Shown here: positions 1 to 15,145 of the stretch, one piece after another | Layout: each line of letters begins with the position of its first letter | Numbering within the stretch: position 1 is the stretch's first letter | IMG/VR virus record: IMGVR_UViG_2617270941_000006 | Reading direction: 5' to 3' (one strand) | Length of the DNA stretch: 15,145 nucleotides | Origin: a virus | Taxonomy: Duplodnaviria; Heunggongvirae; Uroviricota; Caudoviricetes | Made by a program: the position numbers and the translations under genes | The notes under the pieces: generated by a model | Databases searched by the model: none | The model's input: the letters and a program-made list of their open reading frames with translations, nothing else | What the model was told of the DNA's origin: nothing

Positions 1-1362
1 ATGTTTAAACCGGAACTCCTTTCCCCGGCGGGAACGCTGAAAAATATGCGTTACGCTTTCGCTTATGGCGCAGATGCTGTTTATGCGGGCCAGCCGCGTT
101 ATTCCCTGCGTGTGCGCAACAACGAATTCAACCACGAAAATCTTCAGCTCGGCATCAATGAAGCCCACGCGCTGGGGAAAAAGTTTTATGTCGTGGTCAA
201 CATTGCACCGCACAACGCCAAGCTGAAAACCTTTATCCGTGACCTGAAACCGGTGGTGGAAATGGGGCCGGATGCGCTGATTATGTCCGATCCAGGGCTG
301 ATTATGCTGGTGCGTGAGCACTTCCCTGAAATGCCGATCCACCTTTCGGTGCAGGCTAACGCCGTGAACTGGGCGACGGTGAAATTCTGGCAGCAAATGG
401 GCCTGACCCGCGTGATCCTCTCTCGCGAGCTGTCGCTGGAAGAGATTGAAGAGATCCGCAATCAGGTGCCGGATATGGAGATCGAGATCTTCGTTCACGG
501 CGCGCTGTGCATGGCCTACTCCGGTCGCTGCCTGCTCTCTGGCTATATCAACAAGCGCGACCCGAACCAGGGCACCTGCACCAACGCCTGCCGCTGGGAG
601 TACAACGTCCAGGAAGGGAAAGAAGATGATGTTGGCAACATCGTACACAAGTACGAGCCGATTCCGGTGCAAAATGTTGAGCCGACGCTGGGTATCGGCG
701 CACCAACCGACAAAGTGTTTATGATCGAAGAGGCCCAGCGTCCGGGCGAGTATATGACCGCGTTTGAAGATGAGCACGGCACTTACATCATGAACTCGAA
801 AGATCTGCGCGCCATCGCCCATGTAGAACGCCTGACCAAAATGGGCGTGCATTCGCTGAAAATCGAAGGTCGTACCAAATCTTTCTACTATTGTGCACGC
901 ACCGCACAGGTTTACCGCAAAGCTATCGATGACGCCGCTGCGGGAAAACCGTTCGATACCAGCCTGCTGGAAACTCTGGAAGGTCTGGCGCATCGTGGCT
1001 ATACCGAAGGTTTCCTGCGTCGTCATACTCACGACGATTATCAGAACTACGAATACGGTTATTCAGTTTCTGACCGCCAGCAGTTTGTTGGTGAGTTTAC
1101 CGGTGAGCGCAAGGGGGACCTCGCGGCGGTAGCGGTGAAAAATAAATTCTCCGTTGGCGACAGCCTTGAGCTGATGACGCCGCAAGGCAACATTAATTTT
1201 ACCCTTGAGCACATGGAAAACGCCAAAGGCGAAGCTATGCCGATAGCACCAGGCGATGGTTATACTGTGTGGCTCCCGGTCCCGCAGGATCTTGAGCTCA
1301 ATTACGCGCTGCTGATGCGTAATTTCTCCGGGGAAACCACGCGTAATCCCCACGGTAAGTGA
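1..1362 (+). CDS. yegQ: Peptidase U32-family protein YegQ (also called TrhP, tRNA U34 hydroxylation), complete 453 aa
   Basis: ORF track 1..1362, ATG at window position 1 and TGA at 1360-1362. The protein begins MFKPELLSPAGTLKNMRYAFAYGADAVYAGQPRYSLRVRNNEF, which I recognise as E. coli YegQ at its known 453-aa length. The cyaR sRNA gene follows downstream, as at the native E. coli locus. Confidence 0.9.
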   Translation: MFKPELLSPAGTLKNMRYAFAYGADAVYAGQPRYSLRVRNNEFNHENLQLGINEAHALGKKFYVVVNIAPHNAKLKTFIRDLKPVVEMGPDALIMSDPGLIMLVREHFPEMPIHLSVQANAVNWATVKFWQQMGLTRVILSRELSLEEIEEIRNQVPDMEIEIFVHGALCMAYSGRCLLSGYINKRDPNQGTCTNACRWEYNVQEGKEDDVGNIVHKYEPIPVQNVEPTLGIGAPTDKVFMIEEAQRPGEYMTAFEDEHGTYIMNSKDLRAIAHVERLTKMGVHSLKIEGRTKSFYYCARTAQVYRKAIDDAAAGKPFDTSLLETLEGLAHRGYTEGFLRRHTHDDYQNYEYGYSVSDRQQFVGEFTGERKGDLAAVAVKNKFSVGDSLELMTPQGNINFTLEHMENAKGEAMPIAPGDGYTVWLPVPQDLELNYALLMRNFSGETTRNPHGK

Positions 1363-1396
1363 TTAATTTCGATTATTTTTCCCGGATGGAAAATTC

Positions 1397-1446
1397 TTAG
1401 AAACCGATCACATACAGCTGCATTTATTAAGGTTATCATCCGTTTC
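1397..1446 (+). promoter_or_regulatory. Putative cyaR promoter: imperfect CRP half-site pair (TCACA at about 1408-1412, centred near -42) and a -10-like TATCAT at about 1434-1439
   Basis: Sequence ttagaaaccgatcacat upstream of the cyaR 5' end; the TCACA half-site is good and the upstream half is degenerate. CyaR is known to be cAMP-CRP activated with a class II type site. Positions are read by eye. Confidence 0.4.
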
Positions 1447-1533
1447 GCTGAAAAACATAACCCATAAAATGCTAGCTGTACCAGGAACCACCTCCTTAGC
1501 CTGTGTAATCTCCCTTACACGGGCTTATTTTTT
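1447..1533 (+). ncRNA. cyaR: CyaR (RyeE) Hfq-dependent small RNA
   Basis: The stretch gctgaaaaacataacccataaaatgctagctgtaccaggaaccacctccttagcctgtgtaatctcccttacacgggcttatttttt matches my recollection of E. coli CyaR. It ends in a stem-loop (cctgtgtaa / ttacacggg) followed by a U-run, and sits between yegQ and P2-derived genes as in E. coli K-12. Confidence 0.8.
1507..1533. other. P2-type attachment-site core (prophage/host junction), coinciding with the 3' terminator of cyaR
   Basis: aatctcccttacacgggcttatttttt is the reverse complement of the 27-nt P2 att core as I recall it (AAAAAATAAGCCCGTGTAAGGGAGATT). It lies about 100 nt from the ogr stop, the distance expected between ogr and attP in P2. 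The core sequence is from memory and not verified. Confidence 0.55.
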
Positions 1534-1597
1534 ACGTACAACAAATTGAAATAAAAGGATTTATTTCTGGTCACGTCCACACATTGACCACATCGAC

Positions 1598-1631
1598 AAA
1601 AAAAGCCCCTCGACTGAGGGGCTTTCTGTTT
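1598..1631 (-). terminator. Rho-independent terminator downstream of ogr (structurally bidirectional)
   Basis: GC-rich hairpin gcccctc-gact-gaggggc flanked by a 7-A run on the plus side (7 U on the minus-strand transcript) and tttctgttt on the other side. It lies immediately 3' of the ogr stop at 1636-1638. Confidence 0.7.
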
Positions 1632-1635
1632 GTAA

Positions 1636-2043
1636 TTACATCCACATAATTTGCTGCCCTGACGGCAACGGGTGCGGCCTTACGGCGTGGACTTCTCCCG
1701 GCTTCACGATGTATCTCTGTACCGACTCATAGGTGATGAACGTGGCGCTGCAATTCACGTTCTGACACTGGTGATAACGCTCTTTTGTCGTGTCAGTGAT
1801 ATAGCGGCTTGTACGCGCATGTGCGGCATGCTGGCATACCGTGAGTGCACTGGTTTCGGGTTCATATTCAATCACCGCCCCGTCAGGGAAACGGATATGC
1901 AGGGCATCCTCCGACGCAGACGGCGCGGGGTTATCACCGGAATAAATCCCCGGCAGAACGAACGCCGTGTCGAGTTCACCGCCCACGGCCAGAATCAGCA
2001 CCTGCTCCCCCAGCCGGTCTTCAAAACGCTTAAACTCATTCAT
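1636..2043 (-). CDS. ogr: In-frame fusion ORF: N-terminal 69 aa of tail-completion protein S joined to Ogr residues 7-72 (late-gene activator lacking its first 6 residues including Cys4)
   Basis: ORF track 1636..2043 (135 aa). The C-terminal 66 aa (CQHAAHARTSRYITDTTKERYHQCQNVNCSATFITYESVQRYIVKPGEVHAVRPHPLPSGQQIMWM) match P2 Ogr from residue 7 on. The N-terminal MNEFKRFEDRL... starts 2 nt past the R stop, where gene S starts in P2. Junction at about 1836/1837. Confidence 0.7.
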   Translation of the reverse strand: MNEFKRFEDRLGEQVLILAVGGELDTAFVLPGIYSGDNPAPSASEDALHIRFPDGAVIEYEPETSALTVCQHAAHARTSRYITDTTKERYHQCQNVNCSATFITYESVQRYIVKPGEVHAVRPHPLPSGQQIMWM

Positions 2044-2503
2044 CCCACTTGCTCACCAGTTCGCCATTGATATAAAGCTCCATCGGGCGGGTGACCGGCT
2101 CCGGCGGCGGGGGTTCCGGGATATTCTTCACATGCAGCGCGCCGTCCACCTCACTGACCAGCGTGCGCTCGGTCAGCATCAGGCTGATGCTGATATCAAA
2201 GCTGCTGTCATTGTTGATGTCTGCATAAAACGTGAAGCCCTTTTTCTGGCCTGCGTCGGTGGTCATGATGTCGGGCTGATTCTCCCGCAGCCACGCCAGC
2301 ACCGGCACGATGAGCAGGTCAAAATCACCGGTAAAGTCGGTCACAATGACATTGAGCGTGTAACGCTTTTCGAATGACAGCGACGTCGCCAGTGTGGAGG
2401 CAATACTCCCGTTATCCACGAATATCCGCAGCATATCGGGGTTAGTTTTCAGTACCGTGACGGCATCAGTCAGCGCCCTGCGCAGGCTGTCGGGTTTGAG
2501 CAT
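2036..2503 (-). CDS. R: P2 gpR-like tail completion protein R (155 aa)
   Basis: ORF track 2036..2503. The protein MLKPDSLRRALTDAVTVLKTNPDMLRIFVDNGS... matches my recollection of P2 gpR, with the same length and position between lysB and S. Confidence 0.85.
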   Translation of the reverse strand: MLKPDSLRRALTDAVTVLKTNPDMLRIFVDNGSIASTLATSLSFEKRYTLNVIVTDFTGDFDLLIVPVLAWLRENQPDIMTTDAGQKKGFTFYADINNDSSFDISISLMLTERTLVSEVDGALHVKNIPEPPPPEPVTRPMELYINGELVSKWDE

Positions 2504-2756
2504 CGTTTTCGTCCTGACAGTGTTTAATCATTTTTACCTGGCTGGCACAGCGCGCCAGCGCGTTCTCAAGCTGCCGGATATCGGCACTTAAATCGCCGTT
2601 CGTCTGCGGGTCACTGCCCGGCATCGGGCAAAGGCTCACTTTCGGGCAGGCGTTGTGGACAATCACTGGCGTCGGTGCAGGCGGGGCGCTGGTGCAACCG
2701 GCGCACAGCATCAGGCAGGTCAGCGCCGTACCAGCGGCGAAAATCTTCGTTTTCAT
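2466..2756 (-). CDS. lysC: LysC-like o-spanin lipoprotein (Rz1 equivalent), embedded out of frame in lysB
   Basis: Internal Met at residue 40 of ORF 2466..2873 gives MKTKIFAAGTALTCLMLCAGCTS..., a signal peptide with lipobox (LCAGC) followed by a Pro-rich segment. It is nested in the +1 frame of the i-spanin gene, the typical Rz/Rz1 arrangement. 96 aa. Confidence 0.7.
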   Translation of the reverse strand: MKTKIFAAGTALTCLMLCAGCTSAPPAPTPVIVHNACPKVSLCPMPGSDPQTNGDLSADIRQLENALARCASQVKMIKHCQDENDAQTRQPAQGAD

Positions 2757-3036
2757 TGAGTAACCTCGTGATGGTTTTCTCGCGCTGTGCTTCACGCTTC
2801 GCGGCGTTCTCCAGTTCCTGACGCAGTGCCACCTGCGCCAGCTCGTTTTTGTCTGCCCTGGTGAGTGCAACATGAAGCTGGTTTTTCAGCATGGTGATGG
2901 TCGTCTGCTGCCCGCTGGCGACGTTGCTCGCCCTGTCCAGTGAGGTGCGCAGGCTGGCGTTTTCATGCTTCGCCAGAAACAGACCGGCCACCGCCAGTGA
3001 TAACAACACAACCAGCACAATCATCAGCTTTGACAT
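2611..3036 (-). CDS. lysB: LysB-like i-spanin (Rz equivalent), 141 aa
   Basis: ORF track 2611..3036. N-terminal transmembrane segment (MSKLMIVLVVLLSLAVAGLFLA) followed by a charged coiled-coil-like region. Length and position match P2 LysB. Confidence 0.85.
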   Translation of the reverse strand: MSKLMIVLVVLLSLAVAGLFLAKHENASLRTSLDRASNVASGQQTTITMLKNQLHVALTRADKNELAQVALRQELENAAKREAQREKTITRLLNENEDFRRWYGADLPDAVRRLHQRPACTDASDCPQRLPESEPLPDAGQ

Positions 3037-3449
3037 GGTTCCCGCACCTCAAAACGCTGACGGCAGGCCGTACGTATCAGCCGGAAGAACACCGATACCA
3101 CGAGATAAATCAGCGCGGTAAAAATCCACCCGGCAGCGACCAGCGAGATAAACGTCGCCACCATCACTACCAGAGCCACCGCCCGTCTGCGCCACGGCAC
3201 CGGCTGCAAAAACAGCGACGTGACAATCTTCACGGCCAGCGATTCCGGCGGCAGCTCCCGCCCGTAGCGTTCCAGTACATACTCTGTGGCATACACGCCG
3301 ACACCGCCGGCAACCACACAGATAACCGTCGCCAGAATCGCCCAGGCGGCGACAAAATTGACGGCCACGCTCTGCGGGTAAATCAGGGACAGTGCCAGCA
3401 TCAGCGCCAGCGACACGTTCAGCATCAGTGAAAGGGATAATTTCTTCAT
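3024..3449 (-). CDS. lysA: LysA-like membrane protein (lysis timing / holin-associated), 141 aa
   Basis: Starts at the internal ATG at residue 35 of ORF 3024..3551 (MKKLSLSLMLNVSLALMLALSLIYPQ...). The protein is highly hydrophobic with multiple transmembrane segments, and this start gives the P2 LysA length of 141 aa. The 3551 TTG start is treated as an artefactual extension. Confidence 0.75.
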   Translation of the reverse strand: MKKLSLSLMLNVSLALMLALSLIYPQSVAVNFVAAWAILATVICVVAGGVGVYATEYVLERYGRELPPESLAVKIVTSLFLQPVPWRRRAVALVVMVATFISLVAAGWIFTALIYLVVSVFFRLIRTACRQRFEVREPCQS

Positions 3450-3465
3450 GGTGTTTACTCCGTTT

Positions 3466-3561
3466 TGCGGCGAACACGGTCTCAACCACGCCCTCAGTGC
3501 GCCCGTAATACCGGACACAGATAGCGTCGAGCGTGTCGCCCTGTAGCGCAAAGGTCTTCAT
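3466..3561 (-). pseudogene. X: Truncated gpX (tail protein X) stub: first about 32 codons only, reading through out of frame into lysA
   Basis: ORF 3049..3630 contains MKTFALQGDTLDAICVRYYGRTEGVVETVFAA, matching the N-terminus of P2 gpX, starting at an ATG that overlaps the L stop (tcat at about 3558-3561). After about 32 residues the frame continues into lysA sequence in the wrong frame. The genes expected between X and lysA (Y holin, K endolysin) are absent. Confidence 0.6.
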
Positions 3562-4070
3562 CAGATTTGACTCACGATGCAGCGCGGCTTGTCCTGGATG
3601 CGCGCCACTGCCCAGCGCATATCCCGCCACAGCTCATCAATGGTGCTGTCAATGCTGTCGGCCTTCTTGTCGCCTTTCGCACTGGCATCCACGCCGCGAT
3701 AACGCTCATAAAGCGATGCGGTCGCCATCGCACACACGGCGCGCTCGTAGTAAAAAACTTTGATGCTTTCACCGTCGATGTCGTCCGCCGGGACGTCCGC
3801 CAGACGCGTAAAACCGGCAGCAATTTTCTGTTTGCGGTACTCGTACAGCTCCGCATTCGTCTCCGCCATGCCTGACTTGATGGCCTCACGCAGACGGGCG
3901 GGGGCGACGGTCTGCTCAAGGCGCATACGTTCCCGGACGCGCTTCGGGTCGATATCGGGAAAAAAGAACGTGTTTTTAATCACCGGCTCGTCGCCTGCCG
4001 GTTGCGGGATGACCACCGTACCCTCACCGGACACGGGAGCCTCCTTTCGCGGAATAATCAGCGTCATCAT
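3561..4070 (-). CDS. L: P2 gpL-like head completion/stabilisation protein (169 aa)
   Basis: Starts at Met 21 of ORF 3561..4130 (MMTLIIPRKEAPVSGEGTVVIPQPAGDEPVIKNTFFFPDIDPKRV...), which matches P2 gpL. There is a GAGG Shine-Dalgarno about 5 nt upstream and the length is 169 aa. Confidence 0.85.
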   Translation of the reverse strand: MMTLIIPRKEAPVSGEGTVVIPQPAGDEPVIKNTFFFPDIDPKRVRERMRLEQTVAPARLREAIKSGMAETNAELYEYRKQKIAAGFTRLADVPADDIDGESIKVFYYERAVCAMATASLYERYRGVDASAKGDKKADSIDSTIDELWRDMRWAVARIQDKPRCIVSQI

Positions 4071-4169
4071 GACTACCTCTGAAAAGTCGGGCGGTGGACG
4101 CCGGTACAGCGTCAGGTGATTCACCCTCACTGACCGGCGTGCCGCCCTGGCGCGGGGCGCATTCGGTTG

Positions 4170-4913
4170 TTAACTGGCTTTCTTTTTCGGGCGTCCACGT
4201 TTTGCCGGTGTCACGCTCCGGCTCTTACGCGGGGTACGGGTGGCCGCTTTGGGCTGCGGCTCCGGCTTCGGTTTCAGCTCCCGCTCCAGTCGTTCAATCT
4301 CTTTTTTGACACCTGCCTGACAGTCGAGCTGTGTCGCACGTTGCAGGTGAGCCAGCGCACCGGCGGCATCACCACCATCACGCAGAAACAGACCTGTGAT
4401 TTTGTGCAGCTTTGCGCGCACTTCATCAGGCATGTCAGCCGTGGCGGTCAGTTCAAGGGTCTCCGTCAGCAGGCGGGTATCCACAGACTCACCGGCAGCG
4501 TGAGCACGCATGGCCGCGAGCGCCACCTCCTCGGTGAACATGTACGGCGGGGTGCGGCGGTGTTTACCCGGCATGGTCAGACCGTACTTCAGGGCATAAC
4601 GGGCAATCTCCAGCGCACCGGCAATATCGCCGGTATCCAGACGCCACAGCATGACCGTCATCAGAATGTCATCCTGTGCACCTTTGCCCTGCTCCAGCAC
4701 GCCGTTCACCCACGGCAACCAGAACGGCAGCAGTTCGCGTTTTTTCGCGGCCTTCAGCTCTTTTGAATAAATCGCTTTCAGTGTGCGCTGGTCTGCGGCG
4801 AGCTTAACCAGCATCTGCTCATAGACAGTTGCATGTCGCAGCGGGGCGGCTTCCCGCTGCGCGGTCATCGCTGCCGAGACCCGCATCATGTGGCGCTGTG
4901 CGGGACTCGTCAT
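4170..4913 (-). CDS. M: P2 gpM-like terminase small (endonuclease) subunit, 247 aa
   Basis: ORF track 4170..4913. The sequence MTSPAQRHMMRVSAAMTAQREAAPLRHATVYEQMLVKLAADQRTLKAIYS... matches recalled P2 gpM, with a basic Lys/Arg/Pro-rich C-terminal tail. Length 247 aa as in P2. Confidence 0.9.
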   Translation of the reverse strand: MTSPAQRHMMRVSAAMTAQREAAPLRHATVYEQMLVKLAADQRTLKAIYSKELKAAKKRELLPFWLPWVNGVLEQGKGAQDDILMTVMLWRLDTGDIAGALEIARYALKYGLTMPGKHRRTPPYMFTEEVALAAMRAHAAGESVDTRLLTETLELTATADMPDEVRAKLHKITGLFLRDGGDAAGALAHLQRATQLDCQAGVKKEIERLERELKPKPEPQPKAATRTPRKSRSVTPAKRGRPKKKAS

Positions 4914-4916
4914 CGG

Positions 4917-5990
4917 TTACGCTCCCGGCTCTGCGGTCGCTTTAGCCAGTGTGGAGAAATCACCGACCTTAATTTTTTCCACCAGACAACCGGCGGCGTA
5001 GTCTTCCACCACGTAATCAATGTTCATTGACTCGTAGTTCTCCACGCGGTCGAGTTTCGGGTTTTCCTCAATCACGCGGCGATGGCTGTCATCCATGTAG
5101 TAGATGGACAGGTTTTCCAGCTTCGTGATGAGCATCGCATCCGCCGGGAAGTACGGGACGCGTACCGCTGGCAGGTTACCGATGCGTTTCTGGCTGATGA
5201 TGACGTCAGCGGCCAGCATTTCGCTGTTGTCCTGCTCCTTGTTAACGATGGGGAAATACTTGTCCGCCAGTAACTGACGTCCCACTATCACCACAAGGTC
5301 AGGGTCTTCCTGATACCACGGTTCGATCAGGTTGTTGGTCGCATCCATCACCAGTGCATCAAGGCTGGCATAATCACCGCCCTTACCCACACGGATGACC
5401 TCAGAGGTCGTGTGACCTTCCTCGTCAGTGACCTTGCTCATCACGCGCGCCGGTGCTTCATTGCGGTATTTCTGCAGCCAGCCGACCGCCACATCCTGCA
5501 ACATCGGATTACTGTTGCGGTCAGAGGTTTCGGCACGCTTCACGCCGTTAAAACCGGCCATGATGAAATCAAGGGACTGGCGTTTGATAATGGCGTTACG
5601 GATACGGAGCTGGAAATCCTGATAACGCGCCCACAGGTCAAGCGTTTTGTAGCGGATATAAAAATCGAAGTTAACCTGGTCGCATTCGTACTTGTTTGAC
5701 GCCAGCTTCGAGAAGTCCTTCGGCTGACGCTCGGTGCCACCGGCGGTGTCGGTGGTGCTGGCGATGGAGCCGGTGACACCGATACCAATTTTTTCCCCTT
5801 TCATTTCGCTGACCGGCACAATGTTGATGCGGGTCAGAAAGTCAGAGGACTCCTGCATGGTGTTCATCAGGGTCTGGGTGACCGACGGTTCAACGGTGAA
5901 TTTTTTCGACACATCACCGGCGTCGATGCCGTTCAGTTCGGCAACACGGGACAGGTAGGCATTAAATTTAAAGCGGGTTTCCTGGCGCAT
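4917..5990 (-). CDS. N: P2 gpN-like major capsid protein, 357 aa
   Basis: ORF track 4917..5990. MRQETRFKFNAYLSRVAELNGIDAGDVSKKFTVEPSVTQTLMNTMQESSDFLTRINIV... matches recalled P2 gpN. Length 357 aa as in P2, positioned between O and M. Confidence 0.9.
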   Translation of the reverse strand: MRQETRFKFNAYLSRVAELNGIDAGDVSKKFTVEPSVTQTLMNTMQESSDFLTRINIVPVSEMKGEKIGIGVTGSIASTTDTAGGTERQPKDFSKLASNKYECDQVNFDFYIRYKTLDLWARYQDFQLRIRNAIIKRQSLDFIMAGFNGVKRAETSDRNSNPMLQDVAVGWLQKYRNEAPARVMSKVTDEEGHTTSEVIRVGKGGDYASLDALVMDATNNLIEPWYQEDPDLVVIVGRQLLADKYFPIVNKEQDNSEMLAADVIISQKRIGNLPAVRVPYFPADAMLITKLENLSIYYMDDSHRRVIEENPKLDRVENYESMNIDYVVEDYAAGCLVEKIKVGDFSTLAKATAEPGA

Positions 5991-6048
5991 AGTTTTTCCT
6001 GAAATTAAGGGTTAATCGTGAAGGTTTTCCCGGACTGGCTGACGCCGG

Positions 6049-6903
6049 TCAGCAGTTCGTCATCAGGGCGTCACCGCCACCGCCGGTGGCCTTGCTGCGG
6101 CGCTGCTGGGTCAGACTTTCGGTGTGGTCGAGACTGTTTTTCAGGCGGGTGAATGCCTGGCTGGTTTCATCCGCCCTGTCTGTCACCTCCTGCTTAAGTG
6201 CGGAAAAGGCGGTTTCCATCTCAGCGAGGCGCTGCTCAGTGGCGCTCAGTTTTTCCTGCACATGTTCAGCAACAGCGGTCACCGCTTCATGCACGTCATT
6301 CAGACGGGCGTCATCGCTGGCCTGTTTGCGGCCAAAAATGGATTTCACCTTTTCGGTCAGGGCGGTGAACACGGTTTCAGGCAGGTCTTCAAATTCCAGC
6401 TCAACAGGCGTTGCCACTGAAATCAGGTTTTCAGGGCTTAATTTGAAGCGGTTCAGGGGGTTGTGTTTTGCCGTGCGGCAGAATTCCAGGTATTCCGTGC
6501 CGAGGCTTGCCGGGTCATCGGTGACGGCCAGACCCACCAGATAACATTTGCCGGTATTGGCAAAGTTCGGCTGAATTTCCATTGAGGTATAGACCTTCTG
6601 CGCGGCCTTGTTCATCGCGATAAGGTCATCGGTCGGGGTGATTTTCGCAAACAGCGCCCATTTGCCTTTCAGCGCCGAATCATCGTCAATCTTTTCGGCC
6701 TTCAGTTCGGCCACATCGCCATAACGCTTAAAAATACCGTCAGGCAGGATGCCGCGCAGATGTTCCAGGTTAATGCGGCAACCATAGACTCGCGGGTCAA
6801 AGGTTTCGGCCATTTCCTGAATATCCTGCGCACTGATGACACGCCCGTCACAGGTGTCACCCTCAACGCCGATACGAAAGAATTTTGAGACTTTTTTTGC
6901 CAT
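6049..6903 (-). CDS. O: P2 gpO-like capsid scaffolding protein, 284 aa
   Basis: Starts at Met 23 of ORF 6049..6969 (MAKKVSKFFRIGVEGDTCDGRVISAQDIQEMAETFDPRVYGCRINLEHLRG...), giving the P2 gpO length of 284 aa. The cat at 6901-6903 is the ATG on the minus strand. Confidence 0.9.
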   Translation of the reverse strand: MAKKVSKFFRIGVEGDTCDGRVISAQDIQEMAETFDPRVYGCRINLEHLRGILPDGIFKRYGDVAELKAEKIDDDSALKGKWALFAKITPTDDLIAMNKAAQKVYTSMEIQPNFANTGKCYLVGLAVTDDPASLGTEYLEFCRTAKHNPLNRFKLSPENLISVATPVELEFEDLPETVFTALTEKVKSIFGRKQASDDARLNDVHEAVTAVAEHVQEKLSATEQRLAEMETAFSALKQEVTDRADETSQAFTRLKNSLDHTESLTQQRRSKATGGGGDALMTNC

Positions 6904-7076
6904 TGTCAGGAGTCCTGAATAGTGATTAGAGGAGTCACATGTCGGCATCAGTTTCCCGACGATGCGCATCCTCCGCCATCAGTCCCGGATGGCTTATCAC
7001 TGACACAACAGCACCTTAGCGAATCGCGGGGCGCGACTCAGTAGCCTTGCCGTGTATTCATCACGGCGAGGTATTC
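6904..7076. promoter_or_regulatory. Divergent late-promoter region between O (leftward) and P (rightward), expected site of Ogr-dependent promoters
   Basis: A 173-nt intergenic region between divergent late operons, as in P2 where PO and PP are activated by Ogr. GAGG Shine-Dalgarno at about 7065-7068 before the P start. I could not find a perfect TGT-N12-ACA element, so exact promoter positions are not assigned. Confidence 0.4.
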
Positions 7077-8849
7077 ATGACCATCACCACAGACACCACT
7101 CTTTTACACGACCCGCGTCGTCAGGCGGCGCTGCTGTACTGGCAGGGATTTTCCGTGCCGCAGATTGCCGCCATGTTGCAGATGAAACGCCCGACGGTGC
7201 AGAGCTGGAAACAGCGCGACGGCTGGGACAGCGTTGCCCCCATCAGCCGTGTCGAAATGAGTCTGGAAGCGAGGCTGACCCAGCTCATCATCAAACCGCA
7301 GAAAACCGGCGGTGACTTCAAGGAAATTGACCTGCTCGGACGCCAGATTGAACGACTGGCACGGGTCAACCGTTACAGTCAGACCGGCAACGAGGCAGAC
7401 CTTAATCCGAACGTCGCTAACCGCAACAAGGGCGGGCGTCGCAAACCGAAAAAGAATTTTTTCAGTGACGAGGCCATCGAAAAGCTGGAGCAGATTTTCT
7501 TTGAGCAGTCTTTCGAATATCAGTTGCACTGGTATCGCGCCGGGCTTGAGCACCGCATCCGCGATATCCTGAAATCCCGCCAGATTGGCGCGACGTTTTA
7601 TTTTTCCCGCGAGGCGCTGCTGCGCGCCCTGAAAACCGGTCATAACCAGATTTTTCTGTCGGCCAGTAAAACGCAGGCGTATGTGTTCCGCGAATACATC
7701 ATCGCCTTTGCCCGGTTGGTTGACGTTGACCTGACCGGTGACCCAATTGTCCTGGGCAATAACGGCGCAAAACTGATTTTTCTCGGCACCAACTCCAACA
7801 CCGCGCAGAGCCATAACGGCGACCTGTACGTCGACGAGATTTTCTGGATCCCGAATTTTCAGGTGCTCCGTAAGGTGGCATCAGGTATGGCCTCACAGAG
7901 CCACCTGCGCTCGACCTATTTCTCCACCCCGTCCACGCTGGCGCACGACGCCTACCCGTTCTGGTCGGGTGAACTGTTCAACCGGGGACGCGCCAGCGCC
8001 GCCGAACGCGTGGAAATCGACGTCAGTCATAACGCCCTTGCCGGAGGTCTTCTCTGTGCGGACGGCCAGTGGCGGCAGATTGTCACCATTGAGGACGCCC
8101 TGAAAGGCGGCTGCACGCTGTTCGACATTGAGCAGCTCAAACGCGAAAACAGCGCCGACGATTTTAAAAACCTGTTCATGTGTGAATTTGTTGACGACAA
8201 GGCATCGGTGTTCCCGTTCGAGGAGCTGCAACGCTGCATGGTCGACACGCTGGAAGAATGGGAAGACTATGCGCCGTTTGCCGCCAATCCGTTCGGCTCC
8301 CGCCCGGTATGGATTGGTTACGACCCGTCACACCGTGGCGACAGCGCCGGATGCGTGGTGCTGGCACCGCCGGTGGTGGCCGGTGGAAAATTCAGAATAC
8401 TTGAGCGTCACCAGTGGAAAGGCATGGACTTTGCCACTCAGGCTGAATCCATCCGCAAACTCACCGAAAAATACAACGTCGAATACATCGGTATTGATGC
8501 CACCGGCCTCGGTGTCGGCGTGTTCCAGCTCGTGCGCTCGTTCTATCCCGCCGCGCGCGATATCCGCTACACACCGGAAATGAAAACTGCAATGGTGCTC
8601 AAGGCAAAAGACGTTATCCGCCGTGGCTGTCTGGAATATGACGTCAGCGCCACCGACATCACCAGCTCGTTCATGGCTATCCGCAAGACCATGACCAGCA
8701 GCGGACGCAGCGCCACGTATGAGGCCAGCCGCAGCGAGGAAGCCAGCCACGCCGACCTCGCCTGGGCGACCATGCATGCCCTGTTAAATGAGCCACTCAC
8801 CGCCGGTATCAGCACCCCGCTGACATCCACCATTCTGGAGTTTTACTGA
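7077..8849 (+). CDS. P: P2 gpP-like terminase large (ATPase) subunit, 590 aa
   Basis: Starts at Met 11 of ORF 7047..8849 (MTITTDTTLLHDPRRQAALLYWQGFSVPQIAAMLQMKRPTVQSWKQRDGWDS...), which matches recalled P2 gpP. The TTG at 7047 is treated as an extension. The stop overlaps the Q start (tgatga). Confidence 0.9.
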   Translation: MTITTDTTLLHDPRRQAALLYWQGFSVPQIAAMLQMKRPTVQSWKQRDGWDSVAPISRVEMSLEARLTQLIIKPQKTGGDFKEIDLLGRQIERLARVNRYSQTGNEADLNPNVANRNKGGRRKPKKNFFSDEAIEKLEQIFFEQSFEYQLHWYRAGLEHRIRDILKSRQIGATFYFSREALLRALKTGHNQIFLSASKTQAYVFREYIIAFARLVDVDLTGDPIVLGNNGAKLIFLGTNSNTAQSHNGDLYVDEIFWIPNFQVLRKVASGMASQSHLRSTYFSTPSTLAHDAYPFWSGELFNRGRASAAERVEIDVSHNALAGGLLCADGQWRQIVTIEDALKGGCTLFDIEQLKRENSADDFKNLFMCEFVDDKASVFPFEELQRCMVDTLEEWEDYAPFAANPFGSRPVWIGYDPSHRGDSAGCVVLAPPVVAGGKFRILERHQWKGMDFATQAESIRKLTEKYNVEYIGIDATGLGVGVFQLVRSFYPAARDIRYTPEMKTAMVLKAKDVIRRGCLEYDVSATDITSSFMAIRKTMTSSGRSATYEASRSEEASHADLAWATMHALLNEPLTAGISTPLTSTILEFY

Positions 8850-9467
8850 TGAGCAAGAAAAAAGGGAAAACACCGCAACCTGCGGCAAAAACAATCACCG
8901 CCAGCGCCCCGAAAATGGAGGCATTCACCTTTGGTGAGCCGGTGCCGGTACGGCCTGCCGGAATATCTCAGCGCCCTTAATTCTGCCTGGCTGAATGAGT
9001 CGGCCACGCTGTTCCGCCGCAAGTATTACGAAAACGGCGCTCATGCCGGATATATCATGTACGTCACCGATGCCGTGCAGGATCGCAACGATATCGAAAT
9101 GCTTCGCGAAAACATGGTCAAGTCGAAAGGCCGCAACAACTTTAAAAATCTGTTTCTCTATGCCCCGCAGGGGAAAGCCGACGGCATTAAAATTATCCCG
9201 CTCAGTGAAGTGGCAACGAAGGACGATTTTTTTAATATCAAAAAAGCCAGCGCCGCTGACCTGCTGGACGCACACCGCATCCCCTTTCAGTTGATGGGCG
9301 GCAAGCCGGAGAACGTCGGGTCACTGGGAGATATTGAGAAAGTGGCAAAGGTCTTTGTCCGCAATGAGCTTATCCCGTTACAGGACAGGATCCGCGAGAT
9401 AAACGGCTGGCTCGGTCAGGAGGTCATCCGCTTTAAAAACTACTCACTGGACACTGACAACGGCTGA
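8849..9467 (+). pseudogene. Q: Portal gene Q disrupted by an internal out-of-frame deletion (N-terminal 34 codons, then C-terminal about 172 codons in another frame)
   Basis: ATG at 8849-8851 overlapping the P stop gives MSKKKGKTPQPAAKTITASAPKMEAFTFGEPVPV, then RPAGISQRP and a stop at 8978-8980. The portal C-terminal sequence (YGLPEYLSALNSAWLNESATLFRRKYYENGAHAGYIMYV...DTDNG) is in ORF 8931..9467 in a different frame. The total span is about 206 codons against 344 aa for P2 Q. Junction near 8948-8951. Confidence 0.8.
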
Positions 9468-9472
9468 ACATC

Positions 9473-9494
9473 GCCGCCTGCGGGCGGCTTTTTT
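9473..9494 (+). terminator. Rho-independent terminator after Q
   Basis: Hairpin gccgcc-tgcg-ggcggc followed by tttttt, beginning 6 nt after the Q stop. Confidence 0.65.
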
Positions 9495-9636
9495 ACACCC
9501 CGTCATCACGCCCTCACACGCTCACCACCGCACAAAACACCCCGCAGACACACCAATGCCCCGGCTAACAATCTAAACGCCATCACGACGCGCTCAGACG
9601 CTGAAAAAATAAAATCAGCACCACCGCCAGCGCGCA

Positions 9637-9655
9637 GTGCTTTCCCCGCCTCGCC
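9637..9655. other. P2-type cos site (19-nt cohesive end sequence)
   Basis: gtgctttccccgcctcgcc is the reverse complement of the P2 cohesive end GGCGAGGCGGGGAAAGCAC as I recall it. It lies about 170 nt beyond the end of Q, as expected for the P2 genome end. Sequence from memory, not verified. Confidence 0.6.
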
Positions 9656-9772
9656 CGCCCGCTTAATGGGGCGGTTTTAATGCGGGTGCATAACCACTTC
9701 TTACCCACATCAATTCTGGTCAAGCCAAGCAGTACAGCTTATGATTTCAAGATGCAAACTCATGCAGCAATG

Positions 9773-10966
9773 TTAAATTCTGCATCCATCGGTTTGAAAA
9801 TGTGATCCGTTTTTCGAATTCAAACTCAACTCTGTTTGACTCTTTTGAACATTAATAGTTTTACCAGTAAGGACATCCAAAACCCCTGCAGCAACAGCCT
9901 GCGCCAATTTACAAGGCACAGCATTCCCTATCTGACGCCAAATTGACGAATTTTTCCCCACAAAGACATAATTACTCGGGAATGTTTGAATCAAAAGAGC
10001 CTCATCTATCGTTAGTCGACGTAAACGACTAGGTACATCGTGCATATCTTTTGGCTCACCACCATTCATTAGATGATTATGATAAGTCTCAACATAACTT
10101 GTTGAGCCATCATAAAGGTGTTCTTCATCAATAATTGGTGTCCTATTCCCTCCCATAGAAGCAGCTATAGTTGAAGCATACCCATTCGGGTTAATTGGTC
10201 TTCCCTGCCCGTTAAACATCATTCCCGCGTAAGGTGACTTCCGTAATACTGGCTTAGCAGCATTTGTAATCCTTGCATTACAGACTCTTGAATTGTTTGG
10301 ATTACCCGCTCGCCCTAAAGGCCGAATAATCTCACCAACTGTGGGCGAAAGATATTGGTATTTTTTTATCGCCGCCTCAACTCGTTTCACATCATTTTCG
10401 GAACGAAACCCTATAAAAAACATACGTTCCCTATTCTGAGGAACGCCAAAATCTTTAGAATTCAGCACCAGCAAGGCTGAACGATAGCCTGACTTTTCAG
10501 CCATCTTAAACAGTTCACACCTAACTGGTTCAAATTTGGACAACTGTGCTAAAGCCTTAACATTCTCCATAACAAAGCATTCTGGTTGAATTATATCCAC
10601 CGCCCGCATGAATGACATAACCAGCTTACTACGTGGATCATGAGCGTCCATTTTCCCTGCCACAGAAAATCCTTGGCATGGAGGCCCACCAAAAACACAA
10701 CCTATATTTTTCAGCCCAGACAATTCACTTAGCATCTCATCAATATCACCACAAAAAACAGGTGATTCATGATTAAGCTTAAATGTATCACATGCATCCT
10801 TATCTATATCATTGGCCCAAACTGTTCGGAACCCGGCATTAGAGAAACCGACATCCATCCCTCCTGCCCCAGTAAATAAGCTCACCGCTGAAATTTTGTT
10901 CACTTCTTTAGCACCAATTATTCGATTTTGGAATAAAACCAATGATAGGTAAGGATCGACACACAA
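9773..10966 (-). CDS. DNA (cytosine-5)-methyltransferase, Type II R-M modification subunit (397 aa with the TTG start)
   Basis: ORF track 9773..10966. Conserved m5C-MTase motifs in canonical order: LFTGAGGMDVGF (motif I, AdoMet binding), GGPPCQGFS (motif IV, catalytic Cys), ENV (motif VI), QNRERMFFIG (motif VIII), a variable target-recognition region, and RQIGNAVP (motif X). The TTG start has an AAGGTGA Shine-Dalgarno 4 nt upstream; GTG starts 21 or 27 codons in are alternatives. The region is AT-rich compared with the phage backbone. Confidence 0.85.
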   Translation of the reverse strand: MCVDPYLSLVLFQNRIIGAKEVNKISAVSLFTGAGGMDVGFSNAGFRTVWANDIDKDACDTFKLNHESPVFCGDIDEMLSELSGLKNIGCVFGGPPCQGFSVAGKMDAHDPRSKLVMSFMRAVDIIQPECFVMENVKALAQLSKFEPVRCELFKMAEKSGYRSALLVLNSKDFGVPQNRERMFFIGFRSENDVKRVEAAIKKYQYLSPTVGEIIRPLGRAGNPNNSRVCNARITNAAKPVLRKSPYAGMMFNGQGRPINPNGYASTIAASMGGNRTPIIDEEHLYDGSTSYVETYHNHLMNGGEPKDMHDVPSRLRRLTIDEALLIQTFPSNYVFVGKNSSIWRQIGNAVPCKLAQAVAAGVLDVLTGKTINVQKSQTELSLNSKNGSHFQTDGCRI

Positions 10967-10986
10967 TCAATCACCTTCTAAACCAC

Positions 10987-11256
10987 ATGGCAAAACGACA
11001 ACCAACTATACATGATCATAGATACAGGTGCCTAGTCCAGCTTCTCACCAAACTACGCAAAGAAGCTTCTCTTTCGCAGTCAGAATTGGCCATTTTTCTA
11101 GGATTATCACAATCAGATATATCTAAAATCGAAAGCTTTGAAAGGCGATTAGATGCTTTAGAACTATTTGAATTATTAGAGGTGGTTGCAAGCCGATTAG
11201 GTCTACCAATGGATATCTTACTAAAGGACACCTATGAAAGTATTAGTAAATCATGA
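10987..11256 (+). CDS. XRE-family helix-turn-helix regulator, putative R-M controller (C) protein, 89 aa (104 aa if it starts at the ATG at 10942)
   Basis: Internal Met 16 of ORF 10942..11256. HTH segment LRKEASLSQSELAIFLGLSQSDISKIESFERRLDALELFELLEVVASRLGLPMD follows the pattern of R-M controller proteins. It is divergent from the methyltransferase and its 3' end overlaps the start of the downstream ORF by 23 nt (C-R operon architecture). Start codon choice is uncertain. Confidence 0.65.
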   Translation: MAKRQPTIHDHRYRCLVQLLTKLRKEASLSQSELAIFLGLSQSDISKIESFERRLDALELFELLEVVASRLGLPMDILLKDTYESISKS

Positions 11257-12289
11257 GCAAGCCTATAATGTAATTATAAATGCAATCAACGATGCAAAAA
11301 AATTAACTGATTACAAAACAAATAATCAATGGGTCTCCATTCAAAATGTAATTTTAGGCACCCACCTTACATACAGATATATACTTATTACTGGTTTACT
11401 TGCAAAAGCAACAGACCCTAGAGTAAACCCTCTTGCTTTACAAGCTAATGCCCCCGTAGACGGAGCCTATGATGCAAGAAGTTTATGTCATTCGGTAATA
11501 GTAGGCAAAGTAGAAGGCCCATTTTTAGAGGGTAAGTTAGGCGCATCAAATGAGCCATTTCTAAATAAACCTGCTCGTTACATGCTCCACTCCTCTGATA
11601 ACCCTGTGCGCAGAGGAAATGATAAGGTTTTACAACAACTTTCAATTGATATATTACATGCAGCAACAACCCAAACCTTAGCTTATGAAATGCTTGTTAT
11701 TGCATTATATTTTACCCTACAGCGAACCAATAGAGTTATAACGCCGAACTCAATTAATTTTGATTTCCATAAGATTATTTATAATATTATATCTCATCCT
11801 TGTGATGGAGAAACATGCGCGATTGCTGCCGCAATTTCGTTACATTTATTAGGTGAACAAAGAGGATGGATAATAAAAGCACATCCCGTCAATCAGGCCG
11901 GTAGCTCCTCAAAAGAGATACTGGACATAGATGTATATCATGACGATATAGTTTTCCTTTCTATAGAAGTGAAAGACAAACCATTTAATTATCAAGATGT
12001 TAATCACGCCGTTTCAAAAGCATCTGCATCCGGGATTTCAAAAGTTATCTTCCTTAAAGGGCCAAGAGCAACAAACTTAGATATTGATGAGTCTCTTGCG
12101 ATTGAGAACGCTGCGACAAAAGGTGTTTCACTAAGCTTTAGTGACGTCATGACATTCACAACAACATGTTATGCGTTATCGCCACTATTAAGTAATGACA
12201 GAATAATAGATTTCATAAATAACACTTTAAAAGACATCAGAGCTAAAGATAGCACTATAGAATACATACAATCCATATTTAAAAATTAA
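11234..12289 (+). CDS. Putative Type II restriction endonuclease (351 aa), family unassigned
   Basis: ORF track 11234..12289. ATG preceded by AAAGGA Shine-Dalgarno at 11223-11228, translationally coupled to the HTH gene. Candidate PD-(D/E)xK-like motif around residues 231-247 (LDIDVYHDDIVFLSIEVK, about nt 11924-11974). Function is inferred from genomic context with the m5C-MTase and controller; the ORF itself is solid, the product call is tentative. Confidence 0.55.
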   Translation: MKVLVNHEQAYNVIINAINDAKKLTDYKTNNQWVSIQNVILGTHLTYRYILITGLLAKATDPRVNPLALQANAPVDGAYDARSLCHSVIVGKVEGPFLEGKLGASNEPFLNKPARYMLHSSDNPVRRGNDKVLQQLSIDILHAATTQTLAYEMLVIALYFTLQRTNRVITPNSINFDFHKIIYNIISHPCDGETCAIAAAISLHLLGEQRGWIIKAHPVNQAGSSSKEILDIDVYHDDIVFLSIEVKDKPFNYQDVNHAVSKASASGISKVIFLKGPRATNLDIDESLAIENAATKGVSLSFSDVMTFTTTCYALSPLLSNDRIIDFINNTLKDIRAKDSTIEYIQSIFKN

Positions 12290-12296
12290 TACTCCC

Positions 12297-12331
12297 GGGA
12301 CAATATAGTTCACAACTACGTTGTCCCTTTT
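12297..12331 (+). terminator. Putative rho-independent terminator after the endonuclease gene, in the convergent gap with gene A
   Basis: Inverted repeat gggacaa ... ttgtccc (17-nt loop) followed by tttt, 8 nt after the stop at 12287-12289. The stem is short and the loop long, so this is a weak call. Confidence 0.35.
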
Positions 12332-12382
12332 AAAACAGTCAAGCAATTGCATTATATTAATTATTTACTTTTTATCACAATC

Positions 12383-14653
12383 TCATAATTCATACGCTCT
12401 CCAATCACATATAACAGGATAACTGAAGCTTCTCCCGTCGTAATTTACAGTTGCCCCACGCGCCAGCGCCTCAAGCTCCCATCGCTGCGGCCTGATACCG
12501 TTCTGAGCAAGGTCAACGCGGATACGGGTGATTTGCAATCGTTCAGACCTGGTCAGTCTGGCCGATGGTGCTATTTCATGCGGTTTTAACGGGCTTCCGT
12601 TTCTTTGCTGACGGTTTGGTGTTATCAGGTCGTGTTTTAATGCGCCCCTGAGCGCCCTCACGACCTCCGGGTCATTCCATTCGATAACACCGTCATCAAC
12701 CAGATTAAGCACTGCTGCGGCGTGTTCAGAAGGTGTGGGAGCCGGTAACGAAGTATCACCACTGGTGAGCTTTCCACAGTTATTGACAGGACTCCGAGGC
12801 GCGGCGATGCCGCTTTTTAAAGTCAAAGGCTCAACGACCGGAACTTTCGGCACAATGCGCCAGTCCGTCGTTCTGGTGATATGAATATGACGCGCGCCGA
12901 GATGCGGCGCGTAAATGCCGACCACTCTCTCGACTTCTTCCTCGTACTCGTTAACGTCATCCGACGGGCTACGGGCGACCCTGACAGTCTGACAATCGCG
13001 CGGGACATTTGCCCCGCCCTGCGCGCTGATATACAACGCAAAATCACCACTGTCTGCGGCGGCGCGTGCAGCCTCGACGCGTTCGTCAAACTCATCAGCA
13101 ATGCTGACGCCGCGAGGCAATTTGCGTAGCTCACGGTAAGCCCCCATTGTCGGCAGGCCAACCGTTTTAAATTGCGGAATGCGCCACGTTGACGCCCATG
13201 CGGTAACAGCCGCGGCAGTATCTTTCAGCGGCCTGCCAGTATCGTTATCGAGCTGACCATCCAGTGCATAGCCGTCGATGTTTTTTGAAATGTATTTCGC
13301 GATATATCCCGCAGCACCGCCCCGGTTAAGGTGTTTTGCCTGAAAACGGTTTCGCGCAGCTCCTCTTTCGTCTCCATCCTCTTTGAGCGCGTAGCGACGC
13401 ATGATTTCGATAATCTGGTTACGCTGGCGTGGATTACAAAAAAGCATCATATGCCAGTGCGGCGTTCCGTCGTGGTGTGGCTCGACGACACGCAAACCGT
13501 AGACCTGTAAATCATTATCCTTGAATGCCGTGCGCATCAGGCTCCAGATATGGCAGAGATAACGCTGCGCATCCTTTGGATTAAATGCCTCATCATTCCA
13601 GCCGTGATTTAGCTGGACGGTTTTACTTTCGCCTTTTCCGACCTGACGTGTCGGGTGATACTTTGACGGCGCGGTCAGCGTGATAAACATCCCCACATCA
13701 CCCTCTGCGGCGGCATAACGCTCAATTCCGGCGATGGTGTTCATCAGCTCCATCCGGCGAATTTCAGGATTAGAAATACTGCCCATCACCTTACTGATAA
13801 GGTCGATGCGCTCGCCGGTTTCCCTGTTTTCAAGGTCACACGATTTAAGAAATTCCAGATTTGCCTGGCGGCGTGCACGCACATCACGAATGGCATGTTT
13901 ACTGGCATAAGGAGAACGGTCTTTATTGACCTCCCCGACAGCAATCAGTAACGCCTCATGCCAGCGCATACGCTGGCCTTTAAGCTGATGAGTCCACCAC
14001 TCATCGTTAAACAGACGGGCAATGGCAGAATATGCCTGCCTCGTAGTTATCTGTCCTTTACGGTATTTTTTCCAGTAGAGCGGGGAAATATTGAAAGCAC
14101 GTGCAGCGCCAGCAACATGACCATACAGGTGAGTCTGCGCCTCATCCGTAAACAGCGATTCTTTTTCGCCATGTGCATCAACCCATGCATCGCAGAGTTC
14201 CTCATACATCATGAAAAGCTGCGATGAGATACGGGCGGCAAACTTTTTCAGCTCCTTGTCATTCATCCCCGGCAGGCGCGCATAGTGGTCACGCTCTGCC
14301 AGAAACAGTAACGACTCGTCGGTGTTCATTTCATGGCGCTGATTCACGCGCTCAATGCGCGGCCATAAACGACGCTGAAAAGTGGATGTGAGGAAATAAA
14401 ACCCGTGCACCGGGCTTTTATTGCGCCGGATGTAGTCATAGCGTGAAGTAAACAGCGAGCGCAAAAAGTAAGGCAGGCGGTTAATCGTGGATAAAACACC
14501 TTGCACCTGACGCATCTCGTCACGTGTAAGGGGTCTTTCGCGCCCGACAGCCTCGCGTGGCGCGTTCCATGCATAAGCACCGGTAAACGCCTTACCGGTG
14601 CCTGCGGCAAATGCTGACGGAGGGACAAAACGCCCGGAGGCTTTAACGGCCAT
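12383..14653 (-). CDS. A: P2 gpA-like rolling-circle replication initiator (HUH endonuclease), 756 aa
   Basis: Starts at Met 15 of ORF 12383..14695 (MAVKASGRFVPPSAFAAGTGK...), the P2 gpA N-terminus as I recall it. HUH metal-binding motif (GTPHWHMMLF) and active-site tyrosine motif (GYIAKYISKN). The upstream gene stops at 14643, consistent with this start. The extreme C-terminus is AT-rich and may be chimeric. Confidence 0.9.
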   Translation of the reverse strand: MAVKASGRFVPPSAFAAGTGKAFTGAYAWNAPREAVGRERPLTRDEMRQVQGVLSTINRLPYFLRSLFTSRYDYIRRNKSPVHGFYFLTSTFQRRLWPRIERVNQRHEMNTDESLLFLAERDHYARLPGMNDKELKKFAARISSQLFMMYEELCDAWVDAHGEKESLFTDEAQTHLYGHVAGAARAFNISPLYWKKYRKGQITTRQAYSAIARLFNDEWWTHQLKGQRMRWHEALLIAVGEVNKDRSPYASKHAIRDVRARRQANLEFLKSCDLENRETGERIDLISKVMGSISNPEIRRMELMNTIAGIERYAAAEGDVGMFITLTAPSKYHPTRQVGKGESKTVQLNHGWNDEAFNPKDAQRYLCHIWSLMRTAFKDNDLQVYGLRVVEPHHDGTPHWHMMLFCNPRQRNQIIEIMRRYALKEDGDERGAARNRFQAKHLNRGGAAGYIAKYISKNIDGYALDGQLDNDTGRPLKDTAAAVTAWASTWRIPQFKTVGLPTMGAYRELRKLPRGVSIADEFDERVEAARAAADSGDFALYISAQGGANVPRDCQTVRVARSPSDDVNEYEEEVERVVGIYAPHLGARHIHITRTTDWRIVPKVPVVEPLTLKSGIAAPRSPVNNCGKLTSGDTSLPAPTPSEHAAAVLNLVDDGVIEWNDPEVVRALRGALKHDLITPNRQQRNGSPLKPHEIAPSARLTRSERLQITRIRVDLAQNGIRPQRWELEALARGATVNYDGRSFSYPVICDWRAYEL

Positions 14654-14918
14654 ATGAGCCAAAAGCCTCTGAACAACGCTTGCTGAGTTGCTCAACCTGC
14701 GCGTTTAAATCAGCAAAAGACTTTGCGCTTCCGGTCAGAATATCGTGATGCATCAGGCCGGAAACGAGCTGGCTTAATTTCGGGTAATAACCAACCACCG
14801 CCAGCCATTCCTGACCGGCGTTTTTACCGCTTTCCGCTCTCTTTTTCTCGTGGAGAATAAACTGAAAGCTGTCACTGGTAACGACATAACGTTCGCCAAT
14901 TTCGATACGAATACTCAT
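14643..14918 (-). CDS. P2 early-operon small protein immediately upstream of A (orf83-position homologue), 91 aa, function unknown
   Basis: ORF track 14643..14918. The ATG overlaps the stop of the upstream zinc-finger ORF (tcat at 14915-14918). It sits where the P2 early operon has small ORFs between B and A. The name is by position only. Confidence 0.55.
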   Translation of the reverse strand: MSIRIEIGERYVVTSDSFQFILHEKKRAESGKNAGQEWLAVVGYYPKLSQLVSGLMHHDILTGSAKSFADLNAQVEQLSKRCSEAFGSYGR

Positions 14919-15139
14919 GCCATTCTCCGGTAATGTTTGTTTTTTGCTTCAAAGACTGACTGACAGGAAACACAACGCGTGGCTGACGGATAAGCCGCAC
15001 GACGGGCAGCAGGTATTGGCGCGTCACACTCTTCGCAAACCAGCGCAGAAGCACCGCAATGTTTTACCCTTGCCGCGTTAATCTGGCGCTCCAGTAATTC
15101 AGCCTGTTGTTCCTGAATAAAATCTACGTTGTCCGGCAT
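14915..15139 (-). CDS. TraR/DksA-family C4 zinc-finger protein (P2 early-operon small ORF, orf82-like), 74 aa
   Basis: ORF track 14915..15139 with ATG at 15137-15139. Four cysteines in two CxxC pairs (HCGASALVCEECDAPIPAARRAAYPSATRCVSCQ), typical of phage TraR/DksA-like zinc fingers. Confidence 0.65.
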   Translation of the reverse strand: MPDNVDFIQEQQAELLERQINAARVKHCGASALVCEECDAPIPAARRAAYPSATRCVSCQSVFEAKNKHYRRMA

Positions 15140-15145
15140 TACCAG

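Follow-up and report, generated by a model that had tools for sequence, protein, structure and literature searches.

As a tyrosine recombinase of the lambda type, the P2 integrase (Int) works on core-type and arm-type sites together with IHF; the locus it prefers in Escherichia coli is known as locI in the older P2 literature, and is presumably the one that we map here to cyaR. Barreiro and Haggård-Ljungquist (1992) reportedly described all three of this preferred site, its 27-bp core and the P2 remnant of K-12. The P2 record itself (AF063097) annotates both the Int sites and the IHF site of the att region. At the level of the target gene, a table in the paper on the E. coli W genome (PMC3032704) gives ‘cyaR RNA’ as the site occupied by Wphi2 (P2) in E. 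coli W, by ogr-D’ in K-12 and by P2*B in strain B, and Bobay et al. (PMC3603311, citing Wassarman et al. 2001) list ryeE in E. coli as ‘previously known to be targeted by phages’, grouping it with ryeB as sRNA targets of phages. The use of cyaR as a P2-type insertion site is already known—site, core and K-12 remnant have each been described before—and the finding presented below opens no new question.

The DNA analysed here is a stretch of 15,145 nt (‘the window’). We see with high confidence that positions 1507–1533 are the attachment junction, on the ogr side, of a Peduovirus (P2-type) prophage sitting at the classical preferred site of P2 in E. coli—the 3’ end of cyaR—and that CyaR is kept intact by an identical core carried by the phage.

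Working from the left of the window, the host gene yegQ (trhP; 1–1362, + strand) is a 453-aa ORF; the corresponding gene on the source contig carries the Pfam Peptidase_U32 domain, and yegQ/trhP is the annotation in E. coli genomes that match at 100%. Downstream of its stop lies the 87-nt cyaR (ryeE) sRNA gene (1447–1533, + strand), placed as it is in K-12 and O26, and assigned through Rfam, fold and conservation. The Rfam family RF00112 (CyaR_RyeE) matches 1445–1530 on the + strand at 100.7 bits (gathering score 47, E = 1.5e-19), over the full length of the model (positions 1–85 of 85), and is the sole above-threshold match in an Rfam scan of the whole window. The segment 1447–1533 folds at −19.8 kcal/mol (z = −3.0 against shuffles) into an anti-SD stem-loop followed by a terminal hairpin. 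The gene is matched in 5,424 of 5,426 complete E. coli genomes and is near-invariant: all but a handful (5,420 of the 5,424) match at least 80% of 1440–1545, and identity reaches 99% or more in 4,773 records.

The terminal hairpin forms the intrinsic terminator of CyaR (1498–1533, + strand), defined by the fold and by scans: an 11-bp stem (1498–1508/1515–1525) closes a 6-nt loop, UCUCCC (1509–1514), and is followed by a U-tail, UAUUUUUU (1526–1533); the same hairpin is recovered both by a terminator scan and by an inverted-repeat search. The U-rich tail is the putative Hfq-binding module of this class of sRNA. Upstream, inspection by eye picks out a putative promoter (1397–1439, + strand) consisting of a CRP-like TTAGA-N6-TCACA element (1397–1412; half-site TCACA at 1408–1412), centred ~42 nt upstream of G1447, and a −10 element, TATCAT (1434–1439). 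A sigma-70 consensus scan returned no promoter for cyaR, a scan that is uninformative for an activator-dependent promoter, though its outcome fits one.

The last 27 nt of the gene (AATCTCCCTTACACGGGCTTATTTTTT, 1507–1533) are identical at 27/27 bases to the reverse complement of the feature annotated as ‘attP’ in the P2 record (AF063097, 24356–24382), which also annotates an ‘Int attP core’ at 24356–24383. We designate this segment the cyaR-proximal, or ogr-side, copy of the 27-bp att core; a P-O-B’ type junction, corresponding to attR in lambda-style naming. Within the CyaR terminator it starts 2 nt below the top of the ascending arm and takes in the loop, the entire descending arm and the U-tail. 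The initial annotation had placed cyaR at 1447–1533, had taken its last 27 nt to be the P2 att core and had described the shared segment as including ‘part of its terminator stem and the U-run’. All of this stands, the stem overlap amounting to 2 nt plus the descending arm; the P2 core given there proved right to the base, and the practical value of the finding is that of a positive control. The core 27-mer is present as a single copy in the window, with up to 3 mismatches permitted, and was found in 0 of 200 dinucleotide-preserving shuffles. Identity between attP and the empty host site covers 28 bp (1507–1534), one base past the core (A1534); the first differences on either side are at 1506, where the host has T and the phage A, and at 1535.

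Phage DNA continues to the right of the core. In a blastn comparison of 1440–1700 with phage records, P2 (AF063097/NC_001895) matches window positions 1507–1700 at 98.5%, with attP, Int, IHF, terminator and ogr being the P2 features that lie beneath the match; over the longer interval 1507–1838 the identity to P2 is 97.6%, with the IHF site, P arm, ogr terminator and ogr arranged in the P2 order. The interval 1534–1838 thus comprises the IHF site and Int P arm of P2, followed by the terminator and the greater part of ogr. By alignment, the IHF binding site of the P2 att region occupies 1532–1565 (P2 24324–24357; one mismatch) and the Int arm-type binding sites of the P arm occupy 1569–1596 (P2 24293–24320; identical). 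The Rho-independent terminator of the ogr/F operon follows at 1602–1625 on the − strand, supported by the P2 annotation (24265–24288), a terminator scan and an inverted repeat; its hairpin also scores as a + strand terminator. The ogr gene extends from 1636, to the right of the P arm.

To the left of the core is host DNA, 100% identical to that of E. coli O26:H11 11368. The empty site of this strain is 100% identical to the window through the core and A1534 but then diverges, the DNA past the U-run reading ACGTAC… in the lysogen and ATGCAT… in the empty site; base for base, the CyaR of the window is that of the prophage-free strain. We compared the interval 1000–1900 with 5,426 complete E. coli genomes, 5,424 of which match. 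Counting ogr as following cyaR where one place covers at least 80% of this query, the arrangement is seen in 1,129 of the 5,426, including the ogrK/D’ remnant of K-12. For approximately three quarters of the 5,426, homology to the window ends exactly at 1533/1534, a break-point position (query 534/535) that was read from an evenly spaced sample of the records without ogr, drawn from 5,429 matching records; the exceptions in the sample were a record ending at query 537, KV7 (which has a variant P2-like arm) and one plasmid hit. In K-12, ogrK and a piece of gene D come after the same core, and the junction is also present in GenBank record AY639599.

Taken together, these sequence comparisons support the view that the junction is a true Int-type att junction. 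They bear out two further proposals of the initial annotation: that the integrase targets the 3’ end of cyaR, with the P arm and ogr of P2 on the right, host DNA on the left and the break at 1533/1534; and that the yegQ-cyaR locus is the one that hosts the ogrK/yegZ P2 remnant in K-12, where the core leads into the ogrK/D’ fragment. The left boundary of the prophage is fixed to the base, and the prophage start should be annotated at 1507 to 1534, not at ogr.

The window ends at position 15145, which is also the end of its contig (JNQL01000014.1), and the evidence for the int side of the prophage therefore comes from sibling prophages. The exact gpA protein of the window is also found in four loci that reach the int side (L007, L008, L010 and L011), and in all four an identical 27-mer lies just beyond the 3’ end of int; yegR is found beyond int in three of these, with the contig of L011 ending just past the core. 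In L007 the core is followed by the flank TATGCATAAGCCCTATC…, the same as that which follows the core in empty sites. The siblings with identical gpA encode a 337-aa Int (PF00589) and Cox (PF10743), and int, C, cox and the second core are retained in 4/4. The int side of such a prophage would run from the 3’ end of int and the P’ arm (…GTGTCCACACAGTGTCCACAG…) through the core and (T)ATGCATAAGCCCTATC… to yegR. In the complete chromosome of ECJXMCRH7 (L016, NZ_CP067342.1) we see direct copies of the core at 8007 and 34945, bracketing the prophage between yegQ-cyaR and yegR. Among the relatives checked (L007, L008, L010, L011 and L016), none has a different core at the second prophage boundary; we infer that the window’s own genome carries the second copy too. 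The ECJXMCRH7 prophage is itself decaying independently: its annotation marks tail sheath, V, S, terminase and gpA as either frameshifted or incomplete, yet both of its 27-bp cores are kept.

The attP core of the phage duplicates the loop, descending arm and U-tail of the CyaR terminator, and by analogy with lambda-type recombination the P2 integrase, together with IHF, would exchange strands inside the identical core. The body of cyaR would thereby come to adjoin a core that has the P arm and ogr of the phage on its other side, leaving an orphan second copy of the core beside int at the far end of the prophage. The ascending arm of the hairpin would be contributed by the cyaR body and the rest by the core, whichever parent gave each base. 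Because the phage carries a duplicate of the 3’ end of cyaR, integration would rebuild the gene; and since the two cores are identical, the CyaR transcript should keep its seed, terminator hairpin and U-tail in the lysogen. The orphan copy, on the other hand, cannot form a hairpin, as the core covers only the loop and descending arm, and folding of the core without its ascending arm, whether from the int side or attP, indeed gives none. The core of the window is free of variation and CyaR is thus unchanged, from which its expression would also be expected to remain unchanged in the lysogen. The suggestion that the prophage core supplies the functional end of cyaR is right in principle, the CyaR of the window being equal to that of the empty site, with the parentage of each base depending on the positions of Int cleavage. 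On this evidence a phage can land in the terminator of a regulatory sRNA without damaging its gene, and cyaR should be annotated as intact in the window.

What a change in the core might do can be gauged from the O157:H7 strain TR01 (L017, NZ_CP033605.1), which harbours at cyaR a P2-type prophage with a standard core on the int side (32226–32252). On the cyaR side, the junction (262–300) reads …GCCTGTGTAAT|GTCAGTTATTGGTGACATTTTTTGATATC…; from core position 5 onwards, this is the att sequence of peduoviruses that integrate at pflB. The foreign half of the core replaces the descending arm of the CyaR terminator, and the TR01 transcript is predicted to end in a weaker, AU-rich terminal hairpin of 7 bp, with a folding energy for the entire RNA of −15.4 kcal/mol (−19.8 kcal/mol normally). 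TR01 thus illustrates what had been soundly reasoned beforehand, namely that an att-core variant would alter the 3’ end of CyaR, albeit in 1 of 5,426 E. coli genomes and with no such variation in the window. The hybrid junction is either the product of a rare heterologous exchange or an assembly error. Its frequency led us to reject the idea of a common class; homologous recombination between a prophage at cyaR and one at pflB was likewise rejected, since such an exchange cannot shift the break point into the core.

Smaller differences are found elsewhere. In the empty site of A39 (L013, ~385), C replaces T at the terminator base (GGGCCTATTTTTT; GGGCCTA…), giving a natural single-base variant of attB, and the T-run is 7 nt long instead of 6 in some int-side or remnant copies of the core (L007 6322; L014 2035).

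The remainder of the window is a decayed P2-type prophage. By blastn against P2 and the intact sibling in NCTC10973 (L015), it has suffered four internal deletions, with an overlap of 2–5 bp at each junction. The first (1834–1838) joins approximately codon 6 of ogr to the middle of V, at a cost of ~11.5 kb that includes every tail gene from W to D as well as the start of ogr; the second (2011–2012) joins V to the start of S, with loss of most of S and the N-terminus of V; the third (3464–3465) joins K to X, removing X’-Y-K (holin, endolysin); and the fourth takes out 412 bp inside the portal gene Q (8948–8951). Having lost its tail genes, both holin and endolysin, and a portion of the portal gene, the prophage is defective and cannot make virions. 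The first two deletions are in frame and create a 135-aa fusion ORF, S’-V’-’Ogr (1636–2043, − strand), recognised by blastn, translation and Pfam Ogr_Delta: the N-terminus of gpS (2011–2043, residues ~1–11) is followed by an internal piece of gpV (1834–2012) and by Ogr (1636–1838) without its first ~5 codons, such that Ogr no longer has its first zinc-binding Cys (MFHCPLC). The exact fusion protein is encoded on 3 contigs of related draft assemblies, including JNQM01000015.1 (GCA_000704285.1) and JNQL01000014.1 (GCA_000704125.1). The same deletion junctions are absent from all complete E. coli genomes in our collection (5,426), and the full structure of the element consequently rests on the two drafts GCA_000704125.1 and GCA_000704285.1.

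The P2-type late region extends from 2036 to 9683, as identified by blastn against P2 and L015 and by Pfam, with R, lysC/B/A, the deletion of K, Y and X’ (3464/3465), L, M, N and O on the − strand and P on the + strand; the break in Q lies within it, and cos is located at ~9637–9655. Between cos and gpA, in place of the old/tin genes of P2, is a cargo region (9773–12289) comprising a cytosine-5 DNA methyltransferase (9773–10966, − strand), a small HTH protein (10987–11256, + strand) and a SacI-family restriction endonuclease (11234–12289, + strand), assigned through Pfam (PF00145, PF01381 (weak), PF13560 (faint) and PF09566) and the RefSeq annotation of siblings; blastn finds no homology to P2 over 9684–12413. 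The cargo resembles a type II restriction-modification module and is also seen in many sibling prophages, including ones at pflB-pflA. Its position fits the defence hotspot known for P2-like phages (PMC9122126). The early region (12383–15139, − strand) follows, with the gpA replication endonuclease (12383–14653), an orf83-like gene (14643–14918) and an orf82-like gene for a TraR/DksA zinc-finger protein (14915–15139). The contig, and with it the window, ends at the orf82/orf81 boundary, and the assembly break at 15145 suggests that the genome contains another P2-like early region closely related to this one.

That the 27-nt identity is a mere coincidence, or an artefact of assembly with no site-specific junction behind it, has next to no chance of being correct: apart from the draft status of the source nothing speaks for it, whereas the shuffles gave 0 matches, the annotated att architecture of P2 runs on for 300 bp and the same junction recurs in more than 1,100 complete genomes as well as in AY639599. 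Of more substance is the possibility that the element is a one-ended cryptic remnant like ogr-D’ of K-12, having lost int, cox or the second core, so that the cyaR-side junction is a fossil that no longer recombines. The four independent deletions, which total ~13.5 kb relative to the intact sibling and have cost the element its tail, holin, endolysin and portal integrity, are in keeping with this, as are the fusion of Ogr with one zinc ligand missing, the parallel decay of the ECJXMCRH7 prophage at the same locus, and the position of the far end beyond the end of the contig (15145). We nevertheless consider it quite improbable, as the early region (gpA, orf83 and orf82) remains intact and collinear for as far as the contig reaches, and int, C, cox and the second core are kept in every one of the four identical-gpA sibling loci that reach the int side. 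Such a remnant would alter only whether the site is still active, and not the identity of the junction.

A further alternative concerns the direction of copying, and stems from the flank of the empty site. Right after the core, empty sites carry two P-arm blocks, CTGGTCAC and, after 7 nt, CATTGACCACATCGA, identical to the P arm of the P2 family and at the P2 spacing; next comes AATCTCCCTT, which equals the first 10 nt of the core. We find this flank in O26:H11 11368 (L004, 2035–2110), L007 (6322–6250), TR01 (L017, 32253–32330) and also E. coli ECMA0423; the IHF-site region is absent from it. On sequence grounds it resembles a scar left behind by an ancient P2-like element, and a surviving arm-type site of this kind might contribute to the site preference of P2. 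One could go further and suppose that the present cyaR terminator of E. coli is a phage-donated copy, that is, the core of an ancient, fixed P2-like integration, the element having since been deleted to ~75 bp and the host copy having decayed ~75 bp downstream. The P-arm blocks and subsequent 10-mer in the O26:H11 and ECMA0423 empty sites point that way, as does the occurrence of the same flank after the int-side core in lysogens. We think this history unlikely, however: the terminator stems covary genus by genus (at least 120 loci), as they would in a vertically inherited host terminator, and the 10-mer AATCTCCCTT is followed by no recognisable descending arm. Identical cores would lead both histories to the same sequence, and it is for this reason that the two are inseparable here. 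Were the phage-donated origin true, it would mean, together with TR01, that a global, Hfq-dependent sRNA has its 3’ end rewritten from time to time by phages of the P2 family. A similar P-arm relic is seen in Salmonella diarizonae (L117).

The junction can be placed in a broader setting. A scan of species-representative genomes with a CyaR seed/stem/loop pattern yielded at least 120 loci across the Enterobacterales; among the matches listed, the stem arms covary across genera (TGCGT/ACGCA, AGCTC/GAGCT, GGTCC/GGACT and others), thus supporting the terminator structure. Conservation of the loop is not evidence, as the loop is fixed by the search pattern. Again among the matches listed, ogr lies within ~1.3 kb of cyaR in three loci: two assemblies of Citrobacter youngae, ATCC 29220 and CCUG 30791 (L108/L133), and Enterobacteriaceae bacterium G50 (L121). 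Each has a P2-family P arm and a core that matches the local host terminator, ACGCAGGCT(T/A)ATTTTTT, rather than the E. coli version; integrases of this family have therefore targeted the cyaR terminator repeatedly, and the cores of the phages follow those of their hosts. Five other loci (L049, L065, L089, L098 and L124) have P2-like arm sequence after cyaR, with no ogr detected within 2.5 kb. We also considered whether the descending arm of E. albertii, ACGCAGGC, could be a phage-imposed hybrid, an idea that was rejected as a prophage-free Escherichia sp. has the same arm.

Of the described systems P2 itself comes closest. Its 27-bp core is identical, the succession of core, IHF site, P arm, ogr terminator and ogr is the one that we see in the window (97.6% over 1507–1838), and its site is the same host locus, between yegQ-cyaR and yegR-yegS. 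The phage of the window departs from P2 in that a SacI-family restriction-modification module replaces old/tin, and in being defective through its four deletions. The cryptic P2 remnant of K-12 (ogrK and a gpD fragment, yegZ) agrees in junction, core and orientation, with ogr directly after the arm; it retains only ogr and ~210 bp of D, however, as compared with at least 13.6 kb of prophage in the window, and its arm differs at several bases just past the core (ACGCGTAATACAATG vs ACGTACAACAAATTG).

A second att type has its core, GTCAGTTATTGGTGACATTTTTT, just downstream of pflB, and goes with a 331-aa integrase; we find it in NCTC10973 (L015), ZF34 (L018) and phage P24A7b (L019), and the pflB-type att sequence is present in 385 of the 5,426 E. 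coli genomes. The peduoviruses at pflB-pflA (P24A7b, pro483, S164 and similar) have late genes, ogr, P arm and IHF region nearly identical to those of the window, and their core, too, closes with a T-run where a host transcription unit ends; they differ in integrase (331 aa), in core (GTCAGTTATTGGTGACATTTTTT) and in locus. As judged from sequence, only the core and int module differ, which shows att specificity to be a swappable module in this group of phages. Finally, integration at the 3’ ends of tRNA, tmRNA and sRNA genes (ryeB/sdsR in Salmonella, ssrA, tRNA genes) likewise lays the core over a terminal hairpin and tail and leaves the gene intact; the target in the window, unlike a tRNA T-arm or acceptor stem, is the terminator of an Hfq-dependent sRNA.

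Follow-up and report, generated by a model that had tools for sequence, protein, structure and literature searches.

The DNA analysed here (15,145 nt, IMG/VR record IMGVR_UViG_2617270941_000006; below, the window means this whole stretch) contains an E. coli prophage of the P2 type, which occupies locI, the integration site of P2 (yegQ-CyaR), within the CyaR terminator downstream of yegQ. The 27-nt P2 att core is present as an exact copy at the host junction, and the CyaR terminator hairpin (1498-1525) includes this attachment core. The prophage is made up of blocks colinear with P2, namely ogr, V, S-lysA, X-P, Q, cos, A, and orf83-82, and the segment 1507-1838 is homologous to P2 24382 to 24052. 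Four colinear deletion joints were found by blastn against L-413C and P2; the parental sequences referred to throughout are these two references, not the true ancestors. Outside the deletions given below the prophage genes are intact, capsid and terminase included. The following features were assigned:

1..1362, plus strand: yegQ/trhP, peptidase U32 family tRNA hydroxylase, host flank (ORF; Pfam Peptidase_U32; syntenic annotation)
1445..1530, plus strand: CyaR (RyeE) sRNA (Rfam RF00112, 100.7 bits, E = 1.5e-19)
1507..1533, minus strand: attR core, the 27-nt P2 core AAAAAATAAGCCCGTGTAAGGGAGATT of the locI site (exact match)
1602..1625, no strand given: rho-independent terminator hairpin of ogr and the F operon (terminator scan; equals the terminator at P2 24265-24288)
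1636..1836, minus strand: 'ogr, codons 7-72 and stop (66/66 aa identity; blastn to P2 24052-24382)
1837..1838, minus strand: V121/ogr7 joint, TA common to both parents, product ...CACGGTA/TGCCAG... (parental sequences)
1837..2010, minus strand: 'V', codons 64-121, an internal fragment of the baseplate spike gene V (blastn and aa identity)
2011..2012, minus strand: S11/V64 joint, TG common to both parents (comparison with parental sequences)
2011..2043, minus strand: S', codons 1-11 of the tail completion gene S, start codon included (aa identity)
2036..2503, minus strand: gene R (tail completion), intact (155-aa ORF; Pfam P2_Phage_GpR, 3e-45)
3464..3465, minus strand: joint of X' and the region upstream of lysA, P2 6606/7493, AA common to both parents (blastn against P2)
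6983..7013, minus strand: Ogr-dependent activator site of the divergent PO/PP late promoters, intact (exact match to P2 3057-3087)
8948..8951, plus strand: joint of an internal deletion in the portal gene Q, P2 706/1119, GTAC (which includes TA) common to both parents (blastn against P2)

The minus strand carries at 1636-2043 an ORF of 135 aa that runs from ATG to stop (ORF list). This ORF is an S(1-11)-V(64-121)-Ogr(7-72) relic at the right end of the prophage, on the attR side, and is composed of 11 codons of the tail gene S, 58 of the baseplate gene V and 66 of the late activator gene ogr. Its residues 70-135 are identical to P2 Ogr 7-72, residues 12-69 share 55 of 58 amino acids with gpV 64-121, and residues 1-11 equal P2 gpS 1-11 (11/11). 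The preliminary description had recognized the in-frame ORF and its Ogr part, and had given the joint as ACG GTA/TGC CAG, all of which was confirmed, but it had regarded the entire 69-aa N-terminus as S-type. Beyond residue 11 the likeness to S falls to 3 of 19 (residues 12-30), and the alignment places residues 12-69 in gpV, not in S; the V fragment thus corrects the existing record of this ORF, which public annotation names a baseplate protein or a transcriptional regulator. The blastn match of S' ends at P2 8947, while the V fragment matches P2 10495-10673 and L-413C 9623-9801. At the S11/V64 joint the left parent reads GACCGGCTG/ACCGG and the right parent CCTTCCGTG/GGGGA; the V121/ogr7 joint lies at the identical position in four further loci (L006-L009). 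As in P2, S' and the end of R share 8 nt (ATGAATGA); the start codon does not lie 2 nt past the R stop as had been stated. Compared to P2, the prophage lacks 13.4 kb here, from the C-terminal part of V through gene D and on across the ogr promoter to ogr codon 6. The loss of the tail-gene block and that of the ogr promoter and start codon, both noted previously, therefore stand, the latter because P2 23973-24051 is absent from the prophage (blastn). The single deletion from S to ogr that had been proposed has to be replaced by two, S11/V64 and V121/ogr7, and we consider this structure and two-deletion origin of the chimera almost certain from the alignments.

Profile searches gave the same division. 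Pfam Ogr_Delta (PF04606) matched residues 70-112 with 64.5 bits (cut-off 26.3), covering profile positions 5-47 of 47, while intact P2 Ogr covers 1-47. No match to Phage_tail_S (PF05069) was found in the chimera, whereas P2 gpS itself scores 150 bits. Phage_base_V (PF04717) aligned to residues 11-34 through its last 24 profile positions only, with 18.7 bits and thus below the cut-off of 23.8, and a Pfam match to the spike C-terminal domain PF18715 was absent from the chimera. The Ogr family has the zinc motif CX2CX22CX4C (PMC3931495). In the chimera the first cysteine is missing and the four-cysteine motif is incomplete, in agreement with the earlier statement that Ogr Cys4 has been lost; the residues SALTV directly before Cys7 include neither Cys nor His. 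Another ligand might stand in for Cys4. Compared to the Ogr/Delta/Pag/B family of zinc-finger late-gene activators (PF04606), whose members act on TGT-N12-ACA late promoters via RNA polymerase alpha, the chimera retains Ogr 7-72 as residues 70-135 with a profile score above the gathering threshold, but it lacks the first cysteine as well as a promoter and a start codon of its own, and carries a foreign N-terminus of 69 aa.

The chimera forms, as had been suggested, the tail of the O operon and is followed by the ogr terminator, the hairpin at 1602-1625. As the intact PO/PP site is Ogr-dependent and the promoter scan detected no sigma-70-like promoter in 1350-2700, any transcription would depend on a late activator provided in trans, and here, too, the preliminary description appears to be right. 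The chimera is probably inactive and without a function: it misses one zinc ligand out of four, is promoterless, and stands behind the Ogr-dependent PO in a prophage without tail genes, holin, endolysin or an intact portal. Judged from its sequence, the activator function has very probably been lost. Two lesions were missing from the preliminary description, the loss of X'-Y-K and the 412-bp deletion in Q. The former takes the end of X, the holin Y and the endolysin K; the latter causes a frameshift, and Q now consists of the ORFs 8849-8980 and 8931-9467. With holin and endolysin gone and the portal gene frameshifted, the prophage would be dead even if Ogr were supplied.

The chimera itself is ordinary prophage decay. 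Remnants of P2 in E. coli K-12 (ogrK and yegZ, a D fragment) and E. coli B occupy the same site (yegQ/CyaR to yegR) in the same orientation, and in all of these prophages the ogr end was kept beside attR while essential genes were lost by internal deletions. K-12 and REL606 match P2 23852-24251 in full, and the joints of REL606 are Q'/'S and FII'/'D. The ogr gene of K-12 and B is complete with its promoter (72 aa) and has been reported to be functional, whereas the present prophage has an ogr that is truncated at codon 6 and joined to fragments of V and S. The chimera is one more dead end of decay, at a site where K-12 and B also carry P2 remnants.

The exact chimera protein was found in three NCBI assemblies only (KDX66482, KDX74260, and KDX78999), all of the E. 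coli 2-222-05_S1_C1 series. The V121/ogr7 joint is shared by 24 or more additional contigs, which stem from other projects; the corresponding V(1-121)-Ogr(7-72) protein of 187 aa is likewise encoded by 24 or more contigs, located at the yegQ locus or at a second, pflB-side locus. Among 5,426 complete E. coli genomes none had either joint in the combination seen in the chimera. One locus (L008) combines the V/ogr joint with intact R and S, and three (L006, L007, and L009) combine it with an O'/'S joint. Since the V/ogr joint alone, with S and the V N-terminus intact, exists in other E. coli, the V121/ogr7 deletion (about 13.4 kb) was probably the earlier one and would have taken away the end of V and the genes W to D along with the ogr promoter and codons 1-6. 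The S11/V64 deletion would then have followed, joining the S start to the V fragment and taking 0.67-1.5 kb, depending on the ancestor. Both joints are in frame, for which the chance is 1 in 9.

The deletion end points recur. At ogr-24052, at least 21 distinct N-terminal partners are each joined at ...xTA/TGC CAG (Ogr Cys7), seven of them confirmed at the DNA level, and among the best 120 protein matches there was no fusion at another ogr codon between about 7 and 18. V codon 121 (V-10670) has at least 12 downstream partners, while 4-5 fusions lie elsewhere in V; this end point was also found in two complete genomes, with a different partner in each. Further sites were reused as well: S-8946/7 and 2117 three times each, and 1502, 2652, 7493, and 18032 twice each; the right-hand site of the X/lysA joint (P2 7485-7493) is used again in locus L011. 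The bases common to both parents at the recurrent ogr, V and S joints amount to a TA or TG dinucleotide only. In the window the common bases (TG at S/V, TA at V/ogr, AA at X/lysA, and GTAC in Q) stand once at the joint and in both parents. Throughout 15 defective prophage loci only deletions were observed, and strand switch or inversion was absent. While scattered end points are the mark of illegitimate deletion, the same nucleotides were here reused by independent events. The earlier proposal of a short-microhomology joint is correct in that TA is common to both parents; nevertheless, it is too simple for breakpoints that recur at nucleotide precision with many partners.

This recurrence was seen through protein searches seeded with the chimera, in which a joint is detectable only if it leaves an open frame with Ogr 7-72 or V 64-121. 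In an unbiased sample of complete genomes the right-hand ends near ogr were scattered (23463, 23485, 23917, 24052, and 24161), and of 2,072 genomes with ogr no more than 14 are interrupted within P2 23852-24251. Ordinary microhomology of 3-13 nt is seen at about half of the joints that were not ascertained in this way. The pattern VTATGCCAGCATGCCGCACATGC, which represents the ogr fusions, had no match in JGI metagenome contigs, none in GTDB species representatives, and one in IMG/VR. The breakpoints are very likely non-random and recurrent across E. coli, and their reuse to the nucleotide in numerous unrelated strains points to a deletion process that prefers certain sites. A published description of a deletion hot spot in ogr or V was not found in the literature.

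The partner sites fit the pattern CSGN-TA-NCSG. For the ogr partners, the summed positional conservation (the count of the commonest base, summed over positions) was higher than in all 5,000 random draws of TA sites. CGG or CCG occurs within 6 nt at 14 of 23 used TA sites compared to 17.6% of all TA sites, and a count of 14 was reached by none of 20,000 random samples. In the pooled half-site, C was found at -4 in 57% (against 24%) and G at -2 in 61%. Of 27 TA-type pairs, 21 carry C at -4 in both partners, on the same strand and relative to the same break position, while 22% of random pairs do so. The rule behind this count was drawn up post hoc and leaves a choice of two registers and two strands; when ogr or V is kept constant, 42-45% of the random TA partners already comply with it. 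In vivo, topoisomerase I of E. coli requires C at -4 and cuts at TA, with the motif TCNTTA/T (PMC9352719). This motif is fitted by the ogr site (GTCCTTTA) as well as by W-10524 (TTCCCTTTA) and cox-26046 (TTCCTTAT). However, most partners here are GC-rich (CSGN/TA) instead of AT-rich and their break lies one base 5' of the published T/A, so that the published register (CNTT/A) suits the ogr site but not the commoner partners.

We propose that the deletions may arise by conservative break-and-rejoin at preferred sites, a process that would yield deletions only. Most likely, an activity resembling that of a type IA topoisomerase would cleave single strands and transfer them, because the two partners of most pairs have, on one and the same strand, a C 4 nt 5' of the break; the deletion would subsequently be fixed by replication. 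Taken together, two deletions made by break-and-rejoin at recurrent sites, leaving an inactive chimera, is the explanation we lean towards overall. Whether an enzyme mediates the break-and-rejoin is in our estimate an even question, and a type IA topoisomerase specifically is a candidate of rather low probability; to our knowledge there is no established case of deletions made by a type IA topoisomerase in E. coli. More tentatively, and with slightly less than even confidence, P2-like prophages of E. coli might be dismantled largely by a dedicated, sequence-preferring break-and-rejoin instead of random illegitimate recombination, a small set of TA-centered sites (ogr codon 6, V codon 121, S codon 11, P2 1502, 2117, 2652, 7493, 18032, and others) being joined pairwise. 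Such a reaction would always give deletions, independent of the integrase type, and its plausible agent would be a type IA topoisomerase of the host or a recombinase that has so far escaped notice; the chimera would be the product of two rounds. Deletion is the main route by which bacteria disarm prophages and is usually taken as random, while here dozens of independent deletions reuse the same nucleotides. If an enzyme is responsible, inactivation of E. coli prophages would have a mechanistic component that can be tested genetically, the breakpoints could mark independent domestication events, and the reaction could be an overlooked source of genome rearrangement.

Several other explanations were weighed against this one. 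A single microhomology deletion from within S to ogr codon 7, leaving a 69-aa S N-terminus on Ogr, would agree with the presence of the S start and the first 11 codons and with the unbroken frame into ogr; as blastn places 1834-2012 in V, residues 12-69 belong to gpV and Phage_tail_S is missing, it is extremely improbable. Equally hard to maintain is an assembly artefact, in which the tail genes would be present and the contig would mis-join repeats of two P2-like prophages. The source contig does stop in the prophage early region near the end of the window, as it might with a second related prophage. But a joint homology of 2 nt is much shorter than the k-mer of any assembler, a 105-kb contig is 100% identical to the window across the 12,043 bases that the locus taken from it (L003) covers, and analogous joints exist in complete genomes; the preliminary description had named continuity elsewhere as a possible objection, and the occurrence of the protein in three assemblies and of the V/ogr joint in contigs of other projects speaks against it. 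A functional, selected chimera, e.g., a truncated Ogr that still binds RNA polymerase alpha and interferes with the late transcription of superinfecting P2/P4-type phages, or a still active activator, also seems very improbable from the sequences. Ogr 7-72 is conserved to 100%, many lineages have an open Ogr(7-72) frame behind varied N-termini, and some forms are common, such as a 77-aa form with a cluster of 121 member sequences. Yet this conservation is ascertainment, as a protein search displays open frames only; among the varied N-termini are antisense and out-of-frame peptides, the ORF lacks its own promoter, the first of the four zinc ligands is gone, and the exact form is private to one strain series.

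A more serious competitor of site-preferring break-and-rejoin is illegitimate recombination independent of any enzyme (slippage or microhomology end joining), the hot spots being due to ascertainment, to DNA structure, or to the spread of a few old deletions by homologous recombination among P2-like prophages. The microhomologies of 3-13 nt at about half of the other defective-P2 joints are in its favor, as are the exclusive occurrence of deletions, which slippage predicts, the detection bias towards in-frame fusions, the mosaicism of P2-like phages, and the 2-4% difference between V/ogr flanks. We nevertheless regard it, with its spread variant, as somewhat unlikely. One inherited event is insufficient for at least 21 left partners at one ogr nucleotide and at least 12 right partners at V121, since inheritance makes no new partners, and an identity of 2 nt is too little to steer slippage repeatedly to one site across 1-20 kb. 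Moreover, other TA dinucleotides in ogr codons 7-19 were not used, and the motif of the partner sites has no homology to the ogr site. The P2 integrase, a tyrosine recombinase, might alternatively recombine secondary core-like sites, as lambda Int does in att-anchored deletions. In P2 lysogens int is co-transcribed with the repressor. The central TA of the att core (GTGTA/AGGGAGATT) ranks 49 of 2,992 TA sites when scored with a matrix from the ogr partners, and several partner sites and the reversed ogr site are in the top 1% for core identity. However, prophages whose att cores are of three unrelated kinds use identical hot sites (the cores being the P2 27-mer, AAAAAATGTCACCAATAACTGACATT for L008 and L013, and for L011 the 47-bp core of W-phi/L-413C), and the joints share 2 nt while tyrosine recombinases need an overlap of 6-8 bp. 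In addition, the crossover lies within whatever overlap region is plausible, arm sites are missing near many partner pairs, and the ogr site is poor in the productive orientation (rank 1,507). With a resemblance of the deletion sites to att cores that is moderate and a specificity that does not track the integrase type, a role of P2 Int is unlikely to a high degree.

The recurrent-site deletions resemble those made by lambda Int at att, those adjacent to IS elements and those at rolling-circle nicks in that one end is fixed to the nucleotide and the other varies among preferred sites. They differ from single-anchor nested deletions in having several fixed points that recombine with each other. 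Unlike in lambda Int att deletions, the fixed point ogr-24052 lies about 300 bp off the core, and unlike in rolling-circle-nick deletions, none of the fixed points coincides with the P2 ori nick; the nick site of the P2 gpA rolling-circle initiator (GCGCCTCG/GAGTCC) is unlike the joints. IS-mediated adjacent deletions leave an IS behind, but none is left at any joint, and IS30 (2-bp target duplication, palindromic hot spots), whose deletions retain IS30 at the joint, was rejected likewise. XerCD, Din-family invertases, Tn3-type resolvases, IS630/IS5 targets, Chi sites, and CRISPR-Cas3 were compared by eye by their consensus sequences, and none fitted. The Rpn/YhgA nucleases were dismissed as well, having been reported without sequence specificity (PMC5350276). 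Subunit exchange by DNA gyrase or another type II topoisomerase (4-bp stagger) predicts a 4-nt overhang that stems wholly from one parent. This is contradicted by the joints, in which the base 5' of TA is always that of the left parent and the base 3' that of ogr (e.g., GTAT from GTAA x TTAT).

The region was compared by blastn with Yersinia phage L-413C and phage P2 and split into colinear blocks. Joints are written below as left/right end in P2 coordinates or codons.

Features of the window (P2 coordinates in brackets; blocks assigned by blastn)
1-1362, plus strand: yegQ/trhP, host gene at the window start
1445-1530: CyaR sRNA (Rfam, 100.7 bits)
1507-1533: P2 attachment core, 27 nt, inside the CyaR terminator
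1507-1838 (P2 24382-24052): attR, terminator, and ogr beginning at base 2 of codon 6
1834-2012 (P2 10673-10495): block inside V
1837-1838: V121/ogr7 joint, common bases TA
2011-2012: S11/V64 joint, common bases TG
2011-3465 (P2 8947-7493): S codons 1-11, R, lysC, lysB, lysA
3464/3465: deletion between X' and the lysA side (P2 6606/7493), removing the end of X, holin Y and endolysin K
3464-8951 (P2 6606-1119): X', L, M, N, O, P and the end of Q
8948-8951: deletion in portal gene Q (P2 706/1119), common bases GTAC, 412 bp lost, frame shifted
8948-9655 (P2 706-1): block up to P2 position 1
9773-10966, minus strand: C5 cytosine methyltransferase
10987-11256, plus strand: small HTH protein
11234-12289, plus strand: protein whose N-terminal domain is of the SacI restriction endonuclease type

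In translation, residues 1-11 of the 135-aa ORF were identical to gpS 1-11 (11/11) and the next 19 residues matched gpS at only 3/19; residues 12-69 corresponded to gpV 64-121 (55/58) and residues 70-135 to Ogr 7-72 (66/66). The preliminary description, an S'-'ogr fusion left by one deletion from S to ogr, was therefore confirmed in part as an observation and supported in part as an interpretation: the ogr portion and its joint sequence, ACG GTA/TGC CAG, were as described in translation and alignment, but the 69 residues upstream derive from S only up to residue 11 and from V thereafter, and two joints, S11/V64 and V121/ogr7, replace the single one. The ORF does not begin 2 nt past the R stop either; as in P2, R and the start of the ORF overlap by 8 nt. 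The proposed loss of the first zinc-finger cysteine was borne out, as the Pfam Ogr_Delta match spans profile positions 5-47 in the fusion vs 1-47 in intact Ogr. Pfam detected no S domain in the fusion, and its match to the tail of the V OB domain was below threshold.

On the minus strand beyond the attachment core lies a P2-like prophage, read inward from its attR end, at the classical P2 locI site, where K-12, B and most ogr-bearing E. coli carry ogrK and an adjoining D fragment. Within 1445-1533, the core makes up the 3' half of the hairpin that terminates CyaR, so that integration rebuilds the sRNA terminator with phage DNA. Over 12,043 bases (the part covered by comparison locus L003), the window and a 105-kb contig of E. 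coli GCA_000704285.1 were 100% identical. The source contig, JNQM01000015, ends in the early region orf82/orf81 near the window end (14915-15145), and the analysis covered the prophage from attR up to that point, short of B, cox, C, int and attL on its left side; another related prophage may be present in the same strain.

Full-length frames were retained for L, M, N, O, P, R, lysA/B/C and A, and the PO/PP activator site was identical to that of P2, while the 412-bp loss breaks Q (8849-9467) into ORFs of 43 and 178 aa. As the surviving frames are full-length and the deletions clean, the prophage was inactivated by four deletions, two of which (P2 6606/7493 and 706/1119) lie outside the preliminary description, and not by point-mutation decay. 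Even with its late genes switched on, neither particles nor lysis would be expected, as it lacks tail, portal, holin and endolysin functions. It is another defective P2 remnant at locI, of a known kind. Defective P2-like prophages were also present in the complete E. coli genomes 23CRST025, IAL7250, 410, WCHEC115106 and REL606 (L004, L005, L010, L011 and L012). Those of complete genomes commonly carry 2-7 clean internal deletions each, with remaining genes 92-99% identical to P2 and open frames; their decay is dominated by deletion, not point mutation. The X' stub (start 3561; 3464-3561) reads across lysA out of frame, and the right-hand site of 6606/7493 (CCGGCTTAA/ACGG) was used again in WCHEC115106 by another deletion, 1047/7485. 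Between cos and A, where P2 carries the tin/old moron, the window has a restriction-modification cassette made up of the last three features listed (9773-12289).

Ogr family proteins bind zinc through CX2CX22CX4C (PMC3931495); the fusion is without the first ligand, has no substitute nearby, and is presumably inactive. No promoter-like site was found upstream of it within 1350-2700, and by its layout it should be readable only from the Ogr-dependent PO, through O-N-M-L-X'-lysA-lysB-lysC-R, to the ogr terminator. A P4-type satellite or superinfection by a P2-like phage could, as proposed earlier, activate the remaining late genes. The chance of both joints being in frame is 1-in-9.

The exact 135-aa protein occurred in only three NCBI records, all from the 2-222-05_S1_C1 strain series, and neither the S/V joint nor the whole arrangement was present in 5,426 complete E. 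coli genomes. The V121/ogr7 joint is widespread: at least 24 contigs encode it within a 187-aa protein, V(1-121)-Ogr(7-72), and one group of them lies at another locus, adjoining pflB, with a different att core. On these contigs S was intact in L008 and fused to O in L006, L007 and L009, so V/ogr can exist without the S/V deletion and is probably the older of the two. The flanks of the V/ogr joint diverge by 2-4% between lineages, which allows either recurrence or one old event.

The fusion's 90%-identity cluster and a homologue search yielded many Ogr proteins with unrelated N-termini, all joined exactly at ...x-TA/TGC CAG (Cys7). Their partners included V(1-121), Cox(1-39), Orf82(1-42) and FI(1-127), several peptides antisense to P and one antisense to Q, others derived from FI, FII/E and E, and short leaders with no mapped origin. 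Thirteen map to the P2 plus strand, at 352, 1263, 1502, 2117, 2652, 10670, 18032, 18133, 18735, 19404, 19528, 26121 and 27673; loci compared at the DNA level added H-13346 and U-22717, and there the V, FI, P-2117 and cox joints were simple deletions adjoining attR. One ogr nucleotide is thus common to at least 21 different joints, and no other joint position was seen in ogr codons 7 to ~18 among the 120 best matches, despite three more TA there. Likewise, V codon 121 (CACGGTA/AGCGG) occurred with 12 or more distinct downstream partners, located in T, H/G, D, FI, I/J, W and elsewhere, vs only 4-5 fusions at other V positions; in two complete genomes it was joined to D-23485 and H-13828. The S site 8946/7 was used three times with different partners (left end once, right end twice), so that three of the chimera's four end points are recurrent breakpoints. 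Site 2117 was also used three times, and 1502, 2652, 7493 and 18032 twice each. Most of this evidence was gathered by protein searches that took the fusion as their seed, in which only open frames keeping Ogr 7-72 or V 64-121 are visible; in complete genomes breaks near ogr were rare (at most 14/2,072) and scattered, at 23463, 23485, 23917, 24052 and 24161.

At the recurrent joints the TA dinucleotide was the sole shared sequence, and it was present in the P2 reference at 12/13 mapped ogr partners. Of the 17 joints found by routes other than ogr, TA lay at the crossover in 7 and the others were ordinary 3-13 nt microhomology joints; the first eight included 4 with TA (P ~7e-4 vs a 6% expectation, several P values being post hoc). 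Taking reference sequences, not true ancestors, as parents, the base 5' of TA was always the left parent's and the base 3' always the right parent's, which places the exchange within or at TA. Partner sites are a non-random subset of TA sites: their positional conservation was higher than in any of 5,000 random draws, their leave-one-out matrix ranks had a median of ~7%, and 14/23 used sites had CGG or CCG within 6 nt, vs 17.6% of all TA sites (0/20,000 random samples reached 14). The pooled half-site, C(57%)-S-G(61%)-N-TA, gives a dyad CSGN-TA-NCSG with no homology to the ogr site. The joints of the chimera appear to reveal a deletion pattern that recurs, centres on TA, prefers certain sites and is directly testable; we found no description of it in the literature.

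A single inherited deletion cannot make new partners, selection cannot give single-nucleotide precision, and slippage is not guided by two bases to one site across 1-20 kb; these points favour enzyme-mediated break-and-rejoin at preferred sites as the origin of the deletions. P2 Int was first suspected, since several break sites resemble the att core, whose central TA site ranked in the top 1.6% with the partner matrix. Against it, the break sites are independent of att core type, the same ones being used in prophages with three unrelated cores; joint identity is only 2 nt, and many partner pairs lack arm sites nearby. The best lead is a candidate type IA topoisomerase. In vivo, the E. coli enzyme topoisomerase I cleaves at a TA, with the motif TCNTTA/T, and its requirement for a C at the fourth nucleotide 5' of the break is strict (PMC9352719). 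The ogr site, GTCCTTTA, has two C residues, fitting two registers, and in 21/27 TA-type pairs vs 22% of random pairs both partners carried C at -4 relative to one and the same break and strand, by a rule framed post hoc that 42-45% of random partners already satisfy with ogr or V fixed. Most partner sites differ from the published site in being GC-rich and in implying a break one base away. Single-strand cleavage with transfer on one strand, then fixed by replication, would yield deletions only. No inversions were found in 15 defective prophage loci, all colinear with P2.

Other candidates were rejected: the gpA nick site is unlike the joints, the 4-bp stagger of a type II topoisomerase is incompatible with hybrid joints, IS30 would remain at the joint, and Rpn nucleases reportedly lack sequence specificity.

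At the L014 joint P2 26046/29235 (a cox-A deletion), the left site reads TTCCTTAT/C, resembling the ogr site GTCCTTTAT/G and the W site TTCCCTTTA/C as well as the att core read on its bottom strand, CTCCCTTA/C. These T-rich sites form a second break-site class, fitting the topoisomerase I motif.

Many V genes begin with MVGTFRGEQV around P2 10495 (P0044, P0052, P0061, P0099), among them one cluster of 289 member sequences. Loss of one base from the G5 run at P2 10490-10500 would be consistent with this start; the same run also forms the right end of the window's S/V joint. In Yokenella regensburgei, a 232-aa protein (P0026) joins the N-terminal part of V to a C-terminal D fragment reading into complete Ogr (MFHCSKC...); V-to-D deletions adjoining ogr thus occur outside E. 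coli too, at other positions. The P2-like prophage family next to pflB-focA (L008, L013) has P2-type arm sites and a different core, AAAAAATGTCACCAATAACTGACATT, a perfect inverted repeat ATGTCA/TGACAT around CCAATAAC; it shows the same ogr breakpoint with two partners, V-10670 and U-22717.

What the first reader, a model, noticed from the sequence alone, without database searches (positions are those of the whole stretch)
3440..3570. Precise loss of holin (Y) and endolysin (K) with truncation of X, while spanins and LysA are retained
P2 order is L, X, Y, K, lysA, lysB(lysC), R. Here the X start (overlapping the L stop at about 3558-3561) is followed after about 32 codons directly by the lysA upstream region, so roughly 0.8-0.9 kb carrying the holin and endolysin is missing. 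Without a holin or endolysin the element cannot lyse its host even if late genes were switched on. Keeping lysA, lysB and lysC intact while removing exactly the lethal pair is consistent with selection against killing, or simply with recent decay.
Basis: partly seen in the sequence, partly recalled or inferred. Interest (0 to 1): 0.55.

Follow-up and report, generated by a model that had tools for sequence, protein, structure and literature searches.

The report
Holin/endolysin deletion in decaying P2 prophage
A P2-type prophage stuck in an E. coli chromosome has really lost its two cell-killing lysis genes through an 888-bp deletion, but this is one of at least four deletions in an already dead phage; the only unusual point is that the same deletion endpoint recurs in unrelated P2 remnants.

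Summary
Against phage P2, window 3464/3465 joins P2 6604-6606 (X codon 32/33) to P2 7493-7495 (inside the K stop codon). This removes 888 bp: the rest of X, all of Y (holin) and all of K (endolysin). lysA, lysB and lysC are intact.

"Precise removal of the lethal pair under selection" is only partly supported. The element is a P2-like remnant at yegQ/cyaR in E. coli 2-222-05_S1 (three sister assemblies). None of 5,426 complete E. coli genomes carries it. It has three more deletions with 2-5 nt microhomology. Q is frameshifted. All tail genes from V to D are gone. ogr has lost its promoter and first five codons and sits in an S'-V'-'Ogr fusion. Every retained gene is intact, capsid genes included, so intact lysA/B/C says nothing special. 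Ordinary recent deletional decay fits best.

One result was unexpected. The right breakpoint (TTAA|ACGGAG, just 5' of the lysA ribosome-binding site) is reused in four other independent rearrangements: APEC O78, strain H2, a 70-genome clonal remnant, and a K inversion. A second window breakpoint, in V, is also reused. I found no cause for this recurrence.

The parts
1..1362 (+). Host gene yegQ/trhP, flanking the prophage
   Evidence: 100% identical to yegQ/trhP in many complete E. coli genomes. Pfam Peptidase_U32.
1445..1530 (+). CyaR (RyeE) sRNA gene. Its 3' end lies in the P2 att core, which is window 1507-1533 = P2 24382-24356.
   Evidence: Rfam RF00112, 100.7 bits against a gathering score of 47. 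Searches give the attP core coordinates.
1636..2043 (-). In-frame triple fusion ORF S(1-11)-V(63-121)-Ogr(6-72), 135 aa. The V|ogr junction is at 1834-1838 (13.4 kb deleted). The S|V junction is at 2011-2012 (1.55 kb deleted). The fusion lacks the ogr promoter and Ogr residues 1-5.
   Evidence: Pfam Ogr_Delta plus a weak Phage_base_V hit.
2036..2503 (-). R (tail completion), intact, 155 aa
2466..2756 (-). lysC (Rz1-like o-spanin), intact, 96 aa
   Evidence: (Pfam LysC)
2611..3036 (-). lysB (Rz-like i-spanin), intact, 141 aa
3024..3449 (-). lysA (P2 antiholin-type membrane protein), intact, 141 aa, with its GGAG ribosome-binding site at 3458-3461
   Evidence: One search gives Pfam LysA for the identical gene in L007.
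3464..3465 (.). Deletion junction: P2 6604-6606 joined to P2 7493-7495 with an AA overlap. 888 bp are missing, comprising X codons 33-67, Y and K.
   Evidence: One search shows the size difference in related phages.
3049..3561 (-). Truncated X: 32 native codons (3561-3466), then an out-of-frame read through lysA to a stop at 3051-3049
3561..4070 (-). L (head completion), intact, 169 aa
4170..6903 (-). M, N and O (terminase small subunit, major capsid, scaffold), all intact
7077..8849 (+). P (terminase large subunit), intact, 590 aa
8849..9467 (+). Q (portal), broken by a 416-bp frameshifting deletion. The junction is at 8948-8951 with GTAC microhomology.
9637..9655 (.). Joined cos site of the prophage
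9773..12289 (.). Cargo in the gpA-gpQ defence hotspot, replacing P2 old/tin: C5 cytosine methyltransferase (9773-10966, minus strand), HTH controller (10942-11256, plus strand) and SacI-family restriction endonuclease (11234-12289, plus strand). GC is 38% against 53-57% in the flanks.
   Evidence: describes the hotspot (Rousset et al. preprint).
12383..15139 (-). Early genes A (756 aa, intact), orf83 and orf82. The window then ends at a contig end.
   Evidence: Searches give the contig lengths (105,316 and 105,330).

Best explanation
The feature is a real 888-bp deletion in a defective P2-like (Peduovirus) prophage integrated at the yegQ/cyaR attachment site of E. coli 2-222-05_S1.

It arose by illegitimate, microhomology-mediated joining with an AA overlap. 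The left partner is in X codon 32/33 and the right partner is the A-run that begins in the K stop codon, 2 nt upstream of the lysA ribosome-binding site. It removes the C-terminal half of tail protein X, the holin Y and the endolysin K.

It is one of at least four such deletions, and these together have reduced the phage to a non-lytic, non-particle-forming remnant:
- Q internal deletion, 416 bp.
- S to V deletion, 1,549 bp.
- V to ogr deletion, 13,383 bp.

The remnant still carries intact capsid, terminase, lysA/lysB/lysC, R and replication genes and a SacI-type restriction-modification cargo.

Shown: the junction, the gene losses, the intactness of what remains, the rarity, and the strain-private distribution.

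Inferred: the deletions are recent, because there are no point-mutational pseudogenes in about 10 kb of retained phage coding DNA. Neutral or weakly favoured deletional decay, rather than specific selection on the lysis pair, accounts for the loss. With Ogr truncated and promoterless, the remaining late genes are silent unless a co-resident P2/P4-type activator is present.

The position of the right end is not random. The same 3-nt site has been used in at least four other independent rearrangements of P2-like prophages. It therefore behaves as a recombination hotspot, and I could not establish why.
For: Junction and size.

Loss of Y and K, and intact neighbours.

Other deletions, all with 2-5 nt microhomology (GTAC, AA, TG, about 5 nt).

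Fusion ORF lacking the Ogr N-terminus.

Source and reality of the junction in three assemblies.

Absence from 5,426 complete genomes, and canonical order in the others.

Another yegQ-site remnant with quite different deletions and Y/K retained (CP66-6). This shows that decay at this locus is haphazard.

[quoted passage not shown] The gpA-gpQ locus is a defence hotspot (10.1101/2021.01.21.427644). P2 lysis module roles are given in PMC3091744.

Recurrent right end:
- APEC O78: P2 6481|7493.
- Strain H2: TTTGACGTAA|ACGGAG.
- CPEC80-type: CCGGTAA|ACGGAG, in 70 genomes.
- K inversion in IMG/VR contig L005.
Against: The order of the four deletions is unknown, so the Y/K deletion could have come first and been selected.

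All five rearrangements found at this site disable Y and/or K while leaving lysA intact. A purely neutral model does not predict that.

The exact reuse of the endpoint is unexplained by anything I tested.

Only the window was available, not the whole genome. A second P2-like prophage may exist, since the contig breaks inside the P2 early region. It could supply Ogr, holin and endolysin in trans.
Confidence: 0.8

Rival explanations
1. Adaptive disarming. The lysogen was selected for loss of the holin and endolysin, while the antiholin LysA and the spanins were kept because they are harmless or useful, for example by blunting the holin of a superinfecting P2-like phage.
For: All independent rearrangements ending at this site remove or invert K and/or Y and leave lysA with its ribosome-binding site. 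In APEC O78 the L'-X-Y-K deletion is one of only two lesions in an otherwise complete prophage, so lysis-gene loss can come early. The CPEC80-type remnant keeps lysA, lysB, lysC, R and S unflagged as pseudogenes in 70 genomes.
Against: Such loss is rare: 1 of 1,569 P2-bearing complete genomes in the L+lysA survey. About 95% of the records matched keep K contiguous with lysA. The window element also keeps intact capsid and terminase genes of no conceivable host use, so intactness is not a sign of selection. The deletion also kills X. Selection to keep lysA would allow any endpoint within about 200 nt of K and does not explain nucleotide-exact reuse. In the H2 and CPEC80 types the late promoters are deleted, so lysA has no known promoter. 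From established knowledge, P2 is not SOS-inducible, so the cost of carrying Y/K is small. The 70 genomes are clonal (100% identity in the sampled rows) and count as one event.
Confidence: 0.2
2. Mechanistic hotspot. A site-specific nick, break or replication arrest at TTAA|ACGGAG (P2 7493-7495), and at CACGGTA|AGCGG in V (P2 10668-10670), gives one fixed end that is joined to variable partners through 2-4 nt of homology. This would resemble deletions anchored at rolling-circle origin nicks or at arrested replication forks. It complements the best explanation rather than excluding it.
For: There are four deletions with different left ends (P2 about 994, about 1046, 6481, 6606) plus one inversion, all sharing a right end within the same 3 nt. 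They sit in prophages at four different chromosomal loci (yegQ, pflA/pflB, cpxP/fieF) and differ by 2-3% in sequence. In the unbiased 400-nt survey around the site, at least 72 of 79 partial matches break at this point: three independent events against one seen elsewhere. A second site in V is shared by the window and the CPEC80 type with different right partners. A third cluster lies in lysC, at P2 8377 and 8381.
Against: I found no structural or sequence cause. DNA folding around the site is no better than shuffles. There is no Chi site. No long direct or inverted repeat ends there. Only a 6-nt match (CGGAGT) links it to the P2 ori nick region, and the breakpoint is 2-4 nt away from where an A-protein nick would fall. 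By my own comparison from memory, it bears no resemblance to Din-family invertase sites beyond CTTAAAC. All events keep the same side of site A, which also fits selection. Up to six partial matches were not examined. The count of independent events is small.
Confidence: 0.5
3. This lineage naturally has a different gene order or a different lysis cassette, so nothing was lost.
For: None found.
Against: The flanks are 96-98% identical to P2. Every related phage record listed has X, Y and K between L and lysA. X is cut in mid-codon and continues out of frame. No other lysis gene is in the window.
Confidence: 0.01
4. Assembly or sequencing artefact at the junction.
For: The source assemblies are drafts, and the window ends at a contig end.
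Against: The junction lies inside a 105-kb contig. Three separately deposited assemblies carry the same element. The junction shows clean microhomology, like the three other deletions.
Confidence: 0.02

Closest known systems
Bacteriophage P2 (Peduovirus P2, NC_001895) prophage
   Same: 95-98% nucleotide identity in collinear blocks. Same att core, cos, divergent P/O late promoter region, gene order and early genes.
   Different: It lacks X (C-terminal half), Y, K, S, orf30, V (most), W to D and fun(Z). Q is frameshifted and ogr is truncated and fused. old/tin are replaced by a SacI-type restriction-modification system.
P2-like prophage of E. coli APEC O78 (NC_020163, between pflA and pflB)
   Same: An independent deletion removes X, Y and K, with the identical right end (P2 7493-7495). 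lysA, lysB and lysC are intact.
   Different: The left end is in L (P2 6481; 1,013 bp deleted). It sits at a different att site with a different integrase and cargo. It is otherwise nearly complete, with only one further 506-bp V-W-J deletion.
CPEC80-type P2 remnant at cpxP/fieF (70 complete genomes) and the H2 remnant at yegR/yegQ
   Same: The same right breakpoint sits in front of an intact lysA. The CPEC80 type also shares the window's breakpoint in V (P2 10668-10670).
   Different: The left ends are in the portal gene Q, with about 6.45-6.5 kb deleted including both late promoters and all capsid genes. The shared block is only 96.7% identical to the window.
Cryptic or defective prophages decaying by deletion (e.g. 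'grounded' prophages, PMC6379469; defective P2 with conserved defence genes, PMC13586616)
   Same: Loss of mobility, virion and lysis functions by deletion, with retention of a cargo defence system.
   Different: Here all damage is deletional, with no point-mutational pseudogenes yet, and the element is private to one strain.
Deletions anchored at a fixed DNA lesion (rolling-circle origin nick; arrested replication fork). Recalled from the literature of Michel, Ehrlich and Bierne, not retrieved here.
   Same: One fixed endpoint, variable partner, and 2-4 nt homology at the joint.
   Different: No origin, Ter-like site or other arrest signal could be identified at the P2 site. The resemblance is by pattern only.

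Membership tests
P2-like (Peduovirus) prophage | Collinear nucleotide and protein homology with P2 late and early genes | tested here: met
   95-98% nt identity and 95-100% aa identity for P, O, N, M, L, LysA/B/C, R, A, orf82, orf83.
P2-like (Peduovirus) prophage | P2 att core at the junction with host DNA, and a joined cos site | tested here: met
   window 1507-1533 = attP core, next to yegQ/cyaR. cos is at 9637-9655.
P2-like (Peduovirus) prophage | Integrase, repressor C and cox | not testable with these tools
   They lie beyond the window end, and the source contig ends there.
Functional (inducible, particle-forming) P2 prophage | Complete set of essential virion genes (Q, X, S, V, W, J, I, H, G, FI, FII, E, T, U, D) | tested here: not met
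   Q is frameshifted, X and S are truncated, only 59 aa of V remain, and W to D are absent.
Functional (inducible, particle-forming) P2 prophage | Late activator Ogr with its own promoter and full zinc-finger | tested here: not met
   P2 10674-24051 is deleted, including the ogr promoter (23973-24002) and codons 1-5. The first Cys of the CxxC pair is gone (Ogr sequence knowledge).
P2 lysis cassette (Y, K, lysA, lysB, lysC) | Holin Y | tested here: not met
   no tblastn hit in the window. The gene lies wholly inside the deleted P2 interval 6607-7492.
P2 lysis cassette (Y, K, lysA, lysB, lysC) | Endolysin K | tested here: not met
   no hit. Only the last 2 nt of the stop codon remain.
P2 lysis cassette (Y, K, lysA, lysB, lysC) | Antiholin-type LysA and spanins LysB/LysC | tested here: met
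   full-length ORFs at 95-97% identity to P2.
Domesticated phage-tail weapon (R-type tailocin) | Sheath, tube, baseplate and fibre genes together with a lysis cassette | tested here: not met
   no tail genes other than R, and no holin or endolysin.
Defence cargo of the P2 gpA-gpQ hotspot (type II restriction-modification) | Methyltransferase plus restriction endonuclease, with a controller, between A and cos | tested here: met
   Pfam DNA_methylase 1.4e-66, RE_SacI 1.9e-76, HTH_3. The location matches. Activity was not tested.

The most novel reading that the evidence does not exclude
The K-stop/lysA-RBS position (P2 7493-7495), and to a lesser degree a site in V (P2 10668-10670) and one in lysC (P2 8377-8381), are genuine polar hotspots of illegitimate recombination in P2-like prophages. 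They have been used repeatedly and independently in different hosts and chromosomal loci. On this reading, prophage decay in this family is channelled by a site-specific DNA lesion or arrest, or by strong selection to disable Y/K while keeping the antiholin gene lysA as a host-useful module, for example against superinfecting P2-like phages.
Probability: 0.35. Interest if true: 0.5.

Novelty: new member of a known kind. Interest (0 to 1): 0.3.

Why it matters
In itself this is one more defective prophage. It shows that the element cannot lyse its host or make particles, and that what is probably being kept is its restriction-modification cargo.

What could matter more widely is the reuse of identical deletion endpoints in unrelated P2 remnants. 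If confirmed on a large census, it would mean that prophage inactivation in a very common E. coli phage family is not random. It would point either to an unrecognised fragile or arrest site in the late operon, or to host selection for a particular 'disarmed' configuration that retains lysA.

Tried and rejected
- **Natural alternative gene order:** rejected.
- **Second lysis cassette in the window:** none.
- **Same junction in other genomes:** absent from 5,426 complete E. coli genomes and from GTDB species representatives. The degenerate non-canonical junction pattern VAAACGGAGTAAAYACCATGAAGAAA, which includes the window's junction, found nothing in the GTDB representatives or JGI metagenomes. 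In IMG/VR it found only the APEC-type deletion and the K inversion. A second pattern found one silent SNP and the CPEC80 type.
- **Intermediate forms of the window element:** none. The other yegQ-site remnants (CP66-6, H2) have unrelated deletions.
- **Recent common ancestry of the shared breakpoints:** rejected. The window is 96.7% identical to CPEC80 and 97.9% to APEC O78 over the shared block, and the partners differ on the other side.
- **Causes for the hotspot:**
  - DNA hairpin or cruciform: z-scores -0.2 to +1.0.
  - Chi or Chi-oriented protection: no Chi in P2 or the window.
  - Long direct or inverted repeats.
  - Pseudo-origin for the P2 A nickase: only CGGAGT is shared, and the junctions are incompatible with a nick after CGG at site A (plus the junction sequences).
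  - Din-family invertase quasi-site, terminase pseudo-cos and P2 Int secondary site: compared by eye, no convincing match.
  - New promoter created at the junction: none.
  - RNA element at the site: no Rfam hit there.
- **Accession search:** a literature search for the WGS accession returned unrelated papers.
Full report
**What is in the window.** blastn against P2 (NC_001895, fetched) resolves the whole 15,145-bp window.
- Positions 1-1506 are host DNA. They hold yegQ/trhP and the CyaR sRNA gene at 1445-1530, whose 3' end runs into the P2 att core.
- From 1507 onward the minus strand carries P2 DNA in five collinear blocks:

| Window | P2 | Content |
|---|---|---|
| 1507-1838 | 24382-24052 | att core and ogr without its first 16 nt |
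| 1834-2012 | 10673-10495 | a 179-bp piece of V |
| 2011-3465 | 8947-7493 | first 33 nt of S, then R, lysC, lysB, lysA |
| 3464-8951 | 6606-1119 | first 98 nt of X, then L, M, N, O, P and part of Q |
| 8948-9655 | 706-1 | rest of Q, up to cos |

- Positions 9684-12413 have no P2 match and only 38% GC. They encode a C5-methyltransferase, an HTH controller and a SacI-family endonuclease. This is the gpA-gpQ locus described as a defence hotspot of P2-like phages (10.1101/2021.01.21.427644).
- Positions 12414-15145 are P2 30273-27542 (A, orf83, orf82).

**The observation.** The junction reads ...GAGACCGTGTTCGCCGCAAA|ACGGAGTAAACACCATGAAG....
- The P2 left flank is ...GCCGCAAATCCGGG. The right flank is ...CCGGCTTAAACGGAG, where TAA is the K stop codon.
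- The window has four A's, so the joint lies within a 2-nt AA overlap. The left end is P2 6604-6606 and the right end is P2 7493-7495. Exactly 888 bp are missing.
- The 25 best-matching P2-like phage records listed span 2189-2207 bp where the window has 1301, mostly 2189. Tail protein X, holin and endolysin are annotated in the extra DNA. In all, 75 of 124 matching records cover at least 80% of the query.
- tblastn with P2 proteins finds X residues 1-33 only and nothing for Y or K anywhere in the window. LysA, LysB, LysC, R, L, M, N, O, P, A, orf82 and orf83 are full length at 95-100% identity with single terminal stops.
- The truncated X keeps 32 native codons and then runs out of frame across lysA to a stop at 3051-3049. 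Only residues 1-32 match Pfam Phage_tail_X.

**Source and distribution.**
- The S'-V'-'Ogr fusion protein is unique to this element. It is encoded on three contigs in the public collection. One is NCBI JNQM01000015.1 (GCA_000704285.1), which has L followed directly by lysA and carries the exact junction 40-mer.
- The protein is deposited three times from E. coli 2-222-05_S1_C1 and sister assemblies. The window ends where these contigs end.
- None of 5,426 complete E. coli genomes has the junction or the overall arrangement. The junction is also absent from GTDB species representatives. A degenerate pattern that includes it found nothing there or in JGI metagenomes.
- The element is therefore private to one strain.

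**Context that changes the interpretation.** The X-K deletion is one of four:

| Deletion | Size | Microhomology at joint |
|---|---|---|
| Q internal (frameshifting) | 416 bp | GTAC |
| X to K stop | 888 bp | AA |
| S to V | 1,549 bp | TG |
| V to ogr | 13,383 bp | about 5 nt |

- The last deletion removes every tail gene from V to D, the ogr promoter and the first five Ogr codons.
- The S, V and ogr fragments happen to be in one frame. They form a 135-aa ORF at 1636-2043 on the minus strand.
- From knowledge of the Ogr sequence, this fusion lacks the first cysteine of the zinc-finger.
- The element therefore cannot make portals or tails and cannot activate its own late operon.
- All surviving genes are intact, including capsid and terminase genes that can be of no use to the host. 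Intact lysA/lysB/lysC is therefore not evidence of selection. It indicates instead that all four deletions are recent.
- A different remnant at the same yegQ site (strain CP66-6) has lost H to D but kept X, Y and K. A recent survey found no core gene that is always inactivated in defective P2 elements, although defence genes stay conserved (PMC13586616).
- In a chimeric L+lysA survey, only 1 of 1,569 P2-bearing complete genomes has L and lysA brought together.
- I conclude that ordinary deletional decay of a grounded prophage is the best reading. Selection against the lethal pair is possible but not demonstrated.

**The unexpected part.** The single genome found, APEC O78, carries a different prophage.
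- It lies between pflA and pflB and has a different integrase and cargo. It is nearly complete, with only one further deletion.
- Its L'-X-Y-K deletion joins P2 6481 to P2 7493: ...CAGGACAA|ACGGAGTAAAC. That is the same right end as in the window.

I then queried P2 7295-7694 against the complete genomes.
- 79 of 1,560 matching records are partial.
- The sampled partial hits start at query position 198, which is P2 7492, and have a portal gene fragment next to lysA.
- They resolve into two further independent events:
  - Strain H2, at yegR/yegQ...TTTGACGTAA|ACGGAG, left end about P2 994.
  - A clonal remnant at cpxP/fieF in 70 genomes...CAGACCGGTAA|ACGGAG, left end about P2 1046.
- An IMG/VR contig has K inverted between CTTTAAG at the end of Y and CTTAAAC at the K stop.
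- In total there are four deletions with four different left ends, plus one inversion. They come from prophages at four chromosomal loci that differ by 2-3% in sequence. All share an endpoint within the same 3 nt, and all leave lysA with its ribosome-binding site.
- By my own rough estimate, if right ends fell uniformly in the last 200 nt of K, the chance of four falling in one 3-nt slot is about 1e-5 or less.

Two more sites recur.
- The window's breakpoint in V (CACGGTA|, P2 10668-10670, joined to ogr) is the same as that of the 70-genome remnant, where it is joined to H.
- Two other elements break 4 nt apart in lysC, at P2 8377 and 8381.

**Search for a cause.** I found none.
- There is no stable DNA hairpin.
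- There is no Chi site.
- No long repeat ends at the site.
- No promoter is created at the junction.
- No Rfam element lies there.
- Only a 6-nt match links the site to the P2 ori nick region, and it is in the wrong register.
- The pattern is one fixed end, a variable partner and 2-4 nt of homology. It resembles deletions anchored at origin nicks or arrested forks, which I recall from the literature but did not retrieve. The constant polarity is equally what selection to disable Y/K while sparing lysA would give.
- Up to six partial matches were not examined. The number of independent events is small, so I rate a true hotspot as likely but unproven.

**Comparison with known things.**
- The element is a defective member of the P2-like (Peduovirus) prophages. 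Homology, att core and cos are met. Virion completeness, Ogr, holin and endolysin were tested and not met.
- It is not a tailocin, because it has no tail genes.
- Its lysis module is reduced to the antiholin-type LysA and the spanins LysB/LysC (roles per PMC3091744). These cannot lyse a cell without a holin and an endolysin.
- The most plausible reason the remnant persists is its restriction-modification cargo. This is an inference.

**Verdict.** Novelty is low for the feature itself. The recurrent-endpoint observation is the one item worth a follow-up census.

Noticed in passing
window 3464-3465; L002 9111-9112; L128 12000-12005; L129 9245-9252; L005 about 1110 and about 1640: The right end of the deletion (P2 7493-7495, TTAA|ACGGAG, just 5' of the lysA ribosome-binding site) is reused in four other independent rearrangements of P2-like prophages: APEC O78, strain H2, a 70-genome clonal remnant at cpxP/fieF, and a K inversion in an IMG/VR contig. 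No cause was found.
   Followed up: partly
window 1834-1838; L129 12425-12426: The window's breakpoint in V (CACGGTA|AGCGG, P2 10668-10670) is identical to that of the cpxP/fieF remnant, but it is joined to a different partner (ogr here, H there). This is a second recurrent endpoint.
   Followed up: partly
L005 about 230 (minus-strand listing) and L128 about 12895: Two unrelated remnants break 4 nt apart in lysC (P2 8377 and 8381), next to GATTTAAGTGCCGATATC and just upstream of the annotated O-operon attenuator.
   Followed up: no
window 1636-2043 (-): Two separate deletions left S(1-11), V(63-121) and Ogr(6-72) in one reading frame. This makes a 135-aa chimeric ORF that starts at the S start codon and lacks the first zinc-finger cysteine of Ogr. 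Databases annotate it as 'phage baseplate assembly V family protein'.
   Followed up: partly
window 1445-1530 (+): The CyaR/RyeE sRNA gene (Rfam, 100.7 bits) ends inside the P2 att core (1507-1533), so the prophage end supplies the 3' end of the sRNA gene.
   Followed up: no
window 9684-12413: A low-GC (38%) SacI-type restriction-modification module (methyltransferase, HTH controller, endonuclease) replaces old/tin between cos and gene A. The same cargo occurs in intact P2-like prophages in several of the best-matching complete E. coli genomes. It is probably the part of the remnant that is still useful to the host.
   Followed up: partly
window 15145 (end): The window ends exactly where the 105,330-nt source contig ends, inside the P2 early region (orf82/orf81). 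An assembly break there suggests repeated DNA, possibly a second P2-like prophage in the genome that could supply Ogr, holin and endolysin in trans.
   Followed up: no
window 8948-8951: The portal gene Q carries a 416-bp frameshifting deletion between two GTAC tetranucleotides. It leaves a 43-aa N-terminal ORF and a 178-aa C-terminal ORF.
   Followed up: yes
L003 (APEC O78, 1706449-1738020): The P2-like prophage between pflA and pflB has only two lesions: a 1,013-bp L'-X-Y-K deletion and a 506-bp V-W-J deletion. It is an example in which lysis-gene loss is among the first steps of decay.
   Followed up: partly

Follow-up and report, generated by a model that had tools for sequence, protein, structure and literature searches.

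In a P2-like prophage of Escherichia coli, the portal gene Q appears to have recently become a pseudogene through a single internal deletion of 416 bp, and we put the probability of this reading at about 0.9. The gene lies in a 15,145-nucleotide stretch of DNA (hereafter the window) which carries four deletion junctions in all. We interpret the Q lesion as ordinary decay of such a prophage by deletion at short homology.

Anatomy of the portal gene lesion

Immediately upstream of Q lies the gene for the large terminase, P (positions 7077-8849, plus strand; 590 aa), which is intact, being free of internal stops and collinear with the P coding sequence of the E. coli prophage L003. The two translations are identical at 590 of 591 positions (stop counted), and the codon differences between the window P and its relatives comprise 27-34 synonymous changes and 1 nonsynonymous change. 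The TGA stop codon of P (8847-8849) overlaps the ATG start codon of Q (8849-8851) by one base, giving TGATG at 8847-8851, an overlap which the initial annotation of this DNA had described, and the P and Q coding sequences of annotated intact relatives likewise have one coordinate in common. Q thus has the position expected of a portal gene, with its start overlapping the P stop and cos lying downstream. This placement between P and cos establishes that the gene descends from the one encoding gpQ, not that it functions.

Rather than the single uninterrupted reading frame of ~344 codons that encodes a P2-type portal, the window holds two overlapping pieces. Translation of the 5' remnant (8849-8980, plus strand; 43 codons) yields 34 native residues, MSKKKGKTPQPAAKTITASAPKMEAFTFGEPVPV, of which 32-33 match intact Q, followed by the out-of-frame residues RPAGISQRP and a TAA stop codon at 8978-8980. 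The 3' remnant (8949-9467, plus strand) encodes residues 173-344 and the stop codon, its frame being +1 with respect to the Q start, and is contained in an open reading frame at 8931-9467 which begins with TTG and specifies six unrelated residues before YGLPEYLS...DTDNG, and which overlaps the 5' open reading frame by 50 nt (8931-8980). The initial annotation had reported both features, namely the 34 portal-like residues running into RPAGISQRP and a stop, and the C-terminal part of the portal in another frame within 8931-9467, and our translations bear it out on each.

From start to stop, Q measures 619 nt in the window versus 1035 nt in an intact copy, a true difference rather than a product of chance. 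Relative to every intact P2-type Q examined, the missing 416 bp correspond to nucleotides 104-519 of the gene, or residues 35-172 (138 residues), which turns the earlier estimate of about 140 missing codons into an exact figure of 138 codons plus 2 nt. Since 416 equals 3 × 138 + 2, the downstream part of Q is read in the +1 frame and the gene is split in two. The initial annotation had called for an alignment to intact Q, and this alignment confirms that the deletion is internal and shifts the frame.

We searched positions 8600-9600 of the window (1001 bases) by megablast against 50,697 phage records. A total of 83 P2-like records matched, 71 of which cover at least 80% of the query, and the best match aligns in two pieces at ~98% identity, with the 1001 bases of the query spread over 1417 bases of the record. 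Local BLAST against phages S164 and fiAA91-ss resolved the same two pieces, with query bases 1-352 matching subject bases 1-352 and query bases 349-1001 matching subject bases 765-1417. The pieces overlap by 4 nt, query 349-352, which is window 8948-8951 and agrees with the earlier placement of the junction near these positions. In a three-way alignment this overlap is a 4-bp microhomology, GTAC, without filler bases: intact Q has this tetranucleotide on either side of the missing segment, and the window has it a single time. With a short sequence common to both flanks and no inserted bases, the junction has the form of a microhomology-associated deletion. When deletion endpoints were drawn at random in the Q sequence by simulation, a microhomology of at least 4 bp arose with a probability of 0.02, in keeping with a biological deletion at short homology. 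The simplest account would be that one 416-bp deletion joined two GTAC tetranucleotides within Q, and the anatomy of the junction points to illegitimate recombination at short homology, either by replication slippage or by microhomology-mediated end joining.

A P2-like prophage with four deletion junctions

Judged from gene order and sequence identity, the element that harbors Q is a P2-like (Peduovirus) prophage integrated in the E. coli chromosome beside cyaR and yegQ. The window opens with yegQ (1-1362), followed by the gene for the small RNA CyaR (1445-1530; Rfam, 100.7 bits), and P2-like sequence begins at about position 1547, so that yegQ and CyaR flank the ogr-proximal end of the prophage. 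From there the prophage is collinear with fiAA91-ss and with E. coli prophages at 96-98% identity, interrupted by four deletion junctions. Its chromosomal location, its gene order, which is that of P2, and its high sequence identity with Peduovirus genomes, together with the loss of genes essential for virion production, are those of a defective P2-like prophage. Absent altogether are W, J, I, H, G, FI, FII, E, T, U, D and Y; of K only the last 2 nt are left, and V, S, X, Q and ogr are all truncated. By comparison with an intact prophage, R, lysC, lysB, lysA, L, M, N, O, P and A are full-length and free of internal stops, as are the genes for a cytosine methyltransferase, a small helix-turn-helix (HTH) protein and a SacI-family endonuclease and two small early genes, all with amino-acid identities of 94-100%. 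The restriction-modification cargo and the replication genes thus persist intact in the remnant, and the capsid and terminase genes are, as the initial annotation had stated, full-length. Directly 3' of the Q stop codon is a terminator-like GC hairpin followed by a run of T (9473-9488, plus strand), and the 19-nt cos cohesive-end sequence (9637-9655), which reads GGCGAGGCGGGGAAAGCAC on the minus strand, is an exact match to the annotated cosL of fiAA91-ss.

The largest of the deletions, with its junction at 1837-1838 and a microhomology of ~2 bp, amounts to ~12.6 kb on the scale of fiAA91-ss and has removed the first 5 codons of ogr, D, U, T, E, FII and FI, the cargo of the Z/fun region, G, H, I, J and W, and the 3' part of V. 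A second deletion, of 675 bp with a 2-bp microhomology (CA) at 2011-2012, took the 5' part of V and spared only the first 11 codons of S, leaving an island of 174 bp of V between the two junctions. As a product of these two deletions, the minus strand carries a chimeric in-frame open reading frame (1636-2043) of 135 aa which, as its translation and BLASTP comparison with S, V and Ogr show, joins residues 1-11 of S, 63-121 of V and 6-72 of Ogr. A Pfam Ogr_Delta match is recorded for this gene as called, and the chimera lacks Cys4, which is the first of the four zinc-binding cysteines of Ogr. The third deletion, of 888 bp with a 2-bp microhomology (TT) at 3464-3465, removed Y completely, K save for its final 2 nt, and the 3' half of X. 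The Q deletion (8948-8951; 416 bp, 4-bp microhomology, Q nucleotides 104-519) is the fourth. All four junctions are clean, with 2-4 bp of microhomology; the 2-bp junctions fit random endpoints (p = 0.16), and the 4-bp junction in Q is the only one that would by itself rarely arise by chance (p = 0.02). The initial annotation had counted at least three inactivating deletions, and its picture of multiple deletion stands, with the number of junctions refined to four. What it had read as one deletion between S and ogr is a real gap produced by two events on either side of the V island, and the loss it described across Y and K is real as well and extends further, into X.

Could the Q junction be a product of sequencing or assembly, with the true gene intact and the 416-bp gap made by the assembler? 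The window comes from a short-read draft contig, being identical to positions 90186-105330 of JNQL01000014.1 (GCA_000704125.1), and both JNQK01000014.1 (GCA_000703965.1) and JNQM01000015.1 (GCA_000704285.1) contain this sequence with its junction at 100% identity. All three contigs stop within the early region of the prophage, at approximately window positions 14618-15145, and this common end may reflect a repeat at that point, perhaps a second P2-like element in the same genome. Three genomes, each assembled separately, yielded the identical junction, which argues against an artefact; however, the accessions are consecutive and the assemblies match one another at 100% over at least 13 kb, so that a single clone and a single pipeline are probably behind them and they count as weak independent replicates. 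In intact Q, the longest direct repeat is at most 10 nt and only 4 nt are common to the two breakpoints. With no direct repeat exceeding 10 nt, collapse of k-mers or overlaps by an assembler is excluded as the source of the junction. Further, the three other clean deletions show that the prophage is truly degraded. Given these data, an assembly error in the Q region is unlikely, and we would assign it only a few chances in a hundred.

Consequences for portal function and virion production

The P2 portal is a dodecamer of gpQ at the unique vertex of the capsid, in which residues 27-340 have been modelled in the virion as wing, stem and clip, and residues 240-243 of the clip bind gpL (bioRxiv 10.64898/2026.09.14.750843; PMC7552001). 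A search of solved structures by sequence with intact Q returned no match. In Pfam, the C-terminal piece of the window Q scores 29.4 bits against Phage_portal (PF04860), which is below the gathering cut-off of 39.1, whereas intact Q scores 53.3; the N-terminal stub has no match to this family. The loss of residues 35-172 together with the frameshift means that no portal protein can be made from Q, only a stub of 43 aa. At best, the C-terminal piece of 172 residues could be made as well, without the first 40% of the protein. The TTG codon at 8931 is preceded, at a distance of 11 nt, by a GGAGG motif, and some translation of the C-terminal fragment from this codon is possible.

From what is established for P2, without a portal dodecamer DNA would not be packaged into the procapsid and tails would not be joined. 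The prophage has in any case lost all its tail genes, the holin gene Y, nearly all of the endolysin gene K and most of S, with the lysis-accessory genes lysA, lysB and lysC being kept. Ogr persists only as a chimera lacking Cys4, so the late operons are probably silent in the absence of a helper. The Q lesion therefore probably adds no further phenotype, and it may best be viewed as one step, presumably neutral, in the decay of an element that was already dead.

Age, distribution and relationship to other remnants

The Q junction seems to be confined to one lineage. When 5426 complete E. coli genomes were searched with a 61-mer spanning it, none matched, and a 25-mer had no exact match in collections of genome, metagenome and viral contigs. 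Searches for exact copies of the 43-aa stub and the 135-aa chimera returned three NCBI contigs in each case, which belong to the same three clonal assemblies, and no intermediate forms of the deleted prophage were found in the collections searched. The occurrence of the junction in three identical assemblies only indicates that the lesion is private to one lineage. It also appears to be young. The C-terminal remnant is identical to intact L003 Q at 172 of 172 residues, and relative to two intact relatives the 3' remnant has 9-11 synonymous and 0 nonsynonymous codon differences. Because the divergence of the 3' remnant of Q is entirely synonymous, and that of P nearly so, it must have arisen under purifying selection, before the gene was broken, and a C-terminal piece with synonymous differences only points to a deletion that is evolutionarily recent. 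The retained genes would then look perfect because there has been too little time for point mutations to build up.

A rival reading is that the remnant is under selection for a function of its own, and two versions of such a role can be imagined. In one, the C-terminal fragment would be expressed from the Ogr-dependent P promoter upon infection by a P2-like phage and would spoil the portal rings of the superinfecting phage; in the other, the remnant of ~17 kb, with its cos, terminase, capsid and replication genes, would be packaged by a co-resident P2-like helper. Several features are in keeping with these ideas. The cos site is intact, as are P, M, N, O, L and A, the C-terminal fragment retains the clip region and the subunit-contact strand, with residues 240-243, the TTG at 8931 is preceded by the Shine-Dalgarno-like GGAGG, and the restriction-modification cargo could stabilize the element. 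However, outside three identical assemblies the junction had no match in the collections searched, with no sign of spread or long-term retention, the absence of nonsynonymous change is equally explained by recency, satellite-type genes (sid, psu, delta) were not seen among the called genes, and the deletion patterns of other strains differ and are apparently haphazard. We thus regard a selected remnant of either type as very improbable, and the specific proposal that the 172-residue fragment or the ~17-kb remnant is induced by the Ogr of an incoming phage, and then poisons the portal or is packaged, as slightly more improbable still. If true, poisoning by the fragment would amount to a prophage-encoded exclusion system and packaging would make the element a helper-dependent hitcher. 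We also considered whether the element is a P4-like phage satellite and rejected this, as it has the gene content of P2, keeps the capsid genes N and O and has no satellite-type families among its called genes; an intact cos is the only feature that the remnant and satellite-type elements have in common.

Least probable of all, and in our view to be rejected, is that Q is a naturally split portal gene whose two pieces are read as one by a programmed +1 ribosomal frameshift within 8931-8980, since, although the open reading frames do overlap by 50 nt with the second in the +1 frame, the Q of intact relatives occupies a single frame, the 416-bp loss fully accounts for the change of frame, even a shifted product would lack 138 residues and leave the Pfam score under threshold, and the two-frame arrangement is conserved nowhere in the collections searched.

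Intact gpQ of P2 and other Peduovirus phages, as represented by fiAA91-ss Q (YP_008766919.1) and an E. coli prophage protein (WP_000038161.1), shares ~98% nucleotide identity with the window in both pieces, lies in the same position, overlapping the P stop with a terminator and cos downstream, and is collinear over residues 1-34 and 173-344. The window Q differs in lacking residues 35-172 and in its broken frame, which make it a pseudogene. The ogrK/D' remnant of K-12 is likewise a defective P2-like element at yegQ-cyaR, and the decayed prophages of FORC_082 and CP66-6 share the integration locus of the window prophage. E. coli commonly harbors decayed P2-like prophages in which several deletions have fused genes, and those of FORC_082, CP66-6_Sichuan and KFu022 have the same gene order and several gene-fusing internal deletions, as here. 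The FORC_082 prophage also carries the same cargo, a methyltransferase/HTH/SacI-family restriction-modification system, but it adjoins yegR with int proximal whereas the window prophage adjoins yegQ with ogr proximal, its portal is frameshifted, and its deletions are different, having fused M to O with the loss of N and the sheath gene to I. In CP66-6_Sichuan, D is fused to H and A is truncated, and KFu022 has lost everything between U and R. None of the three has the breakpoints of the window; their decay was independent. In the window prophage, every lesion is a deletion and the retained genes have no inactivating point mutation or frameshift. A P2-type Q is present in 1649 complete E. coli genomes, and its best copy covers at least 80% of the gene in 1602 of them and less than 80% in 47 (~3%).

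The decay of pseudogenes and prophages in bacteria is marked by a deletional bias, in which deletions form at short direct repeats by slippage or by microhomology-mediated illegitimate recombination. Nothing distinguishes the present case from deletion formation of this type: the junctions are clean, share 2-4 bp, contain no filler and bound losses from 0.4 to 12.6 kb. The initial reading of Q as a gene with an internal frameshifting deletion within a multiply deleted prophage is thus supported by both alignment and junction mapping. Events of this kind are known, the phage family is well studied, and nothing new is shown here; the case agrees with the accepted view of deletional bias and of cargo that outlasts its phage, and adds nothing to that view. 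For annotation, Q should carry a pseudogene label, and the element should be listed as a defective P2-like prophage for which, to judge from its gene content, virion production would not be possible. The locus offers a tidy example of a prophage decaying purely via short-homology deletions, ahead of decay by point mutation.

Genes at the prophage boundary

The ogr-proximal end of the prophage lies close to a small RNA gene, CyaR/RyeE (1445-1530, plus strand; Rfam RF00112, 100.7 bits), which is flanked by this prophage end and by yegQ, with P2-like sequence beginning about 17 nt past the sRNA gene. This strain has a ParD/ParE toxin-antitoxin pair between yegP and yegQ, located upstream of the window on one of the draft contigs carrying the prophage (L005, 456-1050), and CP66-6_Sichuan likewise has a ParD/ParE pair between these two genes.

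Reading frames across the deletion junctions

The two deletions joining ogr to V (J1) and V to S (J2) both preserved the reading frame, and their combined product is a chimeric ORF of 135 aa (1636-2043, minus strand) composed of S residues 1-11, V residues 63-121 and Ogr residues 6-72. The zinc-finger activator Ogr is mostly kept in this chimera, with Cys4 absent, and the ORF is now located at the end of the O operon, immediately after R. Two in-frame fusions are expected by chance at about 1/9, so the S-V-Ogr chimera is unremarkable in itself.

At the K-Y-X deletion, codons 1-32 of X were also seen to continue past the junction, in an alternative frame across lysA. The long mechanical ORF that results (3049-3630, minus strand; 193 aa from an upstream GTG) was not called by the gene callers, and the GC-rich sequence has probably left this frame open by chance.

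Restriction-modification cargo and the FORC_082 sister prophage

Between cos and gene A, where P2-like phages have their variable 'old/tin' hotspot, the prophage carries a restriction-modification cargo of three genes (9773-12289), all intact: a C5-cytosine methyltransferase (9773-10966, minus strand), a small HTH controller-like protein (10987-11256, plus strand) and a SacI-family endonuclease (11234-12289, plus strand). In the window the methyltransferase reading frame extends to 397 aa, against 384 aa as annotated in strain NCTC10973, because a sense codon occupies the position at which the NCTC10973 gene has its stop.

The same cargo is found in a sister prophage of E. coli FORC_082 (L007, NZ_CP026641.1, 1-20376), whose integrase side adjoins yegR. 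The FORC_082 prophage has decayed independently, with a frameshifted portal, a sheath-I fusion, a split methyltransferase and the loss of N through an M-O fusion. The FORC_082 prophage would be of use in comparing decay routes of one prophage type.

Clustered contig ends in the early region

All three draft contigs carrying the prophage end within about 530 bp of one another (14618-15145), in the early region near a TraR/DksA-like gene. This clustering suggests a repeat at these positions, which may belong to a second P2-like element of this genome or to an IS within it. If a second such element is present, an intact portal could be supplied from it in trans.

Follow-up and report, generated by a model that had tools for sequence, protein, structure and literature searches.

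Between the cos site and replication gene A of a defective P2 prophage, the window (the whole stretch of 15,145 nt that was analysed) contains a low-GC island of 2.7 kb with three genes. On its left the cargo slot is bounded by the 19-nt cohesive-end sequence at 9637–9655, which is the exact reverse complement of P2 cosL/cosR GGCGAGGCGGGGAAAGCAC as annotated in NC_001895. On its right it is bounded by gene A (12383–14653, minus strand; 12383–14695 in the ORF list of the window), where residues 1–754 of the 761 residues of P2 gpA match the window from 14653 to 12392 with 97% identity by tblastn. The portal gene Q (8849–9467, plus strand) lies on the opposite side of cos from the slot and is broken: tblastn against P2 gpQ recovers residues 1–34 and 166–343 only, and the ORFs are split. 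A GC-rich hairpin followed by a T-run (9655–9674, plus strand), found in a consensus scan between cos and the 3′ end of the first gene, resembles a terminator. The window shows the variable cargo between gpA and gpQ, adjoining cos, that defines the P2 gpA-gpQ hotspot.

The preliminary description of this DNA had placed a methyltransferase, a small HTH protein and a 351-aa ORF beside cos in this slot, and genes, cos and slot were all found about where it had put them. According to the P2 annotation, the content of the slot in P2 itself is orf91, tin and old, again as described. The cassette (9700–12382) has a G+C content of 38.4%, with 41.6% for the methyltransferase gene, 37.0% for the controller gene and 35.4% for the endonuclease gene, in comparison to 56.8% in the backbone (1834–9636) and 52.5% from gpA onwards. 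The reported compositional contrast is thus real, whereas the figure of roughly one third G+C was slightly too low.

The minus-strand gene ecoT38IM (9773–10903) encodes a C5 cytosine methyltransferase of 376 aa. Full-length profile matches were obtained with PF00145 (1.4e-66, 225.6 bits at a cut-off of 22) and TIGR00675 (6.6e-59, 200 bits at a cut-off of 100.65), and the motifs FTGAGG, GGPPCQGFS, ENV, QNRERMFF and GNAVP are present in the translation. Over 363 aa the protein is 100% identical to the UniRef entry Q83VT0 (taxon Peduovirus P2). Codon 364 (9812–9814), which is the stop in the 363-aa allele, reads AAA here and adds 13 residues. The start at TTG 10966 (ORF 9773–10966) had been set wrongly; GTG 10903 aligns with the ATG of homologs and coincides with the start of Q83VT0. 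M.EcoT38I presumably methylates the inner cytosine of GRGCYC.

On the plus strand, ecoT38IC (10987–11256) encodes an Xre-type HTH controller (C) protein of 89 aa. Its residues 6–89 are 100% identical to PDB 2EF8, which we take to be C.EcoT38I. Matches to HTH_3 (1.8e-6) and to PADLOC Control_protein (2e-4) agree with this assignment, and weak similarity exists to C.BclI (E 0.015) and C.AhdI (E 0.046). C.EcoT38I is also among the REBASE C proteins treated by Sorokin 2008. Here, too, the start had to be moved, from an ORF of 104 aa (10942–11256) to ATG 10987, which is kept in nine of ten loci and preceded by an indel-rich non-coding stretch. The gene is co-oriented with the endonuclease gene, lies immediately upstream of it and overlaps it by 23 nt. 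The layout of M, C and R is kept in all ten loci, with endonuclease identities down to 40%.

The third gene, ecoT38IR (11234–12289, plus strand), encodes a SacI-family Type II restriction endonuclease of 351 aa, all 351 of which are identical to the chain deposited as "EcoT38I restriction endonuclease" in PDB 7E8R/7EDB. Residues 4–277 cover positions 4–276 of the 276 positions of PF09566 (RE_SacI; 1.9e-76, 258 bits at a cut-off of 19.3), and the PADLOC profile REase_II matches end to end with 834 bits. D231, D233, E245 and K247 are invariant across 16 homologs. PGAP names the protein "restriction endonuclease, SacI family". A homolog with 74% identity occurs in Enterobacter ludwigii, and identity falls to about 40% in homologs outside Enterobacterales.

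We conclude with a probability of about 95% that the three genes constitute EcoT38I, a Type II restriction-modification system that a defective P2 prophage at the yegQ-cyaR site carries as cargo between its genes A and Q. The preliminary description had recognised a C-protein-controlled Type II system acquired as P2 cargo in the cos-proximal slot; this was correct, and the sequence identities now supply its name. The family searches that it had proposed for the three proteins returned PF09566, PF00145 and HTH_3 as well as the PADLOC profiles REase_II, MTase_II and Control_protein. EcoT38I was reportedly described in E. coli TH38, between P2 genes A and Q. Relative to that system, 351 of 351 residues of R, 84 of 84 of C and 363 of 363 of M are identical, and in both cases the cassette is flanked by A and Q of a defective P2. 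The methyltransferase allele of the window differs by running 13 codons beyond the usual stop, and the deletions of the TH38 prophage may differ from the exact set found here. The title of Kita, Kawakami and Tanaka 2003 (J Bacteriol 185:2296; PMC151499, PMID 12644501) places EcoT38I in defective P2 prophages. A passage in PMC9346568 gives, with attribution to Kita 2003, 330 bp between M and R; the two genes of the window stand head to head with the same gap between their starts (11234 − 10903 − 1 = 330 nt). The published rare codons of EcoT38I (AUA at position 15 of R, GGG at positions 12 and 15 of M) are reproduced exactly.

The cassette is a rediscovery and not a new system, since EcoT38I was published in 2003, crystal structures of R and C exist, and the arrangement is contained in the catalogue of Rousset et al. 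2022. There, rows of Table S5A for the P2 gpA-gpQ hotspot read "HTH + RE_SacI + DNA_methylase" and include WP_134874246, the endonuclease accession annotated in CP062865. The NCBI PGAP annotation contains the cassette in 20 of 5,426 complete E. coli genomes. In the phage collection searched it is absent from every record, and matches are limited to the cos and gpA flanks. Similar to old and tin of P2 in the gpA-gpQ defence hotspot (Odegrip 2006; Rousset 2022), the EcoT38I cassette follows a logic of low-GC cargo in this slot and shares the presumed role of excluding other phages. In contrast to the abortive-infection or exclusion proteins of P2, however, the cargo here is a classical restriction-modification system.

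Regulation was approached by comparison of the ten loci. The divergent region between the starts of M and C (10904–10986), inside the 330-nt gap, consists of two conserved blocks followed by a stretch of variable length. It contains a candidate operator of C.EcoT38I, the 19-bp palindrome TTATTC-GATTTTG-GAATAA at 10918–10936 with 6-bp arms and a 7-nt spacer, identified as an inverted repeat and present in the window as the sole perfect copy. The spacer and the inner arm bases are invariant in the ten loci, again with endonuclease identities down to 40%. Both arms change together in a compensatory manner, to ATATTC/GAATAT in the loci L006, L015 and L007 and to ATATGC/GCATAT in L008. A second copy was not found within two mismatches nearby, where only chance-level matches occurred. 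Likewise, the PvuII-type double-box C-box (two tandem palindromes with a conserved GTG over 35 bp) was searched for and one palindrome was found, which sets the candidate EcoT38I operator apart from that type as a member of the single-palindrome class.

C.EcoT38I, a small dimeric HTH protein, may bind this conserved palindrome. The palindrome also contains a conserved −10-like hexamer of the putative M promoter (CAAAAT on the minus strand, from 10930 down to 10925), together with a −35-like TTGGAA that would serve rightward transcription of C and R. Both promoter positions are consensus matches and to be read as predictions from the sequence. Occupancy by C would therefore switch between two overlapping divergent promoters. 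C reportedly activates R and represses M, so restriction would be delayed after entry into a new host. M.EcoT38I protects the host DNA, and R.EcoT38I cuts unmodified DNA that enters the cell. The best-scoring minus-strand promoter of the scan, TTGATT-17-TATCAT, was not relied on because its stretch is not conserved in the homolog alignment, and an inverted repeat TCGAT...ATCGA spotted by eye was not conserved either.

In its organisation the cassette resembles EcoRV and Esp1396I, where M is divergent from a C-R operon, the HTH controller overlaps or precedes R, and the operator lies in the divergent promoter region. Its candidate operator TTATTC-N7-GAATAA differs, however, from the C-boxes commonly described, with no second box and no GTG spacer. 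Sorokin et al. assigned a single-palindrome operator to the EcoRV and EcoO109I types.

The preliminary description had further taken the cassette for the only undecayed part of the remnant. This does not hold: the remnant has full-length copies of P, O, N, M, L, R, lysA and lysB with 95–100% identity to P2, orf82 and orf83 are intact as well, and gpA is preserved as stated above. The decay of the remnant, mapped by tblastn of the P2 proteins, consists of discrete deletions. Since these other P2 genes are also intact, survival of the cassette in this remnant is not exceptional. Its retention as a defence or addiction module, which the preliminary description had suggested, is plausible and gains support from two observations. 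The dN/dS values of 0.04–0.17 for M, C and R indicate strong purifying selection. At a Pseudescherichia locus (L004), moreover, intact M, C and R stand beside yegQ-cyaR with only a 38-residue Q fragment, a 63-bp match to the cos region and an 80-residue gpA fragment as flanks. As nothing but these P2 scraps flanks the intact genes, the cassette has outlived its prophage there, and the dN/dS between this copy and a copy in the Q-A slot of P2 is 0.05–0.10.

It is possible, though we consider it the less probable case, that the cassette is mainly a selfish addiction module, whose loss exposes unmethylated sites to residual endonuclease and kills the cell, so that it stabilises itself and the surrounding DNA, with phage defence not its chief role. 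For several Type II systems, work of the Kobayashi laboratory has established post-segregational killing. Persistence under purifying selection in Pseudescherichia and an intact cassette within the multiply deleted prophage of the window speak for such a module, but a host benefit from defence predicts the same retention, and the other intact P2 genes weaken the argument from the remnant. The two roles are not mutually exclusive.

It is very unlikely that the EcoT38I cassette of this strain is a relic without activity, in which R is silent or M is impaired, for instance through its 13 additional residues. In favour of such a relic, the prophage that carries the cassette is decaying and the methyltransferase allele has lost its stop codon. 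Against it, R and C show no difference from the crystallised proteins, and M none from the shorter allele over all 363 aa. The extended allele is also contained in a 397-aa PGAP call that is annotated in other complete genomes and found on 183 contigs. FORC_082 is annotated with a split M beside an intact R, and was considered as a natural case of R without M. The apparent frameshift is a single base missing in a CCC(T/C)CCC run, a typical homopolymer miscall, and for this reason the split M is probably an assembly error; the portal gene of FORC_082 is annotated as frameshifted, too. Three rows in Table S5A of Rousset et al. list HTH and RE_SacI with no methylase. A cell with an intact R would not survive a dead M. 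The EcoT38I cassette is probably active in this particular strain.

The recognition site of EcoT38I is reportedly GRGCY^C. An endonuclease specific for GAGCTC only, that is, a SacI isoschizomer or neoschizomer of the EcoICRI, Eco53kI or Ecl136II type, was suspected first on account of the PF09566 match, the PGAP family name and the Enterobacter ludwigii homolog, but is very unlikely, as the identity with the chain deposited as EcoT38I settles against it and the absence of GAGCTC, GGGCCC and GAGCCC/GGGCTC from P2 backbones fits the degenerate site better. Literature on EcoICRI, Eco53kI and Ecl136II yielded routine cloning uses only. Within the window, GAGCTC occurs once compared to 2.8 expected, which is uninformative. 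R.EcoT38I belongs to the same endonuclease family as SacI (GAGCT^C), which reads GAGCTC only, whereas by its site it is likened to the BanII/Eco24I group (GRGCY^C). SacI, the BanII/Eco24I group and EcoT38I cleave at the same position and leave a 4-nt 3′ overhang, and in each case the partner is an m5C methyltransferase of the type shared with EcoT38I.

In the P2 backbone GRGCYC was observed 0 times compared to 14.5 expected, including its non-palindromic members GAGCCC/GGGCTC (0 compared to 7.8). Among 356 comparable hexamer classes, no more than 4 are missing from P2 backbones. The overlapping word GWGCWC is not depleted there, and host DNA is at expectation. The absence of GRGCYC while GWGCWC is not depleted thus fits a BanII-type specificity acting on the P2 family. 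Avoidance as a trait of carrier prophages only was rejected, because non-carrier P2 phages lack the site too. The site of EcoO109I, RGGNCCY, was found once in P2 backbones compared to 10.4 expected. EcoO109I (P4-like satellites; Kita et al. 1999; Rousset et al. 2022) is, like EcoT38I, a C-controlled Type II system with an m5C methyltransferase and is likewise cargo adjoining cos in an element of the P2/P4 system. It differs in its unrelated endonuclease family (RE_EcoO109I), its site and its carriage on a satellite, while EcoT38I resides on the helper phage. We tentatively consider that P2-family genomes might have been purged, in a specific manner, of the words recognised by those restriction-modification systems that travel in P2/P4 cos-proximal hotspots, although the odds are rather against it.

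The cassette is a good textbook case of a temperate-phage-borne defence system outliving its phage. The corrected starts, the conserved palindromic operator candidate and the absence of GRGCYC from P2 backbones may be worth a short follow-up with respect to the regulation of restriction-modification systems and phage-host arms races. If the P2 family was indeed purged of these words, EcoT38I cargo would have exerted selection on the backbone of the helper phage for a long time, and P2 relatives would carry or meet EcoT38I uncut, while unrelated phages would be restricted.

The window consists of E. coli DNA in which P2 cos was located at 9637-9655 as the exact reverse complement of the P2 cohesive end GGCGAGGCGGGGAAAGCAC. 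With a G+C content of 38.4% the block separating cos from the 3' end of replication gene A clearly differs from the flanking phage backbone (56.8% and 52.5%). Three ORFs were called in this block: a methyltransferase (M) ORF at 9773-10966 on the minus strand, a helix-turn-helix (HTH) controller (C) ORF at 10942-11256 and an ORF of 351 aa (R) at 11234-12289, the latter two on the plus strand. Composition, cos match and ORF calls are in accordance with the low-G+C three-ORF block described earlier from the sequence alone, and the P2 reference confirms that the matching slot in P2 itself is filled by orf91, tin and old.

The HMM search of the three proteins, suggested in the preliminary description, supported the assignments made there. 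M is a full-length C5 cytosine methyltransferase (PF00145 1.4e-66, TIGR00675 6.6e-59) and C an Xre-type HTH protein (HTH_3 1.8e-6) with a weak match to the PADLOC model 'Control_protein'. R, formerly a putative endonuclease, belongs to the SacI family of restriction endonucleases (PF09566 1.9e-76), aligns end to end with a PADLOC Type II REase model (834 bits) and is identical in 351 of 351 residues to PDB 7E8R/7EDB, deposited under 'EcoT38I restriction endonuclease'. Over its residues 6-89, C matches PDB 2EF8 (E. coli, 'putative transcription factor') at 100% identity, and M read from GTG 10903 shows identity across all 363 residues with the cluster member UniRef Q83VT0 (taxon Peduovirus P2). 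Using this corrected M start, the start codons of M and R lie 330 nt apart; an R-M intergenic region of 330 bp is attributed to Kita et al. 2003 in the citing paper PMC9346568. EcoT38I is also part of a published rare-codon table of E. coli R-M genes, in which its R codon 15 is AUA and its M codons 12 and 15 are GGG, and all three are reproduced by the genes of the window. C.EcoT38I is one of the REBASE controller proteins for which a binding site has been predicted (Sorokin 2008). Because protein identities, the 330-nt spacing and the rare codons all agree, we conclude that the cassette is the known EcoT38I system. The preliminary description reads a real feature correctly, and this identity bears out its proposal of a C-protein-controlled Type II R-M system carried as cargo in a P2-like prophage; the cassette has, however, already been known for more than 20 years and is no new system. 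EcoT38I reportedly recognizes GRGCY^C, with the inner cytosine as the base methylated by M; C is said to activate R and to repress M, and the EcoT38I prophage is said to reside at the P2 attachment site locI. D231, D233, E245 and K247 of R are invariant across 16 homologs and lie in the segment LDIDVY...SIEVKDK, which appears to resemble a PD-(D/E)XK catalytic motif.

Two of the called gene starts were corrected. C starts at ATG 10987 (89 aa), since in the alignment of the divergent region this ATG is kept in 9 of 10 loci and the stretch upstream of it varies in length among loci in a manner incompatible with coding; the exception, Psychrobacter, is the most distant locus and fails to align there. 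The start of M is GTG 10903, which is preceded by GGTG and is ATG in several homologs; PGAP places it upstream, at TTG 10966. C and R overlap by 23 nt. Codon 364 of M (9812-9814, minus strand) is AAA compared to the stop of the 363-aa allele (UniRef Q83VT0), and this stop loss adds 13 residues (KNGSHFQTDGCRI). Alleles with and without the extension are both common among public E. coli assemblies. For E. coli FORC_082, PGAP gives M as two CDS beside an intact endonuclease, owing to one missing base in a CCC(T/C)CCC run equivalent to window 10148-10154. This could be taken for a real state of R without M, but with the base loss in a C-run and a frameshift annotated in this prophage's portal gene as well, a homopolymer assembly error is more likely.

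Between M and C, a 19-bp inverted repeat, TTATTC-GATTTTG-GAATAA (10918-10936), represents a candidate operator and has no other perfect copy in the window. Its 7-nt spacer and the inner arm bases are invariant in 10 of 10 loci, including those with a REase identity as low as 40%. Arm changes are paired: Yersinia, Ewingella and Serratia have ATATTC/GAATAT and Pseudoalteromonas has ATATGC/GCATAT, with the Psychrobacter palindrome as a half-step intermediate. A binding site for a dimeric HTH protein would be expected to have this appearance. Some 15 nt upstream of the M start, the M strand of the invariant spacer includes the -10-like hexamer CAAAAT; on the C/R strand the palindrome has a -35-like TTGGAA. 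A second conserved block of the divergent region, GGTAAnnAT, could provide the -35 element for M and the -10 element for C/R. Because the -10- and -35-like elements fall in the palindrome and in this block, we propose that two divergent promoters overlap fully here and that C would bind across both. Such an arrangement would fit the reported repression of M by C and would account less readily for the activation of C/R. The best promoter of a consensus scan falls in a stretch without conservation among the loci.

The state of the remnant was mapped by placing P2 proteins on the window together with an Rfam scan. yegQ (1-1362) is followed by the full-length CyaR/RyeE sRNA (1445-1530, plus strand; Rfam RF00112, 100.7 bits), whose region matches a G+C dip at 1351-1650. 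As the intact cyaR separates yegQ from the ogr end of the remnant, the prophage abuts the 3' side of cyaR, a known P2-family attachment site. The order continues with ogr residues 6-72 fused directly to V residues 63-121, R, lysB, lysA, X residues 1-33, the P2 genes L, M, N, O and P (each full length, 98-100% identity to P2), Q, cos, the cassette, A residues 1-754, orf83 and orf82. Compared to P2, at least four separate deletions are present (window 1639-3561 and 8849-9467): all tail genes from W to D are missing at the junction of ogr with V residue 121 near 1837-1839, S is missing between V and R (2013-2039), X residues 34-67 are missing together with holin Y and endolysin K (3449-3463), and portal Q lacks residues 35-165 internally (within 8849-9467). 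From this gene order, the tail genes, S and the holin/endolysin genes Y and K have therefore been lost. Identity to P2 is 93-100% for the genes that survive, and most of them, including the full-length L to P, are intact, so that the cassette is not the only undecayed part of the remnant, as had been assumed.

Anti-phage systems have a reported hotspot in the gpA-gpQ region, the cargo position between portal gene Q and gene A (Rousset et al. 2022). Among the entries in Table S5A of that study is 'HTH + RE_SacI + DNA_methylase', including the REase WP_134874246, which is annotated in genome CP062865. The same table gives NZ_NTIH01000052, NZ_NTIP01000012 and NZ_NTIQ01000013 as HTH + RE_SacI without methylase between gpA and gpQ; the likely reason is that M was left unannotated or is a pseudogene in these drafts, or that the locus is broken up, as it is by IS66 in CP062865. 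Among 5,426 complete E. coli genomes, 20 have the three genes in their PGAP annotation (≥99.6% identity), in every case adjoining the P2 replication endonuclease. The exact R protein occurs on 986 contigs of a large protein collection, which also holds near-identical copies from Salmonella, and the cassette was not found in any isolated phage record of the phage collection searched. In E. coli Res13-Lact-PEB08-01 (locus 16127-19868) the carrier P2 prophage is otherwise nearly complete and adjoins pflA, a site that differs from that of the window; ISCro1 (IS66 family) splits the portal gene right beside the cassette. In CP062876, CP146507, AP027697 and CP075640 the match begins at record base 1 and stops at the gene A start codon (window 14653). 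These four 'complete' chromosomes appear to have been rotated, presumably by automated start-fixing software, so that they open with the prophage replication gene and not with dnaA.

The window has a single GRGCYC, inside yegQ, compared to 14.0 +/- 3.6 sites expected from shuffles, and none in 1834-15145. No site was present in the P2 reference (14.5 expected, third-order Markov model), in a non-carrier P2-like phage (14.9 expected) or in the carrier prophage backbone of Res13-Lact-PEB08-01 (10.5 expected). Since the non-carrier phage is also devoid of sites and adjacent host DNA, as a control, is at expectation (4 vs 4.9), the absence is a property of P2 backbones generally. The non-palindromic GAGCCC/GGGCTC is also at 0 (7.8 expected), only 4 of 356 comparable hexamer classes are absent, and the overlapping pattern GWGCWC is undepleted (20 vs 24.3 expected). 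RGGNCCY, the EcoO109I site, is nearly missing from P2-family backbones (1 vs 10.4 expected) and GGNCC is strongly avoided (8 vs 72 expected). Many palindromes are avoided by P2, and the avoidance of GRGCYC is part of this broad, known phenomenon. With no site in the P2 backbone, a phage bearing EcoT38I cannot be cut by EcoT38I.

Comparison of the cos-to-A interval across P2-like prophages, also suggested earlier, revealed diverged M, C and R genes in several Q-A slots (a 79% variant, Serratia fonticola 57%, Ewingella 58%, a metagenome contig 63%), where P2 has orf91, tin and old instead. In Yersinia aldovae (4316-7349, 60% REase identity) the three genes sit at the opposite end of the prophage, with an att-like sequence on one side and ogr on the other; the unit therefore uses two different slots in P2-family genomes. 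Psychrobacter and Pseudoalteromonas carry them without any P2 context. For all three genes dN/dS was 0.04-0.17 in every computable pair, including the one that compares the Pseudescherichia remnant with a P2 Q-A slot copy. These low values support the earlier proposal that the cassette is kept by selection, and they fit a defence and an addiction module alike. M, C and R are intact in Pseudescherichia sp. (GCA_032004355.1, 3573-7722), where they have 65% REase identity to EcoT38I and lie beside yegQ-cyaR, accompanied only by scraps of P2, namely Q residues 305-342 (38 residues), a 63-bp match to the cos region and gpA residues 548-627 (80 residues). Judged from these sequences, the R-M system has outlived its prophage there, which together with the dN/dS values supports a long-term retention of the cassette.

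Follow-up and report, generated by a model that had tools for sequence, protein, structure and literature searches.

The window, by which we mean the whole 15,145-nt stretch of DNA analysed here, contains the control region of an EcoT38I-type Type II restriction-modification (R-M) system. This system is already published, and EcoT38I itself, its controller gene, and a crystal structure of the controller are all on the public record. Taken as a whole, the best explanation, to which we assign a probability of about 0.8, is an EcoT38I-type control region carried as P2 cargo, in which the methylase (M) is read from GTG 10903 and the controller (C) from ATG 10987, with a main operator (OL) overlaid by divergent promoters. 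The gene identities, the conservation of the start codons and of the operator, and the recurrence of the promoter geometry across loci were observed directly. The comparative set comprised 16 related loci, with 8 close loci used for invariance of the operator box, 7 related loci for the M start, and 9 distant C homologues. From this comparison comes a map of operator and promoters that can be put to the test, for a branch of C proteins that has received little study and whose partners, in several bacterial phyla, are m5C methylases and SacI-family endonucleases.

The M gene (minus strand, 9773–10903, counted from the conserved GTG) encodes an m5C DNA methyltransferase of the M.EcoT38I type (PF00145, 1.4e-66). 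The C gene (plus strand, 10987–11256) encodes an Xre-type HTH protein of 89 residues and of the C.EcoT38I type (HTH_3, 1.8e-06), and the downstream gene (R; plus strand, 11234–12289) encodes a SacI-family restriction endonuclease of the R.EcoT38I type (RE_SacI, 1.9e-76), residues 4–277 of which align to positions 4–276 of the profile. The identities of the methyltransferase and HTH protein named in an earlier note on this DNA hold. A small HTH protein ahead of R in the same orientation is also present in the 8 close loci and in several distant ones, and the architecture of a divergent m5C methylase, C, and an overlapping SacI-family endonuclease is conserved as far as Thalassospira, Legionellales, and Bryobacteraceae. 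The earlier note had recognized in it the layout of a C-protein circuit, with the HTH gene ahead of and overlapping R and divergent from M; that reading holds, and was already established for EcoT38I.

The window copy resembles EcoT38I in both protein sequence and placement. Residues 6–89 of C are identical at 84 of 84 positions to the chain in PDB 2EF8 (E = 1.1e-48); the molecule name in that entry is only “putative transcription factor,” and from the entry title we take it to be the C.EcoT38I structure. When read from V22 of the ORF that opens with TTG 10966, M matches UniProt Q83VT0 (363 aa) at 362 of 363 residues, the sole difference being V versus M at the initiator, and Q83VT0_9CAUD is filed under Peduovirus P2. 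The window copy differs from EcoT38I in a stop-to-Lys change at 9812–9814 (T9814 here, A in the RefSeq locus L001), which adds 13 residues to the C-terminus of M, and in a 413-bp deletion in the portal gene.

The cassette is inserted between the P2 portal gene Q and the replication gene A (Phage_GPA, 2.1e-124), and the RefSeq gene order in L001 is the same as that in the window: portal, M, HTH/C, SacI-family endonuclease, replication endonuclease. The carrier is a defective P2 prophage of E. coli, with the R-M system as its cargo between Q and A. A megablast search of the R-M cassette against a phage collection returned no match. The EcoT38I work of Kita, Kawakami and Tanaka (J Bacteriol, 2003), as its title is said to imply, places that system between P2 Q and A. 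It reportedly describes M and R as head to head with 330 nt between them and C as lying between M and R and overlapping R, and C.EcoT38I is said there to activate R and repress M. The gap from GTG 10903 to ATG 11234 is exactly 330 nt, matching that reported M–R intergenic length. GRGCYC, presumably the EcoT38I site, occurs once in the 15,145 nt, against 14.0 +/- 3.6 expected; the endonuclease family is that of SacI (GAGCTC). Rare codons listed for EcoT38I, namely AUA at codon 15 of the endonuclease and GGG at codons 12 and 15 of the methylase (PMC6456624), agree in position with R read from 11234 and M read from 10903. This fingerprint is only a partial match, because the table omits a GGA codon 14 and a GGG codon 24 that are present in the window (PMC6456624). 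C.EcoT38I is also listed, under a REBASE-derived name, among C proteins with a predicted upstream site (PMC2632904).

The methylase most likely starts at GTG 10903, 63 bases farther from C than the TTG proposed in the earlier note. The sequence features on which that proposal rested are present: the minus-strand ORF 9773–10966 opens with TTG at 10966–10964 directly after an in-frame TGA, and AAGGTGA at 10977–10971, 4 nt upstream of the TTG, forms an anti-SD duplex of −9.6 kcal/mol. As the start in use, however, the TTG is not confirmed. A stop interrupts the M frame 0–5 codons upstream of the ATG or GTG aligned to GTG 10903 (V22 of the TTG ORF) in 7 of 7 related loci, and because these stops close the frame, the extension is missing in all relatives. 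Gene calls in related loci give M proteins of 361–366 aa, and Q83VT0 begins at the position equivalent to GTG 10903. Read from the TTG, the protein enters the Pfam methylase domain at residue 26, whereas in relatives only 3–6 residues precede that domain. The ribosome-binding site of GTG 10903 is a GGTG 8 nt upstream (minus strand, 10912–10915), within a (T)AGGTG conserved at equal spacing in relatives, with anti-SD duplex energies of −5.2 kcal/mol in the window and −3 to −11.9 kcal/mol among them. The TTG thus has the stronger Shine-Dalgarno sequence of the two, and PGAP picks it as the M start in L001. The lineage-specific open-frame extension of 21 codons (minus strand, 10904–10966) is probably 5′ untranslated or promoter DNA, and RefSeq methylase entries of 384 and 397 aa probably carry a false 21-residue N-terminal extension. 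Given its strong Shine-Dalgarno sequence, the TTG may be used occasionally from an upstream transcript.

On the plus strand, the HTH ORF ends at 11256 and offers two in-frame ATGs, 10942 and 10987, both of which the earlier note had left as candidate starts. C homologues are conserved from MAKR, at ATG 10987, onward, while upstream of this point the indels are not multiples of three. We rejected ATG 10942, as its 15 extra residues are unconserved and interrupted by non-triplet indels in relatives, and the codon falls inside the −10 of the predicted main M promoter. From the GTG 10903 and ATG 10987 starts, the distance between M and C is therefore 83 nt (10904–10986) and not about 20 nt; the shorter spacing previously proposed rests on a TTG that is peculiar to this E. 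coli lineage. Upstream of C, the anti-SD energy is +1.8 kcal/mol, and a usable Shine-Dalgarno sequence is missing in relatives too.

At the other end of C, the 23-nt overlap with R that the earlier note described is read directly at 11234–11256, and the corresponding overlap is 11 to 56 nt in relatives. The R ATG lies within the conserved C codons TAT GAA AGT in 8 of 8 loci. Its ribosome-binding site is an AAGGA inside the C coding sequence, 5 nt before ATG 11234 (plus strand, 11224–11228; −5.3 kcal/mol); 5 of the 8 loci have AAGGA there. No hairpin is predicted over the R ribosome site at the C–R junction (z = +1.13), and we accordingly discarded an RNA structure occluding it. A consensus scan of 10700–11400 returned neither a promoter-like site on the plus strand nor a terminator-like one; their absence within this interval is compatible with cotranscription of C and R. 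In PvuII, the one C system in which this was tested directly, overlapping C and R are translated independently (PMC2997769). Translational coupling of C and R, as proposed earlier, is not supported; because R has its own AAGGA site, no hairpin covers it, and the PvuII precedent is negative, the gene overlap does not establish coupling.

Although the earlier note could not assign an operator, comparison of loci indicates that one can be assigned. The 15-mer ATTCGATTTTGGAAT at 10920–10934 is a candidate C-box and the putative main operator, OL: it is invariant at 15 of 15 positions in 8 close loci whose flanks are about 70% identical, and it sits in a conserved extended palindrome, TATTC-N7-GAATA (10919–10935). 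Its half-sites ATTC and GAAT are 11 bp, or one helical turn, apart. Variants fitting AT(T/G)C(G/C)A(A/T)NTT(G/C)G(A/C)AT occur upstream of 9 of 9 distant C homologues, and in L003 and L005 a second box follows in tandem exactly 15 bp downstream of the first. Symmetric changes at box positions 3 and 13 (T/A versus G/C) go together with an S-to-P change in the C recognition helix: for every one of the five SQP proteins, at least one half-site is of the GC type, and four of five SQS groups have ATTC/GAAT on both sides. The box is visible only by comparison with other loci, and an inverted-repeat search within the window missed it, the seed being longer than the arms of the box.

The zero-mismatch match to the C-box is unique in the window. 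A box-like match at 9805–9819 with 2 mismatches was set aside as chance level, since at least 2 matches turned up in 49 of 200 shuffles. The weak palindromes pointed out previously, TTGG-N7-CCAA and a CGAT/ATCG pair, are present in the window but are not conserved in relatives, and no other conserved palindrome was found between M and C. Neither known alternative box type was detected, with no PvuII-type GACT-N3-AGTC in 10900–11000 at up to 1 mismatch and no EcoO109I-type CTAAG-N5-CTTAG upstream of C at up to 2 mismatches. A weak second operator, OR, adjoining OL at 10935–10950 is speculative; only its left half-site, AAACCAA, is box-like, the match is poor by reading, and we could not substantiate it in the window.

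Two divergent promoters are predicted over OL. The C–R promoter, PCR (plus strand, 10928–10956), would pair a −35 TTGGAA at 10928–10933, within OL, with a weak −10 AAGGAT at 10951–10956 across a 17-nt spacer and would start near 10963. Thirteen of 16 loci share this geometry, with the −35 at box+8 and a −10 of the form nAnnAT at box+31 to +37; within the −10, positions A2, A5, and T6 do not vary in alignment A2. The C start codon is at box+44 to +46 in the seven distant loci with a short gap; five of these loci (L004, L005, L007, L032, and L033) carry the PCR geometry, so their predicted PCR start (box+44) coincides with the C start codon. These predicted starts agree with the leaderless C mRNAs that have been described (PMC2632904). 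In the window, the predicted C mRNA has a leader of about 24 nt without a Shine-Dalgarno sequence, and by the predicted starts this lineage may have swapped an ancestral leaderless C mRNA for one with such a leader.

The predicted main M promoter, PM (minus strand, 10942–10970), has a −35 TTGATT at 10970–10965, a 17-nt spacer, and a −10 TATCAT at 10947–10942, with a start near 10935, at the edge of OL. It has the best minus-strand PWM score in the window (11.8), was picked up by the consensus scan as well, and reappears at an identical offset in L002, L024, L026, L027, and L004 and within 1–2 nt in L008 and L009. A weaker second minus-strand candidate (TTACCT at 10952–10947, 16 nt, CAAAAT at 10930–10925) is the dominant form in distant loci. 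The centre of OL is near −36 of the predicted PCR start and overlaps the −35 hexamer, which is unusual for an activator, and C bound at OL could in principle repress PCR. Since OL includes both a −35, TTGGAA, and an opposite-strand −10, CAAAAT, promoter function may account for some of its conservation. The predicted divergent promoters over OL would fit C repressing M and activating C–R.

Based on this map, the following order of events is proposed. Upon entry into a new cell, the strong PM would fire, and because its polymerase would occlude the weak PCR, the methylase would be made first. C would build up slowly from an mRNA with the short leader and no Shine-Dalgarno sequence, until a C dimer could bind OL at the ATTC and GAAT half-sites. 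Binding there would block PM at +1 to +16 and aid polymerase at PCR, resulting in positive feedback and in delayed endonuclease synthesis from a bicistronic C–R message, on which R would initiate at its own AAGGA site. The transcription start sites, the binding of C to OL, and the order of these events are what we infer.

Other interpretations of the region were weighed against this one. M could instead start at TTG 10966, 20 nt from C, with the promoters inside each other's genes and R coupled to C through the overlap. The Shine-Dalgarno sequence of the TTG is in the top 4% (about 4% of random 20-mers from the window reach −9.6 kcal/mol or better), RefSeq annotates this start, a promoter-like element inside C with a predicted start near 10998 (discussed below) could supply a TTG-carrying transcript, and the C–R overlap is conserved. 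Nevertheless, the extension occurs in no relative, the frame there being closed by stops; deposited Q83VT0 begins at V22; the Pfam domain starts only at residue 26, against 3–6 preceding residues in relatives; and the TTG overlaps the −35, TTGATT, of the best predicted M promoter. As regards coupling, R has its own Shine-Dalgarno sequence without an occluding hairpin, and in PvuII an overlap of similar size leaves translation of C and of R independent (PMC2997769). We consider this arrangement unlikely.

It is less likely again that the 15-mer is conserved solely as promoter elements, that is, as the −35 of PCR and the −10 or start of PM, with C binding elsewhere or acting indirectly. The TTGG(A/C)A in the box does score as the −35 of a recurrent plus-strand promoter, and in L003, L004, L005, L032, and L033 the CAAAAT of the box forms the −10 of a strong minus-strand promoter whose −35 is TTGACA. 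Yet the outer dyad AT(T/G)C...G(A/C)AT extends beyond both hexamers and is still conserved, the symmetric changes from T3/A13 to G3/C13 follow the S-to-P change in the recognition helix, and L003 and L005 carry tandem copies 15 bp apart. Moreover, between M and C there is neither another conserved palindrome nor a C-box of the PvuII or EcoO109I type. Finally, the HTH protein could have nothing to do with the R-M genes, being instead a repressor of the phage or antitoxin type placed there by coincidence, as weak NCBIfam matches to antitoxin and phage repressor HTH families and the marginal similarity to C.BclI and C.AhdI (E = 0.015 and 0.046) might suggest. The order M–C–R with C overlapping R in every close locus and in most distant ones, in unrelated genomic contexts beyond P2 prophages, and the REBASE-derived literature name C.EcoT38I (PMC2632904) leave this with very little credibility.

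The control region in the window can be compared with those of other C systems. EcoRV shares the divergent M and C–R units with a palindromic C operator between them; there C activates C–R and inhibits M, and the operator is a single palindrome type rather than the PvuII double box (PMC2632904, PMC2175313). The EcoRV operator sequence and C protein branch differ from those of the window, and the EcoRV C mRNA is reported to be leaderless (PMC4824078), in contrast to the predicted leader of about 24 nt here. PvuII has an autogenous activator-repressor that is cotranscribed with R, a C-dependent −35 that overlaps the promoter-proximal half of the strong operator, as predicted for the window, and two operators 15 bp apart centre to centre, as in L003 and L005 (PMC2175313, PMC2997769). 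Its C–R overlap of about 20 nt resembles the 23 nt of the window and was shown to act without translational coupling (PMC2997769). However, GACT-N3-AGTC boxes are absent from the control region of the window, and PvuII-group C proteins have marginal sequence similarity to its C. C.EcoO109I and C.Csp231I share a palindromic operator with arms of 4–5 bp and are atypical C proteins with extra helices (PMC4824078), but their operator, CTAAG-N5-CTTAG, is absent from the control region here. The R gene of Csp231I is served by promoters of its own, 152 nt away from C (PMC4824078), whereas in the window C and R overlap.

One side observation, possibly new, concerns a conserved reverse promoter-like element inside C (minus strand, 11005–11034). 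It consists of a −35 TAGGCA at 11034–11029, an 18-nt spacer, and a −10 TATAGT at 11010–11005, with a predicted start near 10998, and contains the palindrome TATACATGATCATAGATA at 11007–11024. Both hexamers are the same in all enteric loci. Nine of the 10 codons in the element are nucleotide-invariant, compared with 6 of 36 amino-acid-invariant codons elsewhere in C, and the invariant codons include the rare ATA, AGG, and CTA. Invariance of these 30 nt across enteric homologues, beyond protein need, might reflect a functional reverse promoter giving either a second M transcript that traverses the C-box or an antisense RNA to the 5′ end of C, although we regard this as doubtful.

If it is true, transcriptional interference or antisense control would be added to the EcoT38I timing circuit, and a longer methylase isoform from TTG 10966 could arise in E. 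coli. A functional element would constitute a second control layer of a kind reported for only a few R-M systems, of which the intragenic reverse promoters of EcoRI are an example. The earlier expectation that each promoter lies inside the neighbouring gene or in a tiny shared region may be correct in part: the shared region of 20 nt does not stand, while the reverse element in C may represent a promoter inside the neighbouring gene.

The window is a P2-like prophage: replication protein gpA is encoded at 12383-14695 (Phage_GPA, 2.1e-124), and a fragment of the portal gene lies at 8931-9467. GC content falls to 36–47%, versus about 55%, in an insert at about 9500-12400, which encodes an m5C methyltransferase on the minus strand (M; PF00145, 1.4e-66) and, on the plus strand, an Xre-type HTH protein (C) and a SacI-family endonuclease (R; PF09566, 1.9e-76). 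Compared to the intact prophage of E. coli NCTC10973 (L001), 413 bp of portal gene Q are missing at about 8948-8951; because only a 178-aa C-terminal ORF of this gene is left, the P2 prophage of the window is defective.

Twenty complete E. coli genomes carry the restriction-modification cassette at 99% identity or more, and their RefSeq gene order is portal, methylase, HTH, SacI-family REase, and replication endonuclease. Over residues 6–89, the HTH protein matches PDB 2EF8 with 100% identity (an entry named as an E. coli “putative transcription factor”; PMC6060171), and the methylase from V22 onward is identical to UniProt Q83VT0, filed under Peduovirus P2, at 362 of 363 residues. Both agree with the EcoT38I system described by Kita, Kawakami and Tanaka (2003), in a paper whose title (cited in PMC2853133) places that system on a P2 prophage. 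The EcoT38I site, GRGCYC, occurs once in the window (1-15145), at 1294-1299, versus 14.0 +/- 3.6 expected from shuffles, which indicates that the prophage strongly avoids the site of its resident enzyme; this scarcity is also consistent with EcoT38I identity. Exactly 330 nt lie between GTG 10903 and ATG 11234, again consistent with EcoT38I, in which Kita and coworkers reportedly found M and R head to head and 330 nt apart, with a C gene between them that overlaps R and is said to activate R and repress M. The rare codons that PMC6456624 lists for EcoT38I (AUA at REase codon 15, GGG at MTase codons 12 and 15) are in the positions expected if R begins at 11234 and M at 10903; two further rare glycine codons of the window are absent from that list. 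C.EcoT38I also appears in the list by Sorokin et al. (PMC2632904) of REBASE C proteins for which a binding site was predicted upstream. The C-protein circuit read from this DNA in the earlier note is therefore right but already known, having been published as EcoT38I.

All features cited in that note were found where it had placed them: TTG 10966, its proposed M start, is the first codon of the methylase ORF and immediately follows an in-frame TGA, with AAGGTGA 4 nt upstream; in-frame ATGs of the HTH gene occur at 10942 and 10987; and the HTH and endonuclease genes overlap by 23 nt (11234-11256). We compared 16 related loci, seven of them close (from an Enterobacteriaceae MAG, Citrobacter, Enterobacter ludwigii, Yersinia aldovae, and three metagenomic contigs) and nine distant. 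C homologues are conserved only from MAKR/MTRR, equivalent to ATG 10987; the 15 extra residues that ATG 10942 would add lack conservation, and their DNA differs among the loci by indels of 5 to 14 nt, so we place the C start at 10987. The M frame of every close relative is closed by a stop 0–5 codons upstream of an ATG/GTG aligned to GTG 10903, and thus the TTG 10966 extension exists only in the E. coli sequence. A (T)AGGTG is conserved 8 nt upstream of the aligned start in the close relatives, whose M gene calls are 361–366 aa. Judged by this conservation, the M start is 10903, which is also the deposited start. PGAP annotates TTG 10966 regardless; that codon is further disfavored because the −35 of the best minus-strand promoter overlaps it, but it could be in occasional use, given its strong Shine-Dalgarno (−9.6 kcal/mol, which ranks in roughly the top 4% among random 20-mers, versus −5.2 for GTG 10903). 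The 20-nt M-C spacing proposed earlier is accordingly unsupported, as the conserved starts at 10903 and 10987 give an 83-nt spacer (10904-10986). At its other end, the methylase stop TAA of the reference variant is AAA at 9812-9814 (minus strand; T9814 versus A in L001), so that M gains 13 residues before the next stop, at 9773; both stop variants are common in E. coli, as 397-aa and 384-aa forms counted from the PGAP start.

Alignment of the spacer reveals a single block invariant in all eight sequences, ATTCGATTTTGGAAT at 10920-10934, with flanks that are about 70% identical and contain indels. This candidate C operator (OL, or box) lies in an extended palindrome, TATTC-N7-GAATA, and the 11-bp spacing of its half-sites, one helical turn, is suitable for an HTH dimer; the palindromes suggested in the earlier note, which assigned no operator, are not conserved. 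Variants fitting AT(T/G)C(G/C)A(A/T)NTT(G/C)G(A/C)AT occur just upstream of all nine distant C homologues, and L003 and L005 have a second copy exactly 15 bp after the first. Within the window, OL alone fits the degenerate consensus without a mismatch. A further candidate at 9805-9819 has two mismatches and is within chance, and neither PvuII-type nor EcoO109I-type boxes are present in the window's control region. Box positions 3 and 13 vary symmetrically, from T/A to G/C, and the GC form goes with an S-to-P change in the recognition helix (SQSDISKIE versus SQPDISKIE): in this small sample, 5/5 SQP proteins have at least one GC half-site, and 4/5 SQS groups have ATTC/GAAT on both sides. An explanation of OL as a promoter element only would not predict this pattern, small as the sample is.

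Promoters were predicted with a position-weight scan anchored on the box in the 16 loci (box+n denotes the offset in box-anchored numbering). A plus-strand promoter common to 13 of these has a −35 TTGG(A/C)A at box+8, a spacer of 17–18 nt, and a weak −10 nAnnAT at box+31 to +37, with a predicted start at box+43 or +44. A gap of 29–31 nt separates the end of the box from the C start codon in seven distant loci (L004, L005, L006, L007, L009, L032, L033), placing this codon at box+44 to +46. Of these short-gap loci, five (L004, L005, L007, L032, L033) have the recurrent promoter, and its predicted start coincides with the C start codon, which would give the leaderless arrangement known for C genes (PMC2632904, PMC4824078). 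The enteric group (the window and L002–L031) has 52–66 nt of variable, indel-rich sequence inserted between box and C start. The corresponding C-R promoter of the window (PCR) would start near 10963, leaving a leader of about 24 nt without a Shine-Dalgarno (+1.8 kcal/mol). A Dam site (GATC) at 10954-10957 overlaps the predicted PCR −10 (AAGGAT followed by C); among the relatives it occurs in the Yersinia locus only. The best minus-strand site, the predicted methylase promoter PM, has a −35 TTGATT at 10970-10965, a 17-nt spacer, and a −10 TATCAT at 10947-10942, with a predicted start near 10935; it recurs at the identical offset in L002, L024, L026, L027, and L004, and within 1–2 nt in L008 and L009. 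A second minus-strand arrangement, with its −35 at box+33 and a −10 CAAAAT within the box, is dominant in the distant loci and weak in the window. Under either arrangement, the predicted divergent promoters overlap, and OL would sit on the start site or the −10 of the M promoter.

From this layout, to which EcoRV is closest among known systems, we infer a mechanism that follows standard C-protein logic. Soon after entry, a strong PM would be active and a weak PCR would be both poor and occluded. C would build up slowly from an mRNA without a Shine-Dalgarno, and a C dimer on OL would then block PM and favor polymerase at PCR, giving positive feedback and delayed R synthesis from the C-R message. 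At high C, a weaker adjacent site may fill and limit PCR, as in other C systems (PMC2175313); such an operator is not convincing in the window. The weak point of the mechanism is that OL is centered near −36 of the predicted PCR, overlapping the −35 hexamer, but the −35 of the C-dependent promoter of PvuII likewise overlaps the proximal half of its strong operator (PMC2175313).

The R ATG lies within the conserved C codons TAT GAA AGT in 8/8 close loci. Overlap length varies from 11 to 56 nt among the relatives, and C-R overlaps of about 20 nt are common in C systems, according to Kaw and Blumenthal (PMC2997769). Translational coupling of C and R, as the earlier note proposed, is unsupported and does not appear to be favored in the window, because an AAGGA of its own precedes the R ATG by 5 nt (−5.3 kcal/mol), no RNA structure is predicted at the C-R junction (z = +1.13), and R of PvuII is translated independently of C (PMC2997769).

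Within C, codons 7–16 (11005-11034) are nucleotide-invariant, in nine of the ten cases, across seven enteric loci, including the rare or highly degenerate codons ACT, ATA, AGG, and CTA; in the rest of the gene, this is true of only 6 of 36 amino-acid-invariant codons. The stretch coincides with a minus-strand promoter-like site (TAGGCA, 18 nt, TATAGT) and holds an 18-bp palindrome, TATACATGATCATAGATA, centered on GATC. A second promoter for the methylase, or an antisense promoter within C, is a possible role for it. If it functions in this way, the earlier expectation of a promoter inside the neighboring gene would be partly right.

Some distant loci depart from this gene content. L009 (4016-6855) encodes a C homologue of 262 aa, composed of the HTH domain and an uncharacterized extension, with a CoA-transferase gene after it in place of an endonuclease gene; L009 still has the box and the divergent m5C methylase. 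Three others, L006 (4258-5337), L008 (1027-2112), and L004 (4318-5082), retain the box and C gene, and the ORF downstream of C lacks a Pfam match in all three, which raises the possibility that the C module is combined with more than one family of endonucleases. L006 and L008 have an opposite-strand start codon just upstream of the box, and the L008 gene that begins there reads as an m5C methylase N-terminus (MKAISLFSGAGG).

Follow-up and report, generated by a model that had tools for sequence, protein, structure and literature searches.

Identity and setting of a restriction endonuclease gene in the cos-proximal defence hotspot of a defective P2 prophage

The window analysed here is a stretch of 15,145 nt from a Caudoviricetes record (IMG/VR IMGVR_UViG_2617270941_000006). 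It carries at 11234–12289, on the plus strand, an open reading frame (ORF) of 351 amino acids, whose neighbours are a DNA methyltransferase gene and a gene for a small helix-turn-helix (HTH) protein. Does this ORF encode a restriction endonuclease and, if so, is the enzyme a new one? A preliminary description had called it a putative restriction endonuclease with no recognisable family, and a candidate for a novel enzyme or specificity. The ORF, listed and translated, is real, and it has the coordinates, strand and start that were reported for it. The gene signals named in the same description are also present in the sequence: an AAAGGA Shine-Dalgarno element at 11223–11228, which 5 nt separate from the ATG at 11234, and a 23-nt overlap with the HTH ORF, whose TGA stop codon lies at 11254–11256. 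Since the protein has 1419 homologues in a large protein database at E ≤ 1e-3, and its exact 351-aa sequence occurs on about 986 public contigs, some of them from Salmonella enterica, the ORF is far beyond chance.

The family of the protein was found by profile search. Pfam model PF09566 (RE_SacI) matches it end to end, over model positions 4–276 of 276 (E = 1.9e-76, 258 bits), and this full-length match, far above the gathering score of 19.3, makes it a member of the family of R.SacI. All 120 homologues among the matches listed carry PF09566 as well, and the RefSeq label for the gene is “restriction endonuclease, SacI family”. A PDB sequence search with the 351-aa protein gave one match, “EcoT38I restriction endonuclease” (7E8R and 7EDB, both 2022 releases; E = 4e-234). 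In the printed alignment with chains 7e8r_A and 7edb, 351 of 351 residues are the same, and no residue difference from the deposited protein was seen over these positions. Foldseek likewise returned 100% identity to 7edb_A; 7EDB is entitled “EcoT38I restriction endonuclease complexed with DNA”, and 7E8R is the free (apo) enzyme. The nuclease of the window thus shows no detectable difference from R.EcoT38I (7E8R, 7EDB; Kita, Kawakami & Tanaka 2003, J Bacteriol 185:2296).

What had been put forward as a candidate for a novel enzyme is therefore EcoT38I, which has been crystallised as well as cloned and characterised. One could still argue for a novel restriction enzyme of uncharacterised family or specificity from the difficulty of placing the family by eye and from the NCBIfam profile search, which found no model for the 351-aa nuclease. 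This missing NCBIfam model is the sole sense in which the nuclease family is “unrecognised”, and we give the novel-enzyme reading practically no credence, against identity at every residue to a named and crystallised enzyme, the RE_SacI match, and the presence of the exact sequence on public contigs with SacI-family annotation. Because the sequences are identical, the specificity of the nuclease is that of EcoT38I. We conclude that the ORF is almost certainly R.EcoT38I, a Type IIP enzyme of the SacI family that supplies the nuclease of a Type II restriction-modification (R-M) cassette of three genes; no evidence contradicting this identification was found. The label “no recognisable family” reflects a limit of reading by eye, and one profile or PDB sequence search settles the identity.

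The preliminary description had pointed to a PD-(D/E)xK-like arrangement as the only candidate for a catalytic centre and had proposed profile searches and structure prediction for it; these gave the PF09566 match and a PD-(D/E)xK fold. The motif that it quoted, LDIDVYHDDIVFLSIEVK, is present, at residues 230–247 instead of the 231–247 given there, an offset of one. The numbering of D233, E245 and K247 is correct both in the translation and in the PDB alignment. In an alignment of 48 homologues (38–79% identity), E193, D231, D233, E245, K247, D248 and K249 are invariant in 48 of 48. Residues 278–351, about 75 residues beyond the end of the Pfam model, are also conserved among the aligned homologues.

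An AlphaFold2 model built from the 48-homologue alignment (mean pLDDT 91.9) has a helical N-terminal half and divides R.EcoT38I into an N-terminal helical domain (about residues 1–190) and a C-terminal PD-(D/E)xK nuclease domain (about residues 190–351), which holds E193, D233, E245 and K247. The latter is predicted to contain an alpha-beta-beta-beta-alpha-beta unit, made of a helix at 193–210, strands at 212–216, 232–236 and 239–247, a helix at 253–265 and a strand at 270–275. D233 falls on the second strand (232–236) and E245-x-K247 on the adjacent third strand (239–247), the canonical PD-(D/E)xK placement, so that the predicted structure has both the core fold of the superfamily and its signature, an acidic residue on strand 2 and (D/E)xK on strand 3. 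After EcoT38I itself, the nearest folds to the C-terminal domain are the PD-(D/E)xK nucleases BspD6I, FokI, NgoMIV and HindIII. The catalytic centre proposed earlier thus has invariant residues and a nuclease fold around it, and catalytic roles for D233, E245 and K247 are supported by conservation together with the predicted fold. The SacI family had already been assigned to the PD-(D/E)XK superfamily via sequence analysis (PMC2441816; PMC3424549). A literature search for a paper describing 7E8R or 7EDB, or mutagenesis of the motif, found only methods papers that use these structures as a test case.

Agreement of the model is closest with the DNA-bound chain 7EDB_A (TM 0.84) and poorer with the apo form (TM 0.54), and this difference suggests a hinge between the two domains of R.EcoT38I. 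In a CCP4 paper with 7E8R as a test case, the model was aligned to 7E8R as two split domains.

The role of the protein had first been inferred from context only, and the same context could be read without a nuclease: the methyltransferase, HTH protein and ORF might form a different kind of system that includes a methyltransferase, for example a regulatory module or one resembling a toxin-antitoxin pair. The preliminary description had itself kept this alternative in view. It is excluded by the C-terminal PD-(D/E)xK fold with its invariant E...D...ExK signature and by the deposited protein-DNA complex, which is named a restriction endonuclease, and the family is named after the restriction enzyme SacI; its probability is negligible. 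The role as R.EcoT38I, in a set of methyltransferase, controller protein and restriction endonuclease, is the one that has been borne out.

A partner methyltransferase lies beside the nuclease gene, as is expected for a SacI-family enzyme. This C5-cytosine (m5C) DNA methyltransferase, M.EcoT38I, is encoded on the opposite (minus) strand at 9773–10903 and matches PF00145 (E = 1.4e-66) and TIGR00675; its closest solved relatives are M.HaeIII and M.HhaI. The mechanically called ORF reaches a TTG at 10966. In the printed alignment, the ATG of the Yersinia aldovae homologue is aligned with the GTG at 10903 and has an in-frame TAA just upstream. The most likely start is thus GTG 10903, which would give a protein of 376 aa. 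With this start, 330 nt separate the M and R genes, which is reportedly also the figure in the abstract of the 2003 description of the system.

The methyltransferase gene differs somewhat between strains. In the window it is 13 codons longer than in the intact EcoT38I prophage of E. coli NCTC10973 (9773–9811 in the window against 9874–9912 in locus L001), having a lysine codon (AAA) in place of the TAA of NCTC10973. The gene is annotated as two pieces in strain FORC_082.

Upstream of the nuclease gene and on the same strand, as in other R-M systems under C-protein control, is the small HTH gene at 10987–11256 (plus strand), which matches Pfam HTH_3 and encodes C.EcoT38I. The mechanical ORF begins at 10942 and encodes 104 aa, of which residues 21–104 are identical to the 84-residue PDB chain 2EF8. 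This ORF is probably over-extended. Coding in 10942–10986 is disfavoured because a 13-nt indel falls within it relative to a homologous cassette, and PGAP places the start at the equivalent of ATG 10987, from which a protein of 89 aa would be made. The choice between 10942 and 10987 has no effect on the 23-nt overlap with the nuclease gene. C.EcoT38I is among the known controller proteins listed in PMC2632904.

With GTG 10903 and ATG 10987 as starts, the divergent M and C genes are separated by 83 nt. This region contains an inverted repeat, TTATTC-N7-GAATAA, at 10918–10936 (no strand assigned). In an alignment of three cassettes it is the most conserved element of the M-C control region: the 17-nt run 10919–10935 is invariant, and the nucleases of the same cassettes share only 60–74% identity. 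We infer that the repeat is a candidate C-box, or operator. The main text of Sorokin et al. does not give a C-box motif for C.EcoT38I.

The other two cassettes of this alignment have the same M-C-R layout and come from Enterobacter ludwigii (nuclease 74% identical) and Y. aldovae (60% identical). The E. ludwigii and Y. aldovae cassettes are at 4556–7056 of L004 and 4575–7053 of L005/L006. The former has no phage surroundings and adjoins a PIN-domain gene; the latter has host genes on one side and the ogr end of a P2-like prophage on the other. Since the same layout is found outside the site that it occupies in the window, the cassette moves as a unit and is not bound to one insertion point.

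That site was mapped by blastn of the window against P2 (NC_001895). The prophage part of the window maps to P2 except for 9684–12413 (no strand assigned): P2 homology ends at 9683 and begins again at 12414, and between them is a foreign cassette of 2.73 kb. Its base composition is also distinct, with 36–47% G+C between about 9500 and 12500 and 52–61% in the flanks. The cassette stands in place of P2 30274–33546, that is, the last 46 nt of gene A together with orf91, tin and old. On its left, 28 nt away, is the 19-nt cohesive-end sequence cos of P2 (9637–9655, no strand assigned), which aligns to P2 1–19 (cosL) and 33575–33593 (cosR). The right flank is the P2 replication gene A, which encodes a nicking endonuclease (12383–14653, minus strand; Phage_GPA, E = 2e-124; 97% identity to P2). 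The left flank is the portal gene Q (8849–9467, plus strand), which a 416-nt internal deletion disrupts and of which only the C-terminal half matches portal models. The cos-proximal gpA-gpQ site of P2-like phages has been described as a hotspot for anti-phage cargo (PMC9122126), and the EcoT38I cassette occupies this known defence hotspot. The M, C and R genes thus have genes A and Q of a defective P2 prophage on either side, which is the location of EcoT38I and agrees with the title of Kita et al. 2003.

Host DNA makes up the left end of the window, with a U32-peptidase gene at 1–1362. From the K-12 map we take this gene to be yegQ. Just after it is the small RNA CyaR/RyeE (1445–1530, plus strand; Rfam RF00112, 100.7 bits), and because its 3′ end overlaps the P2 att/ogr homology, which begins at 1507, the prophage is integrated at the 3′ end of cyaR. 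The intact EcoT38I prophage of NCTC10973 adjoins pflA.

Twenty of 5426 complete E. coli genomes carry at least 80% of the 3051-nt query used, and the ones listed do so at 99.2–99.6% identity. Among the complete E. coli genomes of the collection, none has the same deleted prophage next to yegQ; the best loci cover 1834–15145 in 4–5 pieces and come from intact prophages. The cassette was found in none of the deposited phage genomes, where matches were limited to the P2 flanks.

Deletions in the prophage were called against P2 and the intact NCTC10973 prophage. The largest removes P2 10674–24051, with part of V, then W, J, I, H, G, fun(Z), FI, FII, E, T, U, D and the start of ogr. Also missing are P2 8948–10494, at about 2011 of the window (S, orf30 and the start of V), P2 6607–7492, at about 3464 (part of X, the holin and the endolysin), and P2 707–1118, inside the portal gene Q. 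The prophage is unable to form particles or to lyse the cell.

Two of the junctions can be described more closely. Three of the deletions lie at 1834–3465 of the window, and the largest of these has joined ogr to an inner portion of gene V, with the loss of all tail, fibre and fun(Z) genes. Compared with L001, the deletion in Q is 416 nt long, breaks the frame and removes the N-terminal part of the gene, with a 4-nt overlap at the junction (8948–8951).

In so decayed a setting, where the prophage has lost its lysis genes, every tail gene and a portion of the portal gene, the R gene could be an intact but silent relic. We consider this very unlikely. None of the three cassette ORFs is truncated, R has the exact sequence of the crystallised active enzyme, and homologous cassettes share a conserved M-C control region. 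Restriction activity was reportedly expressed by TH38 strains whose prophages are defective. Moreover, an intact R with an inactive M would be lethal, and for this reason the R-M pair is under selection as a unit. We therefore keep to R.EcoT38I as the nuclease of a cassette that is intact in all three of its genes.

How such a unit would work can be proposed from its layout. The divergently encoded m5C methyltransferase M.EcoT38I protects the host’s own sites, reportedly by methylating the inner cytosine of the recognition sequence. Since the C gene overlaps the R gene by 23 nt, C and R must be co-transcribed and are probably translationally coupled, and this coupling may delay expression of the nuclease until methylation is established. 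C.EcoT38I reportedly activates R and represses M, so that on entry into a new cell synthesis of the nuclease is delayed. Cleavage would be performed by the C-terminal PD-(D/E)xK domain, with D233, E245 and K247 as predicted metal-binding and catalytic residues, probably joined by E193 from the preceding helix. As prophage cargo, the cassette would defend the lysogen against unmethylated incoming DNA.

The recognition site bears on the relationship with SacI. R.EcoT38I is reportedly a homodimer that cuts G(A/G)GC(C/T)^C (GRGCY^C). A literature search for GRGCYC found nothing tying that sequence to EcoT38I. GRGCYC covers four sequences, among them the SacI site, GAGCT^C, and its inclusion in the degenerate site of EcoT38I fits a SacI-family relationship. 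With R tolerated at position 2 and Y at position 5, a property shared with BanII and HgiJII, EcoT38I would be a relative of SacI with relaxed specificity and not an isoschizomer of it.

Does the prophage avoid this site? GRGCYC, the reported EcoT38I site, was counted in prophage DNA (1600–15145 of the window and L001 1–18361), in P2 and in a cdt-carrying P2-like phage. The window has one occurrence, GAGCTC at 1294 in the host gene, and the prophage DNA has 0 against 8–16 expected. P2 itself has 0 against 14–26 expected, and the cdt-carrying phage has 0 against 15–37. Many other 6-bp palindromes show the same degree of depletion here (CGGCCG 0 of about 23 expected, GGCGCC 0 of about 15, CCGCGG 0 of about 18 and CAGCTG 1 of about 22). 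The P2 backbone is broadly palindrome-poor. Being palindrome-poor and GRGCYC-free, it is immune to the EcoT38I nuclease as a by-product.

Avoidance of GRGCYC as a signature of EcoT38I carriage was rejected, as P2 and the cdt-carrying phage, both without the cassette, also have zero sites and as many further 6-bp palindromes are just as scarce, which points to a general avoidance of palindromes by the P2 backbone. We see only a small chance that the cassette acted as an addiction module, keeping the A-cos-Q segment while the prophage decayed, and that P2-like phages and GRGCYC-specific systems have had a long association; the zero count of GRGCYC could equally be one case of a general avoidance of palindromes in P2.

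The window can be set beside known systems of the same kind. Its neighbours are those of the EcoT38I system, an m5C methyltransferase and a C gene that overlaps R. The cassette resembles the old/tin cargo of P2 (Rousset et al. 2022, PMC9122126) in occupying the same slot by cos between A and Q and in being low in G+C, non-essential and anti-phage; the mechanisms differ, Old being an exonuclease/ATPase, Tin an exclusion protein and EcoT38I a Type II R-M system. The EcoO109I R-M system with C.EcoO109I is on a P4-like element (Kita et al. 1999, cited in PMC9122126). EcoO109I is also a C-controlled Type II R-M system and cos-adjacent cargo of an E. coli P2/P4-family element; it differs in nuclease family and site, and its carrier is the satellite P4, whereas that of EcoT38I is the helper P2.

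Cargo of another kind was seen in the same slot of the P2-like phage NC_041848 (L002 6058–8200; E. coli O157:H43), which has the cdtABC toxin genes between A and Q. The A-Q hotspot therefore also takes virulence cargo.

R.EcoT38I, its C protein, its family and fold and its location in a P2 prophage are all already on record, and the window has little discovery value in these respects. It is well suited as a textbook illustration of a Type II R-M system carried as cargo in the cos-proximal hotspot for defence genes of a P2-like prophage. With a backbone free of GRGCYC, a P2-like phage could carry EcoT38I, or meet the nuclease in a new host, without risk to itself.

Follow-up and report, generated by a model that had tools for sequence, protein, structure and literature searches.

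The question raised by this locus is where a conserved phage replication gene ends and where the variable cargo next to it begins. The window (the whole stretch of DNA that was analysed, 15,145 nucleotides) is a P2-like (Peduovirus) prophage lying in reverse orientation relative to the P2 map. Its cargo, at approximately 9699-12400, adjoins cos, with Q and cos on one side and gene A on the other, and the site is the known gpA-gpQ (old/tin, TO) defence hotspot, recognizable both by its position between A and cos/Q and by the varied content it holds in otherwise near-identical phages. The main features are as follows:

12383..14653, minus strand: gene A, P2-type replication endonuclease, 756 codons plus stop (stop codon 12383-12385).
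12290..12382, no strand: AT-rich spacer of 93 nt (GC 0.31) between the convergent genes for A and the restriction endonuclease.
11234..12289, plus strand: SacI-family restriction endonuclease (REase), predicted from Pfam RE_SacI (E 1.9e-76) and the RefSeq annotation of the FORC_082 prophage locus.
10942..11256, plus strand: small HTH protein, presumably the controller (C), with Pfam HTH_3 (E 1.8e-6).
9773..10966, minus strand: predicted C5 cytosine DNA methyltransferase (MTase), with Pfam DNA_methylase (E 1.4e-66).
9639..9698, no strand: cos cohesive-end sequence and cos-side cargo border, placed by reading the sequence and by the end of identity.

Concerning gene A, the open reading frame as listed reaches a TTG at 14695, and the ATG at 14653 is the start used in P2 and in RefSeq. 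The product matches Pfam Phage_GPA (PF05840, E 2e-124) over profile positions 1-321 of 321 and is collinear with P2 A as a whole, 730 of 753 residues being identical in BLASTP with no gaps and the alignment ending at WRAY/WPGF. The stretches HWH and YIAKYISK, which we take to be the gpA active site, are identical to those of P2. By alignment, position 29892 of P2, where its origin is nicked, corresponds to approximately 12795, within the coding sequence of A and about 410 nt from its stop, the surrounding DNA being 96% identical to P2. The C-terminal coding region thus also holds the cis-acting ori, at which the A protein of the window is predicted to nick (at ~12795). The protein itself is presumably an essential replication initiator that acts in cis.

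The cargo is a predicted three-gene M/C/R type II restriction-modification (R-M) system of the SacI family, and an anti-phage defence role is predicted for it from the Pfam R-M domains. The putative C gene overlaps the start of the REase frame by 23 nt (11234-11256), and the start region of the methylase (~10942-10966) overlaps the start of the divergent C gene. The FORC_082 prophage locus, the nearest E. coli relative, is 99.5% identical to the window; its methyltransferase (L002 3474-4666) is annotated as two CDS and its portal gene as frameshifted, the methyltransferase frame of the window being intact. Between the REase and A, a hairpin at 12297-12327 (GGGACAA...TTGTCCC; -17.7 kcal/mol, z -4.0) is followed by TTTT on the plus strand. 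It is probably the REase terminator, as judged from its sequence; the scan for consensus terminators made no call, the loop of the hairpin being too long for the scan rule. Since on the opposite strand the hairpin has no U-run, an early transcript through A may run antisense into the REase gene. On the other side of the cargo, 9639-9657 is the reverse complement of GGCGAGGCGGGGAAAGCAC, which we take to be the P2 cos cohesive end, and identity to other P2-like phages ends at approximately 9690-9698. It should be added that the portal gene Q (8849-9467) lacks 412 internal nt when compared with P2 and the FORC_082 prophage, the deletion junction lying at 8948-8951 with a 4-nt overlap. The deletion is not a multiple of three, Q is frameshifted and truncated, and the prophage is therefore probably defective.

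The base composition changes within gene A itself. An earlier note on this DNA had placed an abrupt switch to AT-rich sequence in the last codons of A, and this was borne out, both the peptide ending in NYDGRSFSYPVICDWRAYEL before the stop and its coordinates being correct. GC content falls from 0.535 at 12400-12599 to 0.275 at 12200-12399. The last 16 codons of A have a GC of 0.354 and a GC3 of 0.25, the remaining 47 blocks of 16 codons averaging 0.535 (sd 0.064) with a minimum of 0.417. Likewise, the last 51 nt (12383-12433; GC 0.353) and the last 67 nt (GC 0.373) lie below all 2170 and all 2138 same-size segments elsewhere in A, respectively. Sliding-window analysis, proposed in that note as a check, found the step inside A, the maximum-likelihood change point being 12453 with a 2-lnL support interval of 12395-12459, within the coding sequence. 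The GC step is real, lies where it had been said to lie, and is more than chance.

The same note took the step to suggest that cargo DNA supplies the stop codon and the C-terminal residues of A, to be checked by aligning the A C-terminus with that of P2. The alignment gives a divided answer, being gapless almost to the stop, against the claim, yet showing a nucleotide breakpoint inside the gene, in its favour. In megablast, P2 and more than 80 other phages cease to match at 12413-12418, P2 A running 49 nt past the point that matches this end. At the protein level, the C-terminus of the window, NYDG RSFSYPVICDWRAY EL and the stop, and that of P2, NYDG KKFTYPVADEWPGF STVMEWT and the stop, stay in register, the gapless alignment reaching to two residues before the stop of the window. 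For the nucleotide comparison, 80 close A genes of P2-like phages in IMG/VR supplied a consensus, from which the window departs at 9 of the 300 nt upstream of the tail, at 4 of the 57 nt that follow and at 13 of the 33 nt spanning codon R746 through the W codon (12401-12433), i.e. a rise from ~3% to 39% at codon R746 (12433).

The divergent part nevertheless keeps the motif F-x-Y-P-V-x-x-x-W-x-x-aromatic, the tail of the window (cf. RSFSYPVICDWRAYEL) having F-S-Y-P-V-I-C-D-W-R-A-Y; the fuller cargo-linked tail peptide at 12392-12449 is T-V-N-Y-D-G-R-S-F-S-Y-P-V-I-C-D-W-R-A-Y. Among 58 distinct A tails, the F is present in 55, the Y in 56, the V in 51 and the W in 54, and the position W+3 is F in 44 and Y in 3, so that the motif positions F, Y, P, V, W and aromatic are conserved in 44-56 of the 58; conservation drops off immediately past the aromatic residue at W+3. 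When the last 137 residues of A were modelled with AlphaFold (mean pLDDT 75.7), TVNY and RSFS formed a confident β-hairpin and the last 7 residues alone were of low confidence. A fold search with this model of the C-terminal domain gave no match at E <1.

Since the frame and the motif are retained and the alignment is gapless, the AT-rich tail is, as judged from sequence, a strongly diverged, homologous allele of A and not arbitrary cargo DNA, only the codons for E and L and the stop being new. The claim of cargo-supplied residues thus stands for E, L and the stop, and falls for the remainder, which is homologous to P2 A. An illegitimate insertion of AT-rich foreign DNA within A, with unrelated cargo encoding the last ~16 residues and the stop, would be in keeping with the end of megablast identity to P2 inside the gene and with a tail GC resembling that of the cargo. 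We consider it unlikely, given that the protein alignment is gapless through WRAY/WPGF, that 20 of the 33 nt at 12401-12433 still agree with the consensus, and that six constrained residues in register are not expected of unrelated DNA. For residues 746-754 the retained motif refutes it; for the final E-L-stop codons it holds, and it probably describes how each tail ending first originated.

If the tail is an allele of A, its distribution should be considered together with that of the cargo. Among 5426 complete E. coli genomes, the 151-nt block 12286-12436 occurs in 20 at 99.3-100% identity, and all 20 carry this R-M cassette. A degenerate DNA pattern for YPVICDW retrieved eight contigs from IMG/VR, seven of them with the cassette and the eighth ending ~100 nt past the tail. 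A comparison of eight carriers revealed 13 R-M-linked alleles, all at 12449-12408. Pairs of carriers show 16-39 SNPs per 900 nt upstream of 12512, none of these SNPs being linked to the cargo; the last SNP among carriers lies at offset -22 (12512) and the first cargo-linked allele at offset +41 (12449). The block 12383-12449 is identical among carriers though their A bodies differ by 2-3%, and, over 1500 nt of the A body, two carriers are no more alike than a carrier and a non-carrier, the nearest A-body neighbour of five of the eight being a non-carrier. Identity among carriers is 99.6-99.9% for cargo and tail versus 96.8-98.1% for the A body. The block 12383-12449 is thus strictly linked to the SacI-family R-M cassette and uncoupled from the A body, and the exchanged block begins between 12450 and 12512, coinciding with the GC change point. 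The view that the cargo border falls inside A is upheld by these linked alleles, which run from 12449 to the stop, as well as by the end of identity described above. Gene A can accordingly be divided as follows:

12513..14653, minus strand: A body, the phage-backbone part unlinked to cargo (carrier SNPs, nearest-neighbour test, identity).
12450..12512, minus strand: crossover zone, where linkage to the cargo begins (carrier SNPs and the GC change point at 12453).
12392..12449, minus strand: cargo-linked, AT-shifted divergent allele of the A C-terminal motif (linked alleles, mismatches, retained residues).
12383..12391, minus strand: Glu-Leu-stop, the only codons of A without a counterpart elsewhere (conservation across the 58 distinct tails).

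The same data bear on an in-place drift of the tail towards AT under relaxed selection, without any recombination. Tails are weakly constrained, and the GC of many of them is below that of the A body; both would suit such a drift. It is hardly credible, however, where a few codons take the mismatch from 3% to 39%, where the identical tail sits on A bodies 2-3% apart that are interleaved with consensus-tail non-carriers, and where graded intermediates are absent among 82 loci and 120 protein fragments.

These 82 loci are close P2-like ones, with near-identical A C-terminal domains (94-99%), and they answered the suggestion that the same junction be sought in prophages carrying different cargo. 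They contain 22 classes of DNA downstream of A, all AT-rich (GC 0.31-0.44) and each with an A tail of its own, i.e. class-specific A endings were found in every one of the 22. P2 itself is included in the pattern, its own last A codons overlapping the start of orf91, and a like pattern was seen in Escherichia albertii, Scandinavium, Kosakonia, Enterobacter and Pseudescherichia. Twelve of the classes follow the consensus nucleotides through the PGF codons; the other ten leave it earlier, at offsets 32-90 that vary even within one class, the class of the window doing so at offset 58 (12432). Overall, the junctions are spread from offset +32 to +99, over the last ~23 conserved codons, and the commonest of them, after F754, is the point at which protein constraint stops. 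Neither direct nor inverted repeats common to the two cargo borders were found. Across the classes, the GC of the tail segment shows no significant correlation with that of the cargo (rho 0.22, p 0.2), so that a tail composition following the cargo is not a general rule. As a separate observation, in the loci L112 (6136-8031), L012, L020, L022 and L024, the A frame is replaced or stopped early, after SPVNNCG or RWELE, with loss of the entire C-terminal domain of ~125 aa; either A can do without this domain or the prophages concerned are defective.

A shared junction in 12 of the 22 classes, together with a cargo always bounded by A and cos, could also be produced by site-specific cassette exchange, a recombinase acting at fixed sites in the 3′ end of A and near cos. 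The title of Nilsson et al. 2004 refers to site-specific recombination. The ten classes that diverge at other offsets, differing even within a class, speak against fixed sites; neither a fixed junction nor a core repeat shared by both borders was seen, the cassette encodes no recombinase, and the common junction after F754 is explained by the end of protein constraint. We therefore hold such an exchange to be highly unlikely. The scattered junctions and the lack of a repeat at the borders favour instead an exchange, homologous or illegitimate, whose end points vary.

The pattern is probably best explained by cassette swapping through homologous recombination at the gpA-gpQ hotspot, with the stub of the A tail carried along. 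The exchanged unit would extend past the stop of A, at least 67 nt and at most ~130 nt into the gene, with one exchange taking place within the conserved body of A and a second at cos or beside it. The last ~22 codons of A would then be an AT-shifted divergent allele that arrived together with the cassette, and the stub would be left over from the phage that last housed the cassette, or from the one where it was first captured. The tail would tolerate such swaps by having few constrained positions (F, Y-P-V, W and the aromatic), the later residues being free, and for this reason each cargo class could come to have its own A ending and stop codon. Both the recombination mechanism and the derivation of the tail allele from a more distant P2-like A gene are what we infer; for the latter, it is the retained motif alone that points to a divergent A allele, no donor having been found.

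Concerning that donor, the degenerate YPVICDW pattern retrieved none from IMG/VR beyond the cassette carriers and the one broken-off contig mentioned above, and no other A tail more than 59% identical in DNA to that of the window was found. The C-terminal protein search yielded fragments of at most 235 aa and could have missed a full-length donor; among these fragments the tail occurred in P0001 and P0008 only. Three tails of similar appearance—SFSYPVI in a fragment from Salmonella arizonae, FSYPIIEDW in P0071 and YPPCCDW in P0014—were rejected, each being at most 59% identical in DNA and lying beside other cargo. The string CD[W/F], shared by the window and L110, was likewise dropped as a signature of R-M-linked tails, P0014 having it beside Rv2179c-like/HIRAN cargo. 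Among the same fragments, six of the gpA C-terminal ones (P0070, P0072, P0080, P0090, P0099 and P0115) are named 'large subunit ribosomal protein L30' by JGI, evidently a misannotation. A further entry, P0048 (235 aa, E. coli, 'phage tail protein', PF06891), matches the C-terminal domain of A with 76% identity across 88% of the query length and may be a chimeric frame or an assembly artefact.

With regard to the age of the cargo, the size of the GC step had been read as a sign of recent acquisition from an AT-rich donor, an argument that does not survive comparison with more distant phages. Two diverged P2-like phages, L110 and L112, contain homologous M-C-R cassettes, placed and oriented as in the window; their terminase and portal (P, Q) are ~82% identical to those of the window, and their A proteins 75-80%. 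In L110 and L112, respectively, identity to the window is 79% and 75% for the MTase, 84% and 74% for the C protein, and 73% and 63% for the REase, and the cassette of L110 has a GC of 0.36-0.42, the same as in the window. As homologous and equally AT-rich cassettes are found in phages ~20-25% apart in protein, low GC is no proof of recency; it is a lasting trait of the cassette family, as of hotspot cargo generally, and not a clock. A recent spread of the cassette over diverged E. coli P2-like backbones is supported on other grounds, namely by a cargo diversity tenfold below that of the backbones. Close DNA relatives of the cassette were not found in the isolated-phage and plasmid collections, which gave nothing beyond 64-70% matches within the methylase gene, and no convincing homology was seen between the REase-A spacers of the window and L110. 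Remoter homologues of the M-C-R cassette (REase 56-60% identical) are present on the viral contigs L113 and L114, with no gpA match nearby, so that the family also occurs at loci without A in the fetched flank.

As far as known systems are concerned, the hotspot between A and cos/Q has already been described (Rousset et al. 2022, PMC9122126; NAR 2026, PMC13586616), and a DNA end at cos together with a second homologous exchange was proposed for it (Rousset et al. 2022, PMC9122126). The window agrees with those descriptions in its AT-rich and highly variable defence content, swapped rapidly between phages with nearly identical cores; it differs in that in both papers A serves as a fixed flank and whole genes bound the cargo, and a search of the text of PMC9122126 and PMC13586616 revealed no mention of an exchanged block that reaches the last codons of A. 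This reach may already have been published in older work on the TO region (Nilsson 2004; Odegrip 2006). The mosaic junctions of tailed (lambdoid) phages show a comparably abrupt change in identity or composition, sometimes inside a tolerant coding region; unlike there, one border is here reused by at least 22 cargo classes, and it lies in the C-terminal tail of the replication initiator. In phage P2 the last 7 codons of A (STVMEWT and the stop) are, as in the window, specific to the cargo class and part of the variable block, but the P2 stop and the start of orf91, which has the same orientation, overlap (ATGA), whereas in the window the REase is convergent and separated by the 93-nt spacer with its hairpin. 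The cassette shares with other C-protein type II R-M systems of the SacI family the M/C/R layout and the domains RE_SacI, DNA_methylase and HTH_3, differing from them in that it sits in a phage hotspot. The junction is thus an ordinary mosaic junction at a known defence hotspot, with no new system or mechanism; the hotspot, its AT-rich cargo and the rapid swapping were already known, and what is added is a small refinement of the border position.

For the P2-like phages, this refinement means that the exchangeable unit of the hotspot begins inside the replication gene and not after it, so that delimiting the cargo at the gene level misses 20-40 codons of linked sequence. It also means that the C-termini of A proteins are unsuitable as backbone markers and that a GC step alone is unable to date an acquisition. 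A bolder reading, which we regard as rather unlikely, is that the last ~25 codons of A form a selection-tolerant 'landing strip' on which each cassette keeps a private stub recording the last P2-like lineage it passed through. Were this true, the stubs would be usable as barcodes for the flow of cassettes between genera, including the P2-like phages of AT-rich hosts, and the tail variants might tune the function of A, in its cis-action or in its interplay with cargo and satellites.
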